Positions 1 to 64,000 of a DNA stretch of 64,000 nucleotides are shown here, in pieces. Below the pieces are notes generated by a model that saw only the letters and a list, made by a program, of their open reading frames with translations, searched no databases and had not been told where the DNA came from. The DNA comes from Fimbriosthenelais zetlandica. Lineage: Eukaryota. The position numbers and the translations under genes are program-made. The stretch is taken from NCBI GenBank assembly GCA_977030845.1, contig OZ365109.1, forward strand, positions 55,118,001 through 55,182,000, given 5' to 3'. How positions within the stretch are numbered: position 1 is the stretch's first letter; each line of letters starts with the position of its first letter.

Positions 1-67
1 TTACTGCGTTCGAGCACAAGTGTACTTTTGCATAAGGTTCATCTGACAAGTAATGCATTAATGGGAC

Positions 68-171
68 TTAGTGCCCGTGTGGCCCAGTAAGATAAGGGTG
101 TGGCAATGCGTCTGCATTTACTGTATCCTCTCGTAGGATATCATGTATTTTGTAGACGCTTTGTCTGTGAC
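68..171 (-). CDS. Candidate last (or internal) coding exon of unidentified minus-strand gene (GHRQSVYKIHDILREDTVNADALPHPYLTGPHGH*)
   Basis: tactgatacatttccag acceptor; phase-1 frame open to TAA at 70-68; an internal aca|gtaaat donor at 121 is an alternative. Confidence 0.5.
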
Positions 172-593
172 CTGGAAATGTATCAGTAAAACAGCCCAAT
201 CCTCAACTATTATCAACAATATTGCATTGTTTTATAATGCATAAATATGGTCCAATTTATTTCCATTTTTCAATTTCATCAGATTTCTTCCATTGCCTTT
301 GTAATAGATAGTGACATCCGTTTCTATAGGGGCCTATTAGAACAATTTTGCCATACAAATTGCCTGGCGATTAAAACAAATTCATTATACTACTCACTCA
401 TATAGCCATCAACTTCTTCCCATTTTCTTATACTACTCTTGCCTCAACTCCTCTCCTCTTATATTTTCAATTGACCAAGTAATCGTGAAACGCGATATTT
501 TCACTAACGCCATCGGTCCGTTCTATAATATGCCTCATACATCCATGTCCCACGTGTCATCCTCCTCTGTAGTATTTCATTAAAACATGTTAC

Positions 594-720
594 CTCTGGG
601 ATGGTACGAGGCATCTTCAGTAATTAATGTTAGGAATAGAAACTCACTAAAAGCCTGGTGTTGCACACAAGTGGTAAGTCTTATGGGAGGCAGATGTTTA
701 TCTGGAACGGCGTCGTATAT
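594..720 (-). CDS. Candidate coding exon of unidentified minus-strand gene (IYDAVPDKHLPPIRLTTCVQHQAFSEFLFLTLITEDASYHPR)
   Basis: ctaat...ttcctttcccttcag acceptor, ag|gtaaca donor, 127 nt; only the phase-0 frame is open; ends in phase 1. Confidence 0.6.
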
Positions 721-816
721 CTGAAGGGAAAGGAATAAATTAGAAGATAATGGTCCTCGAGGGCAGAGACTGCAGGGTACATACTGACAAGAAGCACTCT
801 CATGTAAAATCTCTAC

Positions 817-916
817 CTGTTTTCTTACGCTCTTTGGCCGCCATTTTGATGTATGTTCAGGAGACCCACTCAGCTTTAATTTCCACGCATTGACTTGAAC
901 TTGTGGTTTCACATTA
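817..916 (-). CDS. Candidate coding exon of unidentified minus-strand gene (NVKPQVQVNAWKLKLSGSPEHTSKWRPKSVRKQ)
   Basis: tttctcacag acceptor, cag|gtagag donor, 100 nt, phase 2 to 0, open frame. Confidence 0.45.
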
Positions 917-3900
917 CTGTGAGAAACGTTTTATGAGCTGACACTTTAAAGGCATATTTTATTTAGTTCCGATGAAGAAAGTTGGAAGGAAATAAAAAGC
1001 AGAGAGGATGGCAGTTAAAAACAGCCTATTCTTCTCAGAACGGGGACTGCTCGGGGACTAGAATAAAGATGTCACGGAACTATTTGCACATTGCATGATT
1101 CGATAATGGCCAGTAAAATAGAAAGAAGACCCCGAGGTTCTTAGGCATCACTGGTTTATTTCAAGGCACGTACAAACAAGGTGCTAATCAGTCACAACTG
1201 GCACGAAGATTCTGTGACAGCTGCCTGGAGCCGTGTGTCTAAATGTGGTTACAATGTCATTCCAAATTCTCACTCATTCCCCCTGCCATCCTGTCTCATT
1301 AAAGTAAGCCAATGTTCACTGCAATGCAGCATAATACTCTCCTCAACGCAACTGGCTGAATTCATAGAACAGCCATGTACATTTTGCCCTTTGTTAAAAG
1401 ACTGACATTATTCAGTTTTCTCGCTTTCTAATATTTCACAAACGTCATCTTCAGACCTAAGAATTCGGTAAAAATATCATGCGCACATGCTCATTGGATA
1501 AAAAGAGTCACGTGTTCATTGAAAACATGAAAAAGGCATATTTTAATCTCACCTGCTCCTCTTCAGCATATATTATTTGCATGTCTGTCTGTCAGGAAAT
1601 GTTACACTATTCTGTGTTTCACATCCTTATATTGAATTTCCTCGTGCATACGGGCGCATAGTTTGGATAAAGACAATGTAGACTGTTCAAAGGTTTTGCA
1701 ATACAGATTTCTACAGAGACCATTCAACTATTAACTATGGAATGTTGTTTCACATGACTCGTATACCTTTTAAATTGGCCTTTCGAATTACAAGGCCATT
1801 CCATCTCAATCGACTTAAAAGCCCTGGTGGCAGTGATTCCAGGAATCTATTCTGTAAAACGGGAATAGACCATTAACAGATGCAAAAAGATTGGACCTTT
1901 CTACTCTGGCAATTCAAAGAAGCTTTGAACTTTGTTTAGACCAAGAGTTTCCTTCTCGAACCCTCGTTCTACAAACGGTATTGTCTGGGATGAAAGGGAA
2001 GGCAGGTGATGGCAAAAATCAAACAGCTATAGATGATTGCTTGGCATTTCAAAGCTCTGATGTCTAATGTGAATAGGAATTTCTTGCATTTATCAGGGAA
2101 TCTTTCAGTTTTTATGAAACACTCTTGTGTTGAATCTATTATAATTTTCATTTGAAATCTTCCTGGCCTAGGGGAAGATAGTTTTAATGATATATCAAAA
2201 CCTTCAAACAAGCTAGAGCATTTTCAAATTATCCTATAGGGGTTAAGACAAGTTGATGTATATATACATACATGTATCAACATGACTCAAAGGTTGACTG
2301 CCAGATCTTTGATCCACCCTTCACATAATGCACCATGCGTGAATCCATAATCAAACACTACAGTTCATAGGCCCAGAATTTACAGCATATGCATGTAGGC
2401 TACTGAGGGATAAAAGAATTCTCTATCGGTAACTATATCAATATATATATTTATAGAAAGACAGCAACAAGGTCATCATGTTGTTCATGGTTGGCCATGG
2501 TTACATATTTACAATTTAAAGGCGAAATTCATTTCTGCAATGTGGGAGAGTGGCAAAACAGGTCAGCTGTCAAGTGTTGCAACATGTCCAATATCTTGTC
2601 ATTTTCCAGCAAGCTTAAAGCCAGCTCATGCAGGGCCACCTGTACAGCTCCCGTCAACATCCGCCCGCAACACATTTGCATGGGCTGGATCTCCTTCCTT
2701 TTTAATTGAAATCTGATAATTTCGGCCATGGCCTATATCTTTCACACCACCACAAAAGCGATATTGTCATTTGTTTTTAACAGGTGCGATGTGTTCCCTT
2801 ATTTATCAATCATGCAATATTAACCATGTACATACCGCTTGATGAGTGTCTGGATCTCTGAGTTCAAACACATGCAATTTACAGGTACGTTGTACAAGCA
2901 TGAATAAAATATGGGCAGTTATGAAGTTACACCCAGAGCGATATCTAACAAGCCATATCATGATCGTACCCTATAGTACATTACCAAATTGTCATGCATA
3001 ATCGATGCCATCTAGGATCTGGATCAGCTTTGATGCCCAGTTCTTCTAATATTTCCACTCATTCCTTTAGCTTTTTCCGTTCCATACTTGGAGGTCTATC
3101 TTTTCCGTCGGTCCCTATACTGACTAAGTTCGAGGATTTCTGGCTGTCGATTTAATGTCGAATTGTAATGCCATTCTTCGTGAGCAAAAGGTGAGATCTA
3201 CTCTCATACGGACAAGGTGAGGTTGCATGTCTGGCAGTTCTGATACCGAACTGTTGATGAAAATCCATTGCCAAATTTCAACTGGACATATTTCTCGATT
3301 GTTCATAAAAATCATGGGTAGGCCTATGAGAGCTCCGTTTAAAGATCCTGTGCACTGAAAAGGCCAATGAAGCAGAAATGGCTTAAATGAAATTGCACTT
3401 CATTTACATGTAGGCTACTTCATTTGTGTCTTCTTTCAGTTTGGCAATTGTATGCACTGTTAGGCTATTTTATGACTCTCTGAGTTTTATTGATTACTTT
3501 CCTCATTGCTTAGTTGCCATTCAACTTAAGGCCCATAACAATATAGAGATTCTATAGTATCGATCAATGAAGAATAAAGAATCCAATGCGTGGTAGGTTA
3601 AAATACCATATTAAAAAAACGATTTATGACTTAGCAATTACAGGAAACATTGATGTGTTACGCCATTGTTATATTTGTAAGGACATTGTTATTAGATATT
3701 TCATACCTATTACAGATATTCATTGACCCCTTTTTAACCTGCATGTCAGTGTCTTGCTTAATCACCTTCTTGCAAATTCGCAATAGAAGTCACTTTTTAA
3801 CTACTTTGCAACAAAAGTGTTCACTTCTATCAGTGTGTAGACCAAATATATAAGATGTAGGGCAATTAGGTGACTTTGATTTATGACCGCCTATTATTGC

Positions 3901-5612
3901 TATTAATATTCATTTTCATAGATCTTGGTTAGCCTTTAGACATTATCTTCGTATCCACGTGAGCTTGGCTTATGAATAATTGTCCGTAGCTAAAAGGTCA
4001 AGTTTTGGACAATAATGCTTCAGATATAAGAGGATTTCTATTTGACCTGACACAGCGTACTGAAGGCCCCTCAATGTAGAGAAATTATTTTATGAGATTA
4101 TGGCACCAGTCATTCTGTTCTGCCCCTGCATTATTCAGTCAATATATCTAGTCATCAGTCAATTGCTAGTTCACCGAGATGGAGAACGTGGGATAATTTC
4201 ATCTGTTTCTGTCCTGGGACTCCTAGTTTCAATCAGCAGTCTGCATTCATATGGCTCCATAGCAGACGAGTGAAAAGAGGCAATGAATGCACTGTCATCA
4301 ACACTTTATTGTCTACCATTGCTGCTGATGGCTGCCATTGTTCAATCTACAACTTTCACTATAGAAGCTATACAATAGCTCACGTAAGTGAGTACATGTA
4401 GGTTCCATTCACTATTAGGACATTTTCATTTCCCTGTTAACTTAATTTACTAGCAGTTGCCATTGATGATCTAGCTTAGACATGTCTATATACGTTGAAT
4501 ATATGTTTTGTGATGGGCTTTTCGGCCAGACATTAATAAACACGAGAATGGGAGTGGTGAGAACTTCTTTTATTAAATTAAAGTGTTTTTATTTTTTTTT
4601 TTTTACAAAATAGAACAGGATACACTCGCAGAAATACTGTATCTGCATCCTACCACAAGTCCCAAAGTGTATTGTACTGTAAATTGAACTTGATGGCTTT
4701 TGTATTTCTGTCTAGATGTATTGGCTCCTGACATTGGATTGTCATAATAATATTTGGACAGCACATCAGTGCTGATATGTTACAGCAAGTGTTGCGTGAA
4801 AGGAATCCATTCCTTTATTGAATAACTTACTTTTGCTAAGATTCTCTGGCTTTGTCATATGACATCCTTTATCTAAGACCTCATCAAAAGACCAGTACCA
4901 AATCAATAACGTTTGTAGCAGAAATTCAATCACAGCAGGCTGGATAGGAACTTTCCTGTCAGCATGAGCAGTGATTCAAATTTCAATAGTCTGATTCTCC
5001 TGTCCCTGATCAAGGGGGATACTTCAATTAGATGTGCTGCGCCCCACCCGAAGCAGACCTAACAGAACTCGTGAGGAAATTCTGCAGGCAGCTTCCTTCC
5101 AACTCATTCGGTTCCTCCTTGCTGCCCCCCTACCCCACACCCCCTCCCTCATCACCCTTATATTACCCCTCTAAGCCATACTTTGACTTTGATATCTCCA
5201 GGGGAAGGAGAATATATCAATCTGATTGCAGTCAGTTGAATCTCTATGCTGCCCTCTTCTTGGTATTGGCTGATAACGAAGTCCAGATTAGATCCCAGTC
5301 TTGGCCCAAGGGGTGGAGCTGCTGGTGCTGGCTTGATTGTGCTGGCCTCTCCCGGATTTGGTGCTAAGCTTGGTAGACTATGATGGGAATGTATGTTAAA
5401 TTAAGTGAGCACTAACTGCTCAAGCTGGTAAATTCCATATTGTCATCTTGTTTGATTTTCAAGATACGCATAATTTGTAAGGAACACTGGCATTCACTGT
5501 CTGCAATAACTGACATAGGTCTATCCATTATTGTGTCAAGGCTGACATTCTGGACGAGGCCGTTAAAGCCAGGGTGAAGGCCCTTTTTAAAAGATTAAAA
5601 AAGACCTCCCGA

Positions 5613-5646
5613 CCTCCTCTTTTCCAAAATCCTGGACCCGCTCCTG
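5613..5646 (-). repeat. Terminus of the same MITE-like repeat family
   Basis: Reverse complement caggagcgggtccaggattttggaaaagaggagg aligns with 61625-61660. Confidence 0.55.
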
Positions 5647-5756
5647 AAGTCCTGTCATGGAGACAAGGGCGGGGTTCATTCACATCTGTGAAGCTCATGA
5701 AGTTCAGGTTTCTTAGACAATCATGCTCTTTCACAGCCATTCATGCAGATGCTTAC

Positions 5757-5836
5757 ATCATGTGAGATGCTGACATCTGTGGAAATGTGGAAGCATCACA
5801 TCCATGAACGATCCGCTCCCTATCAAGTCTGCCCAT
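5757..5836 (-). CDS. Candidate first coding exon of unidentified minus-strand gene (MGRLDRERIVHGCDASTFPQMSASHM-I); exon 5888-5757
   Basis: Minus strand: tttctttcttttatttcaattcag acceptor before 5888, gat|gtaagc donor after 5757; ATG at 5836 is open to the donor in phase 2, matching the next exon. Confidence 0.4.
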
Positions 5837-7799
5837 GCAGCACCTCCCTCTGGTGGGAATCTGTAGGTTCTATATTCTTCTCTCTTTACTGAATTGAAAT
5901 AAAAGAAAGAAACACTTCTAAATATTTTTTAAAAATGGAACTGAGTCTCAAAGTGAGCTACTGCCCAATTGCCCTTTTGAATGCTCAACTGCTCCCCGTT
6001 ACATTCTGTTTGGAACTGGGAACTATTATATCTAATATGACTATACCGCGTATGACTATAAAGTGATTCGCAGCACTAAAATTCTATGAAACAGATTCAT
6101 ATAAATGTCACTTCATTGAAATTGTTGATAACGTTGTGCATAAGATCTGATGTCAGCGATAACTATAAGCTCCCGAGTTTAAAAATACTGGCTTAATGAA
6201 ATTCTCTGATGAGCGTATGCTGAATGTAATATTACCATGCTATACGGTCATAATTAAATTGCATCAATTGCTACTATTGATTAACAATAAGAAAAAGATC
6301 TTCAATTTTCCGAGGGTAAATGTGAACTGTATGTACACAGGCTAGTAGAGAATACATTATAGCGGCTTTGTTTTTTGTCAATTTTGTGGGCATACATGTA
6401 CTTAAGAATTGCCTCAGAAACCATTTACCTACTCTGCCATCAGTCAAAATCTCCGACTATACGCCTTATGCCCCTTGGTTGATAATCTGACGACTTGCAC
6501 TTTTCAATAAATCTCACTCAATCAACCCCTGTCTTCACAATCTCGGGGTCTTATCACAAAAATCTGGCACAGATGTGCTTCTTCAAGCACCTATAATTAC
6601 ATGGGGGAATTCCTCTATACTCTTTTCAATACCTTTATGAAAAGGTCCCCTGTTCTTACCAAGTCCCCAGCTCAGTAATTGATGGGACCTTTTCATATTG
6701 GAAGACAGCAGAACATGTACAATATTGACCTGGAAATTTCGTACTTCCTTATTTGCAATTCCTTGTTTTCATGAAAAGGCCCCCACCCGATTTGGGATAT
6801 ACTTTATATCCGATCCATCAAGTTATCTCAATCCATTACAATTCATTCTGCATCCACATCAACAAATATTCCACGGCTGATATTCATTATTTCCTTTCAG
6901 TAATAGTCTTCTCAGATCGATACACTACACAATCGTGAGCTAAATCTGCTTACTGTTGAGACCTTAATATAAGACTCCATCTATAAAATATGGATTATGT
7001 AGGCATTTCATATTTGCTAGTTTGTGGATGCACGATGGTGCACGATTGATAATGCTACAGAAAATGTAGAGTAGTTCTGCCCTGAATTATTTAGGGTTAA
7101 TATGATGGAAGAAGTTCATGACAGGTGCATCCGCTGTGAGACGATAATTATATACTTAATTCTATTAGATCCATATAAGCTTAAAAAGGATCGTATTCAT
7201 GATTGTAGGACAAATTATTTTTTACCTGTTCTAAACGATTGGATCATGTATGAATTATCCGTCAGGGTTGCGACATGTTCTTATAACATTATCTAGTCAA
7301 CAAAATAAACAGTTTATAATGCTAGTTAATAAATCCGGAATTAATGTGCTCATGAAGTGCTTCCACTTGTATAATTTCCAAATTCATTATGTAATTGAGT
7401 ACAGATCTATTCGGCATCACGTAGGCTTAGTGCGGGATTCTGTTTCACATGTTGAGTTAATGGATAAAGAGCATTGCATGTCATGTCTCTACGAGGACCT
7501 GTTTGGAATGCATCCAGTTCTAGTAACCTGTCCCAATGCACTGCCCGCTTCATTTGTAGAGGGAGGAGATCGATTGGAATCCTTGCATTGAGAATTGCCT
7601 GCTCAGCTCTAGCAGCTGGGGAGAAACGAGGGCATTGGCTGAATTCAAATAAGCGTCTCCATCTGTTGGGCACCACACTATGTGGTCTTTCCTGGGTTTT
7701 GATATAGGGGCCAGTATATAGGACGAAAAATAGATGATACATTTGTTATGTATGTCATGGGTTATCAGGATGAAAATCTCTATATTGCTATATTACATA

Positions 7800-7885
7800 G
7801 AGATGGAGAGAAAGAGAGAATTGGACATAGAGAGGGGGAGGGAGAGACAGACAGACAGAGAGAGACAGAGAGAGGGGTTGGGGGA
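7800..7885. repeat. GA/GACA-rich simple repeat
   Basis: agagatggagagaaagagaga...gagacagacagacagagagagacagagaga. Confidence 0.8.
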
Positions 7886-8160
7886 GTCTAATGAATGCTC
7901 ATAAGTCAGCCGGAGAAAGCCGCCTAATAATTTAATCAGGGGAAGAGAGTAGGTATAGGTAAATGAAGGCTTTGTCCTGTAGACTCAGTGCTGAAAGATG
8001 GAGGATTAGTTTCGTCTACTCTAGCTATCCAGGGAGACAGGTTAGCTTTGGATGTGACTCCAAAGTGGACCGTGACCCATGTTTTATTTATGAGGCCATG
8101 CACTGGAGGAGTCCCCCGCCAGGGTATTGGGAACTGGGCATTGATTTCCCTCCCATGTGA

Positions 8161-8187
8161 TGGTGGTGGTGGTAGTGGTGGTGGTGG
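8161..8187. repeat. (TGG)n microsatellite
   Basis: tggtggtggtggtagtggtggtggtgg. Confidence 0.85.
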
Positions 8188-11100
8188 GTGGTTCTGGAGG
8201 CAGTGGTCTCTGCTTGCTTGGTTCTAAGCTTAAAGCCTTGCGATAGAGCAGTGAATAAAAGAAGGGACAGCTCAGGGGACCCCCTCACAAGAAGGGGAGG
8301 ATGGGCATGTTCTAAATTTAGAACAGCCAGGCCTGAAGGGCCTGCTTATTTCGTGTCTATTGGACAGTAGTGAATCTGATGATAGTGTGTGTGAATGTAG
8401 TTTAAATTAGAGCTTTTTCCCACTAAAGGCCAGTAAACATTAAAATGATTGCTTCGTTAATGGGATGTCCCACATCCAGTTGCTGTCTGGTAAATATTTA
8501 TTATCGCTGTCATATATACTCAACATATACTGAGGGAAACCCGAAACACATTTCACTTTGTCTGCAGCTATTATTTGCAGCATAATTCCAAGACACATTG
8601 CTGTATTTCCATTTGGTGCTTATTCCTAAACGTATGCATGTTTTTAAACGCCATCCATTTTTTGATATTCCATAATACCATAATGGCCATCATTAATTTC
8701 AAGGTTCTTGTTTGAGTCTCTTGCCACGTTGAGAACTTTGGCAAAAATCAAAGGCAAGCAAACTCATTTGTTTTCAATTCTTTGAAAATGTCCTCCTTGC
8801 ATATAAAACATGCCAGTAAAAGATACCCGATGCACCAATATGAAGTAATTTCAGGACTCATTGTGAAGGTACACGGCTTCCCAAGACGGCCATCATTTCA
8901 TGTACTACTTGTACAAGAAAGCTCTATCGCCTCGTAAGTCCCTGACACTGAATTGCTTTTGCAAGTCCAGTTCCTTCCTGTCAGTCCTTAATTTCAGGAA
9001 GGGCGACTGCGGAGGTCATTGTGCCCGGATCTTGACCTTTGAACCCAGTCATCAGTCATCTGTTAGATATTCCGGGCACACTCTGGTTCTTCACATGTTA
9101 ATTTACCTTAAGGAGACCCGTGGCAAAAGATCTACATTGAACCCTCCCAGGCGCCCCAGGCTCTTGCTTAAAATAGCCCAACAATGGACTTGCTGTGGAA
9201 AATAACCCACAAATGGACGTCGGAGGAATTCATATCTGACATCGTACATTTCGTTTATGTATTCTCAGAACAATACCAATTTTGATAATTCTGATAACTA
9301 TGCAATGATATGGGAAACAACTCGCATGGAGAGGTCGGTTTACTCAAATGGTGTTTTTTTTCTCCTCCCCCTTTTCAAGTGGAATGCATTTGATGCGTTC
9401 AATTCATGGTTTCCATCCCAGCCATCACACAAGGACAGCTAGTCCCATAGTTGCCCCTAATTTTAGCACACTACTCTGGGTTCCCATCCCTTATTTTCCC
9501 CCATCACACTATAGGCTTTGGCTGAACTGCAGTCGCAGCAGCATGGCAGTTGTGTTGTGGAGCCTTGCAGCTGTAGCATCACCACTACCACCCTACATCC
9601 TCCTCCTGCACCTCCTCCTGCCTCTCTGTCTCTCCTCCTACTCCCCATGGTGGAGGGCCAACACTGGAACTCAGCTGCTCCTGGGTTTAGATACTACTAC
9701 AACTCCACTTCCTTATACCAGTCAGAACTATACTGGGTCTCATGCCGTCACTATAGGACCTACTACTATAACAACTGAGGCTCAGATAATATAATATTCC
9801 ATGGTTGTTCGTCCTAGTTGCAATACAAGGATATCCGATACACACATACAACCATTTACAATTCAGGATATATTTTATTTAATCGGATTTATGTGAGATC
9901 TAATACCACATTGATTGTGTGACTCTAACATTAAAACCACAAGAAGAACAACCACCAAGGAGTGAGTTGTGTGTACTTGACACACCGCAAAATTTTGCCA
10001 CCAAGTCTTAGGATCGAGGTATATCATGGCCAAAGTGGCTTCTTGGGCACCCTGATTCAACCCAAGGCGTACTAGCTCCCAAGGAATATTTTTGGATTAT
10101 ACTCTCCTGAGGTGGTCTTCCCTTGTCACCAAAGTTTATATATCCATTATTTATTGCCAAAACTACCCGAATCTTACGTAGCATACACAAAAGGTAATAA
10201 TTTATATATTCATAGATGATACACACCCGAGGGGCTTTGGGTATGGGTTTAGTTAGTAATGCCATGATGTGCAACTTGTTTGTTCCTTGATAAGATCACA
10301 CGGTCACCCATGCACGAGCACATAGCCTAGATATTAGTGGTAATTGAAAGCAATTCACCCGTGATGACAGTGACATTGCCATCATAATGTGATGGAAAAA
10401 TCGATCTATGCTGTCAGCTCATTTTCAGCGAGAATTTACAACAGCACGGAGCGCAATGATATTATGCCATGGCTCTAGCTATCCAACCTAAATTGTCTCA
10501 TGGGGCGTGCAAGATGTAGGTTTGGCATCACTCTTTCTTCTTGCTGCCAAAAGTTAGCATTGATAAAATTGATAGCTTCGTTCATCTGAATTGATTGGCA
10601 ACAACTTGAAAAGGATGAACTCTGATGGCATATAGATCCCCATTGTAAATATTCATCTCCTTAAAACCGTTTATTCTGTGTGGGAACAGCAGGGGACTTT
10701 CATGCTGATAGCCCTAAGCACTACACTAATCCTTTGAAGTACAAAGTCAATGAAGAAGGACCTTTGGTTGAGATTATTGTACCAAAGTAAAATGGAGGAA
10801 ATTAATCACAGAGAATGGTGGAAATGGGGAAGGGTGGCAGCCGTATCCAACAGTTAGCTGAAGTTGTTTATTTACTGGTGTAGGGAATAAGTCGATATCC
10901 CCAACCACCGTGCCATTCTGACATTGATCAATCCTGGTGGGTGCAGCACTTTCTGCTACTTTGTTTACTTCCATTCTAGATATCTGTAAAATATAATTTT
11001 AAAGGTATTTCATTATAATATTGTATAATATATTTTAGAAAGTAAAGAAATAATCATAGAGGCGTTTAGTTAGGGTTAGATTTAAACAACCACAAAGTCA

Positions 11101-13299
11101 TAGACTATAACTTATTGATTTATTGAATTTTAATCTTATTCATTGATCTAGACTTTTAGACAATTTTTCTGGCCACAAATAGTAACTGTTGGATACAAGC
11201 AGATCTCGAATCAAGGCCTAACAGATTTTGACATTTCTAATAGTTTTAAAATTTCTTGTAATATCAAATCACCATTATGAATTCGGGCATACGTTAACCA
11301 TCATTATTACACGATAATGACTCCATTAGCTAATTTGTCTTCCACAGTATTGTATGGCCCGTGCCACCTGTTCAGTTGCCCTTCCTGCTGATCATTACAG
11401 GTGATACGTTGGGAGACATTGCATGACTATTGGGTTATACAGGCGAATCCAGGGGATGCTTGTCGCTGCTTTATTCTAAAAGGCAGGGAATCTGTAAGCA
11501 GCCCATGTGCAATGGGAAATCCACGTATACTAGTCCTGATACATATATGATAATACCTATTTTTGTTAAATTTCCCGTTGTGCCAATCCACACAAGTTCA
11601 GATAATAACATACCCTTATATGGTGCATGAAGGCATAGAGATTGTTTTACAGATGCAACGTATTATTGTACGTGTCCAATCAGGATGAATACATTTAAAA
11701 CATTGCAGGTTTTTTGTTTCATAGAGATGTAACAGAATCAGGCTACATTGCAACTGTGGTAATCACCCATGGGAATGGACAGATAAAAACAACCACACAT
11801 GGCTACCTGAAGCATAGTTATTGCTTTTGTTCAGAGATAAAGGCTTGTTACACGTGTTCAGTGGTGAGACTAAATAGTTCAATAGGTATTTTTGTAAAGA
11901 ATATTATGCCCGTTATTTTACCTGTTTTATCAGGTTTTAAATCGTCATATTTTCAGATGCATAGAAAACTCTTTGAGATGCATAGAAAACAGTCTGTATC
12001 CTGGTAGAATTAATTGATGCTTTTATCTTCGATAAATACTCTTAAGGATTTATAATCTAATGTATATTACAAGGGAAATTCTATTAAATGTAGGCCTATT
12101 GTGTTTTCAGCTGTTGCAAATCTGCTGTGAAACATCCAATGAAAAGCCATGACCCAGAGAATGGCCCAATCCATTGCTGAGTAAACAGATGTCTATCTGT
12201 GTCATTTACATAAACCATTAATGGAAACTGATATAAAAAAAATCCAAGGCAAAGTATTAATCGTGGTTTGATTAAGGCACCCTTCTCTTGCCAACAAAAC
12301 CGAGAAGAGCGATTCAGGCCGCTTAATCCTGAGCGAAATGAAGGATCTCTTGTCACTCAGATTGGATAGCAAGCCCTGGGCTGCCTAATAGCTATTGACT
12401 CAGCAGATAGTCCCAAGACCCGCCACTAATACTAAGAGTCCAGGGCCTCAGATTCTCTCCCCTAAGGAGGATCAGTCATGGTGTATTCAGTGATGCCGAA
12501 TCTATAGCAAATGGATGATTTCCCACTTTGGTTTGCCTGGCCACGAAGAAGGCCGGTCAGTCACAGCTTTTGTCTTGCTCGGCGAGATTGATCAGCATTA
12601 AGTACTACTTTGCCAGGGTCTTAGCTTCCATGGGCTTTTACTTATTGCTTCTTTCTGGAAAAGATTCAATTTATCTTTCCAGGTATGGCTAATTCTCTTT
12701 ATTCATTCCTACTAATTGCTTGGATTTCTCTATATAAAGTAGGATCTTTGTCTATTATGACCTAAACTGATTTGGTTTCAAGTGATTATAGGTAAATGGA
12801 TATTGACATTGATGTGGCAATGAATCAGTAATCCATTAACTTGATTTTGTACATCCATCTATCCAATGAAGAATTATGATAAAGGCCACTATCAAATTTG
12901 CCTTGCATCATTTGTGTTAGCTCGGTAAGCTAGATTTACTATTGTAATTTTTAAAGGATTGTCCATAATTACTCAAAGCTCTGTAAACAGGATGAATTGT
13001 TGAAGAATTGTCCATAGTTACTCAAAACACTCATAATCCTTTAAGTGATACATGTACATCGATTATAGGCTTTCTGTTGTTCCTGAGCAATTATTTCCAA
13101 CCAGATCTATTGCTATTGATTGTAAATCCCTTATGCATGAATTATTGGGTTAAATACCCCGAGAATTATTGTAGCTTCCCTTTTGAATGCAAAATACCAT
13201 TGAAAACCTGTGGGTTTTTTTTTATTTGAAATACCCTGACTACATCAGAACATCAGAAAAGTCTCGTTTGTAAAACATTTCAATGAGTACAGAGTAAAA

Positions 13300-13700
13300 T
13301 TCGTGAGAAAAGTAAATACTCAGATTCATATATACCTTCTGTTAAAACAGTACGTGCATGGTCGTAAATAAGTCTCTTCACTTTTGGCTTATGATCCTGA
13401 TAATCCCTCGAATCAGACTCCAGAACACTATGAAACTTAATACATTGATTTCAGCACCGTTTTGTTTGCCGGAAGTATCGTATTTCTCGGAGTTTCTGAA
13501 CATTCTCCGGAATTGCAGCTCATTTCATGTCGTTGTTTAATAGTCATTAAAGACATTAATTTCCGTGCTGTCGCAAAGATTCTAATGTTTCATCCGGGCT
13601 AACGATTCAAAGTTATTGCCAACAGACATCAGCATTTAGAAAAAAAGATTTAAATGATTATTCAACCAGAATGGCCGTTTCCATTAAATTGATCATTTTC
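13300..13700. promoter_or_regulatory. Putative (possibly bidirectional) promoter region with ETS motif CCGGAAGT
   Basis: CCGGAAGT at 13469-13476 with several nearby CpG-containing motifs, about 0.7 kb upstream of SLC38A11 exon 1; a minus-strand donor (gaag|gtatat, exon end 13336) lies just to its left. Confidence 0.35.
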
Positions 13701-14186
13701 ACTAAATGGGAAACTTCGCTGTTCCAAAGAAAGGACACTCTCTTGGGGAAGAGTGGTTTCTTTGTTAGTCATAAAATGCCAACTTGCAGTTTCAATGACT
13801 TGGAACAAGTTCCAATTTTGGATTTCACCCTGCAATAAGCCTGTCAGATTGCCTGTGATTGCCCTGTGATTGATTTAGTTACCTGATCGACCAAGGATGA
13901 AAATAATAATAGAAAAGGACAGATATTAATATGAACAGATAGAATCTCGTGTATGCATGCATAGGGGCGGGGGGTGGTGGTTTGGTAATATTTGATAGTC
14001 CCCATTCAAAAACAGTGCAATATATCGATCGTAAAACTCAAAGCATCATAATTATGAAGATCATCTATGAGGTTTTTCTCAGACATAGTAGGATAAAACA
14101 TTTATTATGCAATGATGTAGAGCCCAGATTTTTCCGTTTAGATTTTAATAGATGAATGATATTTTTCTTGCAGGGAGGTCGTTAAA

Positions 14187-14255
14187 ATGCAACGCCTTGG
14201 AGGCTCTCGGGGTCTCGAAATGGACGAGACAACGTCCATTCTGGAGCACATGCAG
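14187..14255 (+). CDS. SLC38A11: SLC38A11 coding exon 1 (MQRLGGSRGLEMDETTSILEHMQ); exon begins at acceptor 14174
   Basis: ttttcttgcag acceptor, taaaATG start at 14187, CAG|gtgagt donor in phase 0, compatible with exon 2. Assignment rests on phase and position, as the N-terminus is poorly conserved. Confidence 0.7.
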
Positions 14256-17200
14256 GTGAGTACAAATTAAATTTTGATAAATTTAATTAAATGACTTTGA
14301 TATTTAAATTCCAGATCGACAGTAATATTATGTTGACTTATGTTCACAATGTGATATTATACAACTGGTATATATACTCATACAGGGCTGAATTCAATTC
14401 ATATTGATAATTATATTTATAAATTCATATCTGTCCATGGATGGGTGCCGAAATTATGATTGAATGCAGATTACATTGCTACTTCATTACCACACACGTA
14501 TTATATAATGATGGCATCCAGTATGTATGCAGCGTATCAGAGATGTAACCAAGTGGAATGGAATTTCCATGTCATGTAATGCATATAAATTGTATCGATT
14601 ATCAACAACAATGCTAAAGGGGGAACCTGTTGCATAAAGCAATGGATGACAACAGTTTTTTGGGACGTATTAATGGCGTAATATTGCCAGGCTGTTGGAG
14701 GACCCTTTTCGAAAGTTGGGGAGGGAATTATAGATGTTCTAGACCCCGTCAGGAGTTAATCGTTGTATGCAGAATTGGGGGCATGCCATTTTTTCCACGC
14801 CCCCCATTGCTGATCAATATATTTCTGGCTAAACGTGCATCAGTTTGACATATTTTCTTCAGCTTTATCTTTCAAAACATGAACTAAATAGTTTGTGCTG
14901 GTTCAAATTTGTATTTATAATGGTTTATTGGGCCTATACGTCTCCTTATTATACATATGAGGTCTCTGTAAGGTTTCTAACAATCAATATGTCAATATAC
15001 CCTAACGAGGGGACAGACAAATCACTGTCAACTAATGACCGTGCACCACTGAATGAGACTGCTGTAGGCAGTCATATCTTAGAACATTAAACCAGGTCCT
15101 TAGCTTAATGATGATGGCTAGGTGGAGTAGCCGTATGGTTACATGGTTTATTGTAAAGCTTTTCCATATAGGGAGCCAAATGGTTTATTGATTAGGCATA
15201 TACGCAGATCCTACCAACATCTGTCAATAAAAATGTCTGGGTCTTTTCATAGCTGCCCCTAACACAAGCTTGACACTGACAGGAGAGGAATATCACATCA
15301 TGTGTGCAGAGTATTCAACCCGTTGTCAAATGGATTAATTGATATTTTTATACTTAAATGATTCCTGTTTGAAAAACCTTCATATGGTATGTTCTTGTGT
15401 CACAATTTATTAAAAGATCAAGCATGAAGCACCCTATCTCAGCTTGATAATAACAGACAGACAGGGACTGTCATATATCCCAAGAGCAAAAATAGAAATT
15501 GCTGTACCTCCTCAATTTCCCTTGCTTGGCAATGAATTGAAATTCAAGAAGCCAGCAATCCACCTTCAAACACAGTCCTCATATGGTGCGGATCAATAAT
15601 TACAGAGTTTACGATCCCCATAATGACACTCATGTACGCCCTGAGACTATGCAAACAGTGATATGGAACAAGTAGGACACGGACGCCAAGTGGGTTTTAT
15701 CCCACTTATCCCGACTGCAATAATGATATATTTTTCTTGTCAAATTACCCTGAAGGCTTCATTGCCGTTGCCAAGCATTTTGACCTATATTTATGTTTCC
15801 ATAGCAACCCTTCAATGAACAAGCTAGTCAATTTGCCTTTCCGACTGCTCCTTTCATGAACTGTTTATAGAGTGAGAGAAGTTCATGGAAATATTGAAAT
15901 TGAAAAAAAATGGAAAAGAATCGCAATATAATATATTGATAGGAAGCAACATGTAATACATGTACATGATTTTGACAAGATACCCGATTGCCTTGAAACT
16001 TCATTCTTATATCCACAAAAGGCTGACCTAAGCCAAAGCTTCACTAAGGCGATAAAAAGATAAAGCGAAACGAAATGTTTTCACTTACACATATGGCTTT
16101 CTGGGAAAATCAGGTGATATCTAGAGATGATTGGAGACTATCTATAAACCAACTTTTTCTTGGTTAATTCCTCTACAAGAACCTGATCTTGTAGACTGAG
16201 GCCATTCTTTTTAAATGAGAACAGATCAATTCTTCTGCTTAATCGGCTCATTGACATTGTGGGGTCGGTTTGCATAAGATAATTCTGTTTATAGCTCAGG
16301 ACCTCGAGCCTTTCCCGTGTAGGTGGGCCGTTGTATGTATGCCCCTTAATGGAGACCCTGGATCACAGTTGGTCCTTGTGACATTTGTATTGTGTGCCTG
16401 GGGTCAAATACCAATAGTGGACCAGCTGATCCGTTAATGGCTTTAACCTGCTTATCCTTAACAATCAATACCTTTGATCAGGACCTCGTGTCCCGAGGGT
16501 TCTTATGGATTGCAACGTAATCATTTTCTTCCTGAACTTCCCCCCTGGGAGTGAGAAGATGTGATTAAACGCAAATTTTCTCACTGATAAGAAAAAAAAT
16601 CTGAATTGTGTCTGTTCCTCGTGAGAGGAAAAATCGCATAAAATGTTGACATGAACAACTTATGCCCGTCTTCAACACTCTCTGTTGAACAAAATATCAC
16701 TTAAACGTCATAACACAATAGAGATATCTATAGTGCTGGCGATGAAACTTGTTAAAGGCATTGCTTCCAGATTGCTTCAGATTCCACGTCATTCAAACTG
16801 ATACTTAAATGTGTATCTCATAATCTGGACTAGTCAAGTTCTCTATATACTTGATGATATTAAAATAGTGCAACACAGGGCAATATTACAGAACCTTATC
16901 CATTTCTAATATATTAAATTCTCCAAGACCAGTGCGGTTGAAGGGCCACTATCACGGAGACGCATGAATAGATACAACTACAGTTACAGGGTAAATATAT
17001 AACAAATTGAACAACATATTAGTAATATTCTCCGGGTTCTCCCTTCAAAATATTTTGTTGATATGGCAGGATGGCTTTTTTTGATGAACAAAATATTAAA
17101 TACGGGGCTAGACATGAATAGATATGGAAAATATTCCCTTGTGGATTGTTGGGCAAACGACAAAGGTCAGCTTCTGTGTAATAGTGGGTCATATAATGGG

Positions 17201-17808
17201 AAGCCATGTTGACTGACCTACTACAGATAGTGAAGTGTGCTTCATATGTGTTGCCGTGGAAATGTGAATCATGTTTTCGGAATGAGACTGCTGATATCAT
17301 AATAAAGCTCCATGTGCAGGATCGATTCAACGAACTATTAAGTTATATATTTAAATTGCTGTGAAAGTTTACTCATTTGCAGGCATTCTCTAAAAATTAA
17401 CCATTCTTCAACCTAGTGAATGGGATCAATACCAAGTAGCTTTGGCAATCGGTGGTCTGCAAGTAATGATAGGCCTAACATGGATAGACATGTATGGGAC
17501 TGTCTCCAATATTGTATTCCTCTAATATATTATTGACGCAAGTATTATGATCAGGACAATATATTAATCATATCCATTTGGAAAGCTGATTGCTAATAAA
17601 TATTTGATTCCTGATCTGGTTCATGGAGGACATTCTGCATAAATGTCTAGAGTGGCATGCATTGAAAAGGAAGTAGATATAGAGATTCGATGAGATATTA
17701 TTATTTCCGTCTTTATGCAGTTGCAAATATTGTGAATGAAGGGGATCTATTGACCTGATAGAGTTTCTTAATCTTGGTTGGAGGAGGTCTATTTTATTCT
17801 GTAGTATA

Positions 17809-17852
17809 CAATGAGAAAATACAATCCAGGCAATGAGAAAATACAATCCAAG
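17809..17852. repeat. 22-bp tandem duplication
   Basis: caatgagaaaatacaatccagg / caatgagaaaatacaatccaag. Confidence 0.9.
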
Positions 17853-18829
17853 TTCAAGCAACACTAAAGTGGTTTCCTGTGCCAAACTCTGCTGTGTACT
17901 TCATGAAAGATTAAGAAAATGAGCGTCTCATTGATTCTAAATAGTAGGTAATCACATGTCATTAGTCAAATGTATGCCAGCCTTAAATCAGCCAATAATG
18001 AAGCCTCTTATAAAGTACAGTGACCGGTTATCATGATTGGCATGTAATCAGCAAATGGCAGTGTCTTAATCAGTCTGTAGGTGTCAGCTTATTTTAAATA
18101 ATGAATCCAGTCTGATTCCTTCCTCTACCAGTGGCAGCCTTTCTTATCTGTTATCCTGAGTTGCCAGGTCAAGAAATGTGGCAAATATCCTGAGTGCCGC
18201 CATAGTTGTAAGTCCACCTGGGCGCCCGAGCTATTGGGGCATGTATTGATTTTGTCATTTATGTGCATTCGAACATGGTATTTCTCTTGAGGGAATAAAT
18301 AGAGTGGCTAAATAGATTGGGAATATTTCATCGTGAATCATAATCATTTTGAACAGTCAACTAATGACAATCAGATGGTATTTCCAACTTCATATTTTAA
18401 TGTAAAATCTTTGTGAATTTAGTGGGGTAGTATATGTATAGCAGGGCTCAAGCTAGACCTCAAAGACCAGCAGCCATTTTTATCGCCAATTGGGCCCCCT
18501 ATAAGCCAAATGGAACAGAAGCAGGGGGGGGGGGGGATTAATTTTATAATAATAATAATGACTTTACTGGAAGATCGTTTAATACTTTCACTCTGTTAAT
18601 GATCGTTCTTAGATTTTGAATCCTGTGGTTTAACCCAGAACAAAGTGAACTGAGTGACGATTTCACACTGTGTAGGCCCCGTATCTTGCTGAGGCACCAC
18701 TGCTTGTGACTGACCAGTGGGCAGTGGTGAGGAGGGGGTGTTTGGAAATGCGTATGTCCTACCTTTTGACCCCCTGTGAAGCTTTTTTGTGCCTTTGAAA
18801 TATAATACATGACCACCTGACTTGTAGCT

Positions 18830-19500
18830 ACCAACTAAACTACCCCTTGCCCGCCCCCTCCCTTTCCAATAGACACTGCAGAGTCTCTGCTGCATGTGTG
18901 AAAGCTAAAGACTGTCCTCTGCCTCGAACCTCCCACCAGATACGGTCAGTAACACCCCCCCCCCCTCCCACCCCGCCAGCAACCTCCTAGTACCCCTACC
19001 TCCCCCCCCCCCCCCCCACAATCCCTATGGCTATGCAATAGGCGCACGGCAGTATGTGTGAAAGCTAAGGTCTATCCTGGTTCTCGAAACCACCACCAGC
19101 TACTCCCACCCGTAACACCCCCCCCCCCCGACTTTTAGCTTTTACATGAAGTCTGCTTCACTGGTTTTTTGCGAGTAGACTGTCACCTTCCCCTGCTATT
19201 GACACACACTTACAGCACGGCTTGAGTGGTGTAATAGTGAGGGTAGTTGGTGGCGGGTTCGAGGCACATAGCTTTTGCCTTCACACTCCAATGGTTTTAT
19301 GCACTGCTTCAATATCTCTACTACTACCCCTACCCCGGTGTCTCTTCCAACTACACTACCTACCGCCCGGCCCCCCTCACACACACACCCTCTTATATAG
19401 ACACACTGTGTGCGTAAAAGCTAAGACCCGACCTGTGCCTCGAACCCGCGTAGCTGGTGGTGGGTTCGAGGCACAGGCTTCTGAACAAACTGGTAGCCAT
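18830..19500. repeat. Composite array of direct and inverted repeat units (GTGAAAGCTAAG...TGCCTCGAACC) separated by poly-C tracts
   Basis: Units near 18895, 19057 and 19408 (direct), 19240-19290 and 19448-19480 (inverted); perfect 16-bp stem 19432-19447/19462-19477. Confidence 0.75.
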
Positions 19501-22500
19501 TTATCGCACCGATCTTACATAAATATGGCTTTTACCTCCACACTGTCAATAACCAAAACAAGTAGCCAAGTTAGTAGCTAACTGCAAGGCAATAGTCGCC
19601 AAACCAATCATTTTATTCTTAATTGGCGACAAATGCGAACGGTTGCTGGAGCCATGTATAGACTTAATCAAATTAAATTGGGACGGACTGCATGTCGTCT
19701 GATGAAACCATCCATTTGCCTCCTTCGGTTTACACCTTTTCATCGGTGTCTGCATAATAGTATTTCAGCCAAATTAAATCTAATTCGCACCCAAAATAAT
19801 AATTATGAATCTCGAGAGAATAAGGGCTTCCTAATATGCCATTTCACCAAAATTAAATTATCTAAATTTCCTTCAAAAGATGAAAGACTAAGTGAAATTT
19901 GCAAAGCATTTGACTCTAAATCATGCCATTTTACTGTAATAATCCAAGCTTCCCAGATTTCCTCAAGCAGAAGGATCTAATCAAATCTATGGGAATGCTT
20001 CGTAACGGCAGTCCCAGCTTTTATGTTATCTCCCTCTGACAGACATCTCTGCATGTGAGATTCTCAACTTCCGAGTGGCTGCAGGTTATTCCTGGTTCTC
20101 AACATTCATACAACATTGTTTGATTACCAGTGGCCTGCATGTTATACCGCAGCGAGTAAATGTTGACTGTTGGTTCTATGGAACTCATGTGGTGAGCTTG
20201 TCCATGTTGACACTTCTGGTAAATTCATCAGCGATCCACAAACTTGATTAGTGCTGGGAGGCCAATATAAAGCCCTTTGTCATCAGTCATACACCAGGCG
20301 CCAGAAGGAGAGGGTGGGTGGCACTGTCAGGCCTTTCCCAGATTCTAAGAATCTATGGGAAAATCCTGACAATGCCACATCATTGACCATGCCCAATGTT
20401 CCAATGGCCCTCTACTACATGTTCTACATTAACTACTTTCAGCATCCAAATTCTCTTTAAAAAGAAGATACTTATTAGTAGGCCTATCGGGAAGCTGCCA
20501 TGCCACTTAGAAATGCGATTGACAGTTTGAATGAAATATGAAGATTGGCGCATCCACTCCTATAACAACATTATATGTGACATATAATTATGTATTCTGT
20601 GACAAATAACATCAAATAACGATAGTGATAATTCCACAATTCAATGAGCAGCCTATTTTGTTGCAGATTTATATATAGTAAGCTACAATATCTTTAAGGC
20701 GTGCCAAAAGCAGCCTTATTCCCTACGATATATGTAGAGGGGCCCCTATGTCGTGATTTCATGATACATTTACTGTATGCCAGAATATATCTTGACATTA
20801 TTGGCCTGTTACTAGCATAATTCATACATCACAGGTAATGTACTCTCTGGAAATTAGATTGTGGACAAGAGGACAGACGTGATCCATGACCTTTCCTTCA
20901 TAAATCCTCGCCTGAGGAACATAATTCAATAATCCTCCATTAATGTAGTGGTTTTTCGGGATTTTCAGGAGGTAAAACGTATTTCTTCATTAATGCTGAT
21001 GCGCCACTGGCAGGGCTGCTCCCACTTGATGTGTGTTTGGAGAGAAAAAAGAAATCGTTTCTTGTTCTGTCCATTTTGTCTCAAATTGTCTCAAATTTGT
21101 CCTACCTGTCATTCATGCTCGTCGCTTCATTTTCTTCCCACCCATACCTCATTACTGTTATTTTTCGGATATCAGATTGATAATTAAGATTGAGTAATTA
21201 TATTCCTTGTGTCATTCATCATCTCATCATAGTCACCGTTATTTAATTCCTATGCTTTTTCTGTAATTTGACATGGTTTTATCCCTGAGGATTACTCTTA
21301 CATTAACTGATGACTTTTAGGCCTAAAATCCCGAGTTTGCGGAAGTTCTAGTTGAATAATTCCCATGCATACAAAAGCCGTAGGGTTTTGTGAGACAAAA
21401 TCTTAACTATCTGCTTTTAATTGACAGTTGATCAATTATATAAAGATGTGTCCGAATATTTGGTCAGATTTTAAATATGGCTCTGGAAAAAGGGAGGATG
21501 GGAAGTAAGAATTCAATTGAATTTTTTCCAAAAGAAAAAAATGGAGAGACGTACAGTAATAAGCCATCTCCATGGAGTTTCGTGACCACAGGTGCAACTG
21601 TCTTGAATAACATACTTGTTGTGTACTGGGTCGACCTAAATCCTTCTTTAGTTTACCTATTGAAAAGGATGTCTCCAATTACTGCGAGACGGAGAGGAGA
21701 AAGAGGAGACTTCTTAAAAAAGTAACTCCCCTTTTTGATTTAACAATTGTTAATGAAATGGCCTTTATGGAAACACATAGGCAGTATTTTGGGCATTTCA
21801 CTTTTGTATGAGATTGTACATTTTGTAGAATTTTTAAATGAGTAATCCCGTATTTGAAATAGTATAATTGCAATGAGAATATAGTTGCATCTAGTTGGAA
21901 TTTGGAAAGAATATTGATCAGCCTAAGGTTTTGTCTAAGATTTCGATTATATCTGCGATTATTGCAGTTTGTGTGAATAATTCGTGTTTGTGCAGACCAA
22001 TAAAGATTTGACGACTAGACTTGCAAAGCCTTGGACCCTGCAGCCTTACCCTTAGTGATGTATAAACCATAGCAGAATCTTCTGGCCAACCTTTAATTTT
22101 CCTTGGAAAACTTTTTCTAGCACTGATTGGACTCCTTAAGTCACTTAAAATGGAAAGCCAGCTACTCATCCTTCAGACATTTTTTTACCGACCCATTCTG
22201 ACCTGGAGCCTGGGTGAAAAATAAGCAGAACCAAGTGTTTCCCCTCCTCCCTCAGGCTCATGTATCATCTGCAGACCTTGTAAGCTGCCAGAACTGACAG
22301 GTTTGTGCTCAGGAGACCTCGGTCTTATAGCTGACATCTGAGCTTGTCAACAGAGGAGCTGGTCCAAATAGTGTTGTTCTCATAACTTCATTCACTCTCT
22401 CACTCCTTCACTCCTTTGAAAGTTCAATTCTTCACTCCTCCCTTCCGTCCTTCACCTATACTGTTGTCCCTCCCTCCCTCACGCCCCCCCCCCCCCCCTC

Positions 22501-25500
22501 CCTGTCTGCTTCCCCTTCTTCGCCCACTGGTGAAGTGAATCATAAATTCATACTTTCGGTGTCATTAACTTTGCCCTTCACAACTAATTTTCCTTTTTTC
22601 AGAGTTCATAAAAATTAATGAAGACCTTTCGTGTTTTACTAGGGCATAGAAAAACTAGATTCCTCTAAGAATCTATCATACCATAAAACGCTATAGCTTT
22701 GATTCTAGAGCCAGTGGAGTTTATGTTCAGCATATCTCGCTTAGAGCAAGTAGAGATTCCTATACTTCTAGTTTCATTGAATGTTTCATGATCAATTGTA
22801 GGAATTGAATAGCCGTGCAGTGAGAATACAGCCATCTGGAAATCAAGTTATATCAGACTTCTGACAGCACTGTCTGTCATTGTTAGACTATGATCTATCA
22901 TAACAGGTAGAGGTCGCACTGATAAGCTGCAGCTCTGCACGAACATGATTGAAAAGCTTCATTGTACACTCGCCCATTCACAAAGATATTACTTGAAACT
23001 TCGGAAAGGTCTTTTGCCAAAGCATAGCACGTGCAAAAGTCTCAAAGATATTTTCCGTATTATTATTACTGAACATTCTGGACTGATGCAAAATAGTTTG
23101 CTCTTTTTTTTTCAGTAAATTGTATCAAAGCTTTTGTTTGAAATATATTCAGTATAGGTTGCTGGGCCATTGAGTAAGCCTTGGTAGAAATGTGCGGTTA
23201 AAAACGAATTCTGTGGCATTATGAGCATTCAATACTTGTTTTGTAATATTCTGAAATAATTATAGAGATTTACCTCATAATAATTATTATAAAAATGATC
23301 CGTTTTACGAGTAAGAACAATATAATCCCATTAAACGCTAGGGAGTGCTATTATCTGAAACAATGTCATGGCTGGTAGGAATTGTTTAAATGGATTCCTC
23401 AGCTCCCACATGACTCCCTCAGGAAATATCAACAGTTGATTCTCAGAAGGGACTTCCCCAGGAGGTTTGAAAATAGCTAAGAATTAGCTCACACCCTTTT
23501 AGCATCGACCCAAGAGTTAGTTTTTATCCACAGGGACTGAATACATGGAACACATTTTATGAAGCTAATAATCTGAGCTAAGACCATCGTCATGCCAATT
23601 AGGGCAAGATAAAGATCTGATTTATGGAGAGAATCACATGGTAATGGAACGATAGAACAACTGAGATGATGCTTTGAAGTATTTAAGGTAGTCGATAGTG
23701 ATCAGCGAACGCAAAAATGACCTGTCGTTATATTAGGAAAAAAAAGGAAATATAAGATGTGAATATATGTTTTGAGTATAGTTTCTGAGAACTGGCTGCA
23801 GAAGTTGTAACATAAAAGTCCATACATTTATATTAAAGATGAAATGAAGAGTAGTTGGTGAAGCTTCTTTGGGAAGCAGTTCATACCAGACGATAGTGTT
23901 CCTTATTGACTGGACTTCCTCTAGCTCACTGCAAGAATTTCATCATCTAAGAGTTGCTGTTCTTAAGGTTGACTGCTGTGCAGAATGTGCAACACTGACC
24001 TCACCTTGAACCCTTAACCTTTTTGTGTCCGTAGCACGACCTGCTTGGCTGAACGGACAGAGAGATAGTGGGAAAAGCAATCCTGAGCTGGAGCATCATT
24101 TTAACTGGAGACTTGTTCCCTTCTGCCTTTTAACACCCTCCAAACTCTCTCGAGTATTCTTTATTAGCCCTGTTAAAGTAACTTTACTCCCTGCAGGCTT
24201 TTAAAATGAGTGAAATATAACGCAAAAACAATTGCAATATTGCAGGAATGTAAACTTAATGTTGCAGTTTGAGCTAAAGGGTCTTTTTAAGAATTTGCTT
24301 CCGGGAATATATTTTTACTGTTAATGATGGTTTGTTATACGAAGCTAGATGTGTCTTATATTCGTGCCACATTGTAATTCAGTTTACCCGTCTGTTCTAT
24401 CTTTCTACAGGCAGACATATTGTCCGTTACCCTTCAAATTTACAAAAAGAGAATATAAATTTAATAGATGAACCTTCAGGATGAATTTTGTGAGACAGGT
24501 TTTTATTTACTGATATTTACTGATGTAGATAAAATAATGAAAATGAAGAGAACCAAATATGTTTACCTGAATGCAGATGGACTCAGATATCACCATCTGC
24601 ATTACATATTATAATTATTATGGGAATTTAAAGGGTATAAATGACACTCGCTGCTCTTTATGAAAGGAATAATAATTAACAGAAGACCTGGCTAATCATA
24701 ACTATATCCTTTGGAAATCCATCCAATAGTAGCACACTGATGTGAACACTTGGCTAGTGTTATTTGCGATCAATTCAGGCAGATTCATTGGATTATGGTG
24801 GAAACATGAGAGTCTAACCATTGCCCACTTTGCCTATATCACATCAGTGGATCTGAATATAGCCTGGATAGATCATGAAAACTATGCATTACATAGCACC
24901 CTACCATTCCCTGTAGCATTGATAACAAGAATTCCCTGCCACTCGAGGTCGATTTGTCCCGCTGACTTTGCTTTAGTAGCACTACATCTCGTATACCTCT
25001 GACCGTGGTTTTCATAAACAATACTAAGCAAGTGGCAGCAGGCAATTGATCTAACCTTTCCACCAGCTTTAAGGATGGAGAATTCTATGTGATACTGGCA
25101 GGCAGTGGTTAACAGTGATCCTCTCAATAGCCTACCTTTCCATTGCCTGCAATTCTAAGTTTTTTCTTGTCACGATTGCAGTGCCGTCATCACCGGTGTT
25201 ATATCTGTTCATGGCTGGAGGATAGTTCATGAATTATCAATTACCACAATGAAGGCAGACAAAAAACCTTTGAATAAATTTTTATAGTAACTAAGATGGA
25301 CTTGCATAACGATGGTCAGGTCTAGTGTAAAAGGCCAGAGACATCTTTGGAGCTGATCTAATGAATCGGGCTCTACGAACCTCGTGATTGTATATATCTT
25401 GCATGGTCTTGTCTTCTTGCCTCCTCCCATATACACAGGAAGCAATTGAAAGCAAACAATAGATGACTTTTATTAATGTGGTTGTTGTCTTGACCTGAAG

Positions 25501-26043
25501 GAAGGAAGGCTGCTATGGAACAGGTACGTGGGAGATGATTGAGGCTTGCTGATTGTTATAGGTCGTTTCCCGGGCTGGGATGAGATGGGAGGTCTGCGTT
25601 GCTAGCTCCAAGCTACGATATTGGGGTGTAAATTCAAGGAGACTCTTCCAGATTCTTTCATGAGCTTGCCTCCAGGTTCAGACTTTTTTGTCTACGCACC
25701 TACTCAGATAAATGGATTTACACAAGGTGGGGGAGGTTCAGGTCCCCCTTATTGGCCTTCATATGGTATATATGATATCTCATTTAGCGCAATATTATGT
25801 TTTCGGTTATGATCTAGCTTGGAGGTCACCTCTCTGGTCACAGTGGATCTCCAGGTGAAATGACAGAATGCACCTTGATGAGATACACAGACTGTGAGCC
25901 GAATATTCTGCCATTGCCTTCTTCAAATCTGACATTTGGCTCCAAACGGAAATTAGGGGAGTTTCGCGAGAAAGAATGTACTAAGTAAGTTTCTGTGACC
26001 AAAAGAAAATAGGCCTACTTCGTTGCTCCCCCTGATCAAGATC

Positions 26044-26093
26044 AAAGGGATTATAGACGATACATAGTTCTATGTATCGTCTATAATCCCTTT
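26044..26093. repeat. Perfect 24-bp inverted repeat with 2-nt spacer
   Basis: aaagggattatagacgatacatag-tt-ctatgtatcgtctataatcccttt. Confidence 0.95.
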
Positions 26094-29000
26094 TTGCTTC
26101 TAAGCAAAACGCTTCTTCTCTAAACAGGCTGCCCTTCAATGTAGCCTGCAATGTTTTGGATGCTAGTAGGTGTTGGTGATGCAGTTGAAGGGTGGAACAA
26201 GGGGCGATATTTACAAGTCCTTTATAATGCTGAGTTGGTTGTCAGAGTAAATGAGTATAATCTTAGTCTAGATAAGAAGTACTTCAAGCTGATGATTAAT
26301 AGATAACCTGTGATCTGCCTAGCATGAGAAACGTGAGAGTAGCCGACACAGCTTCAGTTGAAGAGCTCCTTTCTGTCTGCTGATGGCCATCCTCATGTCT
26401 TCTCATTGCTGGTTCTTCTGCCAAGGCCTGTCCTTGATAATTGGGCCTGATCAACCCCCCTTTGATGTCTGCACTCAGTAATCTGGCCCCTTCTCAAGGA
26501 AGTTATCATTCATTGCTTGCTAGTCCTCTGTACACCTCTCTACTTAGAGCTATTCCATATGACAATATATAAAGCCCTGTAATATTTATGATGGCCATGG
26601 ACCAATGAGGGCAAGGAGGCAATGTCCATGAATAATGTATGAAATCCTATTGGTCGTACCCTCTCATCTCCTCCCATAATTGGCTTTTTAACATGTATTA
26701 AATCAGCATCAATCTGGCATCCCTAAGCCTCTTAATCTCCAGAAAGGCCACTGGAATTATAGCGTGATTGCAATGTCGGCTTGGATTTCAATAATCATTT
26801 CCTATCCAAAATGACTGACCATTCTGGGGGTTAAGAAACAAATGCCAAGAGTTTTATTACAATCTACCTTGACATGAGATTGCCTCATCAGATATGCAAC
26901 ATAAATGTCTTGAGGATATATCTTGGTTCTTATAGAAGCGTGGTAAGGAGGAGTTATATTTCCATGGCCCTCACTGATAGAGTTTTGACAGCAATTCAAC
27001 CCGTGGATTTATATGGCATCCATGTTCATTATTCATAGGATGGGTACTTTCCCACGCTCCTCTACAAATGAGACTGGAGATGAAAAATGAATTAGAGCTG
27101 GGTCGTGAATGCTCTCTTATTGTGTGGCCGGGTGATAAGGCTGAGAAGGGTATAGACGACGAGGAGTGGGTGAGAAAGGAAAGCATGGACAATGTGACAG
27201 AGAACAGAGATAGAGGCATAGCCTAATACTTCATCTGACATTCTAATACAGTGGTTATTCTCATGATGGACAAGAGTATCTTGACGTCTATGCATGAGTT
27301 CATAACTGATTTTTATCTTTCCCTGGTAGACACAATCCGCTTACCGACTCGGGAAAGGCAGGAAGGTTTTATAGATAATATTTTAGCTTGCCAATCGATG
27401 CCCCATATTGGCTAGCATGGGTAGACTAAAATGATTGCTATACATATTGTGAAAGGCGGTTGCTCCATTCGGTGTTCTGTCGGGAAGATGTTGCTTGATT
27501 CCTTGTTGACTACACAGTTCTTATGTTGTGGGAATGCTATGCACTGTGATGCATGTACATATGCAGCAGTGGCCATGCATGATAAGTTGCACAAAAAAAT
27601 GTAATTAGCAGTCAGTGCAACCTTAATCCAATCTGCATACATTGTGCTCGTACTCGCATTACTATGCAAATGGGAATCCCATGGCTTTTATATAAACATA
27701 TAATTCCTAAAGATCTCATGAATACTTTATTCCCTTTATGTTTACAGTAATTCTTTAAGAACACTAGTCTTAAGGATACTGATTACTTTCTTGGAAATCA
27801 TTCTTTTTTTTTCAAATTCTCCAGAAAAAAACCATACACCAGTCAAAGGGTGAATGATTTCTGACTAACCCACCGTGTCATACACAAGGATGGAGCTTGT
27901 CAGAATGTATCTTGTATTGTCATGATGTATCATGCATTGCCAGAGGCAGAGATTGCCAGCTCGGTCTATGGTTGTAGTCTCAAGTCTGGATTACATGACT
28001 GGATGTCGTGACCAACTCCGCCTGAGCATCTGGCAGGTTGCCTGAAGATAACAGTAGCTCTCACCTTTTATATCTACACCCTTTCACCACCCTTATTCGC
28101 ATGCACTGATGGCGGCCCTGCCAATGAATGGGTTGGAGGCACTCAGGCTTTTTATATACAGGCTTGTACTGAGGAGGCCATCTCAGAGCATTTCTGCACC
28201 TCGGGGACTTACTTTTTACCTATTCCCCGTCCAAATATTTCATGCAAAAAACTGTAACATAGCGATAGCCTATACTTTTAGCTTAACACCTAATAAAACA
28301 GTGGCAGATTCCCCGGGTGTAGGAATATGTATATGTTTTAGGGATGGAATCTGGCCACCGAGAATCCCTTAATACTATCCCGTACCCAGTCTACTCTGGT
28401 GAAGCCTTCATAACAAGCATGAAAGTCGAGGCTATTAAGGTTGCTCATGCCTATAACTGAGTTGGCCCTAGTCTGCATATATACCCCTATATAGTATAAA
28501 GGCGCCTTCAGGTAGAGAGTAATGCTCCGATAAGCTCATTCTTATCACAGCCCAGGGCAGCTTGTAGCAGGCCCTGAAGGTGCTATGCTGGAAAATGACA
28601 TAGTCAGGAGCTGGCCGGAGCCAAGGGCTGTAGGTGCAGGGTGATGCATTATGAGCATATAGGTCGATCTATAGGCATGATATGATTGATAGAAGAATGA
28701 TATTGTACTAAAGCAAAAATTGATGGATTGTTTACGAGGATATTTTTCCAATGTCACTATGTAAACGAATGAATAGTGTTTTAACGCCATGCCAGCTACT
28801 AAGGCTACATAAATACATAAATGCCATGTATAGTAGATTGAAACAAAAATTATGCATGATGAATATATGGAAGACTGGAGTTCTCATCTGAAATTCAATA
28901 TTGTTCTGCAGAGGAGAACAATCAAAGGTCCATCGTACTCTTTCCAATCTCAATGAATTGATGCTCACGGATTCCACTTCCCCTGCCTTCCTCTGCAGGC

Positions 29001-32000
29001 TTTTATACCCATCGCTGAGTCTGTTTACACCCTTCCCCTAAACCTAACCAAGTACCACGCCATATCATGTCTTCCAAGAATGCATATTTATACATATGGC
29101 AGGACAGCGACAGCCTCATTGTATGCTGAGCAGGTTTTCTCTCCCCGGTAGCCGAGCATGTGGACAAAGTGGGTTTGCACATGTCATGACCTTCTAACAT
29201 CACCAAGGGATTAAGAGCACTCTAAATCTCTGGACTGCTCGTCTAGCTTCAGGTGAGCTGCTCGCTGGGTGTTTATATGGAGAATGCCATGTAGAGGAAT
29301 GCATTGACAATATACGATGAGCAATTCAAGGCAAGGCTCTATTCACTGGGGCCTACATCATAAATTTATACTAAAATGGCTATAAAAGTGGTTCTTTATC
29401 CGGAATATGTAAAAGCCATTTATTATGATCTCAGAGACGAGAGGGATTCCCATTTAGTGTACTTTTATAACAGAAGAGTGACTGCACGCATTGACTCATC
29501 TATGGCTTAATAAATATGGATAGTATATACCTCCTAGCCATGTCTGTTCTCCTGATTAATTGAATCAGGGTACAAGACATGATTTATTTAATCAGGGGAA
29601 TAGACAGACGTAGCGACGAATGGAAATTAACTAAGCCTATGTTTTATTCCCCATTAACTGAGGCAAACAGTTTACCCTTTTTGCTTTTCATCCATACATG
29701 TACTGATTTTAAGTTTTATATCATATCCATCAGTATTTTAGCATAGGCTAGTGGCAAAATCTAATTCAGAGTGACCAAACACCTCGCCAAACATAATATT
29801 ATTGTCGGAGGTATAACCAGGCTTTCCCTGGAGCTTGGGGGTTTCCATTGGCAGCATTATATTGGACTAGCTGAAGACATGCAGGCTATTGACCAGCGGG
29901 AGGTCATTGAGACCTGAGAATCTCATGTTAGGATGACGTAATTTGTCTATGTATTTTCCCGTTATCCTCCTGCTAGAGTCATGACGACGAAAGCCATTGT
30001 CTGGCTATGCATCGCAGGAATGCATGACATTTTGTTGAATGTTGATCCACATACATATTATGTATATGCTTATTACTATATTTATATCTTAACAATGTGG
30101 ATATTGATGTGGATCTGTATATAATAGAAATTGTGCATCTCGTCTCATTTCCTGCACTGCAGAATATTTTGGAGACTGTTTATAAGACTGGTGATTCGTG
30201 GAGGCTGAATGACTTTACGAATGTCTATAAAGTCATGTATGATTAAATATTTACTCTTATTTCCACTGACTTTTCGGATTCTCTAAAATATACCTGAAAT
30301 TTGGACAAAACAGTGAAGGATGTAGCTTACTCCGGTACTGAAGGTCTGGTCATTTAAGGAGTAGGTATACAACATTCAGTAGTCATCCAATCTAGGAGCA
30401 GCTATAAATATACTAGAAGTGAGTCGTTATCATTGTCCTGTCCTCTCTTGTCGTATTACCACCAAACAAGCTTGGAGAATATGTCCGAGAGCAGTCATAC
30501 TGATTATCAGTGTAGCCCGTGAGTGCTAATATCAAGAGAGATAAGGCAATGAATTGCCATTCTATAATTACTGTTCTAGATTTCACCAATTCCTGCGGAA
30601 TGAATTCACCCAGGATTGCATTGTTTGGGCAGGTTGCATTGCAGCACTGGCACAAGTGTCATATTAAATTCAGCAAATAAGATTTTGCAAAGTGCTTCTG
30701 GAGGGGTATTTCCCTCCTCAATCACCGACTATTGTCACCTGGTTAAATTTGGACTCTGGACTCAAAGGCTTTTTCACGGGAATTTTAAAACGCGCTTAAC
30801 ATTTGGAGAGCCCATTTAAAAAAAAATCAAAAAAACATTTGTCCTTTTGAAATGCCCTTTTAAAGTCAACATAATGGTCATTTCAATTTTGGTATTGATT
30901 AGCATTTCTGCTAATTTTTTGCATGCCGGACGTATAATACCCAGACACACAGACGCAGAATCAAAATAGCTCCTTAAATACAATTTTGATATGAAAGAGT
31001 TCCAAAAGCTTTTTCATTTTTCAGCTGCTACAATGTAAATCCTGTATTGGCTACTGACCACCCAGATATAACAATTATCACATTGAAAGCCGTAATATAG
31101 GCCATTTAAACAGCTGCACCAGAGCTGGGAGGAAACTACATGTGCAGGAATGAGGAGAGACCCCATTGTCTGTAAGAAACGTCAAGTCGACCTGTGAAGC
31201 ACATTCCTACAGAGTCATTAGGGAAGCCCAGGCATCCAGCCAATGCTGGCATCAGAAGAAAAACTGTTTTAATGTTCCCCAACTTAAGATGAAGTGCCCA
31301 ACCGTCACTTATTCCTCATCAATCCTGGGTTCTATCAAGCCTCATTGAACATCATTTAAAAATGGAAAATCCTTCGCATCAGCATAATCCAGGTTTAATT
31401 CTGTCATTGAGAGTTCTGCCAATCCCTAATATTGGAAAGGTACTTTGAATTCCGAAGTACCATCTGACATTTGTTAATCAACCACAATTGCCAACAACCA
31501 CATGTAATGAAAACGCGCTGCCTAAAAATATGTCCTCTTTGATTATTTGTGACTGAGATAGAATAGAAAAAGATCTGATTAATCATTTGCAATGCCTTTT
31601 TATGTCAGATGATGGTTTCAAATAAAAAAATAAGCGTTGCAAATTTCTAACACAGTATGATGATCAAGACACCTTGTATCTATGAACACTAAAAGAACTA
31701 ATTGAGAATAGACATTCCAGGACACCCCATGTATCTATAGGTTATTTATTTCATTCACACACATAAAAAAGAACCCAGACTAAGAGAGGAATTGGTTTTC
31801 ACCTGTTAAGGTATGGGCTTCATTTGATCAATCAGGGAAAGAATCACTGCTATTCCAGGCTCTCTTTCTTCCTGCCAGCAGTGTGTGTGGAATTACCAAA
31901 GAGCAGGCTACTTCTAGCTGTGACATAAATCTCCGGGAGAAAAAAAGACTTATTACCATTACTCCAGGAAGGCCTATAAAGGCGGACGAGGGATGGCTAG

Positions 32001-35000
32001 ATGGGAGTCACTAGCTTCATACAGAGTGTGAAGGATTGGGGTAAACATGCACTGCTTTAACAAGGAAAGGCCAAGGCAAGTGATAAAGGAAGATTCACTG
32101 ATTCCTACAACCTATTTTTGAGAGAATGTGTTCAACTTAAAGGATAACATTCCGTCCTATTTACTTTCGCGGGAATTAAGTTGAATGTCCTGTGGTAATC
32201 ATGGTTTCTGATGCATATTTTACTTAAGGATCACGAGAGTCACATGCAGGAGACGTATATCTGAGTATACCTCCCAAGACACCTGGCATTTCCTAACTAG
32301 CATATGTCATTGCATAAGTTAAAAGGTCAGAGAGAGGGAGATGTCTGCATCATTTCCCTCGTACAGTCTCATTATATCATATAATGTTATGAACCCGAAA
32401 TCACTGCGATGCTTCTGTATGAAGCAAGGTTTTACTAGAGGCTTGACTATTTATTCTGTGCTTTTGGTTTAACCAGTTGACTATGCCTTGTGCAAATATC
32501 AGTGTGAATATCTTAGTTTCAATCCTTTTCCATTACATCTCCAGGCAATCAATTCTGTTCGAGATCAACTTTTACCTCTGGCACCTCGGGTACAGAATCT
32601 GAAAGTAGAGACGTAATTAATTTTCCCTTCACTGAGACAGAAACCTTAGAGGGAAAGAAAACTTCAGTCCATTTTCCCCGGAGGAAAGTTTTCCCATTTT
32701 GCTATCCATCTCTTTGTCTTACAGTTGTCTCGTTGTTTTCTCTTTTGCTAGCTAGGTTGCCAAAGCTCTAAAATGCGTTTGACACCACAGGAACAAACTA
32801 GCACAGTTACAACTAACTAGCAAGGACATACAGACCCCCTTGGAGTTCGGAGTGACACTTTTTGTACGCCTTTTCTAGGCTTTTGGTGCTAGCCCAGTGG
32901 TTTGCCATTTGGCCTCTTTCCAACAACTTATGACATAACGGTTCAAAACACCATATTGTATTCCCATCAAGGCCTTGCTAAGCTCTCTTTGCCTTAAATG
33001 AACTATATTTATTAATGTATTTATGAAGAAATGAATTCAAGGGCAATTATATACTTGCCCTCAGAAAATGTTATTGTCCAGCGAATTTTCTTTGGTCACT
33101 AATCAAAGAGAAACAGAAAACCTCTCCAATTCAGTGATTTGAATATTCCTCAGTCCACACACTGCTTTAGAAGTTTTGGTTCCTCTCCTCCCTGTAGAAG
33201 GATTGGTCTCCTAAGGGAGTCTGGTAAGAAAGGCAATACAACTTTGACCCCCCAAGGGAACGTGTCCATATCCGGTGTTCTTGGTGTATTCATATTTTCC
33301 GTACAGAGCATGACATTCTTATAATATAAGAAAGTATAAAGTATTGGCTAATTTCTCTAGATTTTACAATTTATAAGCAACTTTTAAGCCCTAAATTCAA
33401 TTCAAAGTAAAGTGGACTTAGACTGCAGCTGGCATATAATGTGATATAATATACATTTTTTATAAATAAGTTGGCAGCGAGGTGCTGGTTGACAGCATGT
33501 GTGCTAATGAAAAAGTAAATGACTGACAGTGAGCTAATACTATCTTGAGCTAATACTATAAAACAAATGAATATTTGGTGGGAAATAACTCTATTCTACC
33601 TGTGAGTCTGAGATATTCAATTGCCAGAACTATCTCCATGTCTCATATCAATGCTTTGGCCATAGCACCCTGTGGGAATCCAAGCTTTGTCTGGTCCGAC
33701 ACCACAATACTACCTCATTCTATAGGAATTGCCCATATCAACGACTGATTCCACATTGCCAGGGCATCAAGGGGCAAAACGACCGTTCAGCTTTTCCATT
33801 CTCAGACGCCTTAAATAGATTCGCAAGGATGCAGTATATGTACAATACTTGTGGACATAGTCAAGGGCTTTGGAGCAGGCTGCTTTTGTGTACTGAGTGT
33901 CTTGGGAATGGGAAGATGAAAGCCCTGGGCACAATATTAACCCTTCAAGGTGGATATATAGGTACATATTACATTGCAGACTAAGGTCCTAGAAGACTGA
34001 TTAAAGCCGGAGCCCACTATACATAGCCCAGCTGATTTCACACTGGATTACCTTCAATAAAGAAGTACAGTCTTCGCCGCTTTTTCTTTACATGACTGAG
34101 AAGCTGTTGCTTGTATAGCTCCCCATGATTTGCTGCATAGAGAAATATCAAAGGGATAAAGACCTTTCAAGAAATCCTACTCTTCGAAGTGTGTTGGCAT
34201 AGACTATTTTACATGGATAATTAAATACAAGCTCCCTTGAAAGACAAACATGATACATGTACTTATCATGCCGAATTCCTTTTATGGAAGCTTAATGTTG
34301 CCTCCTTAGACCAACTTATAAACCAAAATCCTCGCTCAAAGGCTATACAAAGTGAGGAAATTGAGGCCGTTACCCTCTCCCAGCTAATGATTGATGTGGC
34401 TTTATTTTCCATTCCTATTAAAGATCCTTAAAAGGGGACGTGGGATGCATGCCTGATCCCGGTCTTAATCGATTAATCATTCTCTTTGATCACCCTTACC
34501 AATAGCATCACAGGTTGTTGATTGAAAGGCAATAGCGTAGTGAGATGCGAGCCCGGGCAATGAGGTATATCCATAGGTCTACTCCTGATACTGGAGGTTT
34601 GTCTGATCTTCAGTAGCAAAGGGAGCAAGGATATTTTTGATATCTTTGTATGTATTAGGGTTGACATCTGGTTGATATATTTTCAGTTTTCTGGGGGATT
34701 TTGAAAAGTAGTAGTCAGTGGGGTAAAATTTGTGATTAGTACAAATGGGTCCATCGTTGTGGCCCATAAAATCAACTCTAAAAGCGGAGGGGCCTCCTCT
34801 GGATCCGCTCCGGATGCATAAACCAGAAGTGCATCTCACTACACGAAGGAACTAACAACTCAGATTTACTGTTAATTTTCCCACTCCTTGTCTGGGAAGG
34901 GATAAGACGTTATCTGCACATGATCCACTTTCCTGCAATGTTGTCAAGCTGTCCTCAGCACTAATTGCGGCGCAGTTTTAACATTAGCTGCAATGAAGGT

Positions 35001-35413
35001 GAGCAGACAGGAGATCAGTATGGCTTTACGGTGTACTCTGTCCCAAAATGCTCTATCACAAAAAACATTGGTGAGTCAATCAAGTCTGATAAAACCCATC
35101 CAGTATTTATAATTTCATCCTTTCTCAGAAAGGGAATTTCCGTGCTGATATTTAATCAAACTTTTTTTTTTTTAATATAAATTCATGCGTTCTCGGAATG
35201 TAGTATTTAATGTTACCTAATATCATTGTGATTCACTATAGATGATAATCAGACATCATTAGTGTGGTGAAGTCCTGTCTCCTGCAGATTATGTCTGACT
35301 GCCTTGTAAAAACATTCCAATCTCCTGTAGACTGAGATCCACGTCCCCTATACATAGATCGGTGGATGGATTCCAGTACTTAAAAGACTCAGACTGCTTG
35401 GTGTGGATATTTT

Positions 35414-36175
35414 TTAGTTTATAATGCTGGATTGATGGATTTGAGAAGCGGGTTTTTGAAAACGAATGGCATCCTGCCGGGAAATTTCTAATGAGACACT
35501 TCTAAATGGCCTGCATCCATAGAAGACATTTTCTTCTACATTGCTTCCATTATAAGCTTGCCTTACTCTTCTGATCCTGGTGTAAATAACACACACAACA
35601 TTTTCAAGTTAGTTTTGTTCTTCATCTCGAAATGTAATGTGTCTATTTCTGGATATCATATACACTAGTCGTCTGTCTAAAGCATATTTTAGACAGACAT
35701 AATCAATATGAAGCACTTGAAGTTCTGAGCAAGTTTCCAAAGGAGTCCGGTTAAGATCTCCATGATACTGTTTTTTTTCACCACAGGAGGAAAAGGAGAT
35801 CACGTGGTCAGTAAAAAGTGTGTCTAGCACTTCTTCAAACTAACTAACTGCATAGGGAAACCTTTTCCAGGGCTCCATAATTTACATAACTGCCATGGAA
35901 AGTATTTTTTCTATCAGCAGCCTGACAAAGCAATTTGCTTTTGGCGAAGATACCTTTACCAAGCCAGACAACTTTTGGCTTTGCAGTATTTGGAGGATTG
36001 ACTTTTTCAATTTACTTTTTGAAAATTCCCCGCTAATGGAAAGATTAATTCCAAACATTACATCCATGTCCCACTCCCTCTGGTCACGGCAATCATTATG
36101 GAAATTTCTGTAATTATCTGACGAAAAATTGTAATGATCCACACGTTCATCATCAGTTTCCGATGTGTCCTGGTG
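35414..36175 (-). pseudogene. Decayed coding sequence of unknown origin (transposon, virus or retrocopy fossil) in the large intron
   Basis: ORF-track entries 35882-36142, 35609-35830 and 35414-35596 are all in one frame; about 250 codons with only 3 internal stops in AT-rich DNA. Confidence 0.4.
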
Positions 36176-38776
36176 TTAGCAACGCATCAGATTCTAATTG
36201 TACTTGATTCTCATTGCTGTCTATATCGATTACAAATACCTAGCCCACCCAGAAAAGGATATGCATGCTTGTTTTTGTGGAAAGACTGACATCCTGAAGA
36301 TTATTATTATGATATTATAATGGCTTTATTTCAATAGTTTAAATTTACAGTATTGTACAATTAAATTGATGGGAGCAAAGTATATAAAAATTGTACTTTC
36401 CCACCATCCTACTATAGGACCTATTCCTGCACACTTTGATCTGTTTCTGATACATTTGATACCTTTTTCCACCATTTTATTACGTATGAAATTCAGCAAA
36501 AAAGAAATAATATTAATTTGAAGTGGGACTATGAAAATTTTTTTTCCAATGTGAGCAAACTCTTGGTGGAACTGTAGACCCAATAGCTTATGAGCTCATA
36601 CAAGTCTGTAGTACAGAAGTGTCTGTAGCATCCTAGATTCTCTGGAGCCTGTGGTTCCCCTCTCCTGTGGTCCAATGACAAGTAATGAAGACATAGAGAT
36701 ATTCTGGGCTGAGAAGCCATCTCCACCATTGAATCATGTTTATTCTAACCAGTTCCCCACCGTGGAGAGCTTGGTGAAAGGCCCTTCTTTAGATCTAACG
36801 GCCTGAATTCAAGTAAAGGTTGAATGTATATTGATGAGGATAGATCAAAGAGAATTTGTCTTAACTGAATAGGGGACTAACTTATGCGACATGGGCAGCA
36901 AGTGGAGAGGGATGGAGAGACAGACAGAAAGGAGGGAGGGAGAAGGGGGTGGGGGTGAGGGAGAGGGTGAGACAAACGGGCAGACAACATGGGCCAATTA
37001 AAGAACGATTTAACAGTTTTAAAGTATTATCTTTATGTTATAGAAGTCTTTCTTTAAGACATGGTATAATGGTCTTTCTGACATGGTCCTATAAATCTCT
37101 TACATTGACTTTGGGATGCAATACAGCTATGCCATTCCCTGAATCAACTTTATGTTCACCCAGCTGACAGGGTCAAAGTAGATAATCTAATAAAAGCCTG
37201 AAAAGTAACAGTTATAGAAGGTAGTAATTTTACCAAGGCTGCATTGTTAACTTCAGTCTTGGGTGAGGGCCAGCAATGGTCTGACTAAATAACCTTCACG
37301 TCCATGTAATTGCCTTTTAGCAATATACTTAAGACCTCATACAGATCGACTGTAATATTTCCTGGCCGTACATTAGCTACCAAACCTCCAATCATCGTGC
37401 TTGTTCCATATAGAGATGGCTGGTTGTGTGAAGATCGATTAGCCTATCACTGACTGCTTTACTCCAGGTTCCAGCAATGCCTGGTTTGTGGGATGGATAA
37501 TTATATTACACCAGCTATTGTATTCTTCCTTGGGGGTTCATTCGCTGTTTTGTGCTGGCCTCACACGGGACTACATATTATAGGGAACTTGATGGGGAAA
37601 CCGAGACCCGAGGGAATTCATAAAAACTTCTGGCATATGACATTTATGACCGGTTGAAGTCAGATCTCTGCTTTATTTTCACAACTGAAAAAGCCGTGGG
37701 TTAGAATGGGATGAAAAATGGATGTGATATAAATTGCATCAAGCGCTGCAAAACACCTCTTGCCCTCATCTCCATGGGGAGACAACTCAGACAGCATAAT
37801 TCAGAGAGGCCAGTGTATAGTGTGCTACAATAACTGTAAACAAGACTGTGTACTATAAATCCTGAAGATTCGAGATTATATTCCTATGTTTTGCATTTTG
37901 GATCTTGATATTATTCCTCTGTTATTCATGTCGTGGACTTTCCGTAGGCTTGAGCCACGAAAATTCAGGAATTCCTGCAGGAAAGTGTACCTGCAGTACC
38001 AGTAGTACCTGTAGTGCCAGTTGTTAGGACTACCAGTTATTTTATCACTAATAAACAACCCTTGGACATAGTGTCAGCTCTGACCCTTGCTACCACAGCA
38101 CTTTCTTGGTAACATATCTATTCACCTTACTGTCAGCCTTTCTTTGTAAATAGCACTAGAGTAGGATAAACTGTCAGCTATTGCCCTTGCTGGCGCATGA
38201 TGTTGTCAATAAAACCCTAATAAAAACTAAGCTTAGGCCTATGTCAGCTGAAGACTGCAATTATAAGCCACCATTTAGTCCATCAAATCTGATGGACAGA
38301 CAGCTTAAAGTTGGCCTCTATCAGTCAACAAACCAAGTTCTGAGCGATCACATCAATAGCTGAATGTAGGCTACTCTGTCTATAGAATCACGTACATTAC
38401 CCAATCACTTCTAATATAAATACAAAGCCAATTAAGTGTCTGCTCAAAGCACCAAGTATCAATTGCGCCATAGTTTACAGAACCAGAGGTGTTTTATCAT
38501 AGAGGCAATACTTACAATGATATTCACAGATTTAGTCGTATTTGGTCAATGGAATAGTAATAGCCATATTGTTTACAGACAAATAATGGGTTCATATTTC
38601 GGGAGAACGTATGCCCCGAAAAGTATACATCTATGCTGCCGTCTTTCGACTTCCAGTTGATAACTATTTTTTCGGAAGCAATGAATTTTTATATTAACAC
38701 TGCATTATTCTTGTCCAAAGATTTCGAAAGGTGTTTTTTCCTGAGATTAATACATGTTTGCTGTTGCTCTTTGCAG

Positions 38777-38791
38777 AACATTCAGGACTAT
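38777..38791 (+). CDS. SLC38A11: Candidate 15-nt alternative microexon (NIQDY) of SLC38A11
   Basis: tgtttgctgttgctctttgcag|AACATTCAGGACTAT|gtaagt: strong acceptor, consensus donor, multiple of 3, no stop in phase 0, which is the phase of the host intron. Confidence 0.6.
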
Positions 38792-41700
38792 GTAAGTGCT
38801 AATACAGGATTAGAATACAATGTATTATGTAAGGATGTCTTGTAGTTATGTCATATGGATAACAGGTGAAAAATGCTGGCAAACATGGGACTATCCTCTG
38901 TGCAAATTATCAGGAATTTTCTTGTTTCAATGCCCGATTCAATGCTCTATATTTCTATTCATTTTACAAAGAGACATTTAGATAATGTCAGTTCTCAGTG
39001 ATAATTATCAGTGATAATGTTACTTTCCATTGAATGTTGCATTTAATCATAAAAGTATTGTGTTCATGTTAATGAAATGATAGACCTGGAAACTCATTAA
39101 ATTATTAATACCTGATTGAAAAAGATGGCGTATTAGTTTCCTACTTAATTTAATAGGGATCCCATGTTTGCCTATGCCACCACGCTCTATGTAGTTCTCA
39201 CAATCATAGTTAAAATGAAATCTAGCCGAACATAATTGCACCTTATCAATTTGTTGCACTTAGAATGTCAATAGTTTAAGTAATGGAAATAATGCATTGC
39301 ACTAGTCTAGATGTTTGTACTATGTTAGCAGGAGAGAGTGGGTATAGTATGTATCTGTAGTCGTAATATTCACTGATTAGTTCAAAAGATAAAAAAGAAA
39401 ATAATCCATTCATTTCAGAAGCAGAAAAAATCATCATCAATCACTCTTAATTTCTTTTTCAGTGAAATTAGGTAATATTAAATATTGTCTAATTCAAACT
39501 GATTTGCAATTTCGTACTGGTTCACATGGAAATATTCCATACAATGCCTATGAAAAGTGTATATTTGACGTGACAAAGAATAATTCTCATTATAATACAT
39601 GTATCCCTATTATATTCTCGCATAAACCATTAATGATCGACCATGGTCAGATTACGTTATTAATAGATCACTCTCAGCGCGCAATATTATTGATTAAAGG
39701 ATATTTTCCCCACTGTATAGGCTTATAAATTGATGAATGAATTCGAAAGTTAAAATATCCCCTCGATCAGCTTCCTGGAAGCCGGGCCTGGAAGTCGAAC
39801 CCTCCTGTATTTTCTAAGCCATTAAAGATAAAAATTGATTTCAACTGACATTACCATATCCGATTTCATTTGTAAACTTAAAAAAATTCCCTATTAATTC
39901 ACTTCATCTTATTAAAGCAGAAGGAATGAGATTTGTTTTGAACCAATCTGCTCATACAGTAGTATCAGATCCACACTGAACTTCCACGTGCGTGGCTTAT
40001 TTTATCACCGTTTTGTAAGTAATTTTAGCCACGAGAGGAATGATTGACCCAAATTTGACCCAAGAAATTAATCTTGGATCAGCTAATGTCAATTTTTTCT
40101 TTTGAAGTGAACCATCCGATTAAATAATGATACATGTTAATTAGAATTAAATCGCTTGGTCGAATGCTCCAGTTTAAAAAAAATCTTCATAGGGTAAATA
40201 TTTATAGGCACTTTTTATTCACTTATGTATATAATATGTCTACGAATTCTTAGCCTGGATTCATGGTCGGTATCTCAAACGTCACCATAGACATTTTCTC
40301 TGTTATTTAAAAAGTGCTCTACCTGGGCCGGTAGAGAACGATTGCCTATTTCACCGGCATAGTATATGTATGGTTTTCTGATTCCATTATGTAACTATTA
40401 CTCAGCATGATGGGTGTTTGAGGGGAATTAACGTTTGTCCATATATATTTTCCCTTTTAGCTTCTTTCCTCTGCCCAGAGGCAGGCACTTGACAGCGCAT
40501 TCCACCTTGATTGCCCATGGGATCGTCTGCCATTAATCTATTGGTGATGGGGCAGGCACGGTTCATATAAAAATACTTCACACTGTACATCCCTCACAAA
40601 GTGGAGCTCCCACTGCCAGTCTGGTTTCTCCTCTAAACTTGCACAGAAAGAGATTAGAAGGGTCTTAATTGATAATTATTTAATGATTGTTTCAGGCATA
40701 TTGGTATGTATTAGATACAGGTCTTTCAGCCCAAAGTAAACCTGCTGTTTTGTCGGTATTAACTGTATCCCATTGCAATCTGGTTGGAATTTTATAGAAG
40801 TAGAACCCCTCTCAAAGAACTCGCTAAACTCGGAGGTGAAACCAGCGGGCCTTGTAATTGACCATGGACCTTGCTGACGCCATTATCATTAATTCACTAA
40901 GCAAGTATACTCGCTTGTCCTGGATTTTGTATTGCTCAGCAAGAAGTTAGCTCTACTGATCTTGTATTCCTTTAGTCGGAATCCACTTATCAGACGGCCA
41001 GCTGTGAGCATCAATGTGAATGCACTAGCATTGAGCATGCAGAACTAACTTATCCTATTTCTGTCAACCCACATTTAAGAAGAGTGACAACTTTGGCTTT
41101 CATGCGCATGCCTTGAAACATCTTATGTATCACGTGACGAGAGTGAGCGATAATGAGTGAAATGTTAGACCTATGGCCTGACCGGAAGAGCTCATGAAAT
41201 AACTTATGACGGGTACTGGTTATAGGCATGACATCGGGATTATAAGTTATGGTAAGGACGTGGGTCAAAACACTATCACTGATGCTTGCTGAAGTAGGAC
41301 CCAGTTTTATGTCTACATTGTATTTTAAAATTCAATAGCTTCCATCAATTTCACTTGATTTTTAACATGAATTCATTTGTCCAGTCTCGGTCTTTGTCTC
41401 TATCATTGGCTACTTGTAAACCAAGAATATCCACGCGGTAAACTATGCCATATAGGCTACATTATAGCCTACAGAAAAGGCACCCTTCCTTTCTCATGAC
41501 ATGCTCTGGTCTAAACCGTCGATGGCGTCCTCGTTAGTTGTTCACAGTTGATAACGAAAATAGTAATGAGCTGCATGAAATGACTATGTTGGCAGTTGTC
41601 AGTATTTTTATGCCTCGTGTTAATGCAGAGCTCCCCAGATAAGATATGTTATAATATCTGAAGCCTCTTCTAATGAGGAAAACCTAGACCTTGATCTCGA

Positions 41701-44700
41701 CGGCAGACAGTCTTTGAGCTTCAGATTCTCATGTTGTTACACTCTGAATTTTACTAGAGGATACTAATAATCAGCCGGGGTCTATAATGGGCAACATGAT
41801 TTGATATTAAACTATGAATTGAATCTTCAGAGCATAGTCTTATATAAGTCTATAGTATGTTGTAGCCGAGAGTAATCAATTGAAATCAGTGTTCTTTGTA
41901 ATGAGGGACACAATTGTTGCTTTTTGCAAATATTCTCTTTGTGAGAATTCTCCAGGTGAAGTAGAAGCCCCTGAGATAGTCGTTCACACCTTTAAAGCCA
42001 TTAACCATGATCGAGGACATTGATATGCCTTCATGCTGACGTCCCTTCTTATTTACCACGGAGAAGAGTTTTCCATTCTTCTGTAGCCTACCAAATATCC
42101 TCTCCTCAAACATTTCTAATCTCTCAGGATGGGAGGATTTGTTCCAAATTTAGCACCCCATTAAGATTTTGACTTTGAACATTCTGGGTACTTGCCAGAA
42201 GACGCCGGTCGATAGCCTATTACTGTTAGATTCTAAAAGTCAGATCACATGCAGTATAACTAAATTTCAAACCAACTGCAAAGCTAATGTAAAATACATT
42301 ACTCACAGAATGTTAGAGGTATACAGAACTGAGAGTACCTGTCTGGAATTCACTAAATAATTATGAGAGGCTAATGAGTACTCCACTAATTGGAATGGCA
42401 AATGAGTTAGGCATACCTCCGAAATTAGAGAGACCAATGAATAATCTTCAATTTTGTACATTTATTTATCACTAGAATATAATGACATAGCTATATCTAA
42501 CATTTTTCCGAATAATGGATATCGTAAAATATAATTCATGAATAATGTGCACCACCAATTTCTAGGCCTACATAGTTTGGACTTTCCTCTCATAATCCTA
42601 AGGACACTTTTAGGTTATGTTTCTGTTATGATTATACATGGGCGTCAATGTACCATACCAGATTAGAAGACTCTGACAGTAGCAGAGCTCTGCTTAGATC
42701 TGTCCAAATCGATAGATCTGATTGCGTCCCTGATGGATAGCAGGTTTTCACTTCCTAATTCAGACTTGGTTTCCTTGGTGACGAGTGTTGGGGAGATGGG
42801 TGTGTTGGACGTTTGGTATGAATAATTTGGTGTCGTGGAGAGGCTTTTGTTTAGAGATGTCTCATCACACGTCCATGTCTGAATAGTTTTGTCAGGTGGT
42901 AGTCAGAGTCTGTTTAGATGTTCAAAGCTATACATATGCAATAGCATTATCATCGAACAAAGCTTTGTTAAACTAAACCAACTAGTTTAATACATATTTA
43001 TAATGCTCAGCCATATTACCCACAATGCCTGAGCTCACGAAAATGTATATCTGCCATTCATTTTCTACTCTACTAGGCTTCATGGGAAATACTTTTATAA
43101 TATTTACTTGAAATATGTACACCTGTTTGTCACTATTTATTTTAAAATTACCAAATATTTCCAAAAGTGCATTTGTCTTTTCTTCTTTTTTTAAAAAATT
43201 AATGACTAACATGACCGTTCTGAATTATTCATAATTAATTGGACAAATATTCATCATAATTGTAATTAAAATTCTCAAGTTATTTCACATATTCCATTTT
43301 CTAGTTTGAAATTCATGGCTACTTCCTATAAAATCTGTGTAGGTCAGGAGAAGGGATCGATCAATACCAAATGATTATGACGAGGAAATTGTAAGTCAAG
43401 TAATAAAATTATTGATCTCATCACGAAGCATGAATTGCTGACAGCAGCAGATCTCATGTTTCTAATTGGAATATCGTACCTCTTTATTCTTCAACCACTC
43501 TCACATGACTTTCTTGACACCGTTGCCCTGCCCAGAGCCAATGACATTGCAAAACTGCAGTTAATATTTTATTATAGCACTGAGATATGATATAGTTGTA
43601 TTATTCTACTAAAGAACAATTTTCAATATCACAAAATATAATCATTAAAATAGCCCACATAGATACCCACAACACTAAAGCATCCACTCTAGGTCTCACA
43701 TGCATACATTTAAACTTGCTGAAACGATCCTCAAATCATGTATTAATTGTATTGGGTATCTATTTGAACTTTCCTTTCATGGAAAATTATTATTACAATC
43801 TCCATTCAAAATTCACTTCGTTTCCCAATCCCTTTGTACAAGTCTCTTGTTTTTGGTGTCTCATCAGATTTGATTCTCGGCGAGAAAAATAAGATGATGC
43901 AAAGTTAAGGCTTTTATTTCTGCCTGGAAACACGACAGTTCTGTAGGTCAAAGACCTCTTGAGTTACAAACGTAAAATGGTTTTGAGGCGTGTGTTGACA
44001 CTGCGGATGATGGATTTTCTTGTCAGATGCCGCTCCCTCTTCCATCTTCAGCTTCTTGTTTTAACTTTCTTTAGGTAATGGTCTTATTAATGGACTGACA
44101 TTGCCTCCTGTAGTAAAACAGCCATGGCATAATTGGTAGTACCATCTGAACTTAGGAATACCTTAAAATAGGCCTACCAGCTTGCTTTGCTCTTCATGCA
44201 TTTCCAATTCAAAGACGGACTCAGACTGGGCAAGGGCCATGTTAGCTATCCTTCGTTATATAGCAGTGGCAAATTACATATTAGGAATATTAGAATTTTT
44301 AAAATTTTAAAACATGTTTTGCTTTCATAAATTGTGCGATGCTCACGAAGAATTCTAGGTGATTTGCATTGCGCTTTGTATCATAGGCCTGCTGCGAAGA
44401 GCCACCTGAATATTCAGCTTTGGTAAATGGCGAAGCCCAAAATGAGTCACTGACTGAGTGAATGCTTAAAAAGGTGGTCTTGCCCTCTCCAGGCAGTGTC
44501 AGGCCAGGACAAGAGGGAACTGTGAGGTTTTCCTAGATCAAGTGGGCCGTGTTTGTGAAGTCCTACCGCCAGCTGAAGTGAATGCAGATAGGCCTGTTGA
44601 CACTCCAAGCAAATGTAAAAGGTGAAGGCACTCTGTGTTTGCAGGCGTTGGCATTGCTGCAAATGTCTGGAGTTGCCACTAAGCACAAAATACTTAACAC

Positions 44701-47178
44701 TGCATTTTCAGCAAAACAGGATTATGATTGACCTCGGAAATGGCAAGGATGGATCCTGGGGGAGAGGTTATGGTGGTCTTGACAGATTCCCCCCCCCCAT
44801 TTTTGCCTCTAAAATAATAATATTTGTGCCACAAGTCTTGAGCTATTTATCATAAAATCCGCCCCTGAATGGTATCATTATTCGGCAGAAACATGTTCTC
44901 TCGATACCTCTCACCTTAGCGTCCTTGACCATTTATTTCACCAAGACAATCATCATTAGTTCGTCTCTCCCTGTGCCAAACTCCACCTTTAACTACTTTC
45001 AACTAATATATTCATGCTGCCCCCGGGACCTTAAAATATATGCTGATTTCCCCGGGGACAATATATACATACCTCTCATCACTTTTCTAATATTCCCTAA
45101 TGAGAAACTTCCAGGTGCAATTTATCACACCGGGAAAAATAAATCCCGGGTCTTGAGTTTCTTTTGTCGCGTGGTTTTCTCATATATTTCCATCGGAGTC
45201 TGAGATTCTCTCTTGATCCATACTCCAGCTGCCGGTGGGGTTCCTTTCCCCAGGCTTAATGGCCTGGGTATAATGGATGGGCTGAGGACTATTATAATAG
45301 TACTTCCTTGCTAGGTCCTATTTGCTAGTGTATCCATGAAGGAACAGTTCAATCTACAGCAACCTTATAGGTCTCGCCCCAGCGAAATTTAATATTATAT
45401 TTCAGTACTCATTATAATTATTAGCACCCTGTGTATATTTCCAACTCAGTTTTATAAATTGAATCTGGAACTCTCCGGGAAAGACTATTTGTCTAACTCA
45501 AAGGTCACGGTTCTAAGTTCTGACCTTTCTGGATTGACGACCCGGGGCTCACAAGGCAGAGACTAGCAATCTTCCATCTTACATTTGTACTTCCTCTAAA
45601 CTTACGAAAATACAAGTTAGTTGCGCATTCATTCACAGAAAATAAGTTTCTGTATCATTCTGAAACTAATCTAATCGATTTAAATTTGGCAAATTCTAAT
45701 TTCACAAGTCTTGAACCGTGGTTCATTTGACCCCATGGTCTGCACCATTCTTCTTGCCTGTTAATTAAATGTGAGAATGTTTATTGATCAAACAGTAGTA
45801 ACTTCTGAATGTCCATCCTGATCAGTTTCTATTGGAAGTCCGAACTATATCCTGAGATGAACCCTGGTCTTAGTTTGCAGAGCTTGGGTCAATTTCCGCA
45901 ATGTTTTTATTGAAGACTGATAAGGATAGAGGTCATGATAGAAGGGTTTGTCTCATTCTCTCGGGATCAAGTCTCCTGCACTAACCATGCAGTCTGCTCC
46001 AGACCCCTGCAGATTGGATCTAGCTGTCCCAATCTGCTGCAGATTGAATGCAGTCCGCTGCAGGTTGTCTCTAGTCTCCCTGCAGCCTTGGTTCATTACA
46101 ATTTGTTCAGCCTCCTTGCAGATTGCTCTTGCCTACATTTTATCCTTCATAGCCCTGTACAACCTGACTATGACAGGAAATAAATCAGTCATACTTCCAT
46201 GTTCTTAATTTTAGATAAATCGTTTGTGTTGATAAAATCTTCAGTAGGCCTACTAGATCTGTCTTCTCTAGGGAAGAGACTGAATTAGCTTCTTTTACTT
46301 ACCTCTACTTGGTACTACACATAATTTTTGTGGCATACAACAGTTTTATTGATAAAGTATAGAGGAGTATGCATCCCATAATTATGCACCATTCTGTTAT
46401 TAGAAATGAACATTGTAATTTAATTGTAGAAAGTTTTACACCTGCAGATATTTACGATTCATCTCATTCAGGCAAATTGTTGAAAAATGTTGGATGTTGA
46501 TGAACATTTGGAGACAGTGTTATTCTTTTTGTTAATAAAAGGCAGCGACTTGCTCTGAATGGGGCCACTGAGCAATATTTTCCATCCATTGAACACGATG
46601 ACTATTTGTCAACCAGCCACAAAGTGTGCCTCAATTGAAAAATTATTTAATCCAAAATGGACGACTGTAAAATAAGATAAAATACTGTCGGTAAAGCCAG
46701 ATTTATTATTCTTCCTCATGGAAGCTCCTTCCTAATGATTCGTATTAAGATTTGTTTTTATGTACAAATATAACACGATATTAATTTAATTCTCATAATG
46801 ATGGAATATTTCACGGTTTATCCTCGATCTTTGATGCAATATTTTAAAATGTCCCTGTCCTAGTCCACCTTTAGAAGTCATAATTCAGTTATGATACTGC
46901 TGCACAGAACAGAGAACATGTACAAAGCCTATTGTCCAAGCTATTTCGTTGCATTGTGCTTGCATCGCGTTGTCATGATTTGTGTTAGCCTGCAGTGCTG
47001 ACGATCTTTGGGATCAGATAATTTCATCTAGCCATTGTCCGGCCAAATATATTTAGATTGAAATGTTACATGACCACCGTTTAGGTGTAAGGTAAAATGT
47101 TTCTGTGCAACTCGTTCTTTCATTTCCAAGATTGGATCGTTGGTTATACTGATGTGTTTGCTTCTTGCTCCATTACAG

Positions 47179-47332
47179 CAGATGCCAGACACGCCTGAGT
47201 CATCAAAGAGTGGGATCAGTGACCTGCATCAACTTGTCGCTGACGATGACCCCCAACCCGATAAGAACCGTTCCAGCATTCCCATGGCTTCTTTTAATTT
47301 CATCAACAGCATCATAGGATCGGGAATAATAG
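47179..47332 (+). CDS. SLC38A11: SLC38A11 exon 2 (QMPDTPE...FNFINSIIGSGIIG, TM1)
   Basis: tacag|cag|ATG tandem acceptor, AG|gtcagt donor in phase 1; conserved TM1 motif. Confidence 0.95.
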
Positions 47333-47374
47333 GTCAGTTACTGCCTTGTGTTCACAATGATCTACTGTAGGGGT

Positions 47375-47582
47375 GGGACGCTGCATGGTTCAGTCGGCAG
47401 AGTGCTCGCTTTGAATGTGGGAGGTCCTGGTTTCAATTCCCTAAATATTGTTCAAATTTGCCAAACGTGGCACTTCCCCATCCAGTGCTGCTAACTGGGA
47501 TATCCAAGGTCAGCAACATCTCATACTACCTGTAGTATGAGGCATAGGCTAAGAACTATTGCTGCCCCACGAGAAGAGCGTT
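47375..47582 (+). mobile_element. tRNA-derived SINE copy
   Basis: tRNA-like head with A-box TGGTTCAGTCGG (47386-47397), anticodon-like stem-loop and degenerate B-box GGTTTCAATTCC (47429-47440), followed by an unrelated body with a hairpin at 47520-47541. The 3' end is approximate. Confidence 0.7.
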
Positions 47583-48701
47583 ACCGATTCTAATTCCTCT
47601 TCCTTCTGAGATGAAAACTGCTGATTGGTCGAGAAACTAATAAAATAATTCATAATCATTAAAGGTCTACTAAAAATAATGCTCATGTGTCATTGTCACA
47701 ATGTCTTTACAAAACTTAAGCAAGACAAAGAATCTATTAAAGAACAAACTGAGCATCATTCAAACATCCAAAACCGAGATAACACTTTTTTTCTTAGGCA
47801 TGTTCATTGACAGGAATTTCTGGTAGCAAAAATATCTAGACATTTTGAATAAGAATAATTTTTACAAAATGACATTCATTCATTTCCCACAGGAGGATAG
47901 CATAAAGAATGTAACCACTCTTGATCTGCTCTCATCGGCAGCAATGGTTCTTTTACATGCCCCTAGATGTAGACAGTGGGCGATATGGCTGACTTTCGAT
48001 ATCCCATTCTCATCTCATTCTCAACTATTTATAAGCTTAGGACTACACATACAAATGAACCAAGATTATGTATTTAATCGCGAGCCTCTCTAAGATAGTC
48101 AAGATAACAGCCTGAACCAGCGTTAAAAATTATATTTCATTTCAGCAAGCTTCATAGTGTCACTGTCTATTGTATTATTATGGTCCTATCCCATGCCTTT
48201 CATAATTAAAGTTTCACTGCCATTTTAATCAATACAGTCTCACATTCGTCTCTTTAAAGCTCCGGGGTAGGTTTTCCATGCATAAGCTCGGGAAGTAAAA
48301 CAATGCAATACTTCCCTGTGATAGCTCATTTGCCAGATTTAATTCAATCCGTATACACGTGTGCAAGTTTCCTCTTCCGTTCAACATTACTTCTTACTTC
48401 ATAATTACACTTTTAAAAGTAGGTTAGAAGTAACTATAAGATTCTCCTAAGAAGAGGGCCTATGGTTGAGCCAATTCGCGGGAGGGAGATTTATGGGGCC
48501 CTGTCCACAGTAAGTACCCAAAACCTTGGGCACAAAACGCTTCAAAATTGGTGTGATTTCGTTTGTCTAGTTTGAATCGTGCTTTATACCTTTATCAATA
48601 AAAACACCATGAAATAAATATTTTAGTAGGCCTAAACAACTCTAGATCTTTCTCCATCCAATTTGTAGGATTATACAAATGTTTTTTCCCTATATTTTTA
48701 G

Positions 48702-48776
48702 GCATGCCATTCGCCTTAAGAGAAGCCGGGTTTGGACTGGGTATATTACTAGTCATACTCGTTACCATAGTTACAG
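48702..48776 (+). CDS. SLC38A11: SLC38A11 exon 3 (GMPFALREAGFGLGILLVILVTIVT)
   Basis: ttttag acceptor, ag|gtgaga donor, phase 1 to 1; matches family LPY-MKQAGFPLGILLL segment. Confidence 0.95.
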
Positions 48777-51046
48777 GTGAGACGTTTTTTCATGCATAAT
48801 AATCATCCATCATCCGGGGCTCATCTATGTTCATTACATGGTTGGGAGGGCCTGCAGTGGACGCCTGGCTGGAGAAGGGGATTAGTGATTTAAATCAAAG
48901 AGCACCTGCTCGTCTCTTGTACTACATGTAGTCCTCAGTTATTAGTAACTGATGGGTGTGACTGATCAGTGACTACAGTGTGACTAATCATCGATTCTTG
49001 ACACTGACTGATCACCTGGCTGATATTTCCATGTATTTAAAAACCCTGACTTAATTATTATCTTTGGTATCAAATGGTTTATAACTCCACTACTGTTCGG
49101 TTTAATAAACATAGGATTTTTGTTATACCTTCGATTGCATTCTTTGGGAATCCTGGACTGATTTTCGACAAAACCAGGAGAATTGTCTCACATGTGATGT
49201 GGCATAAATAGGAGCGTGATTGCATGATATGCTAAGCGAAGGAAAGTGAGGTGTTGGCACGATTCTCGCTTGTTAGTGAACTGAAGGATGATTAAGTGTC
49301 CTCTAATAGAGCGCCAACACCTTGGGGATGTAATTCCATCCTATGGAGACTTGTCTCCTATTTCATGTTATAACAAGAATCTGTCTCTTCCCAAACAGTT
49401 CCTAAATGCAATATCTTAGTATAGTGTGTCTACATTTAAAGGACTGCCACCATTTGTTCGACTATCAGTTAAGGGTGTTGGGTTGCAGCACACTAATTAA
49501 GAAGGTTTAACATATAGGTTTAGCCTATGACATCACCTTCCTTATACTGGAGGATAGAGACTGATATTTCTGTGAAACCCAGCAACATCTTTTATTGGGA
49601 AGCGTATAGCATGGGCGTATATATATCACAAGGCTAAATGTGCAAATTCTTCCTGAAGGGAGTATCTGTACAATGTTACTGTCACAAAGAAGCTAGATCT
49701 AGCTTCTCTAATGACAAACCTTTTACTACAGGCTAAGAGCCGTCTTATAACACATAGTAAGAAGCATAGCTTTAGATCTACTGACGACCTCTTCTTGACT
49801 CATCTCACCTCAAACCCCTACGGCCTGAACAATCCCCTCCCTAAGTGATTTCTTCCTATTGCAACAAATAGAATCCTTTTAGTCAGAAATTACTTTAGAT
49901 CATCAAAGACTTTTTCTTTTCCCTAGAATTGCACAGATATTCACTTGTGGCCAAGTCATTAAAAGGCGGTGCCCCTCTGAAGGAGGAGGTTTTCAGTTGG
50001 AACTTACCTGCCTTTGTTCGTCCACTTGGAAGTCGTCCCTGATTCAACATCTCTTTGATTCCACCTTGGATTTTTATCTTTCTCAAGGGGAACCATCCAA
50101 TCTTCATCCTTATGTCTCCTATTATTTTCGGTTGAATTGCCATAATTTCCATGGTTTGTGGTCTATAACAAAAAAGAATTAAAAAAGACATTATTCTTCA
50201 GGTCTATATACACTCTCTTATTGACACTTTATTTTTTTTTATTCATTATTATAATTCTTTATACTTGGGGATCGAAAATGGCATGTGCTTGATTTCTGAT
50301 ATAAGAAATTAGTCAGATTTTATAGTGGAATTGATGCCCAAATGATTTCCCCGATGATTTGGAACTAATTTCAAATACACTCGCCAGTCTTAATGACTTT
50401 AACTGAGAAATTGTCCAACTTATAAGCTGTCACAAACACAGGGACTTAAATGGATTTAGTGGATTCATTTTGGAAGTTGCTGGTTATCTTTTTCATCCCA
50501 TCAGTTGGAGAAATATTAGTATTTTTATGCATGAAGACCAACAGCAGAAGCCGTAAATCTGTTTTAATGGATGATTTTTAAATTCTCGAGTATGCCTAAT
50601 AAAGTCAAGGGAAATCAAATGCAGTAGGATCATATTTCACATAGTTCCTCAAAGGGTCATTAAATATCTTTCAAGTGAAGTTTTGGGCCTCAGAATGCAA
50701 TAAAATCCCTCTTTCTTCTACGATATAATTACTGGAGAATTTGACACTTGTTCGTTGAGCACATCTCTTAACATGAGGTTATTGCCTTTTAGTGATGAAG
50801 TGTTATGATTAAATTTCTTCTCCTGCACCAAAGAGTATTTAACAAGATAACTGGAAGGCAGTGACACTGAAAATTGGGTCCAGTTTCAAATAGATTGGCT
50901 CCAACCTTGTTGAGATTTTACTCAGTCTCCTTCAGACTGTACCAATCAATGTACTGTCTCAATCGGGTCTACAGTTACTGTAGCCAGTCTCAACCAGACT
51001 GTAGACCGTGTCCGGCAGACTGCGCCCAGTTTCTGTAAGACCCACG

Positions 51047-51204
51047 CAGACTGCATCCACTCTTATTTTGACTGCATCCACTCTCTTTCCGACTGCCTCC
51101 ACTCGTCTCCCCACTTACCACAGATTGTACCCAGTCTGCTGCAGACTGCCTCCATCCTCCTGCAGACTGCATCCACCCTCCTGCAGACTCCCTCCACTCT
51201 CCTG
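51047..51204. repeat. Minisatellite with 21-nt unit (CAGACTGCATCCACCCTCCTG)
   Basis: About 7 diverged units with one 11-nt interruption (51110-51120). Confidence 0.85.
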
Positions 51205-51609
51205 TCTAATTGTAAATAAGGTCTAATCCCCGATTGGCCGAATAGACCGATTCTCTGTCCCCTGGAGATCGACTTGTAGATGGATTCCACAATGCAAGAA
51301 AACTTCCGTCCCCTCATGCAAAATGGGGTCCTTCCCCAGGTAGATTGGCACTTGGTGGCCGCCTACAGTCTTTTTGTTGTAGATCAGGGACTGTAGGACA
51401 TGGGTAAAAGGCTTATGATGGTATGAGGGATTTGAAATATTAGAGCAGGAACCTGAGGAGAGAGTCCTTAAAGCTAACGACATCCTGTCAGGATATTTCA
51501 AATGAGGTATTTATATGATTAAGCTACATGTGTAGGCCGACATCCATAATAGACGTTGCATCCACCGTACCTTTAAACAAGATCTTTAAAGTGTTTCCCA
51601 TTCTTTCAG

Positions 51610-51668
51610 ACTACTCACTGGTGCTTCTCATACATGGAGGAGAAATGACTAACACCAATACTTACCAG
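51610..51668 (+). CDS. SLC38A11: SLC38A11 exon 4 (DYSLVLLIHGGEMTNTNTYQ)
   Basis: ttctttcag acceptor, cag|gtaaag donor, phase 1 to 0. Confidence 0.95.
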
Positions 51669-54600
51669 GTAAAGTAATCGACTTTAATCGTTTTTAATTC
51701 CATTTTGGTATTTTTTCGGGCGCAGAAGTGTATTCTAAGGTGGGCGCTCAAAAATACAGATGAATGGTTATTACTTATAACAAGAAACGCCCATACGAAC
51801 CTAAAGTACATTTCTGATTGGCATTGACTATTATGTGAGAAGGACAAGAGAGAAAACAAGGATTCTACCCAAAAGGACTAAGCTAATATTTTAGTGGGTC
51901 GGGTTACTTTGGGGAGTCTACTATAATCATGATGTTTTGGTGGCGTTGTCTGCCGCGGTAATGGTAATGTGTTAACAAGGTCTTTACAGAAGCTGAGCTG
52001 ACTTTTTACATGCATGTCTTCACATCTCAGCTTTAGGCCAGGGCATATATGTATTCCCAGTAAATCCTTTAGTCTCTTTTGTTCTATGTGATATTTGTAT
52101 GTGTATAATAAATTTGATGGTATAATTTGTTGCTTCACCGTGATATAATCTCACTGTTGACTCCTGGTCATTGAGTCTAGGATGGGTTCTAGCTATTGAT
52201 GTGGGAGTCATTCTAACTTTTAATGAGAGTAAATATACATATTGAGCTGTATGAGGCTTATGTATAATGCTTTGGGACTTCCTAGAGCTCAAGGGATTTA
52301 TGGGATCGATGGAATTGTGACAAGTACATATAGATGAGTCACTTCAGCAGAAAGCAGTCTTTTATTGGATTGAGACCAAATGTTGCTTGCTTGAAAACGA
52401 ACTCTCAAGAATTCTCCTTTTGTGAATTTGATGTTTCGAGAGATTGAAAATCTATCTCTGTAAAAATGCAAAAGTAGTTTTAAGATGAAGTGGGGACATG
52501 GCATTACCACAGTACGCTGAGCAAATGATTGGGAGCTTACCGTCTGAGAGCCCAGTGAAGCAAAGAGTAATGCTTATCTAAATGTCTGGCCAGAAATGGG
52601 AGACATTCCGGTCTGGACCAGCGGGGCCACTGCTTGTCAGTATATGGGCCTTTGACTGAGCCTGCTATTGGCTACCGTTTGTCATGTGACAAGAATGCCA
52701 CGTGACGTGAGCCTGAAAGGGTGTGCCGGGTAGTTTACCGGAATCGATCAATGTGCCATCTGGTAGGGTTTGCATGGGGTGGTGAAATTGGAATGTGATA
52801 TATCACAGAGCTTCTAAAAGGAACTTGACACCGGGCCCTCACTGATGGCGTCTCTGTCTAATAGCAACCACGTCACTTACTAACAAAGCCTGCGGATCAA
52901 AATACACAGCTCACGATCTTTCATCACAATTCATAGCCATTTTAACGAAAGTTCCAAAATGACCAAATTAATCTCTCCACTTGGCAATTAAAAAAGTTTA
53001 CCAAGAATCTTCAGTGTTAACTTGTGTGATTGACATGATGAAAGTATATATAGCATGGCGCCAAATGTAAAGGTCATGACTGGGAATATATTGGCTCGAT
53101 TGCTTCACGTTCAACAAAGCTGCCACACACCTTCAGGTGATATGGGTCCAAAATACCACAGTAGCTGTCATCATCCGACACATTGTCTTGCACACGGTGT
53201 CAAGATTTTTAACGTCGTTATCGTTATGAGGTGACAGATATGTCGCCTGCCTAACAACAGCCTGGCAGTAACTGTCAAGATGACTTCTCATTATATGTCA
53301 AAACAAAAGGTCATTACGTCATGATCAGCTAAAAACGTCTCCTATACCTGGGAATTATTTCCAGCAATAACATTGATTGAGACAGGTCCGTCTCTGGGTT
53401 CTACAATAGATATCAACATTACTAATGCGAGTATGTTCTGAAAAATATTTATCAGTTTGAAGTATGCTTGAGTGGGCTCTACATCCAACGCCAAATTTCA
53501 GTTTATATGCATTGAAAAGATTTTACTTTTCTTGTAATGTCAAACGCCTATTGGAGCACTAAGAGCAATGTTCGCTTCTCCTTCTATTGCTGATGAGGAT
53601 TGAATATCACATTAGAATTGTATCACTAGGGGGAGATTACTTCATGTCCTTTCAAGCAAGGACATCGCATGTCTCATGTTCCTTTATCTCAATTTTACGG
53701 TGTCAGATTTTCACGTTAGATTCACACAGCAGTTGGAAATCAATTCTTTCCTGGCTTCGGTTTACACCAAATGAGAACATCCCCGAATTTTTTACCCATT
53801 ACAATGTACACAAACTGGCCTTGTCAACCTTATACATTCCCATTTACCCCACATCACCCAAGGCAATACCAGTTCTGAAATGTCTTTAGTTGGCATGGGA
53901 ATAAACCAGCCCACACCTTGTTTAAGAACTGTCAAGTCCCATTGAGTGGCAATGTATCATCCATTAGTTTATAATTCGTTCTGATATGTACTTCATTATC
54001 CAACCCGCAGTTCTTTCTTTATACCATGCCCTTTATATCTACAGTAGATAGAATACTTTGGGAAATTCACTTATATTAATGCAAGGTTTTTATGTATGTT
54101 CAAATAGACTGACTGGTCTTGTGTTTAATTAAATATCAATTCCCTTACACGTTGTCTATGGAATTGCCAAACAAACTTCTTCGTTAGCAATGCAGTTCTA
54201 TCTTCCTACAGAGGAAATTGCAGATAATGCTATCGAATGGGCAGAGGTAGTTTCTTCTATAGTATCTGGCACGTACATGTACAGATGTTTTGTAAAGTCA
54301 CATATTGCTAGTATCAGTGTCTTGGTTCATGAAAAGATACATGGTGGGGCATATCCATTGATGGCGCGTGGATGAACCAACCATTCAATTATGTGCAAAT
54401 TGCTTACCTAAGTCAGAATGTGGTATGAGAATGAGGGGGCACTTCCCATTTTTCTTCATAAAGGTGTAAGGCTGCCTACTCTTGACGACCTGGTGATGGG
54501 CTTCCTCTCCGAAACCATCTCCGGTGGGTTATTGCTTAATCACGTCTCGGGATTATTTTAAACTTTTAGTAATTGCTATCTTACAGCAACCTATACACCC

Positions 54601-55423
54601 AGAGGGCCTTGTAAAATATGTTATTGCTCGTCCTGTCATGTTGCAGATATGAATATGCCAGATGAGAGTGACAATTGTTGGGTGTACTCGCTAAAGCAGC
54701 CCTCATAGATGATTTGGAATAATAAACTAGATATATATTTGTTGTAAAATCTCCTAAAGTTCCCCAGAGGATCACTTGACTGTAGATGAATAGCCTGGTG
54801 CACCTTGCCCATGGATTAAGGGATATGGACCCAGGGACTGTTAATGACCCCATTGAGGATGAGGCGCCCACCACACTGCTCTACATTCACCCATGTCGTC
54901 CTCTATAAGAGAATCCTTTTTTCATTTCCGGCAAGGTTAAAGGTCCGATCGGCTATTGTAAATCTTTATGGGTCTTCTCCACTGGAGTAAAATTTCTACA
55001 AGCTGGTCTTGAAAAGTTTCTATATATAAGGCCTACACACAACAAACTAGTCTCTCATGTATAATTGAGTTTATTCACACAAAGAAGTATTCAGAATCTG
55101 ACATAGAGGGTCCAGCCATAGATATAGAATGTATCTAGGTTTATGGACAAACTACTGGGGACCATATAACACCTGTTAATGGCTTCGTTTTGTCTGCAGT
55201 TGATTGGAGTCAATCTGCAGTGTGGGGCCAATCTGCAAGGGACGGTGGCCTGGCTGGAGACTGCACTAAAAGTGTAGCAGACAAGACTTACAGCAGTCTT
55301 CTTGATGTGGACTCCCATTAGCACCTCATATATATAAGGCGCTAATGGCTCATTGTTTTTTGCTTCTGTTCGTCATCCAGTAAACAAAATTCAATATTAC
55401 CGGTACATCTTTTTCTTTTTTAG

Positions 55424-55499
55424 GATGTGATGAGAGCTGCTTTTGGCCGTCCTGGCTTTATCATTCTAACTGTGATGCAGTTCCTCTATCCAATGATAG
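55424..55499 (+). CDS. SLC38A11: SLC38A11 exon 5 (DVMRAAFGRPGFIILTVMQFLYPMI)
   Basis: Long T-tract-tag acceptor, ag|gtaaca donor, phase 0 to 1. Confidence 0.95.
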
Positions 55500-55960
55500 G
55501 TAACAGTATTTTACAATTCTGTTAAACTAAAGCAATTCTAATTATAGACATTAAACTATATAACTAAAGTTTTCCTCAGATTAATTATAATCTTTTTTTA
55601 TTGTCTAATGACATATTGAACTGGCGTACAAACGCTTAGAATTTCCATCCTTCAGGAATTTACACTAATAATTTTTTAGGATAAATTAGAATGGAAGCGC
55701 CGCTCCACCAAAAATATCTCCATCAGCTACACGATCAATAAATGTCTACCGTTCTATTGTCTGGGAGACATCTCCTTTTGCTCAAGGAATGCAATTAGAA
55801 TTTCTGGATTTGACTCTCTCTTGTTCTTATCAGTTTAATATTATTTCCAGCCTAGGGCCTTGCACAGACATAATGATAATATTACAGATCTCCACAATCG
55901 ATCATCTTAAGTTATGTTCTATACCTGATTTAATTCACTTTTGTCGTCAAACTCTTTCAG

Positions 55961-56026
55961 CTATGATTAGTTACAATGTGATCATCGGTGATACCATTAC
56001 AAAAATAGTCCTGCGGGTTGGAGGTG
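55961..56026 (+). CDS. SLC38A11: SLC38A11 exon 6 (AMISYNVIIGDTITKIVLRVGG)
   Basis: ctctttcag acceptor, g|gtgagt donor, phase 1 to 1. Confidence 0.95.
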
Positions 56027-56243
56027 GTGAGTAGACCTAAAATTATAGCCTATATTTTTTCTGTTTAAAGTTTCAAGATGCTCTGAAAATGTTTTGTATA
56101 GGCCTCTATAACGTTGAAATTGTATTGGTCCTTATAAATGCTGGTTAAGACAGCAAGTAAGCTGGAATGGTTGAAAACAGAGATGTCCCAGAACAAATAA
56201 GATAAAATATTACAAAAAAATCTATTTTTTATCTACTTAACAG

Positions 56244-56353
56244 AATCCATCAAACACACCGTCATCGCAAGTCGTCAGTTTGTCATCATTATGACTACCA
56301 TCATTATTACTCTACCACTATCACTCTATAAAGACATCACTAAACTCGGGAAG
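56244..56353 (+). CDS. SLC38A11: SLC38A11 exon 7 (ESIKHTVIASRQFVIIMTTIIITLPLSLYKDITKLGK)
   Basis: taacag acceptor, aag|gtaagc donor, phase 1 to 0. Confidence 0.95.
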
Positions 56354-57037
56354 GTAAGCTTAACATTCATTTTTCGTTTCTGAGACACTTAAGTTTGTAA
56401 CATTGTAACATACATCAAACAAACTGCCATGTGTCTTTAGACTCTGGATTCTATTTGCCAAGAGCCAGTGAGTTAGGCACTCTGGGAGACTGGGCCACAT
56501 ATAGATAATATATCTGCATGGGATTTGTCCCAGTTTGCATAGGCCTCACACGACATTCAGGAGATTGTTCCTTGTCTGCAGGAGACTGGACTAGATCTGC
56601 AGGGGGCGGGCCCAGTTTGTAGGGAATAGTACCTGGTCACTTATAAACCGGTGACTAAATCAGATCTTGCAGTTATCTTGTCAGGTTGACTTAGTCAGCA
56701 GAGCCCCTTGATGTAGACAGATCAACATAAGTCTAAAAGCTTTTCCTTTCCAACTACTTCCTCACATAGAGCAGGTTGGCCCTTCCTCATTAAAAATTTA
56801 CCAGAACCATGTGTATGACCAAACCCAGCATCCTGACTCTCCAAGTGATGTTAGTTCCTAAGTCTAGTGTATATTGAACTGGTAGATTGCGGGGTTCGAA
56901 TTACATGTAGTATGACTGCTTACACCATATCAAAAAAGTATATAATTATATTTTTACACAATGTTTTGTATGAGGCATGTGGAGCATAGTTGGACCTTGC
57001 TCTCTGACAAAGGCTCATGTACTGACTTTTCTTCCAG

Positions 57038-57111
57038 GTGTCGCTAGTGTCGATAGTGTTTGTAGTTTTCATTGTGGCTGTAATGATAGGGAAAGGTTTC
57101 GCCATGCCAGT
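57038..57111 (+). CDS. SLC38A11: SLC38A11 exon 8A (VSLVSIVFVVFIVAVMIGKGFAMP-V, TM5; canonical-like variant)
   Basis: tactgac branch-like motif, ttttcttccag acceptor, gt|gtaaga donor, 74 nt, phase 0 to 2; resembles vertebrate KVSLIS segment. Confidence 0.9.
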
Positions 57112-57969
57112 GTAAGAATTAAACATCTACGAATAATTAACATTTTATTGATTAATTGTTTGTTGTTTCTTCCTATAACCATCTCCATACGTGCTGATAA
57201 TTATTGCCATATTTTTCTAATATCGAGTATTACCCTCTAGCTTCTATATATATGCCTAATTATTGAGACCTTATTATAGTAGCCTACCTTTGGTTGTTGT
57301 GCGTATTTCTATTTTTAATCTCATTATTTTTACTTCTTTTTAATATTTGATTTTTATATATTCTCCCATTTTAAAGCCCGACGTGTAACCAACAGGAAAC
57401 TGAAAGAAAAGTCCTTTAATAGCAAACGTTGATAGTTAGACCGGTCTTCAAATACATGCGTCGAATATTTCCACTAAATCTTCCAAAAACTAATCTTGCA
57501 TGATTATATTCCTAATGCCGGGCCCACACAGAGGCGATTTGCTCAAGGGATGCAGAGCGATAGGATATTTCTAGTCACAACCAATGCTTGTTATTTGAAC
57601 AGTCCTTTACAACTAGCTAAGGCTAACCACTAACAAAATTACAAGCTAAAGATTATGCAAACCCATGAGTGGAAAATGAACCTATAATATATATTTTTTT
57701 GAAGTTTGCTTTATGTTTATTTCATTTATTTGGAACCGTATAGTTCATCTTTTGAGTAAAAACTTACTGGCTCTTCCATGACATCTTGCATGCTATAAAG
57801 GTCGAATACACGTATCTTTCGTCTGACCCTTCCCGCGATCCTTGAACCAGCATTTGTCTCCTTTCCCCTTTTTACATGGCGATGTTGTGCCTTCAATGTG
57901 ATGTCAGCTCTGACTAACGAGTGGCCTCTCAATCTCTTGCTATTTTATCCCCCTTTTATATCCTTTCAG

Positions 57970-58043
57970 TATGCATGCGTATCAATTTTATTAGTCTTGG
58001 CCATCGTCGCCCAGATGATGGTGCGCCGCTTCACACTGACTGT
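57970..58043 (+). CDS. SLC38A11: SLC38A11 exon 8B (YACVSILLVLAIVAQMMVRRFTLT-V), duplicated mutually exclusive TM5 exon
   Basis: ctgactaac branch motif, long pyrimidine tract ending tcctttcag, gt|gtaagt donor; same 74-nt length and phases as 8A; 10 of 25 residues identical to 8A. Confidence 0.85.
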
Positions 58044-58861
58044 GTAAGTCTTCCAATTCAGACTATAGTGAATCATTTTAGACTACTTTAATACTCAAAA
58101 GTGCGGAGAATGTAAAGAAAAAATTTGGAATTGTCGGTAAATTTAGCAGAACAAGTTTTAGAAATTGTTTGGTTGTTGTGAATAATTCCTAAAGAATTCC
58201 CATGCAGTAAATTTTTCATTCTGGCACAACATTGATGCTGTCGGGTGTAATTTCAGAATTTTAGTCATAACATTGTGACGATAAATTAGAAGTGTTAAAT
58301 TCAAATATGTAACTGATAATTAAATGGTATTTGATAGAGTAGAGCTACCAAGATGGGAATATTAAACATATATCCAAAAAATGATTAAAAAAGATGATTG
58401 GAAATATTTCTTTATGAAATGTATCATATATATTTTTTAATGTTTATGTTAGCTACCTTACATAACTAGTCAGGAAGCGCACATTTCAAGGCACAACTTA
58501 ATTTAAATTTGATTATTTTCAATCTTTTGTGCTTTATTGCTAATTCTTATATATTATAAATTGCTAATGCTTATATAATATAAATCTATGACCTAAAACT
58601 AGGATTATTGATCAACTCATACTAAATGTTGAATACGCCATGCGAGTCACTTATGAGTTTCTCTGCATAATTACCAAAAGCTTCTTCATCAAAGCTTATA
58701 ATGTAGAATGGGATTAGTCATAAATTTGGTTATAAATGTCATTATTTGGGCAATATCTTAAATAAATTGGATTAGTCCTTTCTGTCTGATTGTCTTAATT
58801 AAAATTTTCAAATTAATATTTTTTATTGTTTTTTATGAGTTTTATCTCATTATTCTCACAG

Positions 58862-58932
58862 ACCACAGACAGATGATGCCTGGCAGTTTGCCAACACTGG
58901 AGTAACAAAAGCTATAGGAATCATGGCCTTTG
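58862..58932 (+). CDS. SLC38A11: SLC38A11 exon 9 (PQTDDAWQFANTGVTKAIGIMAF)
   Basis: ttctcacag acceptor, g|gtaaga donor, phase 2 to 1. Confidence 0.95.
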
Positions 58933-59512
58933 GTAAGACCTGCATTTAATGTAATTTGCATATTCATGTTATTGGTGGGAAAGGTTGTCATGTTAACCTA
59001 GGTGGAGCAGCTCAAGAGAGAAACAAAATTGTATGGCTTTCTATGCAGTTTTATTTCCTCATCTCGAAAATGCCATTGCATGTACAACGCACATCAATTT
59101 TTTGAAAGCTGGATGTCCAACATTGACATTCCCGTCTAGTATTGAAGGTTCATTAGAAGCTACAGTTATTTGGTGGCAAATTTAGTACATATCATCTAAC
59201 TGATTTCCAACTTGAAATACGAAAACACAATATCTTTTTCTGAGAGTCAGCCATTTTATGTTAAAGGGTGCTCTGTTTTATCAGTAAATTGGCTTTGTTG
59301 CATATAATATTATATAATTTATTCAACCGTTAAATACCTTCGAACCCCATGTAGCAAAAAGATATATCGCGATGCCTAACTATTGGCATTCCAGTAACAA
59401 GAACTCATGTGGTCTCATGACATCTTAACCATATACATGCTTTTGGAACATCAATCTTGATCATATTTGATGCAGTAAGACTAATTTAATGAATTAACCT
59501 CTTCCCCCACAG

Positions 59513-59674
59513 CCTACATGTGCCATCATAACTCCTTCCTGATCTACGACTCACTGGAGGAGCCCACGGAGAAACGCTGGGGGATCGTGACACACGTCAG
59601 CGTCCTGTTTGCCATGTTCTGTACCCTGGTCCTGGGCATCACTGGCTACGCCACATTCACTGGCTTTACTCAAG
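59513..59674 (+). CDS. SLC38A11: SLC38A11 exon 10 (AYMCHHNSFLIYDSLEEPTEKRW...GYATFTGFTQ)
   Basis: cttcccccacag acceptor, ag|gtctgt donor, phase 1 to 1; highly conserved motif. Confidence 0.97.
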
Positions 59675-61006
59675 GTCTGTCATTTCTATTATTTTGGCGA
59701 AAATTTTTATAAAAATGCCATTTTGTCCCAATTAGAATAATCTTGAAAGTTTATGCTTTCGAACAGTAATGGTTGCATTGAAGTTGTGACCAAACTGTTT
59801 TGCTGTGTTGTTAATCTTATGAATGGGATTATATACACATCATTATCAAATGTTCTAAGAGGAATAAAATGATGATGAATTTTTAAAATATTTATCCTTC
59901 CGTTAATATTCGCAGGCTTTTGATCATTTTATTGTCACTAAAGTATAGGAAGTCGGCCGACAGCAGGTGGAATTTAGACTTAAGGGCTCTCAACAGAATG
60001 CCTTCTTGAAAGGGAATAGCTTCTGTGTCCTCATGACCTTGTAGTTGGATACACGGGATTTGAACAGGATCCATTAACAAAACAGCAGCCAGAGCAAGGT
60101 CTCAGTATAATTGCAAAATACATCTATAATTAGAGATCAGATCAAGCATCAGGCTTGTACAGGCCCTACACACCAAGCCTTTAGCTAGAGTGATTACCCC
60201 AAAGGGATCACAAACCTTCAGACAGGAGAAATTAACCAATCTCCTCAGGATTGGCCGAGACTGAAAGAGATGGGCCAGAAATCCCACAGCAGATCAAAAT
60301 CCTTCCGGAGATTTGATTTAGTCTCCTACAGAAAAATCCCTGAGGAGATATTCATACATGCAGTCAGGTGACTTTCAAATATTTTCCAAAACCTGGCTGA
60401 TGTATAGTGTTTTACAGATCTGCTCAAAATATCAAATATTTGTTGATAATTCTTGTGTGTCCAGGCCAGGTATGGGTCTGTAGGCCTAGTCTGCAGGGGA
60501 TTAGGATCTCATTTGCTCGTGTCTCTAGAGAGAAAGCATTCTGCTGAGGATCATTGCGATCTCCACCCGACTTGTCTCCTTGGTGTGAACAGGCTTTAAT
60601 ATATCTCTTGGGAAATTATCCCCGTCCTGACTACGAGGTAAAGTACTAGGTGGGAGGTGGTGCCGGATCGTGTCCTTTTAGTGGGCTGCCTGAGCGAACT
60701 GGATGGGTCATGCAATGGCCGTGGTCACTGCTGGTCAGCCAATCCAACCCACAAGCTTATCTTATCATATGGTGCCATGTATACGTATAAAGGGCATCCG
60801 TAGTAAATGTAGTTGCTCATGACCAAGGTAAAAAAAATATGGGGCGGGCGAGCGGGCGAAGAAAACTTGAAAAACTTATGAAAAGGAATTTTTGAGGAGA
60901 CATGATGCAACTTTGTTTGATTTTCTTAAGAGATCCCCTTTTTCTGTCTTGCCTGCCTGTCTTTAGCAGTGACTTAAGAATGGATTCTTTCTTTATTGTT
61001 GTACAG

Positions 61007-61119
61007 GTGACGTTTTAGAGAACTACTGCCATAAGGATGATTTGATGAATGTGGCACGCGTTCTGTTTGCTGGTACTATTATGCTCACCTACCCTATAGA
61101 ATGCTTCGTCGCTAGACAG
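61007..61119 (+). CDS. SLC38A11: SLC38A11 exon 11 (GDVLENYCHKDDLMNVARVLFAGTIMLTYPIECFVARQ)
   Basis: gtacag acceptor, cag|gtaaat donor, phase 1 to 0. Confidence 0.97.
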
Positions 61120-61364
61120 GTAAATACATGTATTACAGATTCAATTTATCCACTAACTTCAATGATTCAGATCATAATAGATGGACGCATGAAGAAGAGG
61201 ATATATTCTTAAAGAACTTCATTTCAAGTCCTCACTAGAGTGCAAAAAAATCATTTCTTCAAGCTAGTTTATGCCATGATGAATTAGAATATCACAGAGA
61301 TTGATACCTATAATAATGGAATAGCGTATGATTGATTAACCTCATCTTTTCCCCCCGCAAACAG

Positions 61365-61502
61365 GTGATTGAAAATGCAGTTTTTGCCTTCAAGCAGCCA
61401 CCACCATTATGGCGCCACGTCCTTATCACATTCATTATAACCTTCATCTCTGTTATCGTCTCCATGGCAACAGATTGCCTCGGTATTGTTCTGGAACTGA
61501 AC
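61365..61502 (+). CDS. SLC38A11: SLC38A11 exon 12 (VIENAVFAFKQPPPLWRHVLITF...DCLGIVLELN)
   Basis: aaacag acceptor, aac|gtaagt donor, phase 0 to 0. Confidence 0.97.
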
Positions 61503-61624
61503 GTAAGTCTCATGACATATACATATATTGATATATTGTTTGTTCTCTAAGGGCTCTCAAGATAGCTAAATGTGGTATAGAATTTTACTTGTCTATACAG
61601 GTCTGTTGTTTAGAATGTTTATAA

Positions 61625-61772
61625 CAGGGGCACATCCATGATTTTGGAAAGGGTGGGGGTCTTTCTCCAAGAAAATCAAAGGTATTTTGAAAGGACGTAT
61701 TCACTGTAAGCAAGAATTTATAGGATGCACATTGTGCTTGGATAATAATTCCAAATCCTGGATCCCATCCCT
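61625..61772. mobile_element. MITE-like element with imperfect terminal inverted repeats (CAGGGGC..ATCCA.GATTTTGG family)
   Basis: Left end caggggcacatccatgattttggaaagg; right end ccaaatcctggatcccatccct; related termini at 5613-5646 and 44854-44867. Confidence 0.55.
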
Positions 61773-61935
61773 AGATCCCTAGATCCATGCTAAATCTCAC
61801 AGATGGCCCTTTTGAGTTTTTTCAGGTTTTCATTTTTTTCCAAAATAGAGGCCTACCTCCATCAAACAGTTGTGAATCTTTGAGAATGTTGTTAATTGAG
61901 GTTTGTATTAAGGAGAGAGTAATGTTCTATTTCAG

Positions 61936-62259
61936 GGTGTTGTAAATGCTGCTCCCCTAGCTTACATATTCCCCGCACTTTGTGTCATGAAACTTCAGAA
62001 TGAACGTCTGCTCAGCTGGAAAAACGTCCCCTGTATTCTCACTGCCACCTTCGGCCTCCTGGTGGCCATCGTCGGATTCATCATGGTCGTCATAGAAATA
62101 GCCAATGGTGTTCACTGTTCGCATGGAAAAGAACTCCCATACTGCCTCTCCACTGACAACCAATCAGAACCCTACGTTGGGCCCCAAGACGTTATGACCC
62201 TAGCAACACAGTCCAGCGTTTTGGCCAACTATTCCTATACAGGAGTAGGTAAAACGTAA
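61936..62259 (+). CDS. SLC38A11: SLC38A11 terminal coding exon 13 (GVVNAAPLAYIFPALCVMKL...CSHGKELPYC...GVGKT*)
   Basis: ttctatttcag acceptor; open to TAA at 62257-62259; conserved CxHGxExxYC motif and N-glycosylation sequons (NQS, NYS). Confidence 0.97.
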   Translation, partial: GVVNAAPLAYIFPALCVMKLQNERLLSWKNVPCILTATFGLLVAIVGFIMVVIEIANGVHCSHGKELPYCLSTDNQSEPYVGPQDVMTLATQSSVLANYSYTGVGKT

Positions 62260-63721
62260 AATGACTTTTCGTAGGCCCATGTGCTGAAATGTATGGATGT
62301 TATAATTACTTGAAATGTGAGGTATTTTGGTGTAGGTGTTCATGATAAGGTGCACAAGATTAGTGCTAATAAGCTTGGAGTCGACTCCACGGGAATCTGT
62401 TAATCGTAACCAAATTTCATCAACAATTTCATTGAGTAAATCTCAACACAAGTGACACAAGGAAAAATGCACATGTATACTGAAATATAAATGAAGGTAA
62501 AAAGGTATCGATGAGAGAATAATAATATATTCATAAATTCTATTCTACTATTGAATGTCTTGTATATTTAAAGGTCTTGATGTTTTAATTTATTAATAGG
62601 CTACTCGTCTCCGAGAAACTAGGGTATCATCTTGAAACTATATCCCCCTATATTTCATCTCTTTTGATCTCATACAGACCATATGTATTCTATAATATAT
62701 ACTTAAATTCATTACCATTAATTATATGAGTTCTTAGGACAATATAGCGTAATTTGCTGTACCATGTGTCAAATAAGAATTCAGGAAAGCAAAAGCTTAG
62801 ACGATGTAGAACCCATCCCCTGATATGGGGCATTTGGTCGTCGCATTTGGAATTTAGCATTGTAGTTTCCCTAGATATGTTAGCGTAGGGCCCATATCTA
62901 TCACTTGAAAATATTTTCTTTATTTTCTTGAATGGGCATTCAACGAACCAAATATGTTAGATATAGCCAAATGTACTTCCTGTACTATAATCAGAGCCAT
63001 GGGAATTTAGCCTAGGTGTTGAAATTCCATTCATTCCTGCTGTCGCTACCTGTAAATTAATTTACCTGTCATTTGTTATTTGTTATGGTTACAGGAAGAC
63101 GCATAACCGTGGGTTATAATGATTGATGAATATTTATCATAAATCATACGTTTCTTACTGAAAGGAGAGGGGATGAGGGACCAATTAACTGTGTTTAGAC
63201 AAAGATATCCACAATGATAGAAGAAAAGAAAAGGCTTAAACTATTTTCCCTAGAAAAGCCTTAAAGTGTAACTATGCTGTCAAATGCATAATTATTATTG
63301 CCTCTGCTGAGGGCGTGACAAGAAATGCTGGGGAAAACAACGTAGGATCTTGTCATACTCAAAACTACTGATATTCTCTTATTACTTTTAATATTACACA
63401 AGTGTGGATGTGATACAAGTAGAATGAACTCCAGGGTGTGAAATTAGTTCTTGTTACTTCTTCCGACCACCAGAATTGAAGTCAGAAAAGTAATCCTTTT
63501 CTTCAAGGTGGCCCTGTGGAGGTTGTTGCCAAAGGGATTATTTTTCGTTGTTTAATCTAGTCGTCCTAACCTTGATACTGTTACATAAATCTGAACAGAA
63601 TGTAAGCTTTAACAATGTCTACTCTTGCACGCTCCATGTTACTTCTCTTTTATAATATAGCCAAGAACAAAGTAAAATGTGGATTATTTGATTCTGGAAC
63701 AACCGTCATATAATGGATCCA

Positions 63722-63727
63722 AATAAA
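63722..63727 (+). other. Possible polyadenylation signal (AATAAA) for SLC38A11
   Basis: First canonical AATAAA I noticed downstream of the stop codon, about 1.5 kb away, in AT-rich DNA where chance matches are common. Confidence 0.25.
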
Positions 63728-64000
63728 ATAATTCGAAAATTGTCCACACCTAAATCACAAAATCATCCTACCAACAAAACCCTAGTACAGACCAAGTACA
63801 CAAGTAAAATTATTTTCTTTCCGTTCAATCCTTGCCCGATATTTATTGTGATTCATATTATTTTAAAATGCTCTGAAAAACCCTGGACCAGACAACTATG
63901 TGTTTGTTATTGTTATTCACAATGTAATTATTGGATAATGTATATCGTAGAATGCTCATAGGGTGTTAGATTATAATTATACATTTATTATACAATTATA

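What the first reader, a model, noticed from the sequence alone, without database searches (positions are those of the whole stretch)
38740..38800. 15-nt in-frame microexon (NIQDY) hidden in the 33-kb intron
Seen: tgtttgctgttgctctttgcag|aacattcaggactat|gtaagt, with a perfect donor, a strong acceptor with TGC motifs in the pyrimidine tract, a length divisible by 3, and no stop in the host intron's phase 0. Established: UGC motifs just upstream of the 3' splice site mark eMIC/SRRM-dependent neural microexons in bilaterians. Inference: a probably neural isoform inserting NIQDY into the cytosolic N-terminal tail between exon 1 and exon 2; annotation pipelines commonly miss exons of this size.
Basis: partly seen in the sequence, partly recalled or inferred. 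Interest (0 to 1): 0.7.

Follow-up and report, generated by a model that had tools for sequence, protein, structure and literature searches.

The report
Unproven 15-base microexon candidate in SLC38A11
A 15-base stretch with very good splice signals really does sit in the long first coding intron of a worm amino-acid transporter gene (SLC38A11) and could add five residues to the protein's tail, but no RNA data or conserved copy could be found, so it is about equally likely to be a real minor exon or a chance look-alike.

Summary
Window 38777-38791 (AACATTCAGGACTAT, NIQDY) follows a pyrimidine-rich acceptor with three TGC motifs. It is followed by GTAAGT and keeps the frame between the exon ending at 14255 and the exon starting at 47179. 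The host gene is a single-copy SLC38A11 orthologue in an annelid-like genome.

For use as an exon:
- Its splice sites are as strong as the host gene's real ones.
- Chance gives about 0.2 such in-frame candidates per intron of this size, and about 0.02 with two or more TGC.
- The genome encodes an SRRM C-terminal domain.
- The same intron holds annotated alternative cassette exons in a ribbon worm (60 and 27 nt) and in an oyster (51 nt).

Against:
- No sequencing run was listed, so junctions could not be tested.
- The two nearest transcript-derived proteins have no insert at this junction.
- One complete orthologous intron, and 10 kb of another, contain nothing similar.
- An equally good 24-nt candidate lies in the same intron.
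- A looser genome-wide motif is only 1.3 times its control.

I put a real alternative microexon at about 0.47 and the neural, eMIC-dependent reading at about 0.25. If real, it is an ordinary new member of a known kind. The scan had already noted this gene and other microexons in this genome.

The parts
14174..14255 (+). Upstream exon of SLC38A11.
   Evidence: tblastn of P0182 aligns ESVKMQRLG...HILEN to 14175-14258. An acceptor ttcttgcag ends at 14173 and the frame is open upstream of the ATG.
38747..38751 (+). Possible branch point TTAAT (yUnAy), 26 nt upstream of the acceptor AG. The nearest upstream AG lies 31 nt from the acceptor.
   Evidence: Sequence reading. Inferred only.
38757..38776 (+). 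Acceptor region tttgctgttgctctttgcag. It is 76% pyrimidine over -20..-4 and has three TGC motifs at -18, -12 and -5.
   Evidence: Rough acceptor score 6.6, at or above all 12 real acceptors of the host gene.
38777..38791 (+). Candidate 15-nt cassette AACATTCAGGACTAT (NIQDY), in frame with both neighbouring exons and without a stop.
   Evidence: Single copy in the genome. No transcript or conservation evidence.
38792..38797 (+). Donor GTAAGT, with TAT as the last three exon bases.
   Evidence: Only 3 of the 11 real donors of the host gene match GTRAGT.
47179..47332 (+). Downstream exon (QMPDTPESS...SFNFINSIIGSGII), with a CAGCAG tandem acceptor (47179 or 47182) and donor gtcagt.
   Evidence: Relatives start this exon two residues before PDTPES.

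Best explanation
The site is a lineage-restricted alternative cassette microexon of SLC38A11. On this reading the 33-kb intron is removed in two steps in a subset of transcripts. The exon ending at 14255 is joined to 38777, and 38791 is joined to 47179 or 47182. This inserts Asn-Ile-Gln-Asp-Tyr into the cytosolic N-terminal tail about 45 residues before the first membrane helix. A 15-nt exon is too short for normal exon definition, so its inclusion would depend on an activator bound at the UGC-rich stretch between branch point and AG. The obvious candidate is the Srrm234/eMIC protein in neurons. Shown: the sequence anatomy, frame preservation, site strength, rarity by chance, presence of an SRRM_C exon in the genome, and use of the same intron for alternative cassettes in other lophotrochozoans. 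Inferred: that it is spliced at all, the tissue, the activator, and any effect on the transporter.
For: 1) The exact motif, frame and three TGC are present. 2) Acceptor score 6.6 and donor score 6.4 are within or above the range of the host gene's real sites. They are similar to a 24-nt spectrin microexon of this genome that another agent reported as conserved (total 12.7 against 13.0, similar ctgttgc...ag acceptor). 3) Chance expectation is 0.2 per intron from real genomic background and 0.23 from shuffles, falling to 0.023 with two or more TGC. 4) The intron holds 4 in-frame candidates scoring 10 or more against 0.8-1.1 expected. 5) Annotated alternative cassettes lie in the homologous phase-0 intron of Lineus longissimus (60 nt and 27 nt, L008:16578 and L008:17327) and Ostrea edulis (51 nt, L031:9561). 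Saccostrea has one at the protein level. In the Lineus control, my scan ranked the two true cassettes 3rd and 4th, with lower scores (11.2, 10.7) than NIQDY. 6) SRRM_C (PF15230) matches above its cut-off at G000:C11:15909256. 7) UGC between branch point and AG is reported in about 75-79% of SRRM3/4-dependent microexons (bioRxiv 10.1101/2024.09.17.613571) and is enriched at fly and mammalian eMIC exons (PMC8797185). 8) The site does not lie in a repeat.
Against: No RNA evidence of any kind was available; none was listed. P0181 and P0182, the nearest transcript-like orthologues, read ...HILDHQ|YVPDTPESS and ...HILENQ|YVPDTPESS with no insert, and each is alone in its 90% cluster. The complete orthologous intron in L029 and 10 kb upstream of exon 2 in L001 have no similar microexon. 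A higher-scoring 24-nt candidate (22256-22279) in the same intron, and two unannotated top candidates in the Lineus intron, show that such scores do not prove use. Genome-wide, TTGC..TGCAG..3-30 nt..GTAAGT occurs 191 times against 145 for the reversed control. TGC also occurs in two constitutive acceptors of this gene. The AG exclusion zone is only 31 nt.
Confidence: 0.47

Rival explanations
1. It is a chance pseudo-exon. A good acceptor and a consensus donor happen to lie 15 nt apart in a 33-kb intron, and the spliceosome ignores them because a 15-nt unit without dedicated enhancers is not defined as an exon. The site then has no function.
For: About 0.2 equally good in-frame candidates are expected per intron of this size, and the scan has read hundreds of windows of this genome. 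There is no insert in the two nearest transcripts and no counterpart in one complete and one partial orthologous intron. Another candidate of equal or better quality lies in the same intron. The loose genome-wide motif is barely above control, 191 against 145. TGC in acceptor tracts is not exclusive to microexons here.
Against: With two or more TGC the chance expectation drops to about 0.02 per intron, and none of 24 background candidates had three TGC. The intron has more good in-frame candidates than expected. The homologous intron is a proven site of alternative cassettes in two other phyla.
Confidence: 0.45
2. It is a real microexon but not neural or eMIC-dependent. It would be included broadly at low level, or in another tissue, through its strong core splice sites alone. 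This is a subset of the best explanation and differs only in regulation.
For: Both splice sites are strong rather than the weak-acceptor type described for eMIC exons, and the AG exclusion zone is short at 31 nt (PMC8797185). The Lineus and oyster cassettes in this intron carry no evidence of tissue specificity.
Against: Three UGC close to the AG are the hallmark of SRRM-responsive exons. Whole-animal-type transcripts of relatives lack an insert.
Confidence: 0.2
3. It is part of another transcript on the + strand (a nested gene, a non-coding RNA exon or an alternative 5' leader), or a recursive-splicing intermediate used to remove the long intron.
For: The intron is long (32.9 kb), and alternative first exons are common in SLC38A11 of molluscs.
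Against: The intron has no ORF longer than 119 aa and no Rfam family. The bases after the acceptor AG are AACATT, so joining to the upstream exon does not recreate a 5' splice site, and the recursive-site definition is not met.
Confidence: 0.05

Closest known systems
SRRM3/4 (eMIC)-dependent neural microexons of bilaterians (PMC8797185; bioRxiv 10.1101/2024.09.17.613571)
   Same: Length 15 nt, frame-preserving, inside a long intron, UGC motifs between branch point and AG, CU/U-rich tract, and a strong donor as in mammalian microexons. The genome encodes an SRRM_C domain.
   Different: No expression, tissue or dependence data. The AG exclusion zone is short (31 nt) and the acceptor is strong rather than weak. 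The site is not conserved in the relatives that could be examined.
Annotated alternative cassettes in the homologous SLC38A11 intron of Lineus longissimus (isoforms X1-X4: 60 nt and 27 nt) and of oysters (Ostrea edulis 51 nt, Saccostrea echinata 45 nt)
   Same: Same phase-0 intron between the ...HIL... exon and the exon that encodes the start of helix 1. All lengthen the cytosolic N-terminal tail. The Lineus 60-nt cassette also has a tttgctttgcag acceptor.
   Different: No sequence similarity to NIQDY. Those cassettes lie 1.7-2.5 kb upstream of the next exon, whereas this one lies 8.4 kb upstream. Those are in RefSeq models; this one has no annotation or RNA support available here.
Intronic pseudo-exons (splice-site pairs that are never used)
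   Same: An isolated site pair in a very long intron, with no conservation and no transcript evidence. Comparable candidates occur at about 0.2 per 33 kb.
   Different: Three UGC motifs, and an excess of in-frame candidates in this particular intron.
Recursive splice sites (ratchet points) of long invertebrate introns
   Same: Lies deep inside a 33-kb intron and combines an acceptor with a GTAAGT donor.
   Different: Acceptor and donor are separated by 15 nt, and the exon does not begin with GT, so no 5' splice site is regenerated.

Membership tests
eMIC/SRRM-dependent neural microexon | Exon of 3-27 nt that preserves the reading frame | tested here: met
   15 nt with no stop. Upstream exon ends in phase 0 and downstream exon starts in phase 0.
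eMIC/SRRM-dependent neural microexon | UGC motif(s) close to the 3' splice site, between branch point and AG | tested here: met
   TGC at -18, -12 and -5. Two or more TGC together with this score are expected 0.023 times per intron.
eMIC/SRRM-dependent neural microexon | Long AG exclusion zone / long branch point to AG distance with a weak 3' splice site | tested here: not met
   The nearest upstream AG is 31 nt away and the acceptor score is among the best in the gene. The spectrin microexon of this genome has 53 nt.
eMIC/SRRM-dependent neural microexon | Regulator present: Srrm234 with the C-terminal eMIC-containing domain | tested here: met
   PF15230 SRRM_C, 31.8 bits against a cut-off of 27, at G000:C11:15909256-15909330. 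One exon only; the eMIC isoform itself was not examined.
eMIC/SRRM-dependent neural microexon | Inclusion in mRNA, enriched in neurons and dependent on the regulator | not testable with these tools
   No sequencing run was listed for this genome, so read laying could not be used.
eMIC/SRRM-dependent neural microexon | Conservation of the exon and its flanks in related species | tested here: not met
   There is no counterpart in the full orthologous intron of L029, in 10 kb of L001, or in transcripts P0181 and P0182. All are distant relatives (54-75% protein identity); no close relative was reachable.
SLC38A11 N-terminal-tail alternative cassettes (Lineus, oysters) | Cassette located in the phase-0 intron between the HIL-motif exon and the helix-1 exon | tested here: met
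   for the known cases; for this one.
SLC38A11 N-terminal-tail alternative cassettes (Lineus, oysters) | Homology of the inserted peptide | tested here: not met
   NIQDY has no resemblance to GAQPHFQK..., EEKNETKSK or DS.T..STGDS.RN..
Recursive splice site | Acceptor AG directly followed by GTRAGT, so that a 5' splice site is regenerated | tested here: not met
   AG is followed by AACATT.

The most novel reading that the evidence does not exclude
The first coding intron of SLC38A11 is a recurrent site where short tail-lengthening cassette exons arise independently in different lophotrochozoan lineages: annelid 15 nt and perhaps 24 nt, nemertean 60 and 27 nt, oyster 45-51 nt. In this worm the cassettes would form a small UGC-marked array, read by the neural Srrm234 programme, that tunes the transporter's cytosolic tail.
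Probability: 0.2. Interest if true: 0.45.

Novelty: new member of a known kind. Interest (0 to 1): 0.28.

Why it matters
If real, this would be one more unannotated microexon, in an orphan amino-acid transporter whose N-terminal tail is alternatively lengthened in at least two other phyla. That would hint that the tail is a regulated module, for sorting, phosphorylation or partner binding. It would also add an annelid example to the UGC/eMIC splicing code. It would not change any general view. If it is a pseudo-exon, it shows that splice-site quality plus UGC motifs alone cannot call microexons.

Tried and rejected
1) RNA evidence. The look-up of sequencing runs with exon 2 (kind rna) and with the last exon plus 3' flank (kind any) listed no run, so read laying could not be used.

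2) Own or near-species proteins. Nothing at 95% identity or more exists in the protein collections. The best exon hit was 90% (P0016) on a 1.8-kb genomic contig.

3) A closer relative with long contigs (ERZ26052378; P0020, P0166) could not be read because the sample file is too large.

4) The Owenia protein P0184 is not on record for locus retrieval. The Lamellibrachia locus L007 begins downstream of the intron.

5) A metagenome scan for the back-translated microexon with splice sites gave three contigs of one element (L004-L006). They have no SLC38A11 exon and were judged to be chance; about one hit family was expected.

6) The Amphiura X1/X2 isoform difference lies elsewhere in the protein.

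8) Walking further upstream in L001 was not possible. The only called ORF there is a reverse-transcriptase fragment with a GTG start.

9) The resemblance between the QDY end of NIQDY and the QY at the junction in relatives was rejected. By homology the Y is the first codon of their exon 2.

10) The nested-gene, Rfam RNA, tRNA and recursive-site readings found no support. There is no paralogue or second copy of the motif, and no paper links SLC38A11 to microexons.
Full report
**Observation.**
- The acceptor tract tgtttgctgttgctctttgcag ends at 38776.
- AACATTCAGGACTAT (NIQDY) occupies 38777-38791, and gtaagt follows at 38792-38797.
- TGC occurs at -18, -12 and -5 relative to the exon.
- The upstream coding exon reads MQRLGGSRGLEMDETTSILEHMQ (14187-14255, 69 nt, donor gtgagt).
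- The downstream exon starts at 47179 behind a CAGCAG tandem acceptor and encodes QMPDTPESS...SFNFINSIIGSGII.
- Inclusion of the 15-mer therefore keeps the frame.

**Host gene.** The gene is an SLC38A11 orthologue.
- All later exons lie in the window, up to about 62.2 kb.
- It is about 75% identical to two transcript-like JGI proteins, P0181 and P0182. It is about 60% identical to the Owenia, Lineus and Lingula proteins.
- Both the gene and the 27-mer around the candidate are single copy in the 447-Mb genome.

**Chance.** I scored acceptors by pyrimidine log-odds plus YAG.
- The candidate scores 6.6 (acceptor) plus 6.4 (donor), 13.0 in total. This is inside or above the range of the host gene's own sites. 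Only 3 of the 11 real donors match GTRAGT.
- I scanned 494 kb-strand of this genome: 200 kb sampled from contig 1, the rest of the window, and the antisense strand of the intron. In-frame, stop-free AG...GT pairs of 30 nt or less scoring 13 or more occur 3 times, which is 0.2 per 33 kb. None of the 24 background candidates had three TGC.
- Three hundred dinucleotide shuffles of the intron give 0.23 per intron, and 0.023 when two or more TGC are also required.
- The intron holds four candidates scoring 10 or more, against 0.8-1.1 expected. They are 22256 (24 nt), 38777 (15 nt), 45229 (6 nt) and 20043 (12 nt).
- After setting aside the candidate that drew attention to this intron, the excess is only marginal (P about 0.05).
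- Genome-wide, the loose pattern TTGC..TGCAG..3-30 nt..GTAAGT occurs 191 times against 145 for the reversed control, and part of the excess is a repeat family. This architecture by itself is mostly noise.
- TGC also occurs in the acceptors of the two flanking constitutive exons.

**RNA evidence.** None could be obtained. Neither exon 2 nor the terminal exon region returned any listed run, so read laying was unusable. The protein collections contain nothing from this species.

**Comparative evidence: transcripts.** The two nearest transcript-derived proteins read ...HILDHQ|YVPDTPESS and ...HILENQ|YVPDTPESS. This is the same junction with no extra residues, and neither has a second isoform in its cluster.

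**Comparative evidence: orthologous introns.**
- From exon-2 ORF fragments I fetched genomic loci of two more distant relatives.
- In L029 (ERZ24900295) I located exon 1 (MDETRHILERVQ|gtgaat) and exon 2. The whole 14.9-kb orthologous intron has no NIQDY-like unit, and its best candidate scores 10.6 with an unrelated peptide.
- In L001 the 10 kb upstream of exon 2 likewise holds nothing similar.
- A metagenome scan for the back-translated exon with its splice sites found one unrelated element.
- All these relatives are distant, at 54-75% protein identity. No close relative could be read.

**Comparative evidence: the same intron in other phyla.** RefSeq isoforms of other lophotrochozoans show that this intron is a recurrent site of alternative cassettes.
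- Lineus longissimus isoforms X1-X4 differ by a 20-residue and a 9-residue insert exactly at this junction.
- In the Lineus genome these are a 60-nt exon (L008:16578-16637, acceptor tcctttgctttgcag) and a 27-nt exon (L008:17327-17353), inside an 18-kb intron.
- Ostrea edulis has a 51-nt cassette (L031:9561-9611) inside a 10.7-kb intron. Saccostrea echinata has a 45-nt one at the protein level.
- As a control, my scan of the Lineus intron ranked the two true cassettes 3rd and 4th, with scores 11.2 and 10.7. Both are below the NIQDY score. Two higher-scoring candidates there are unannotated.

**Machinery and comparison within this genome.**
- The genome has a match to SRRM_C (PF15230) above its cut-off.
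- A 24-nt beta-spectrin microexon was reported as conserved by another agent of this scan. I located it at G000:C11:6176292. Its acceptor...tctctctccgttttgtgttctgttgcacag, is in a similar style, and its total score is 12.7.

**Literature.**
- UGC between branch point and AG is found in 74-79% of SRRM3/4-dependent microexons, and it matters for the response (10.1101/2024.09.17.613571).
- Fly and mammalian eMIC exons share UGC enrichment, CU-rich tracts, long AG exclusion zones and strong branch points (PMC8797185).
- The candidate meets the UGC and tract features. It does not meet the long exclusion zone (31 nt) or the weak acceptor.

**Weighing.**
- Site quality alone gives modest odds, because pseudo-exons of this quality are common.
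- The UGC cluster, the excess of candidates in this intron and the proven use of the homologous intron for cassettes elsewhere raise the odds.
- Absence from two relatives' transcripts and from one and a half orthologous introns lowers them somewhat.
- The known cassettes in this intron are themselves not conserved between lineages, so non-conservation counts only weakly.
- I estimate about 0.47 that the 15-mer is spliced into some mRNAs, about 0.25 that it is a neural eMIC-type exon as proposed, and about 0.45 that it is an unused pseudo-exon.

**Mechanism if real (inferred).** Recognition of the UUAAU branch site, and of the first AG downstream at 38775-76, would be helped by an SRRM-type activator on the UGC repeats. 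The consensus donor would pair fully with U1. The product would carry five extra residues, including a tyrosine, in the acidic Ser/Thr-Pro-rich cytosolic tail ahead of helix 1.

**Novelty.** If real, this is a new member of a known kind and of modest interest. No paper connects SLC38A11 with microexons.

Noticed in passing
window 22256-22279 (+): A second in-frame, stop-free candidate cassette lies in the same intron: cccctcctccctcag|GCTCATGTATCATCTGCAGACCTT|gtaagc (24 nt, AHVSSADL). Its rough score of 15.3 is higher than the NIQDY site, and it has no TGC. The surrounding sequence is mostly unique in the genome.
   Followed up: partly
window 45229-45234 and 20043-20054 (+): Two weaker in-frame mini-cassette candidates (6 nt LP, score 12.9; 12 nt TSLH, score 11.9). 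With the two above, the intron has four candidates scoring 10 or more against about one expected.
   Followed up: partly
window 38786-38791 (+): An internal acceptor (cattcag|GACTAT|gtaagt) could give a 6-nt version (DY) of the same microexon.
   Followed up: no
P0182 has a matching in-frame extension (MTALAPEKAESVKMQRLG). The true start codon may therefore lie in an upstream exon, and this would then be exon 2.
   Followed up: partly
window 47173-47184 (+): A CAGCAG tandem (NAGNAG) acceptor at the exon after the long intron could add or drop one Gln. Homology with relatives favours 47179.
   Followed up: partly
window 47366-47440 (+): A tRNA-like stretch (GGTTCAGTCGG...GGTTTCAATTCC) sits just downstream of exon 2 and looks like a tRNA-derived SINE remnant. 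ARAGORN calls no tRNA in the window.
   Followed up: partly
L008 7200-7232 and 11944-11985 (Lineus longissimus SLC38A11 intron): Two unannotated in-frame candidates (33 nt and 42 nt) score higher (19.4 and 15.6) than the two annotated cassettes of that intron. They are either missed exons or strong pseudo-exons.
   Followed up: no
G000:C11:15909256-15909330 (+): A single-exon match to the SRRM C-terminal domain (PF15230, 31.8 bits), probably the Srrm234 orthologue of this genome.
   Followed up: no
L004 9928-9950, L005 839-861, L006 9928-9950: Three JGI metagenome contigs share an element with caaacaccag|AAYATACAAGATTAT|gtgagt, which also reads NIQDY. No SLC38A11 exon is nearby and the frame stays open past the GT. 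I judged this to be chance.
   Followed up: partly
L030 1463-1535 (G000:C11, beta-spectrin): The 24-nt spectrin microexon noted elsewhere in this scan shares the heptamer CTGTTGC in its acceptor tract with the NIQDY candidate.
   Followed up: partly

Follow-up and report, generated by a model that had tools for sequence, protein, structure and literature searches.

Tandem exons predicted to encode two versions of transmembrane helix 5 in an SLC38A11 orthologue of an annelid-like animal

Introduction

The SLC7A2 products CAT-2A and CAT-2B arise from mutually exclusive use of exons 8 and 7, and the choice between these exons alters both transport capacity and affinity (PMC12714141). Mutually exclusive exons are also found in coq-2 (exons 6a and 6e) and mrp-1 in helminths, annelids, and molluscs (PMC7434440). 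In coq-2, which encodes a prenyltransferase, there is a demonstrated metabolic switch between ubiquinone and rhodoquinone (PMC7434440).

Two forms of SLC38A11, which we call A type and B type, are already in the public annotation of Owenia and Lineus. In Owenia fusiformis, CAH1788297.1 is A type and CAH1788298.1 is B type, with identical flanks. In the RefSeq annotation of Lineus longissimus, isoform X2 (XP_064647636.1) is A type and isoforms X1, X3, and X4 (XP_064647635.1, XP_064647637.1, and XP_064647638.1) are B type. The difference between the deposited isoforms in both species is confined to the segment encoded by the exon for transmembrane helix 5 (TM5). As is usual in annotation practice, these isoforms are assumed to have a transcript basis. 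Full-text literature searches on mutually exclusive exons in SLC38 and in annelids turned up no account of this A/B pair. To our knowledge, SLC38A11 is an orphan transporter with no established substrate or role. Here we describe a gene with both candidate TM5 exons in a 64-kb stretch of DNA, referred to below as the window.

Results

The window contains a predicted SLC38A11 orthologue

Judged by its sequence, the gene on the + strand at 47.2-62.3 kb of the window is an SLC38A11 orthologue from an annelid-like animal. Its 12 coding exons, from 47182 to 62259, were set by tblastn with homologues and a frame-consistent splice model, and the spliced model encodes a 471-aa product with 11 predicted helices and a LeuT/APC fold. 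The features of the gene, with the evidence for each, are as follows:

47182..47332, + strand: coding exon 1, with the ATG at 47182 and the TM1 motif FNFINSIIGSGIIG (Aa_trans positions 2-23; spliced 471-aa open frame 78% identical to P0188)
48702..48776, + strand: coding exon 2 (tblastn with homologues, splice model)
51610..51668, + strand: coding exon 3 (tblastn, splice model)
55424..55499, + strand: coding exon 4 (tblastn, splice model)
55961..56023, + strand: coding exon 5, with the donor maybe at 56026 instead, adding 1 aa (tblastn, splice model, donor sequence read)
56244..56353, + strand: upstream constitutive exon, TM4 and cytosolic loop (...PLSLYKDITKLGK), ending in phase 0 (sequence; conserved in all homologues)
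57038..57111, + strand: alternative exon A, 74 nt, candidate TM5 of A type (VSL...IGKGF) (sequence; orthologues in the ERZ24900295 relative, Lamellibrachia, L011, Owenia, Lineus, and Tubulanus; A clade 92/87)
57112..57969, + strand: A-B intron, 858 nt (sequence; no third exon copy)
57970..58043, + strand: alternative exon B, 74 nt, candidate TM5 of B type (xA..S......R) (sequence; top segment for the B profile; inside the starred B and mollusc clade, on a long branch)
58862..58932, + strand: downstream constitutive exon, outer loop and start of TM6, PQTDDAWQFANTGVTKAIGIMAF (sequence, splice model)
59513..59674, + strand: coding exon, TM6b-TM7, AYMCHHNSF... (Aa_trans 205-258, E 4.7e-07; tblastn)
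61007..61119, + strand: coding exon (Pfam Aa_trans, tblastn, splice model)
61365..61502, + strand: coding exon (tblastn, splice model)
61936..62259, + strand: last coding exon including the stop codon (Pfam Aa_trans, HMMER, tblastn, splice model)

The exon translations match Pfam Aa_trans (PF01490) collinearly at domain positions 2-23, 205-258, 263-298, and 353-409, and this domain is present in all full-length relatives. The 24-aa exons A and B gave no usable match when searched singly against Pfam. When the last exon was used as a HMMER query, both fragments and full-length relatives were recovered. In word-index protein searches, with at least 120 matches listed, nearly all of the functionally named matches listed were "putative sodium-coupled neutral amino acid transporter 11". 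The matches named SLC38A11 span molluscs, annelids, nemerteans, brachiopods, arthropods, echinoderms, amphioxus, and vertebrates, and the relatives so named have 60-78% identity among the matches listed. Among full-length relatives, two JGI transcript products come closest, with 78% (P0188) and 76% identity, followed by siboglinid annelids with 71-74%.

The exon two upstream of the A/B pair has tandem donor candidates, GGAG/GTG/GTGAGT, at 56023 and 56026 (56020-56031). Either donor keeps the frame, and the products would be one glycine apart.

Exons A and B form a homologous pair linked by the reading frame

The upstream constitutive exon ends at 56353 in phase 0 (CTC GGG AAG/gtaagc). Exon A (57038-57111) reads ttttcttccag/GTGTCG...GCCAGT/gtaaga, with tactgacttttcttccag as the preceding sequence, and encodes the peptide VSLVSIVFVVFIVAVMIGKGFAMP followed by a split V. 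Exon B (57970-58043) reads tatatcctttcag/TATGCA...GACTGT/gtaagt and encodes YACVSILLVLAIVAQMMVRRFTLT, also followed by a split V. Its acceptor is preceded by a long pyrimidine tract (...cccccttttatatcctttcag). Both exons run from phase 0 to phase 2, and each has its own AG acceptor and GTAAG donor. The initial annotation had described two 74-nt exons with the same phases and GT/gtaag ends, and every one of its statements about the sequence agreed with what we read. The 10 identical residues of 25 that it reported correspond to 9 shared residues of 24 plus the split V.

Because 74 is not divisible by 3, the frame survives in an mRNA only if it includes one exon of the pair and not the other. 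In spliced models, A or B alone leads to a 471-aa open frame. It had been claimed that the frame breaks with both exons or with neither, and the models reproduced this: with A and B together translation ends in ...PVMHAYQFY-stop, about 9 codons on, and with both skipped it ends in ...GKTTDR-stop, after 5 codons.

Exons A and B are identical at 37 of 74 nucleotides (12, 18, and 5 of 24 at codon positions 1, 2, and 3), and seven of the nine residues common to both are encoded by differing synonymous codons. Since hydrophobic codons share a T at the second position, part of the identity there is due to that T, and the argument from synonymous codons is weak when taken alone. Purifying selection on both copies had been proposed from these codons. 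The codon differences are as described; the inference is weaker than was stated since B evolves several times faster than A and lies on a long branch.

We compared the two peptides with 31,045 stop-free 24-aa segments from both strands of the window. A and B were reciprocal best matches with a BLOSUM62 score of 35, and the next best segments, with scores of 30-31, were other hydrophobic stretches. A score of 35 was reached by 0 of 100,000 shuffles of B. In the 2.5 kb that separate the flanking exons (56354-58861), A and B were the only candidates with an AG acceptor, 74 nt, a GT donor, and an open frame. A B-type profile was then made from eight B-type exons of other species, leaving this genome out. 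It placed 57970 first of the 31,045 segments and in the exact register, with a score of 28.9 compared with 20.9 for exon A and 16.5 for the best background segment. This ranking is the strongest sequence test of B and is independent of this genome. By these measures A and B are a tandem pair of homologous exons whose exclusive use would be enforced by the frame. The choice of a single TM5 exon most likely yields two transporters that differ only in TM5, with the variant ends KVS...IGKGFAMP from A and KYA...MVRRFTLT from B.

The alternative exons are placed in TM5

Exon A or B provides residues 179-203 of 471, comprising most of TM5 and the first outer-loop residues before the broken TM6. The structure was tested on an AlphaFold model of P0188, the product that is 78% identical (pLDDT 86, pTM 0.82). 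In this model the alternative exon corresponds to residues 218-242, which lie within the fifth helix (H212-237) and extend a little beyond its end; a broken helix pair (H256-267/H270-278) directly follows the exon segment. Such a broken helix pair marks TM6 of LeuT-fold carriers. The top Foldseek matches of the model were SLC38A9 (7kgv and 6c08), followed by AUX1/LAX3 and APC transporters. Because the exon lies in the fifth helix just before the broken TM6, the initial assignment to TM5 of the SLC38/APC LeuT fold holds, and the modelled structure has the alternative exon encoding most of TM5.

Both exons are found in four other genomes

It had been suggested that related genomes be checked for both peptides. 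Orthologous A/B pairs were found in a relative from a metagenome assembly (ERZ24900295), Owenia, Lineus, and Tubulanus:

ERZ24900295 relative, exon A: 1377-1450 of the reverse-complemented locus (135-kb contig ctg4643l; L002/L003), 74 nt, VSLLAIVFIIFIIGVMIAKGFTMD
ERZ24900295 relative, exon B: 7879-7952 of the reverse-complemented locus, 74 nt, ttcttctag/.../gtaagact, WAIISLLLILFLMIVVIIRMNTYQ
Owenia (L005): exon A 9888-9967, 80 nt; exon B 13865-13938, 74 nt
Lineus (L006): exon A 25931-26010, 80 nt; exon B 26791-26873, 83 nt
Tubulanus (L007): exon A 24474-24553, 80 nt, annotated; exon B 25922-26007, 86 nt, intact, unannotated

The order is upstream exon, A, B, and downstream exon in all five genomes, and every A or B length leaves a remainder of 2 when divided by 3. 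The ERZ24900295 relative is about 75% identical to this gene in the other exons, and its A and B outrank the other six of eight candidates with AG, 74 nt, GT, and an open frame in 10.7 kb. The introns flanking its exon B (L003 reverse complement 1451-7878 and 7953-10897; L002:1-960) are 6.4 and 2.9 kb long and rich in (TA)n/(TATA)n-like microsatellites, and gene callers rendered these as IYIYIY "proteins". In Tubulanus polymorphus (OZ123235.1), the B-type exon at L007:25922-26007, CAFLSIILNIVIMGVVIFRLIIPFTPSR, reads gttgcag/.../gtaagatt, lies between the annotated exon A and the next exon, and is missing from the gene's single RefSeq protein. No third exon copy turned up in free intron scans across all loci.

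Lamellibrachia (L004) has exon A only, and scans of its introns showed no recognisable remnant of B. In Lamellibrachia satsuma, the intron at the place where B is expected (L004:14050-14610) contains a tandem repeat that translates as VHVNKHE units. A metagenome scan with P0188 returned one further relative (L011), along with a contig (L012) whose sequence begins too far downstream. The locus of the further relative is compact, with exon A followed by a 330-nt intron, and B was not found in it. These sequences point to loss of B in siboglinids and in the L011 lineage, so B is dispensable in some annelids. Lingula has one TM5 exon, introns of about 300 nt, and no second copy. Two 471-aa SLC38A11 products of Lingula anatina (P0190 and P0191) come from different scaffolds and have very few residue differences (I versus V, in the loop after TM5); these are probably haplotigs or a very recent duplicate.

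Among molluscs, all 52 products with a readable segment have the W-A (B-like) form only; this protein-level set contains numerous RefSeq isoforms as well as transcript-derived Logan proteins, and it spans oysters, mussels, clams, gastropods, and cephalopods. From these sequences the single mollusc exon is classed as B type. Siboglinid products are of A type only, as are P0188, P0189, and P0359, the only close transcripts found. The statement in the initial annotation that vertebrates have one exon here matched the deposited vertebrate, amphioxus, echinoderm, and arthropod products, which show one form; the Ptychodera segment was unreadable with the pattern used and is outside this count.

Exon B has diverged more than exon A

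In a matrix of pairwise scores, A exons were tight (mean 67) and B exons loose (mean 30). Exon B of this genome scored no more than 38 against every other exon, whereas the B of the ERZ24900295 relative is near the mollusc form, with scores of 64-78. The end branch of B in this genome is 1.26 compared with a median of 0.29, about 4 times as long. Relative to the ERZ24900295 relative, the identical bases at codon positions 1, 2, and 3 are 16, 21, and 8 of 24 for A and 5, 15, and 8 for B. Pairs of A exons had dN values of 0.2-0.5 and pairs of B exons 0.7-1.0, and B changes 3-4 times faster than A. A dN/dS comparison had been suggested; dN was obtained, and dS was saturated in most pairs and gave no meaningful ratio, so selection on B cannot be quantified.

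The frame of exon B is still open and its length exactly 74 nt; its acceptor is an AG behind a strong pyrimidine tract, and its donor, GTAAGT, is optimal. Compared with the B of the ERZ24900295 relative, 17 of 24 positions are hydrophobic in both, and the family residues A2, S5, and R19 are kept. We consider it quite probable from its sequence that B is used in this species.

The exon duplication most likely predates the annelid-nemertean split

A maximum-likelihood tree was made from 26 exon peptides; with only 24 columns it is rough. It contained a single A clade (support 92/87) and a starred clade (96/89) that united the B exon of this genome with the B of the ERZ24900295 relative, both nemertean B exons, and all molluscs. 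Owenia B was unplaced at the base of the tree, yet was not excluded from the clade of B exons and molluscs (p-AU 0.26). Forcing annelid A and B together made the tree 19.9 log-likelihood units worse (p-AU 0.014), and a duplication within annelids only was thus rejected. Given the A clade, the clade of B exons and molluscs, and this rejection, the duplication is most likely older than the annelid-nemertean split.

A fuller history is, in our judgement, evenly balanced between right and wrong. In it, the A/B pair would predate the split of annelids, nemerteans, and molluscs and would have been sorted by lineage, with molluscs fixing B, siboglinids and another annelid fixing A, and Owenia, nemerteans, and the present lineage keeping both. 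Exon B in this lineage, changing 3-4 times faster than A, may have a new role. If this history is correct, it constitutes a natural experiment in which two TM5 designs, each sufficient alone, have been kept together for more than 500 million years in some phyla.

Exclusivity is not explained by intron length or spliceosome type

Steric hindrance is excluded because the A-B intron is 858 nt long here, and it is at least 780 nt in the other species, compared with a donor-to-branch-point limit of about 50-60 nt. Incompatibility of U2 and U12 splice sites was also rejected: the donors GTAAGC, GTAAGA, GTAAGT, and GTAAGA, the AG acceptors, and the pyrimidine tracts are all U2-type, with no /[AG]TATCCTT. 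The tract and acceptor of exon A (57024-57037) are complementary at 13 of 14 positions to 57400-57413, 362 nt downstream in the A-B intron. No counterpart of this complement was found in the four other species. In all five species the duplex energies of the acceptor regions were within the range of 30 mononucleotide shuffles, and inverted repeats were not beyond chance.

Discussion

We propose that tandem exon duplication placed A and B between two constitutive exons and that regulated choice of splice sites most likely includes one of them in each mRNA. Nonsense-mediated decay would clear transcripts that contain both exons or neither, which meet a stop within 9 and 5 codons, respectively. 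The two versions of TM5 may tune gating or kinetics. Overall, the reading that we favour, with a good measure of confidence, is that the A/B pair is old, that B is spliced in this species, that two transporters with variant TM5 are made, and that splicing regulators together with nonsense-mediated decay would ensure exclusivity.

Several alternatives bear on whether B contributes a protein segment in this species. It is unlikely, in our estimate, that B is a relic of a real ancestral pair, now unspliced or included at the level of noise and drifting, leaving the A isoform only, as in siboglinids. Its long branch, its poor similarity to every other B exon, the identity of only 5 of 24 first codon positions with the B of the ERZ24900295 relative, the independent losses in Lamellibrachia and the L011 relative, and the A type of the only close transcripts (P0188, P0189, and P0359) would all fit a relic. 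However, with synonymous sites saturated, B has kept its open frame, its length of exactly 74 nt, its tract, its AG, and its GTAAGT, along with helix-like hydrophobicity (17 of 24), A2, S5, and R19, and no other segment of the 64 kb fits the profile of B exons from other species as well; lineages that lost B have no recognisable remnant of it. We give still less credence to B being mainly a poison exon, whose regulated inclusion together with A would cause a premature stop, nonsense-mediated decay, and lower transporter output rather than a second protein. The stop that is met about 9 codons on when A and B are both included would serve this purpose; an open, helix-like frame in register with A would not be needed for it, and isoforms of Owenia and Lineus, like mollusc products, use the orthologous B as their only TM5 exon. 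The probability that the open frame of B and its splice-like dinucleotides are due to chance is negligible. Candidates with AG, 74 nt, GT, and an open frame are not rare in AT-rich introns, as the eight in 10.7 kb of the ERZ24900295 relative's locus illustrate, but this reading is refuted by the first rank of B among 31,045 segments against an independent profile, by its reciprocal best match with A at a score that 0 of 100,000 shuffles reached, and by orthologues at the same position in four other genomes.

A further alternative concerns origin. The annelid and nemertean pairs could be independent duplications that converged on two helix solutions, with the mollusc form as the ancestral single exon. 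The alignment has only 24 columns, Owenia B falls outgroup-like in the unresolved base of the tree, and for the mutually exclusive exons of mrp-1 in helminths, annelids, and molluscs an independent origin has been reported (cited in PMC7434440). Nevertheless, annelid and nemertean A exons share a derived ending of IGKGF type and form one clade (92/87), the tree joining annelid A and B is 19.9 log-likelihood units worse (p-AU 0.014), and A precedes B in all five genomes. We regard independent origin as improbable and favour a single, older duplication.

That two phyla have retained the pair and other lineages have settled on one form or the other suggests that the function of the transporter can be tuned through TM5. 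The pair also provides natural variants for uptake and gating assays, either as A and B in one backbone or as the B-only form of molluscs and the A-only form of siboglinids. For annotation, single-isoform models can miss the second exon, as in the Tubulanus RefSeq model that lacks a genomically intact B. For the study of exon evolution, the locus offers a dated case in which an exon was duplicated in tandem and one or the other copy was later lost in different lineages. In practical terms the finding carries moderate weight, since invertebrate transporters and channels commonly have mutually exclusive exons for membrane helices.

Among the known systems, SLC7A2 is similar in that one amino-acid transporter gene produces two proteins through exclusive homologous exons, and it also encodes a transporter with the APC/LeuT fold. 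Its alternative segment is a loop and helix region near TM8-9 rather than TM5. SLC7A2 also differs in belonging to the SLC7 family, in being vertebrate, and in having a known functional effect, whereas the SLC38A11 pair is described here from sequence.

The exons of coq-2 and mrp-1 resemble the pair described here in being tandem exons of equal length that remodel a membrane-embedded core, in occurring in annelids and molluscs and not in vertebrates, and in that one copy resembles a pan-eukaryotic form (PMC7434440). The phyletic pattern of the SLC38A11 pair is different, with a single form in molluscs. The single-exon SLC38A11 of vertebrates, amphioxus, echinoderms, arthropods, priapulids, and Lingula has the orthologous segment, with K or R at exon position 19 and a small residue at position 2, and differs in having one form in all isoforms examined.

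The SLC38A11 isoforms of Owenia and Lineus involve the same gene, the same position (between ...LSK and the P.T..W.FAN exon), the same order of A then B, and lengths with the same remainder of 2. Their A types form a clade with exon A of this genome, and Lineus B groups with its exon B. They differ in length, at 80/74 and 80/83 nt compared with 74/74 here, and the exon B described here is far more diverged.
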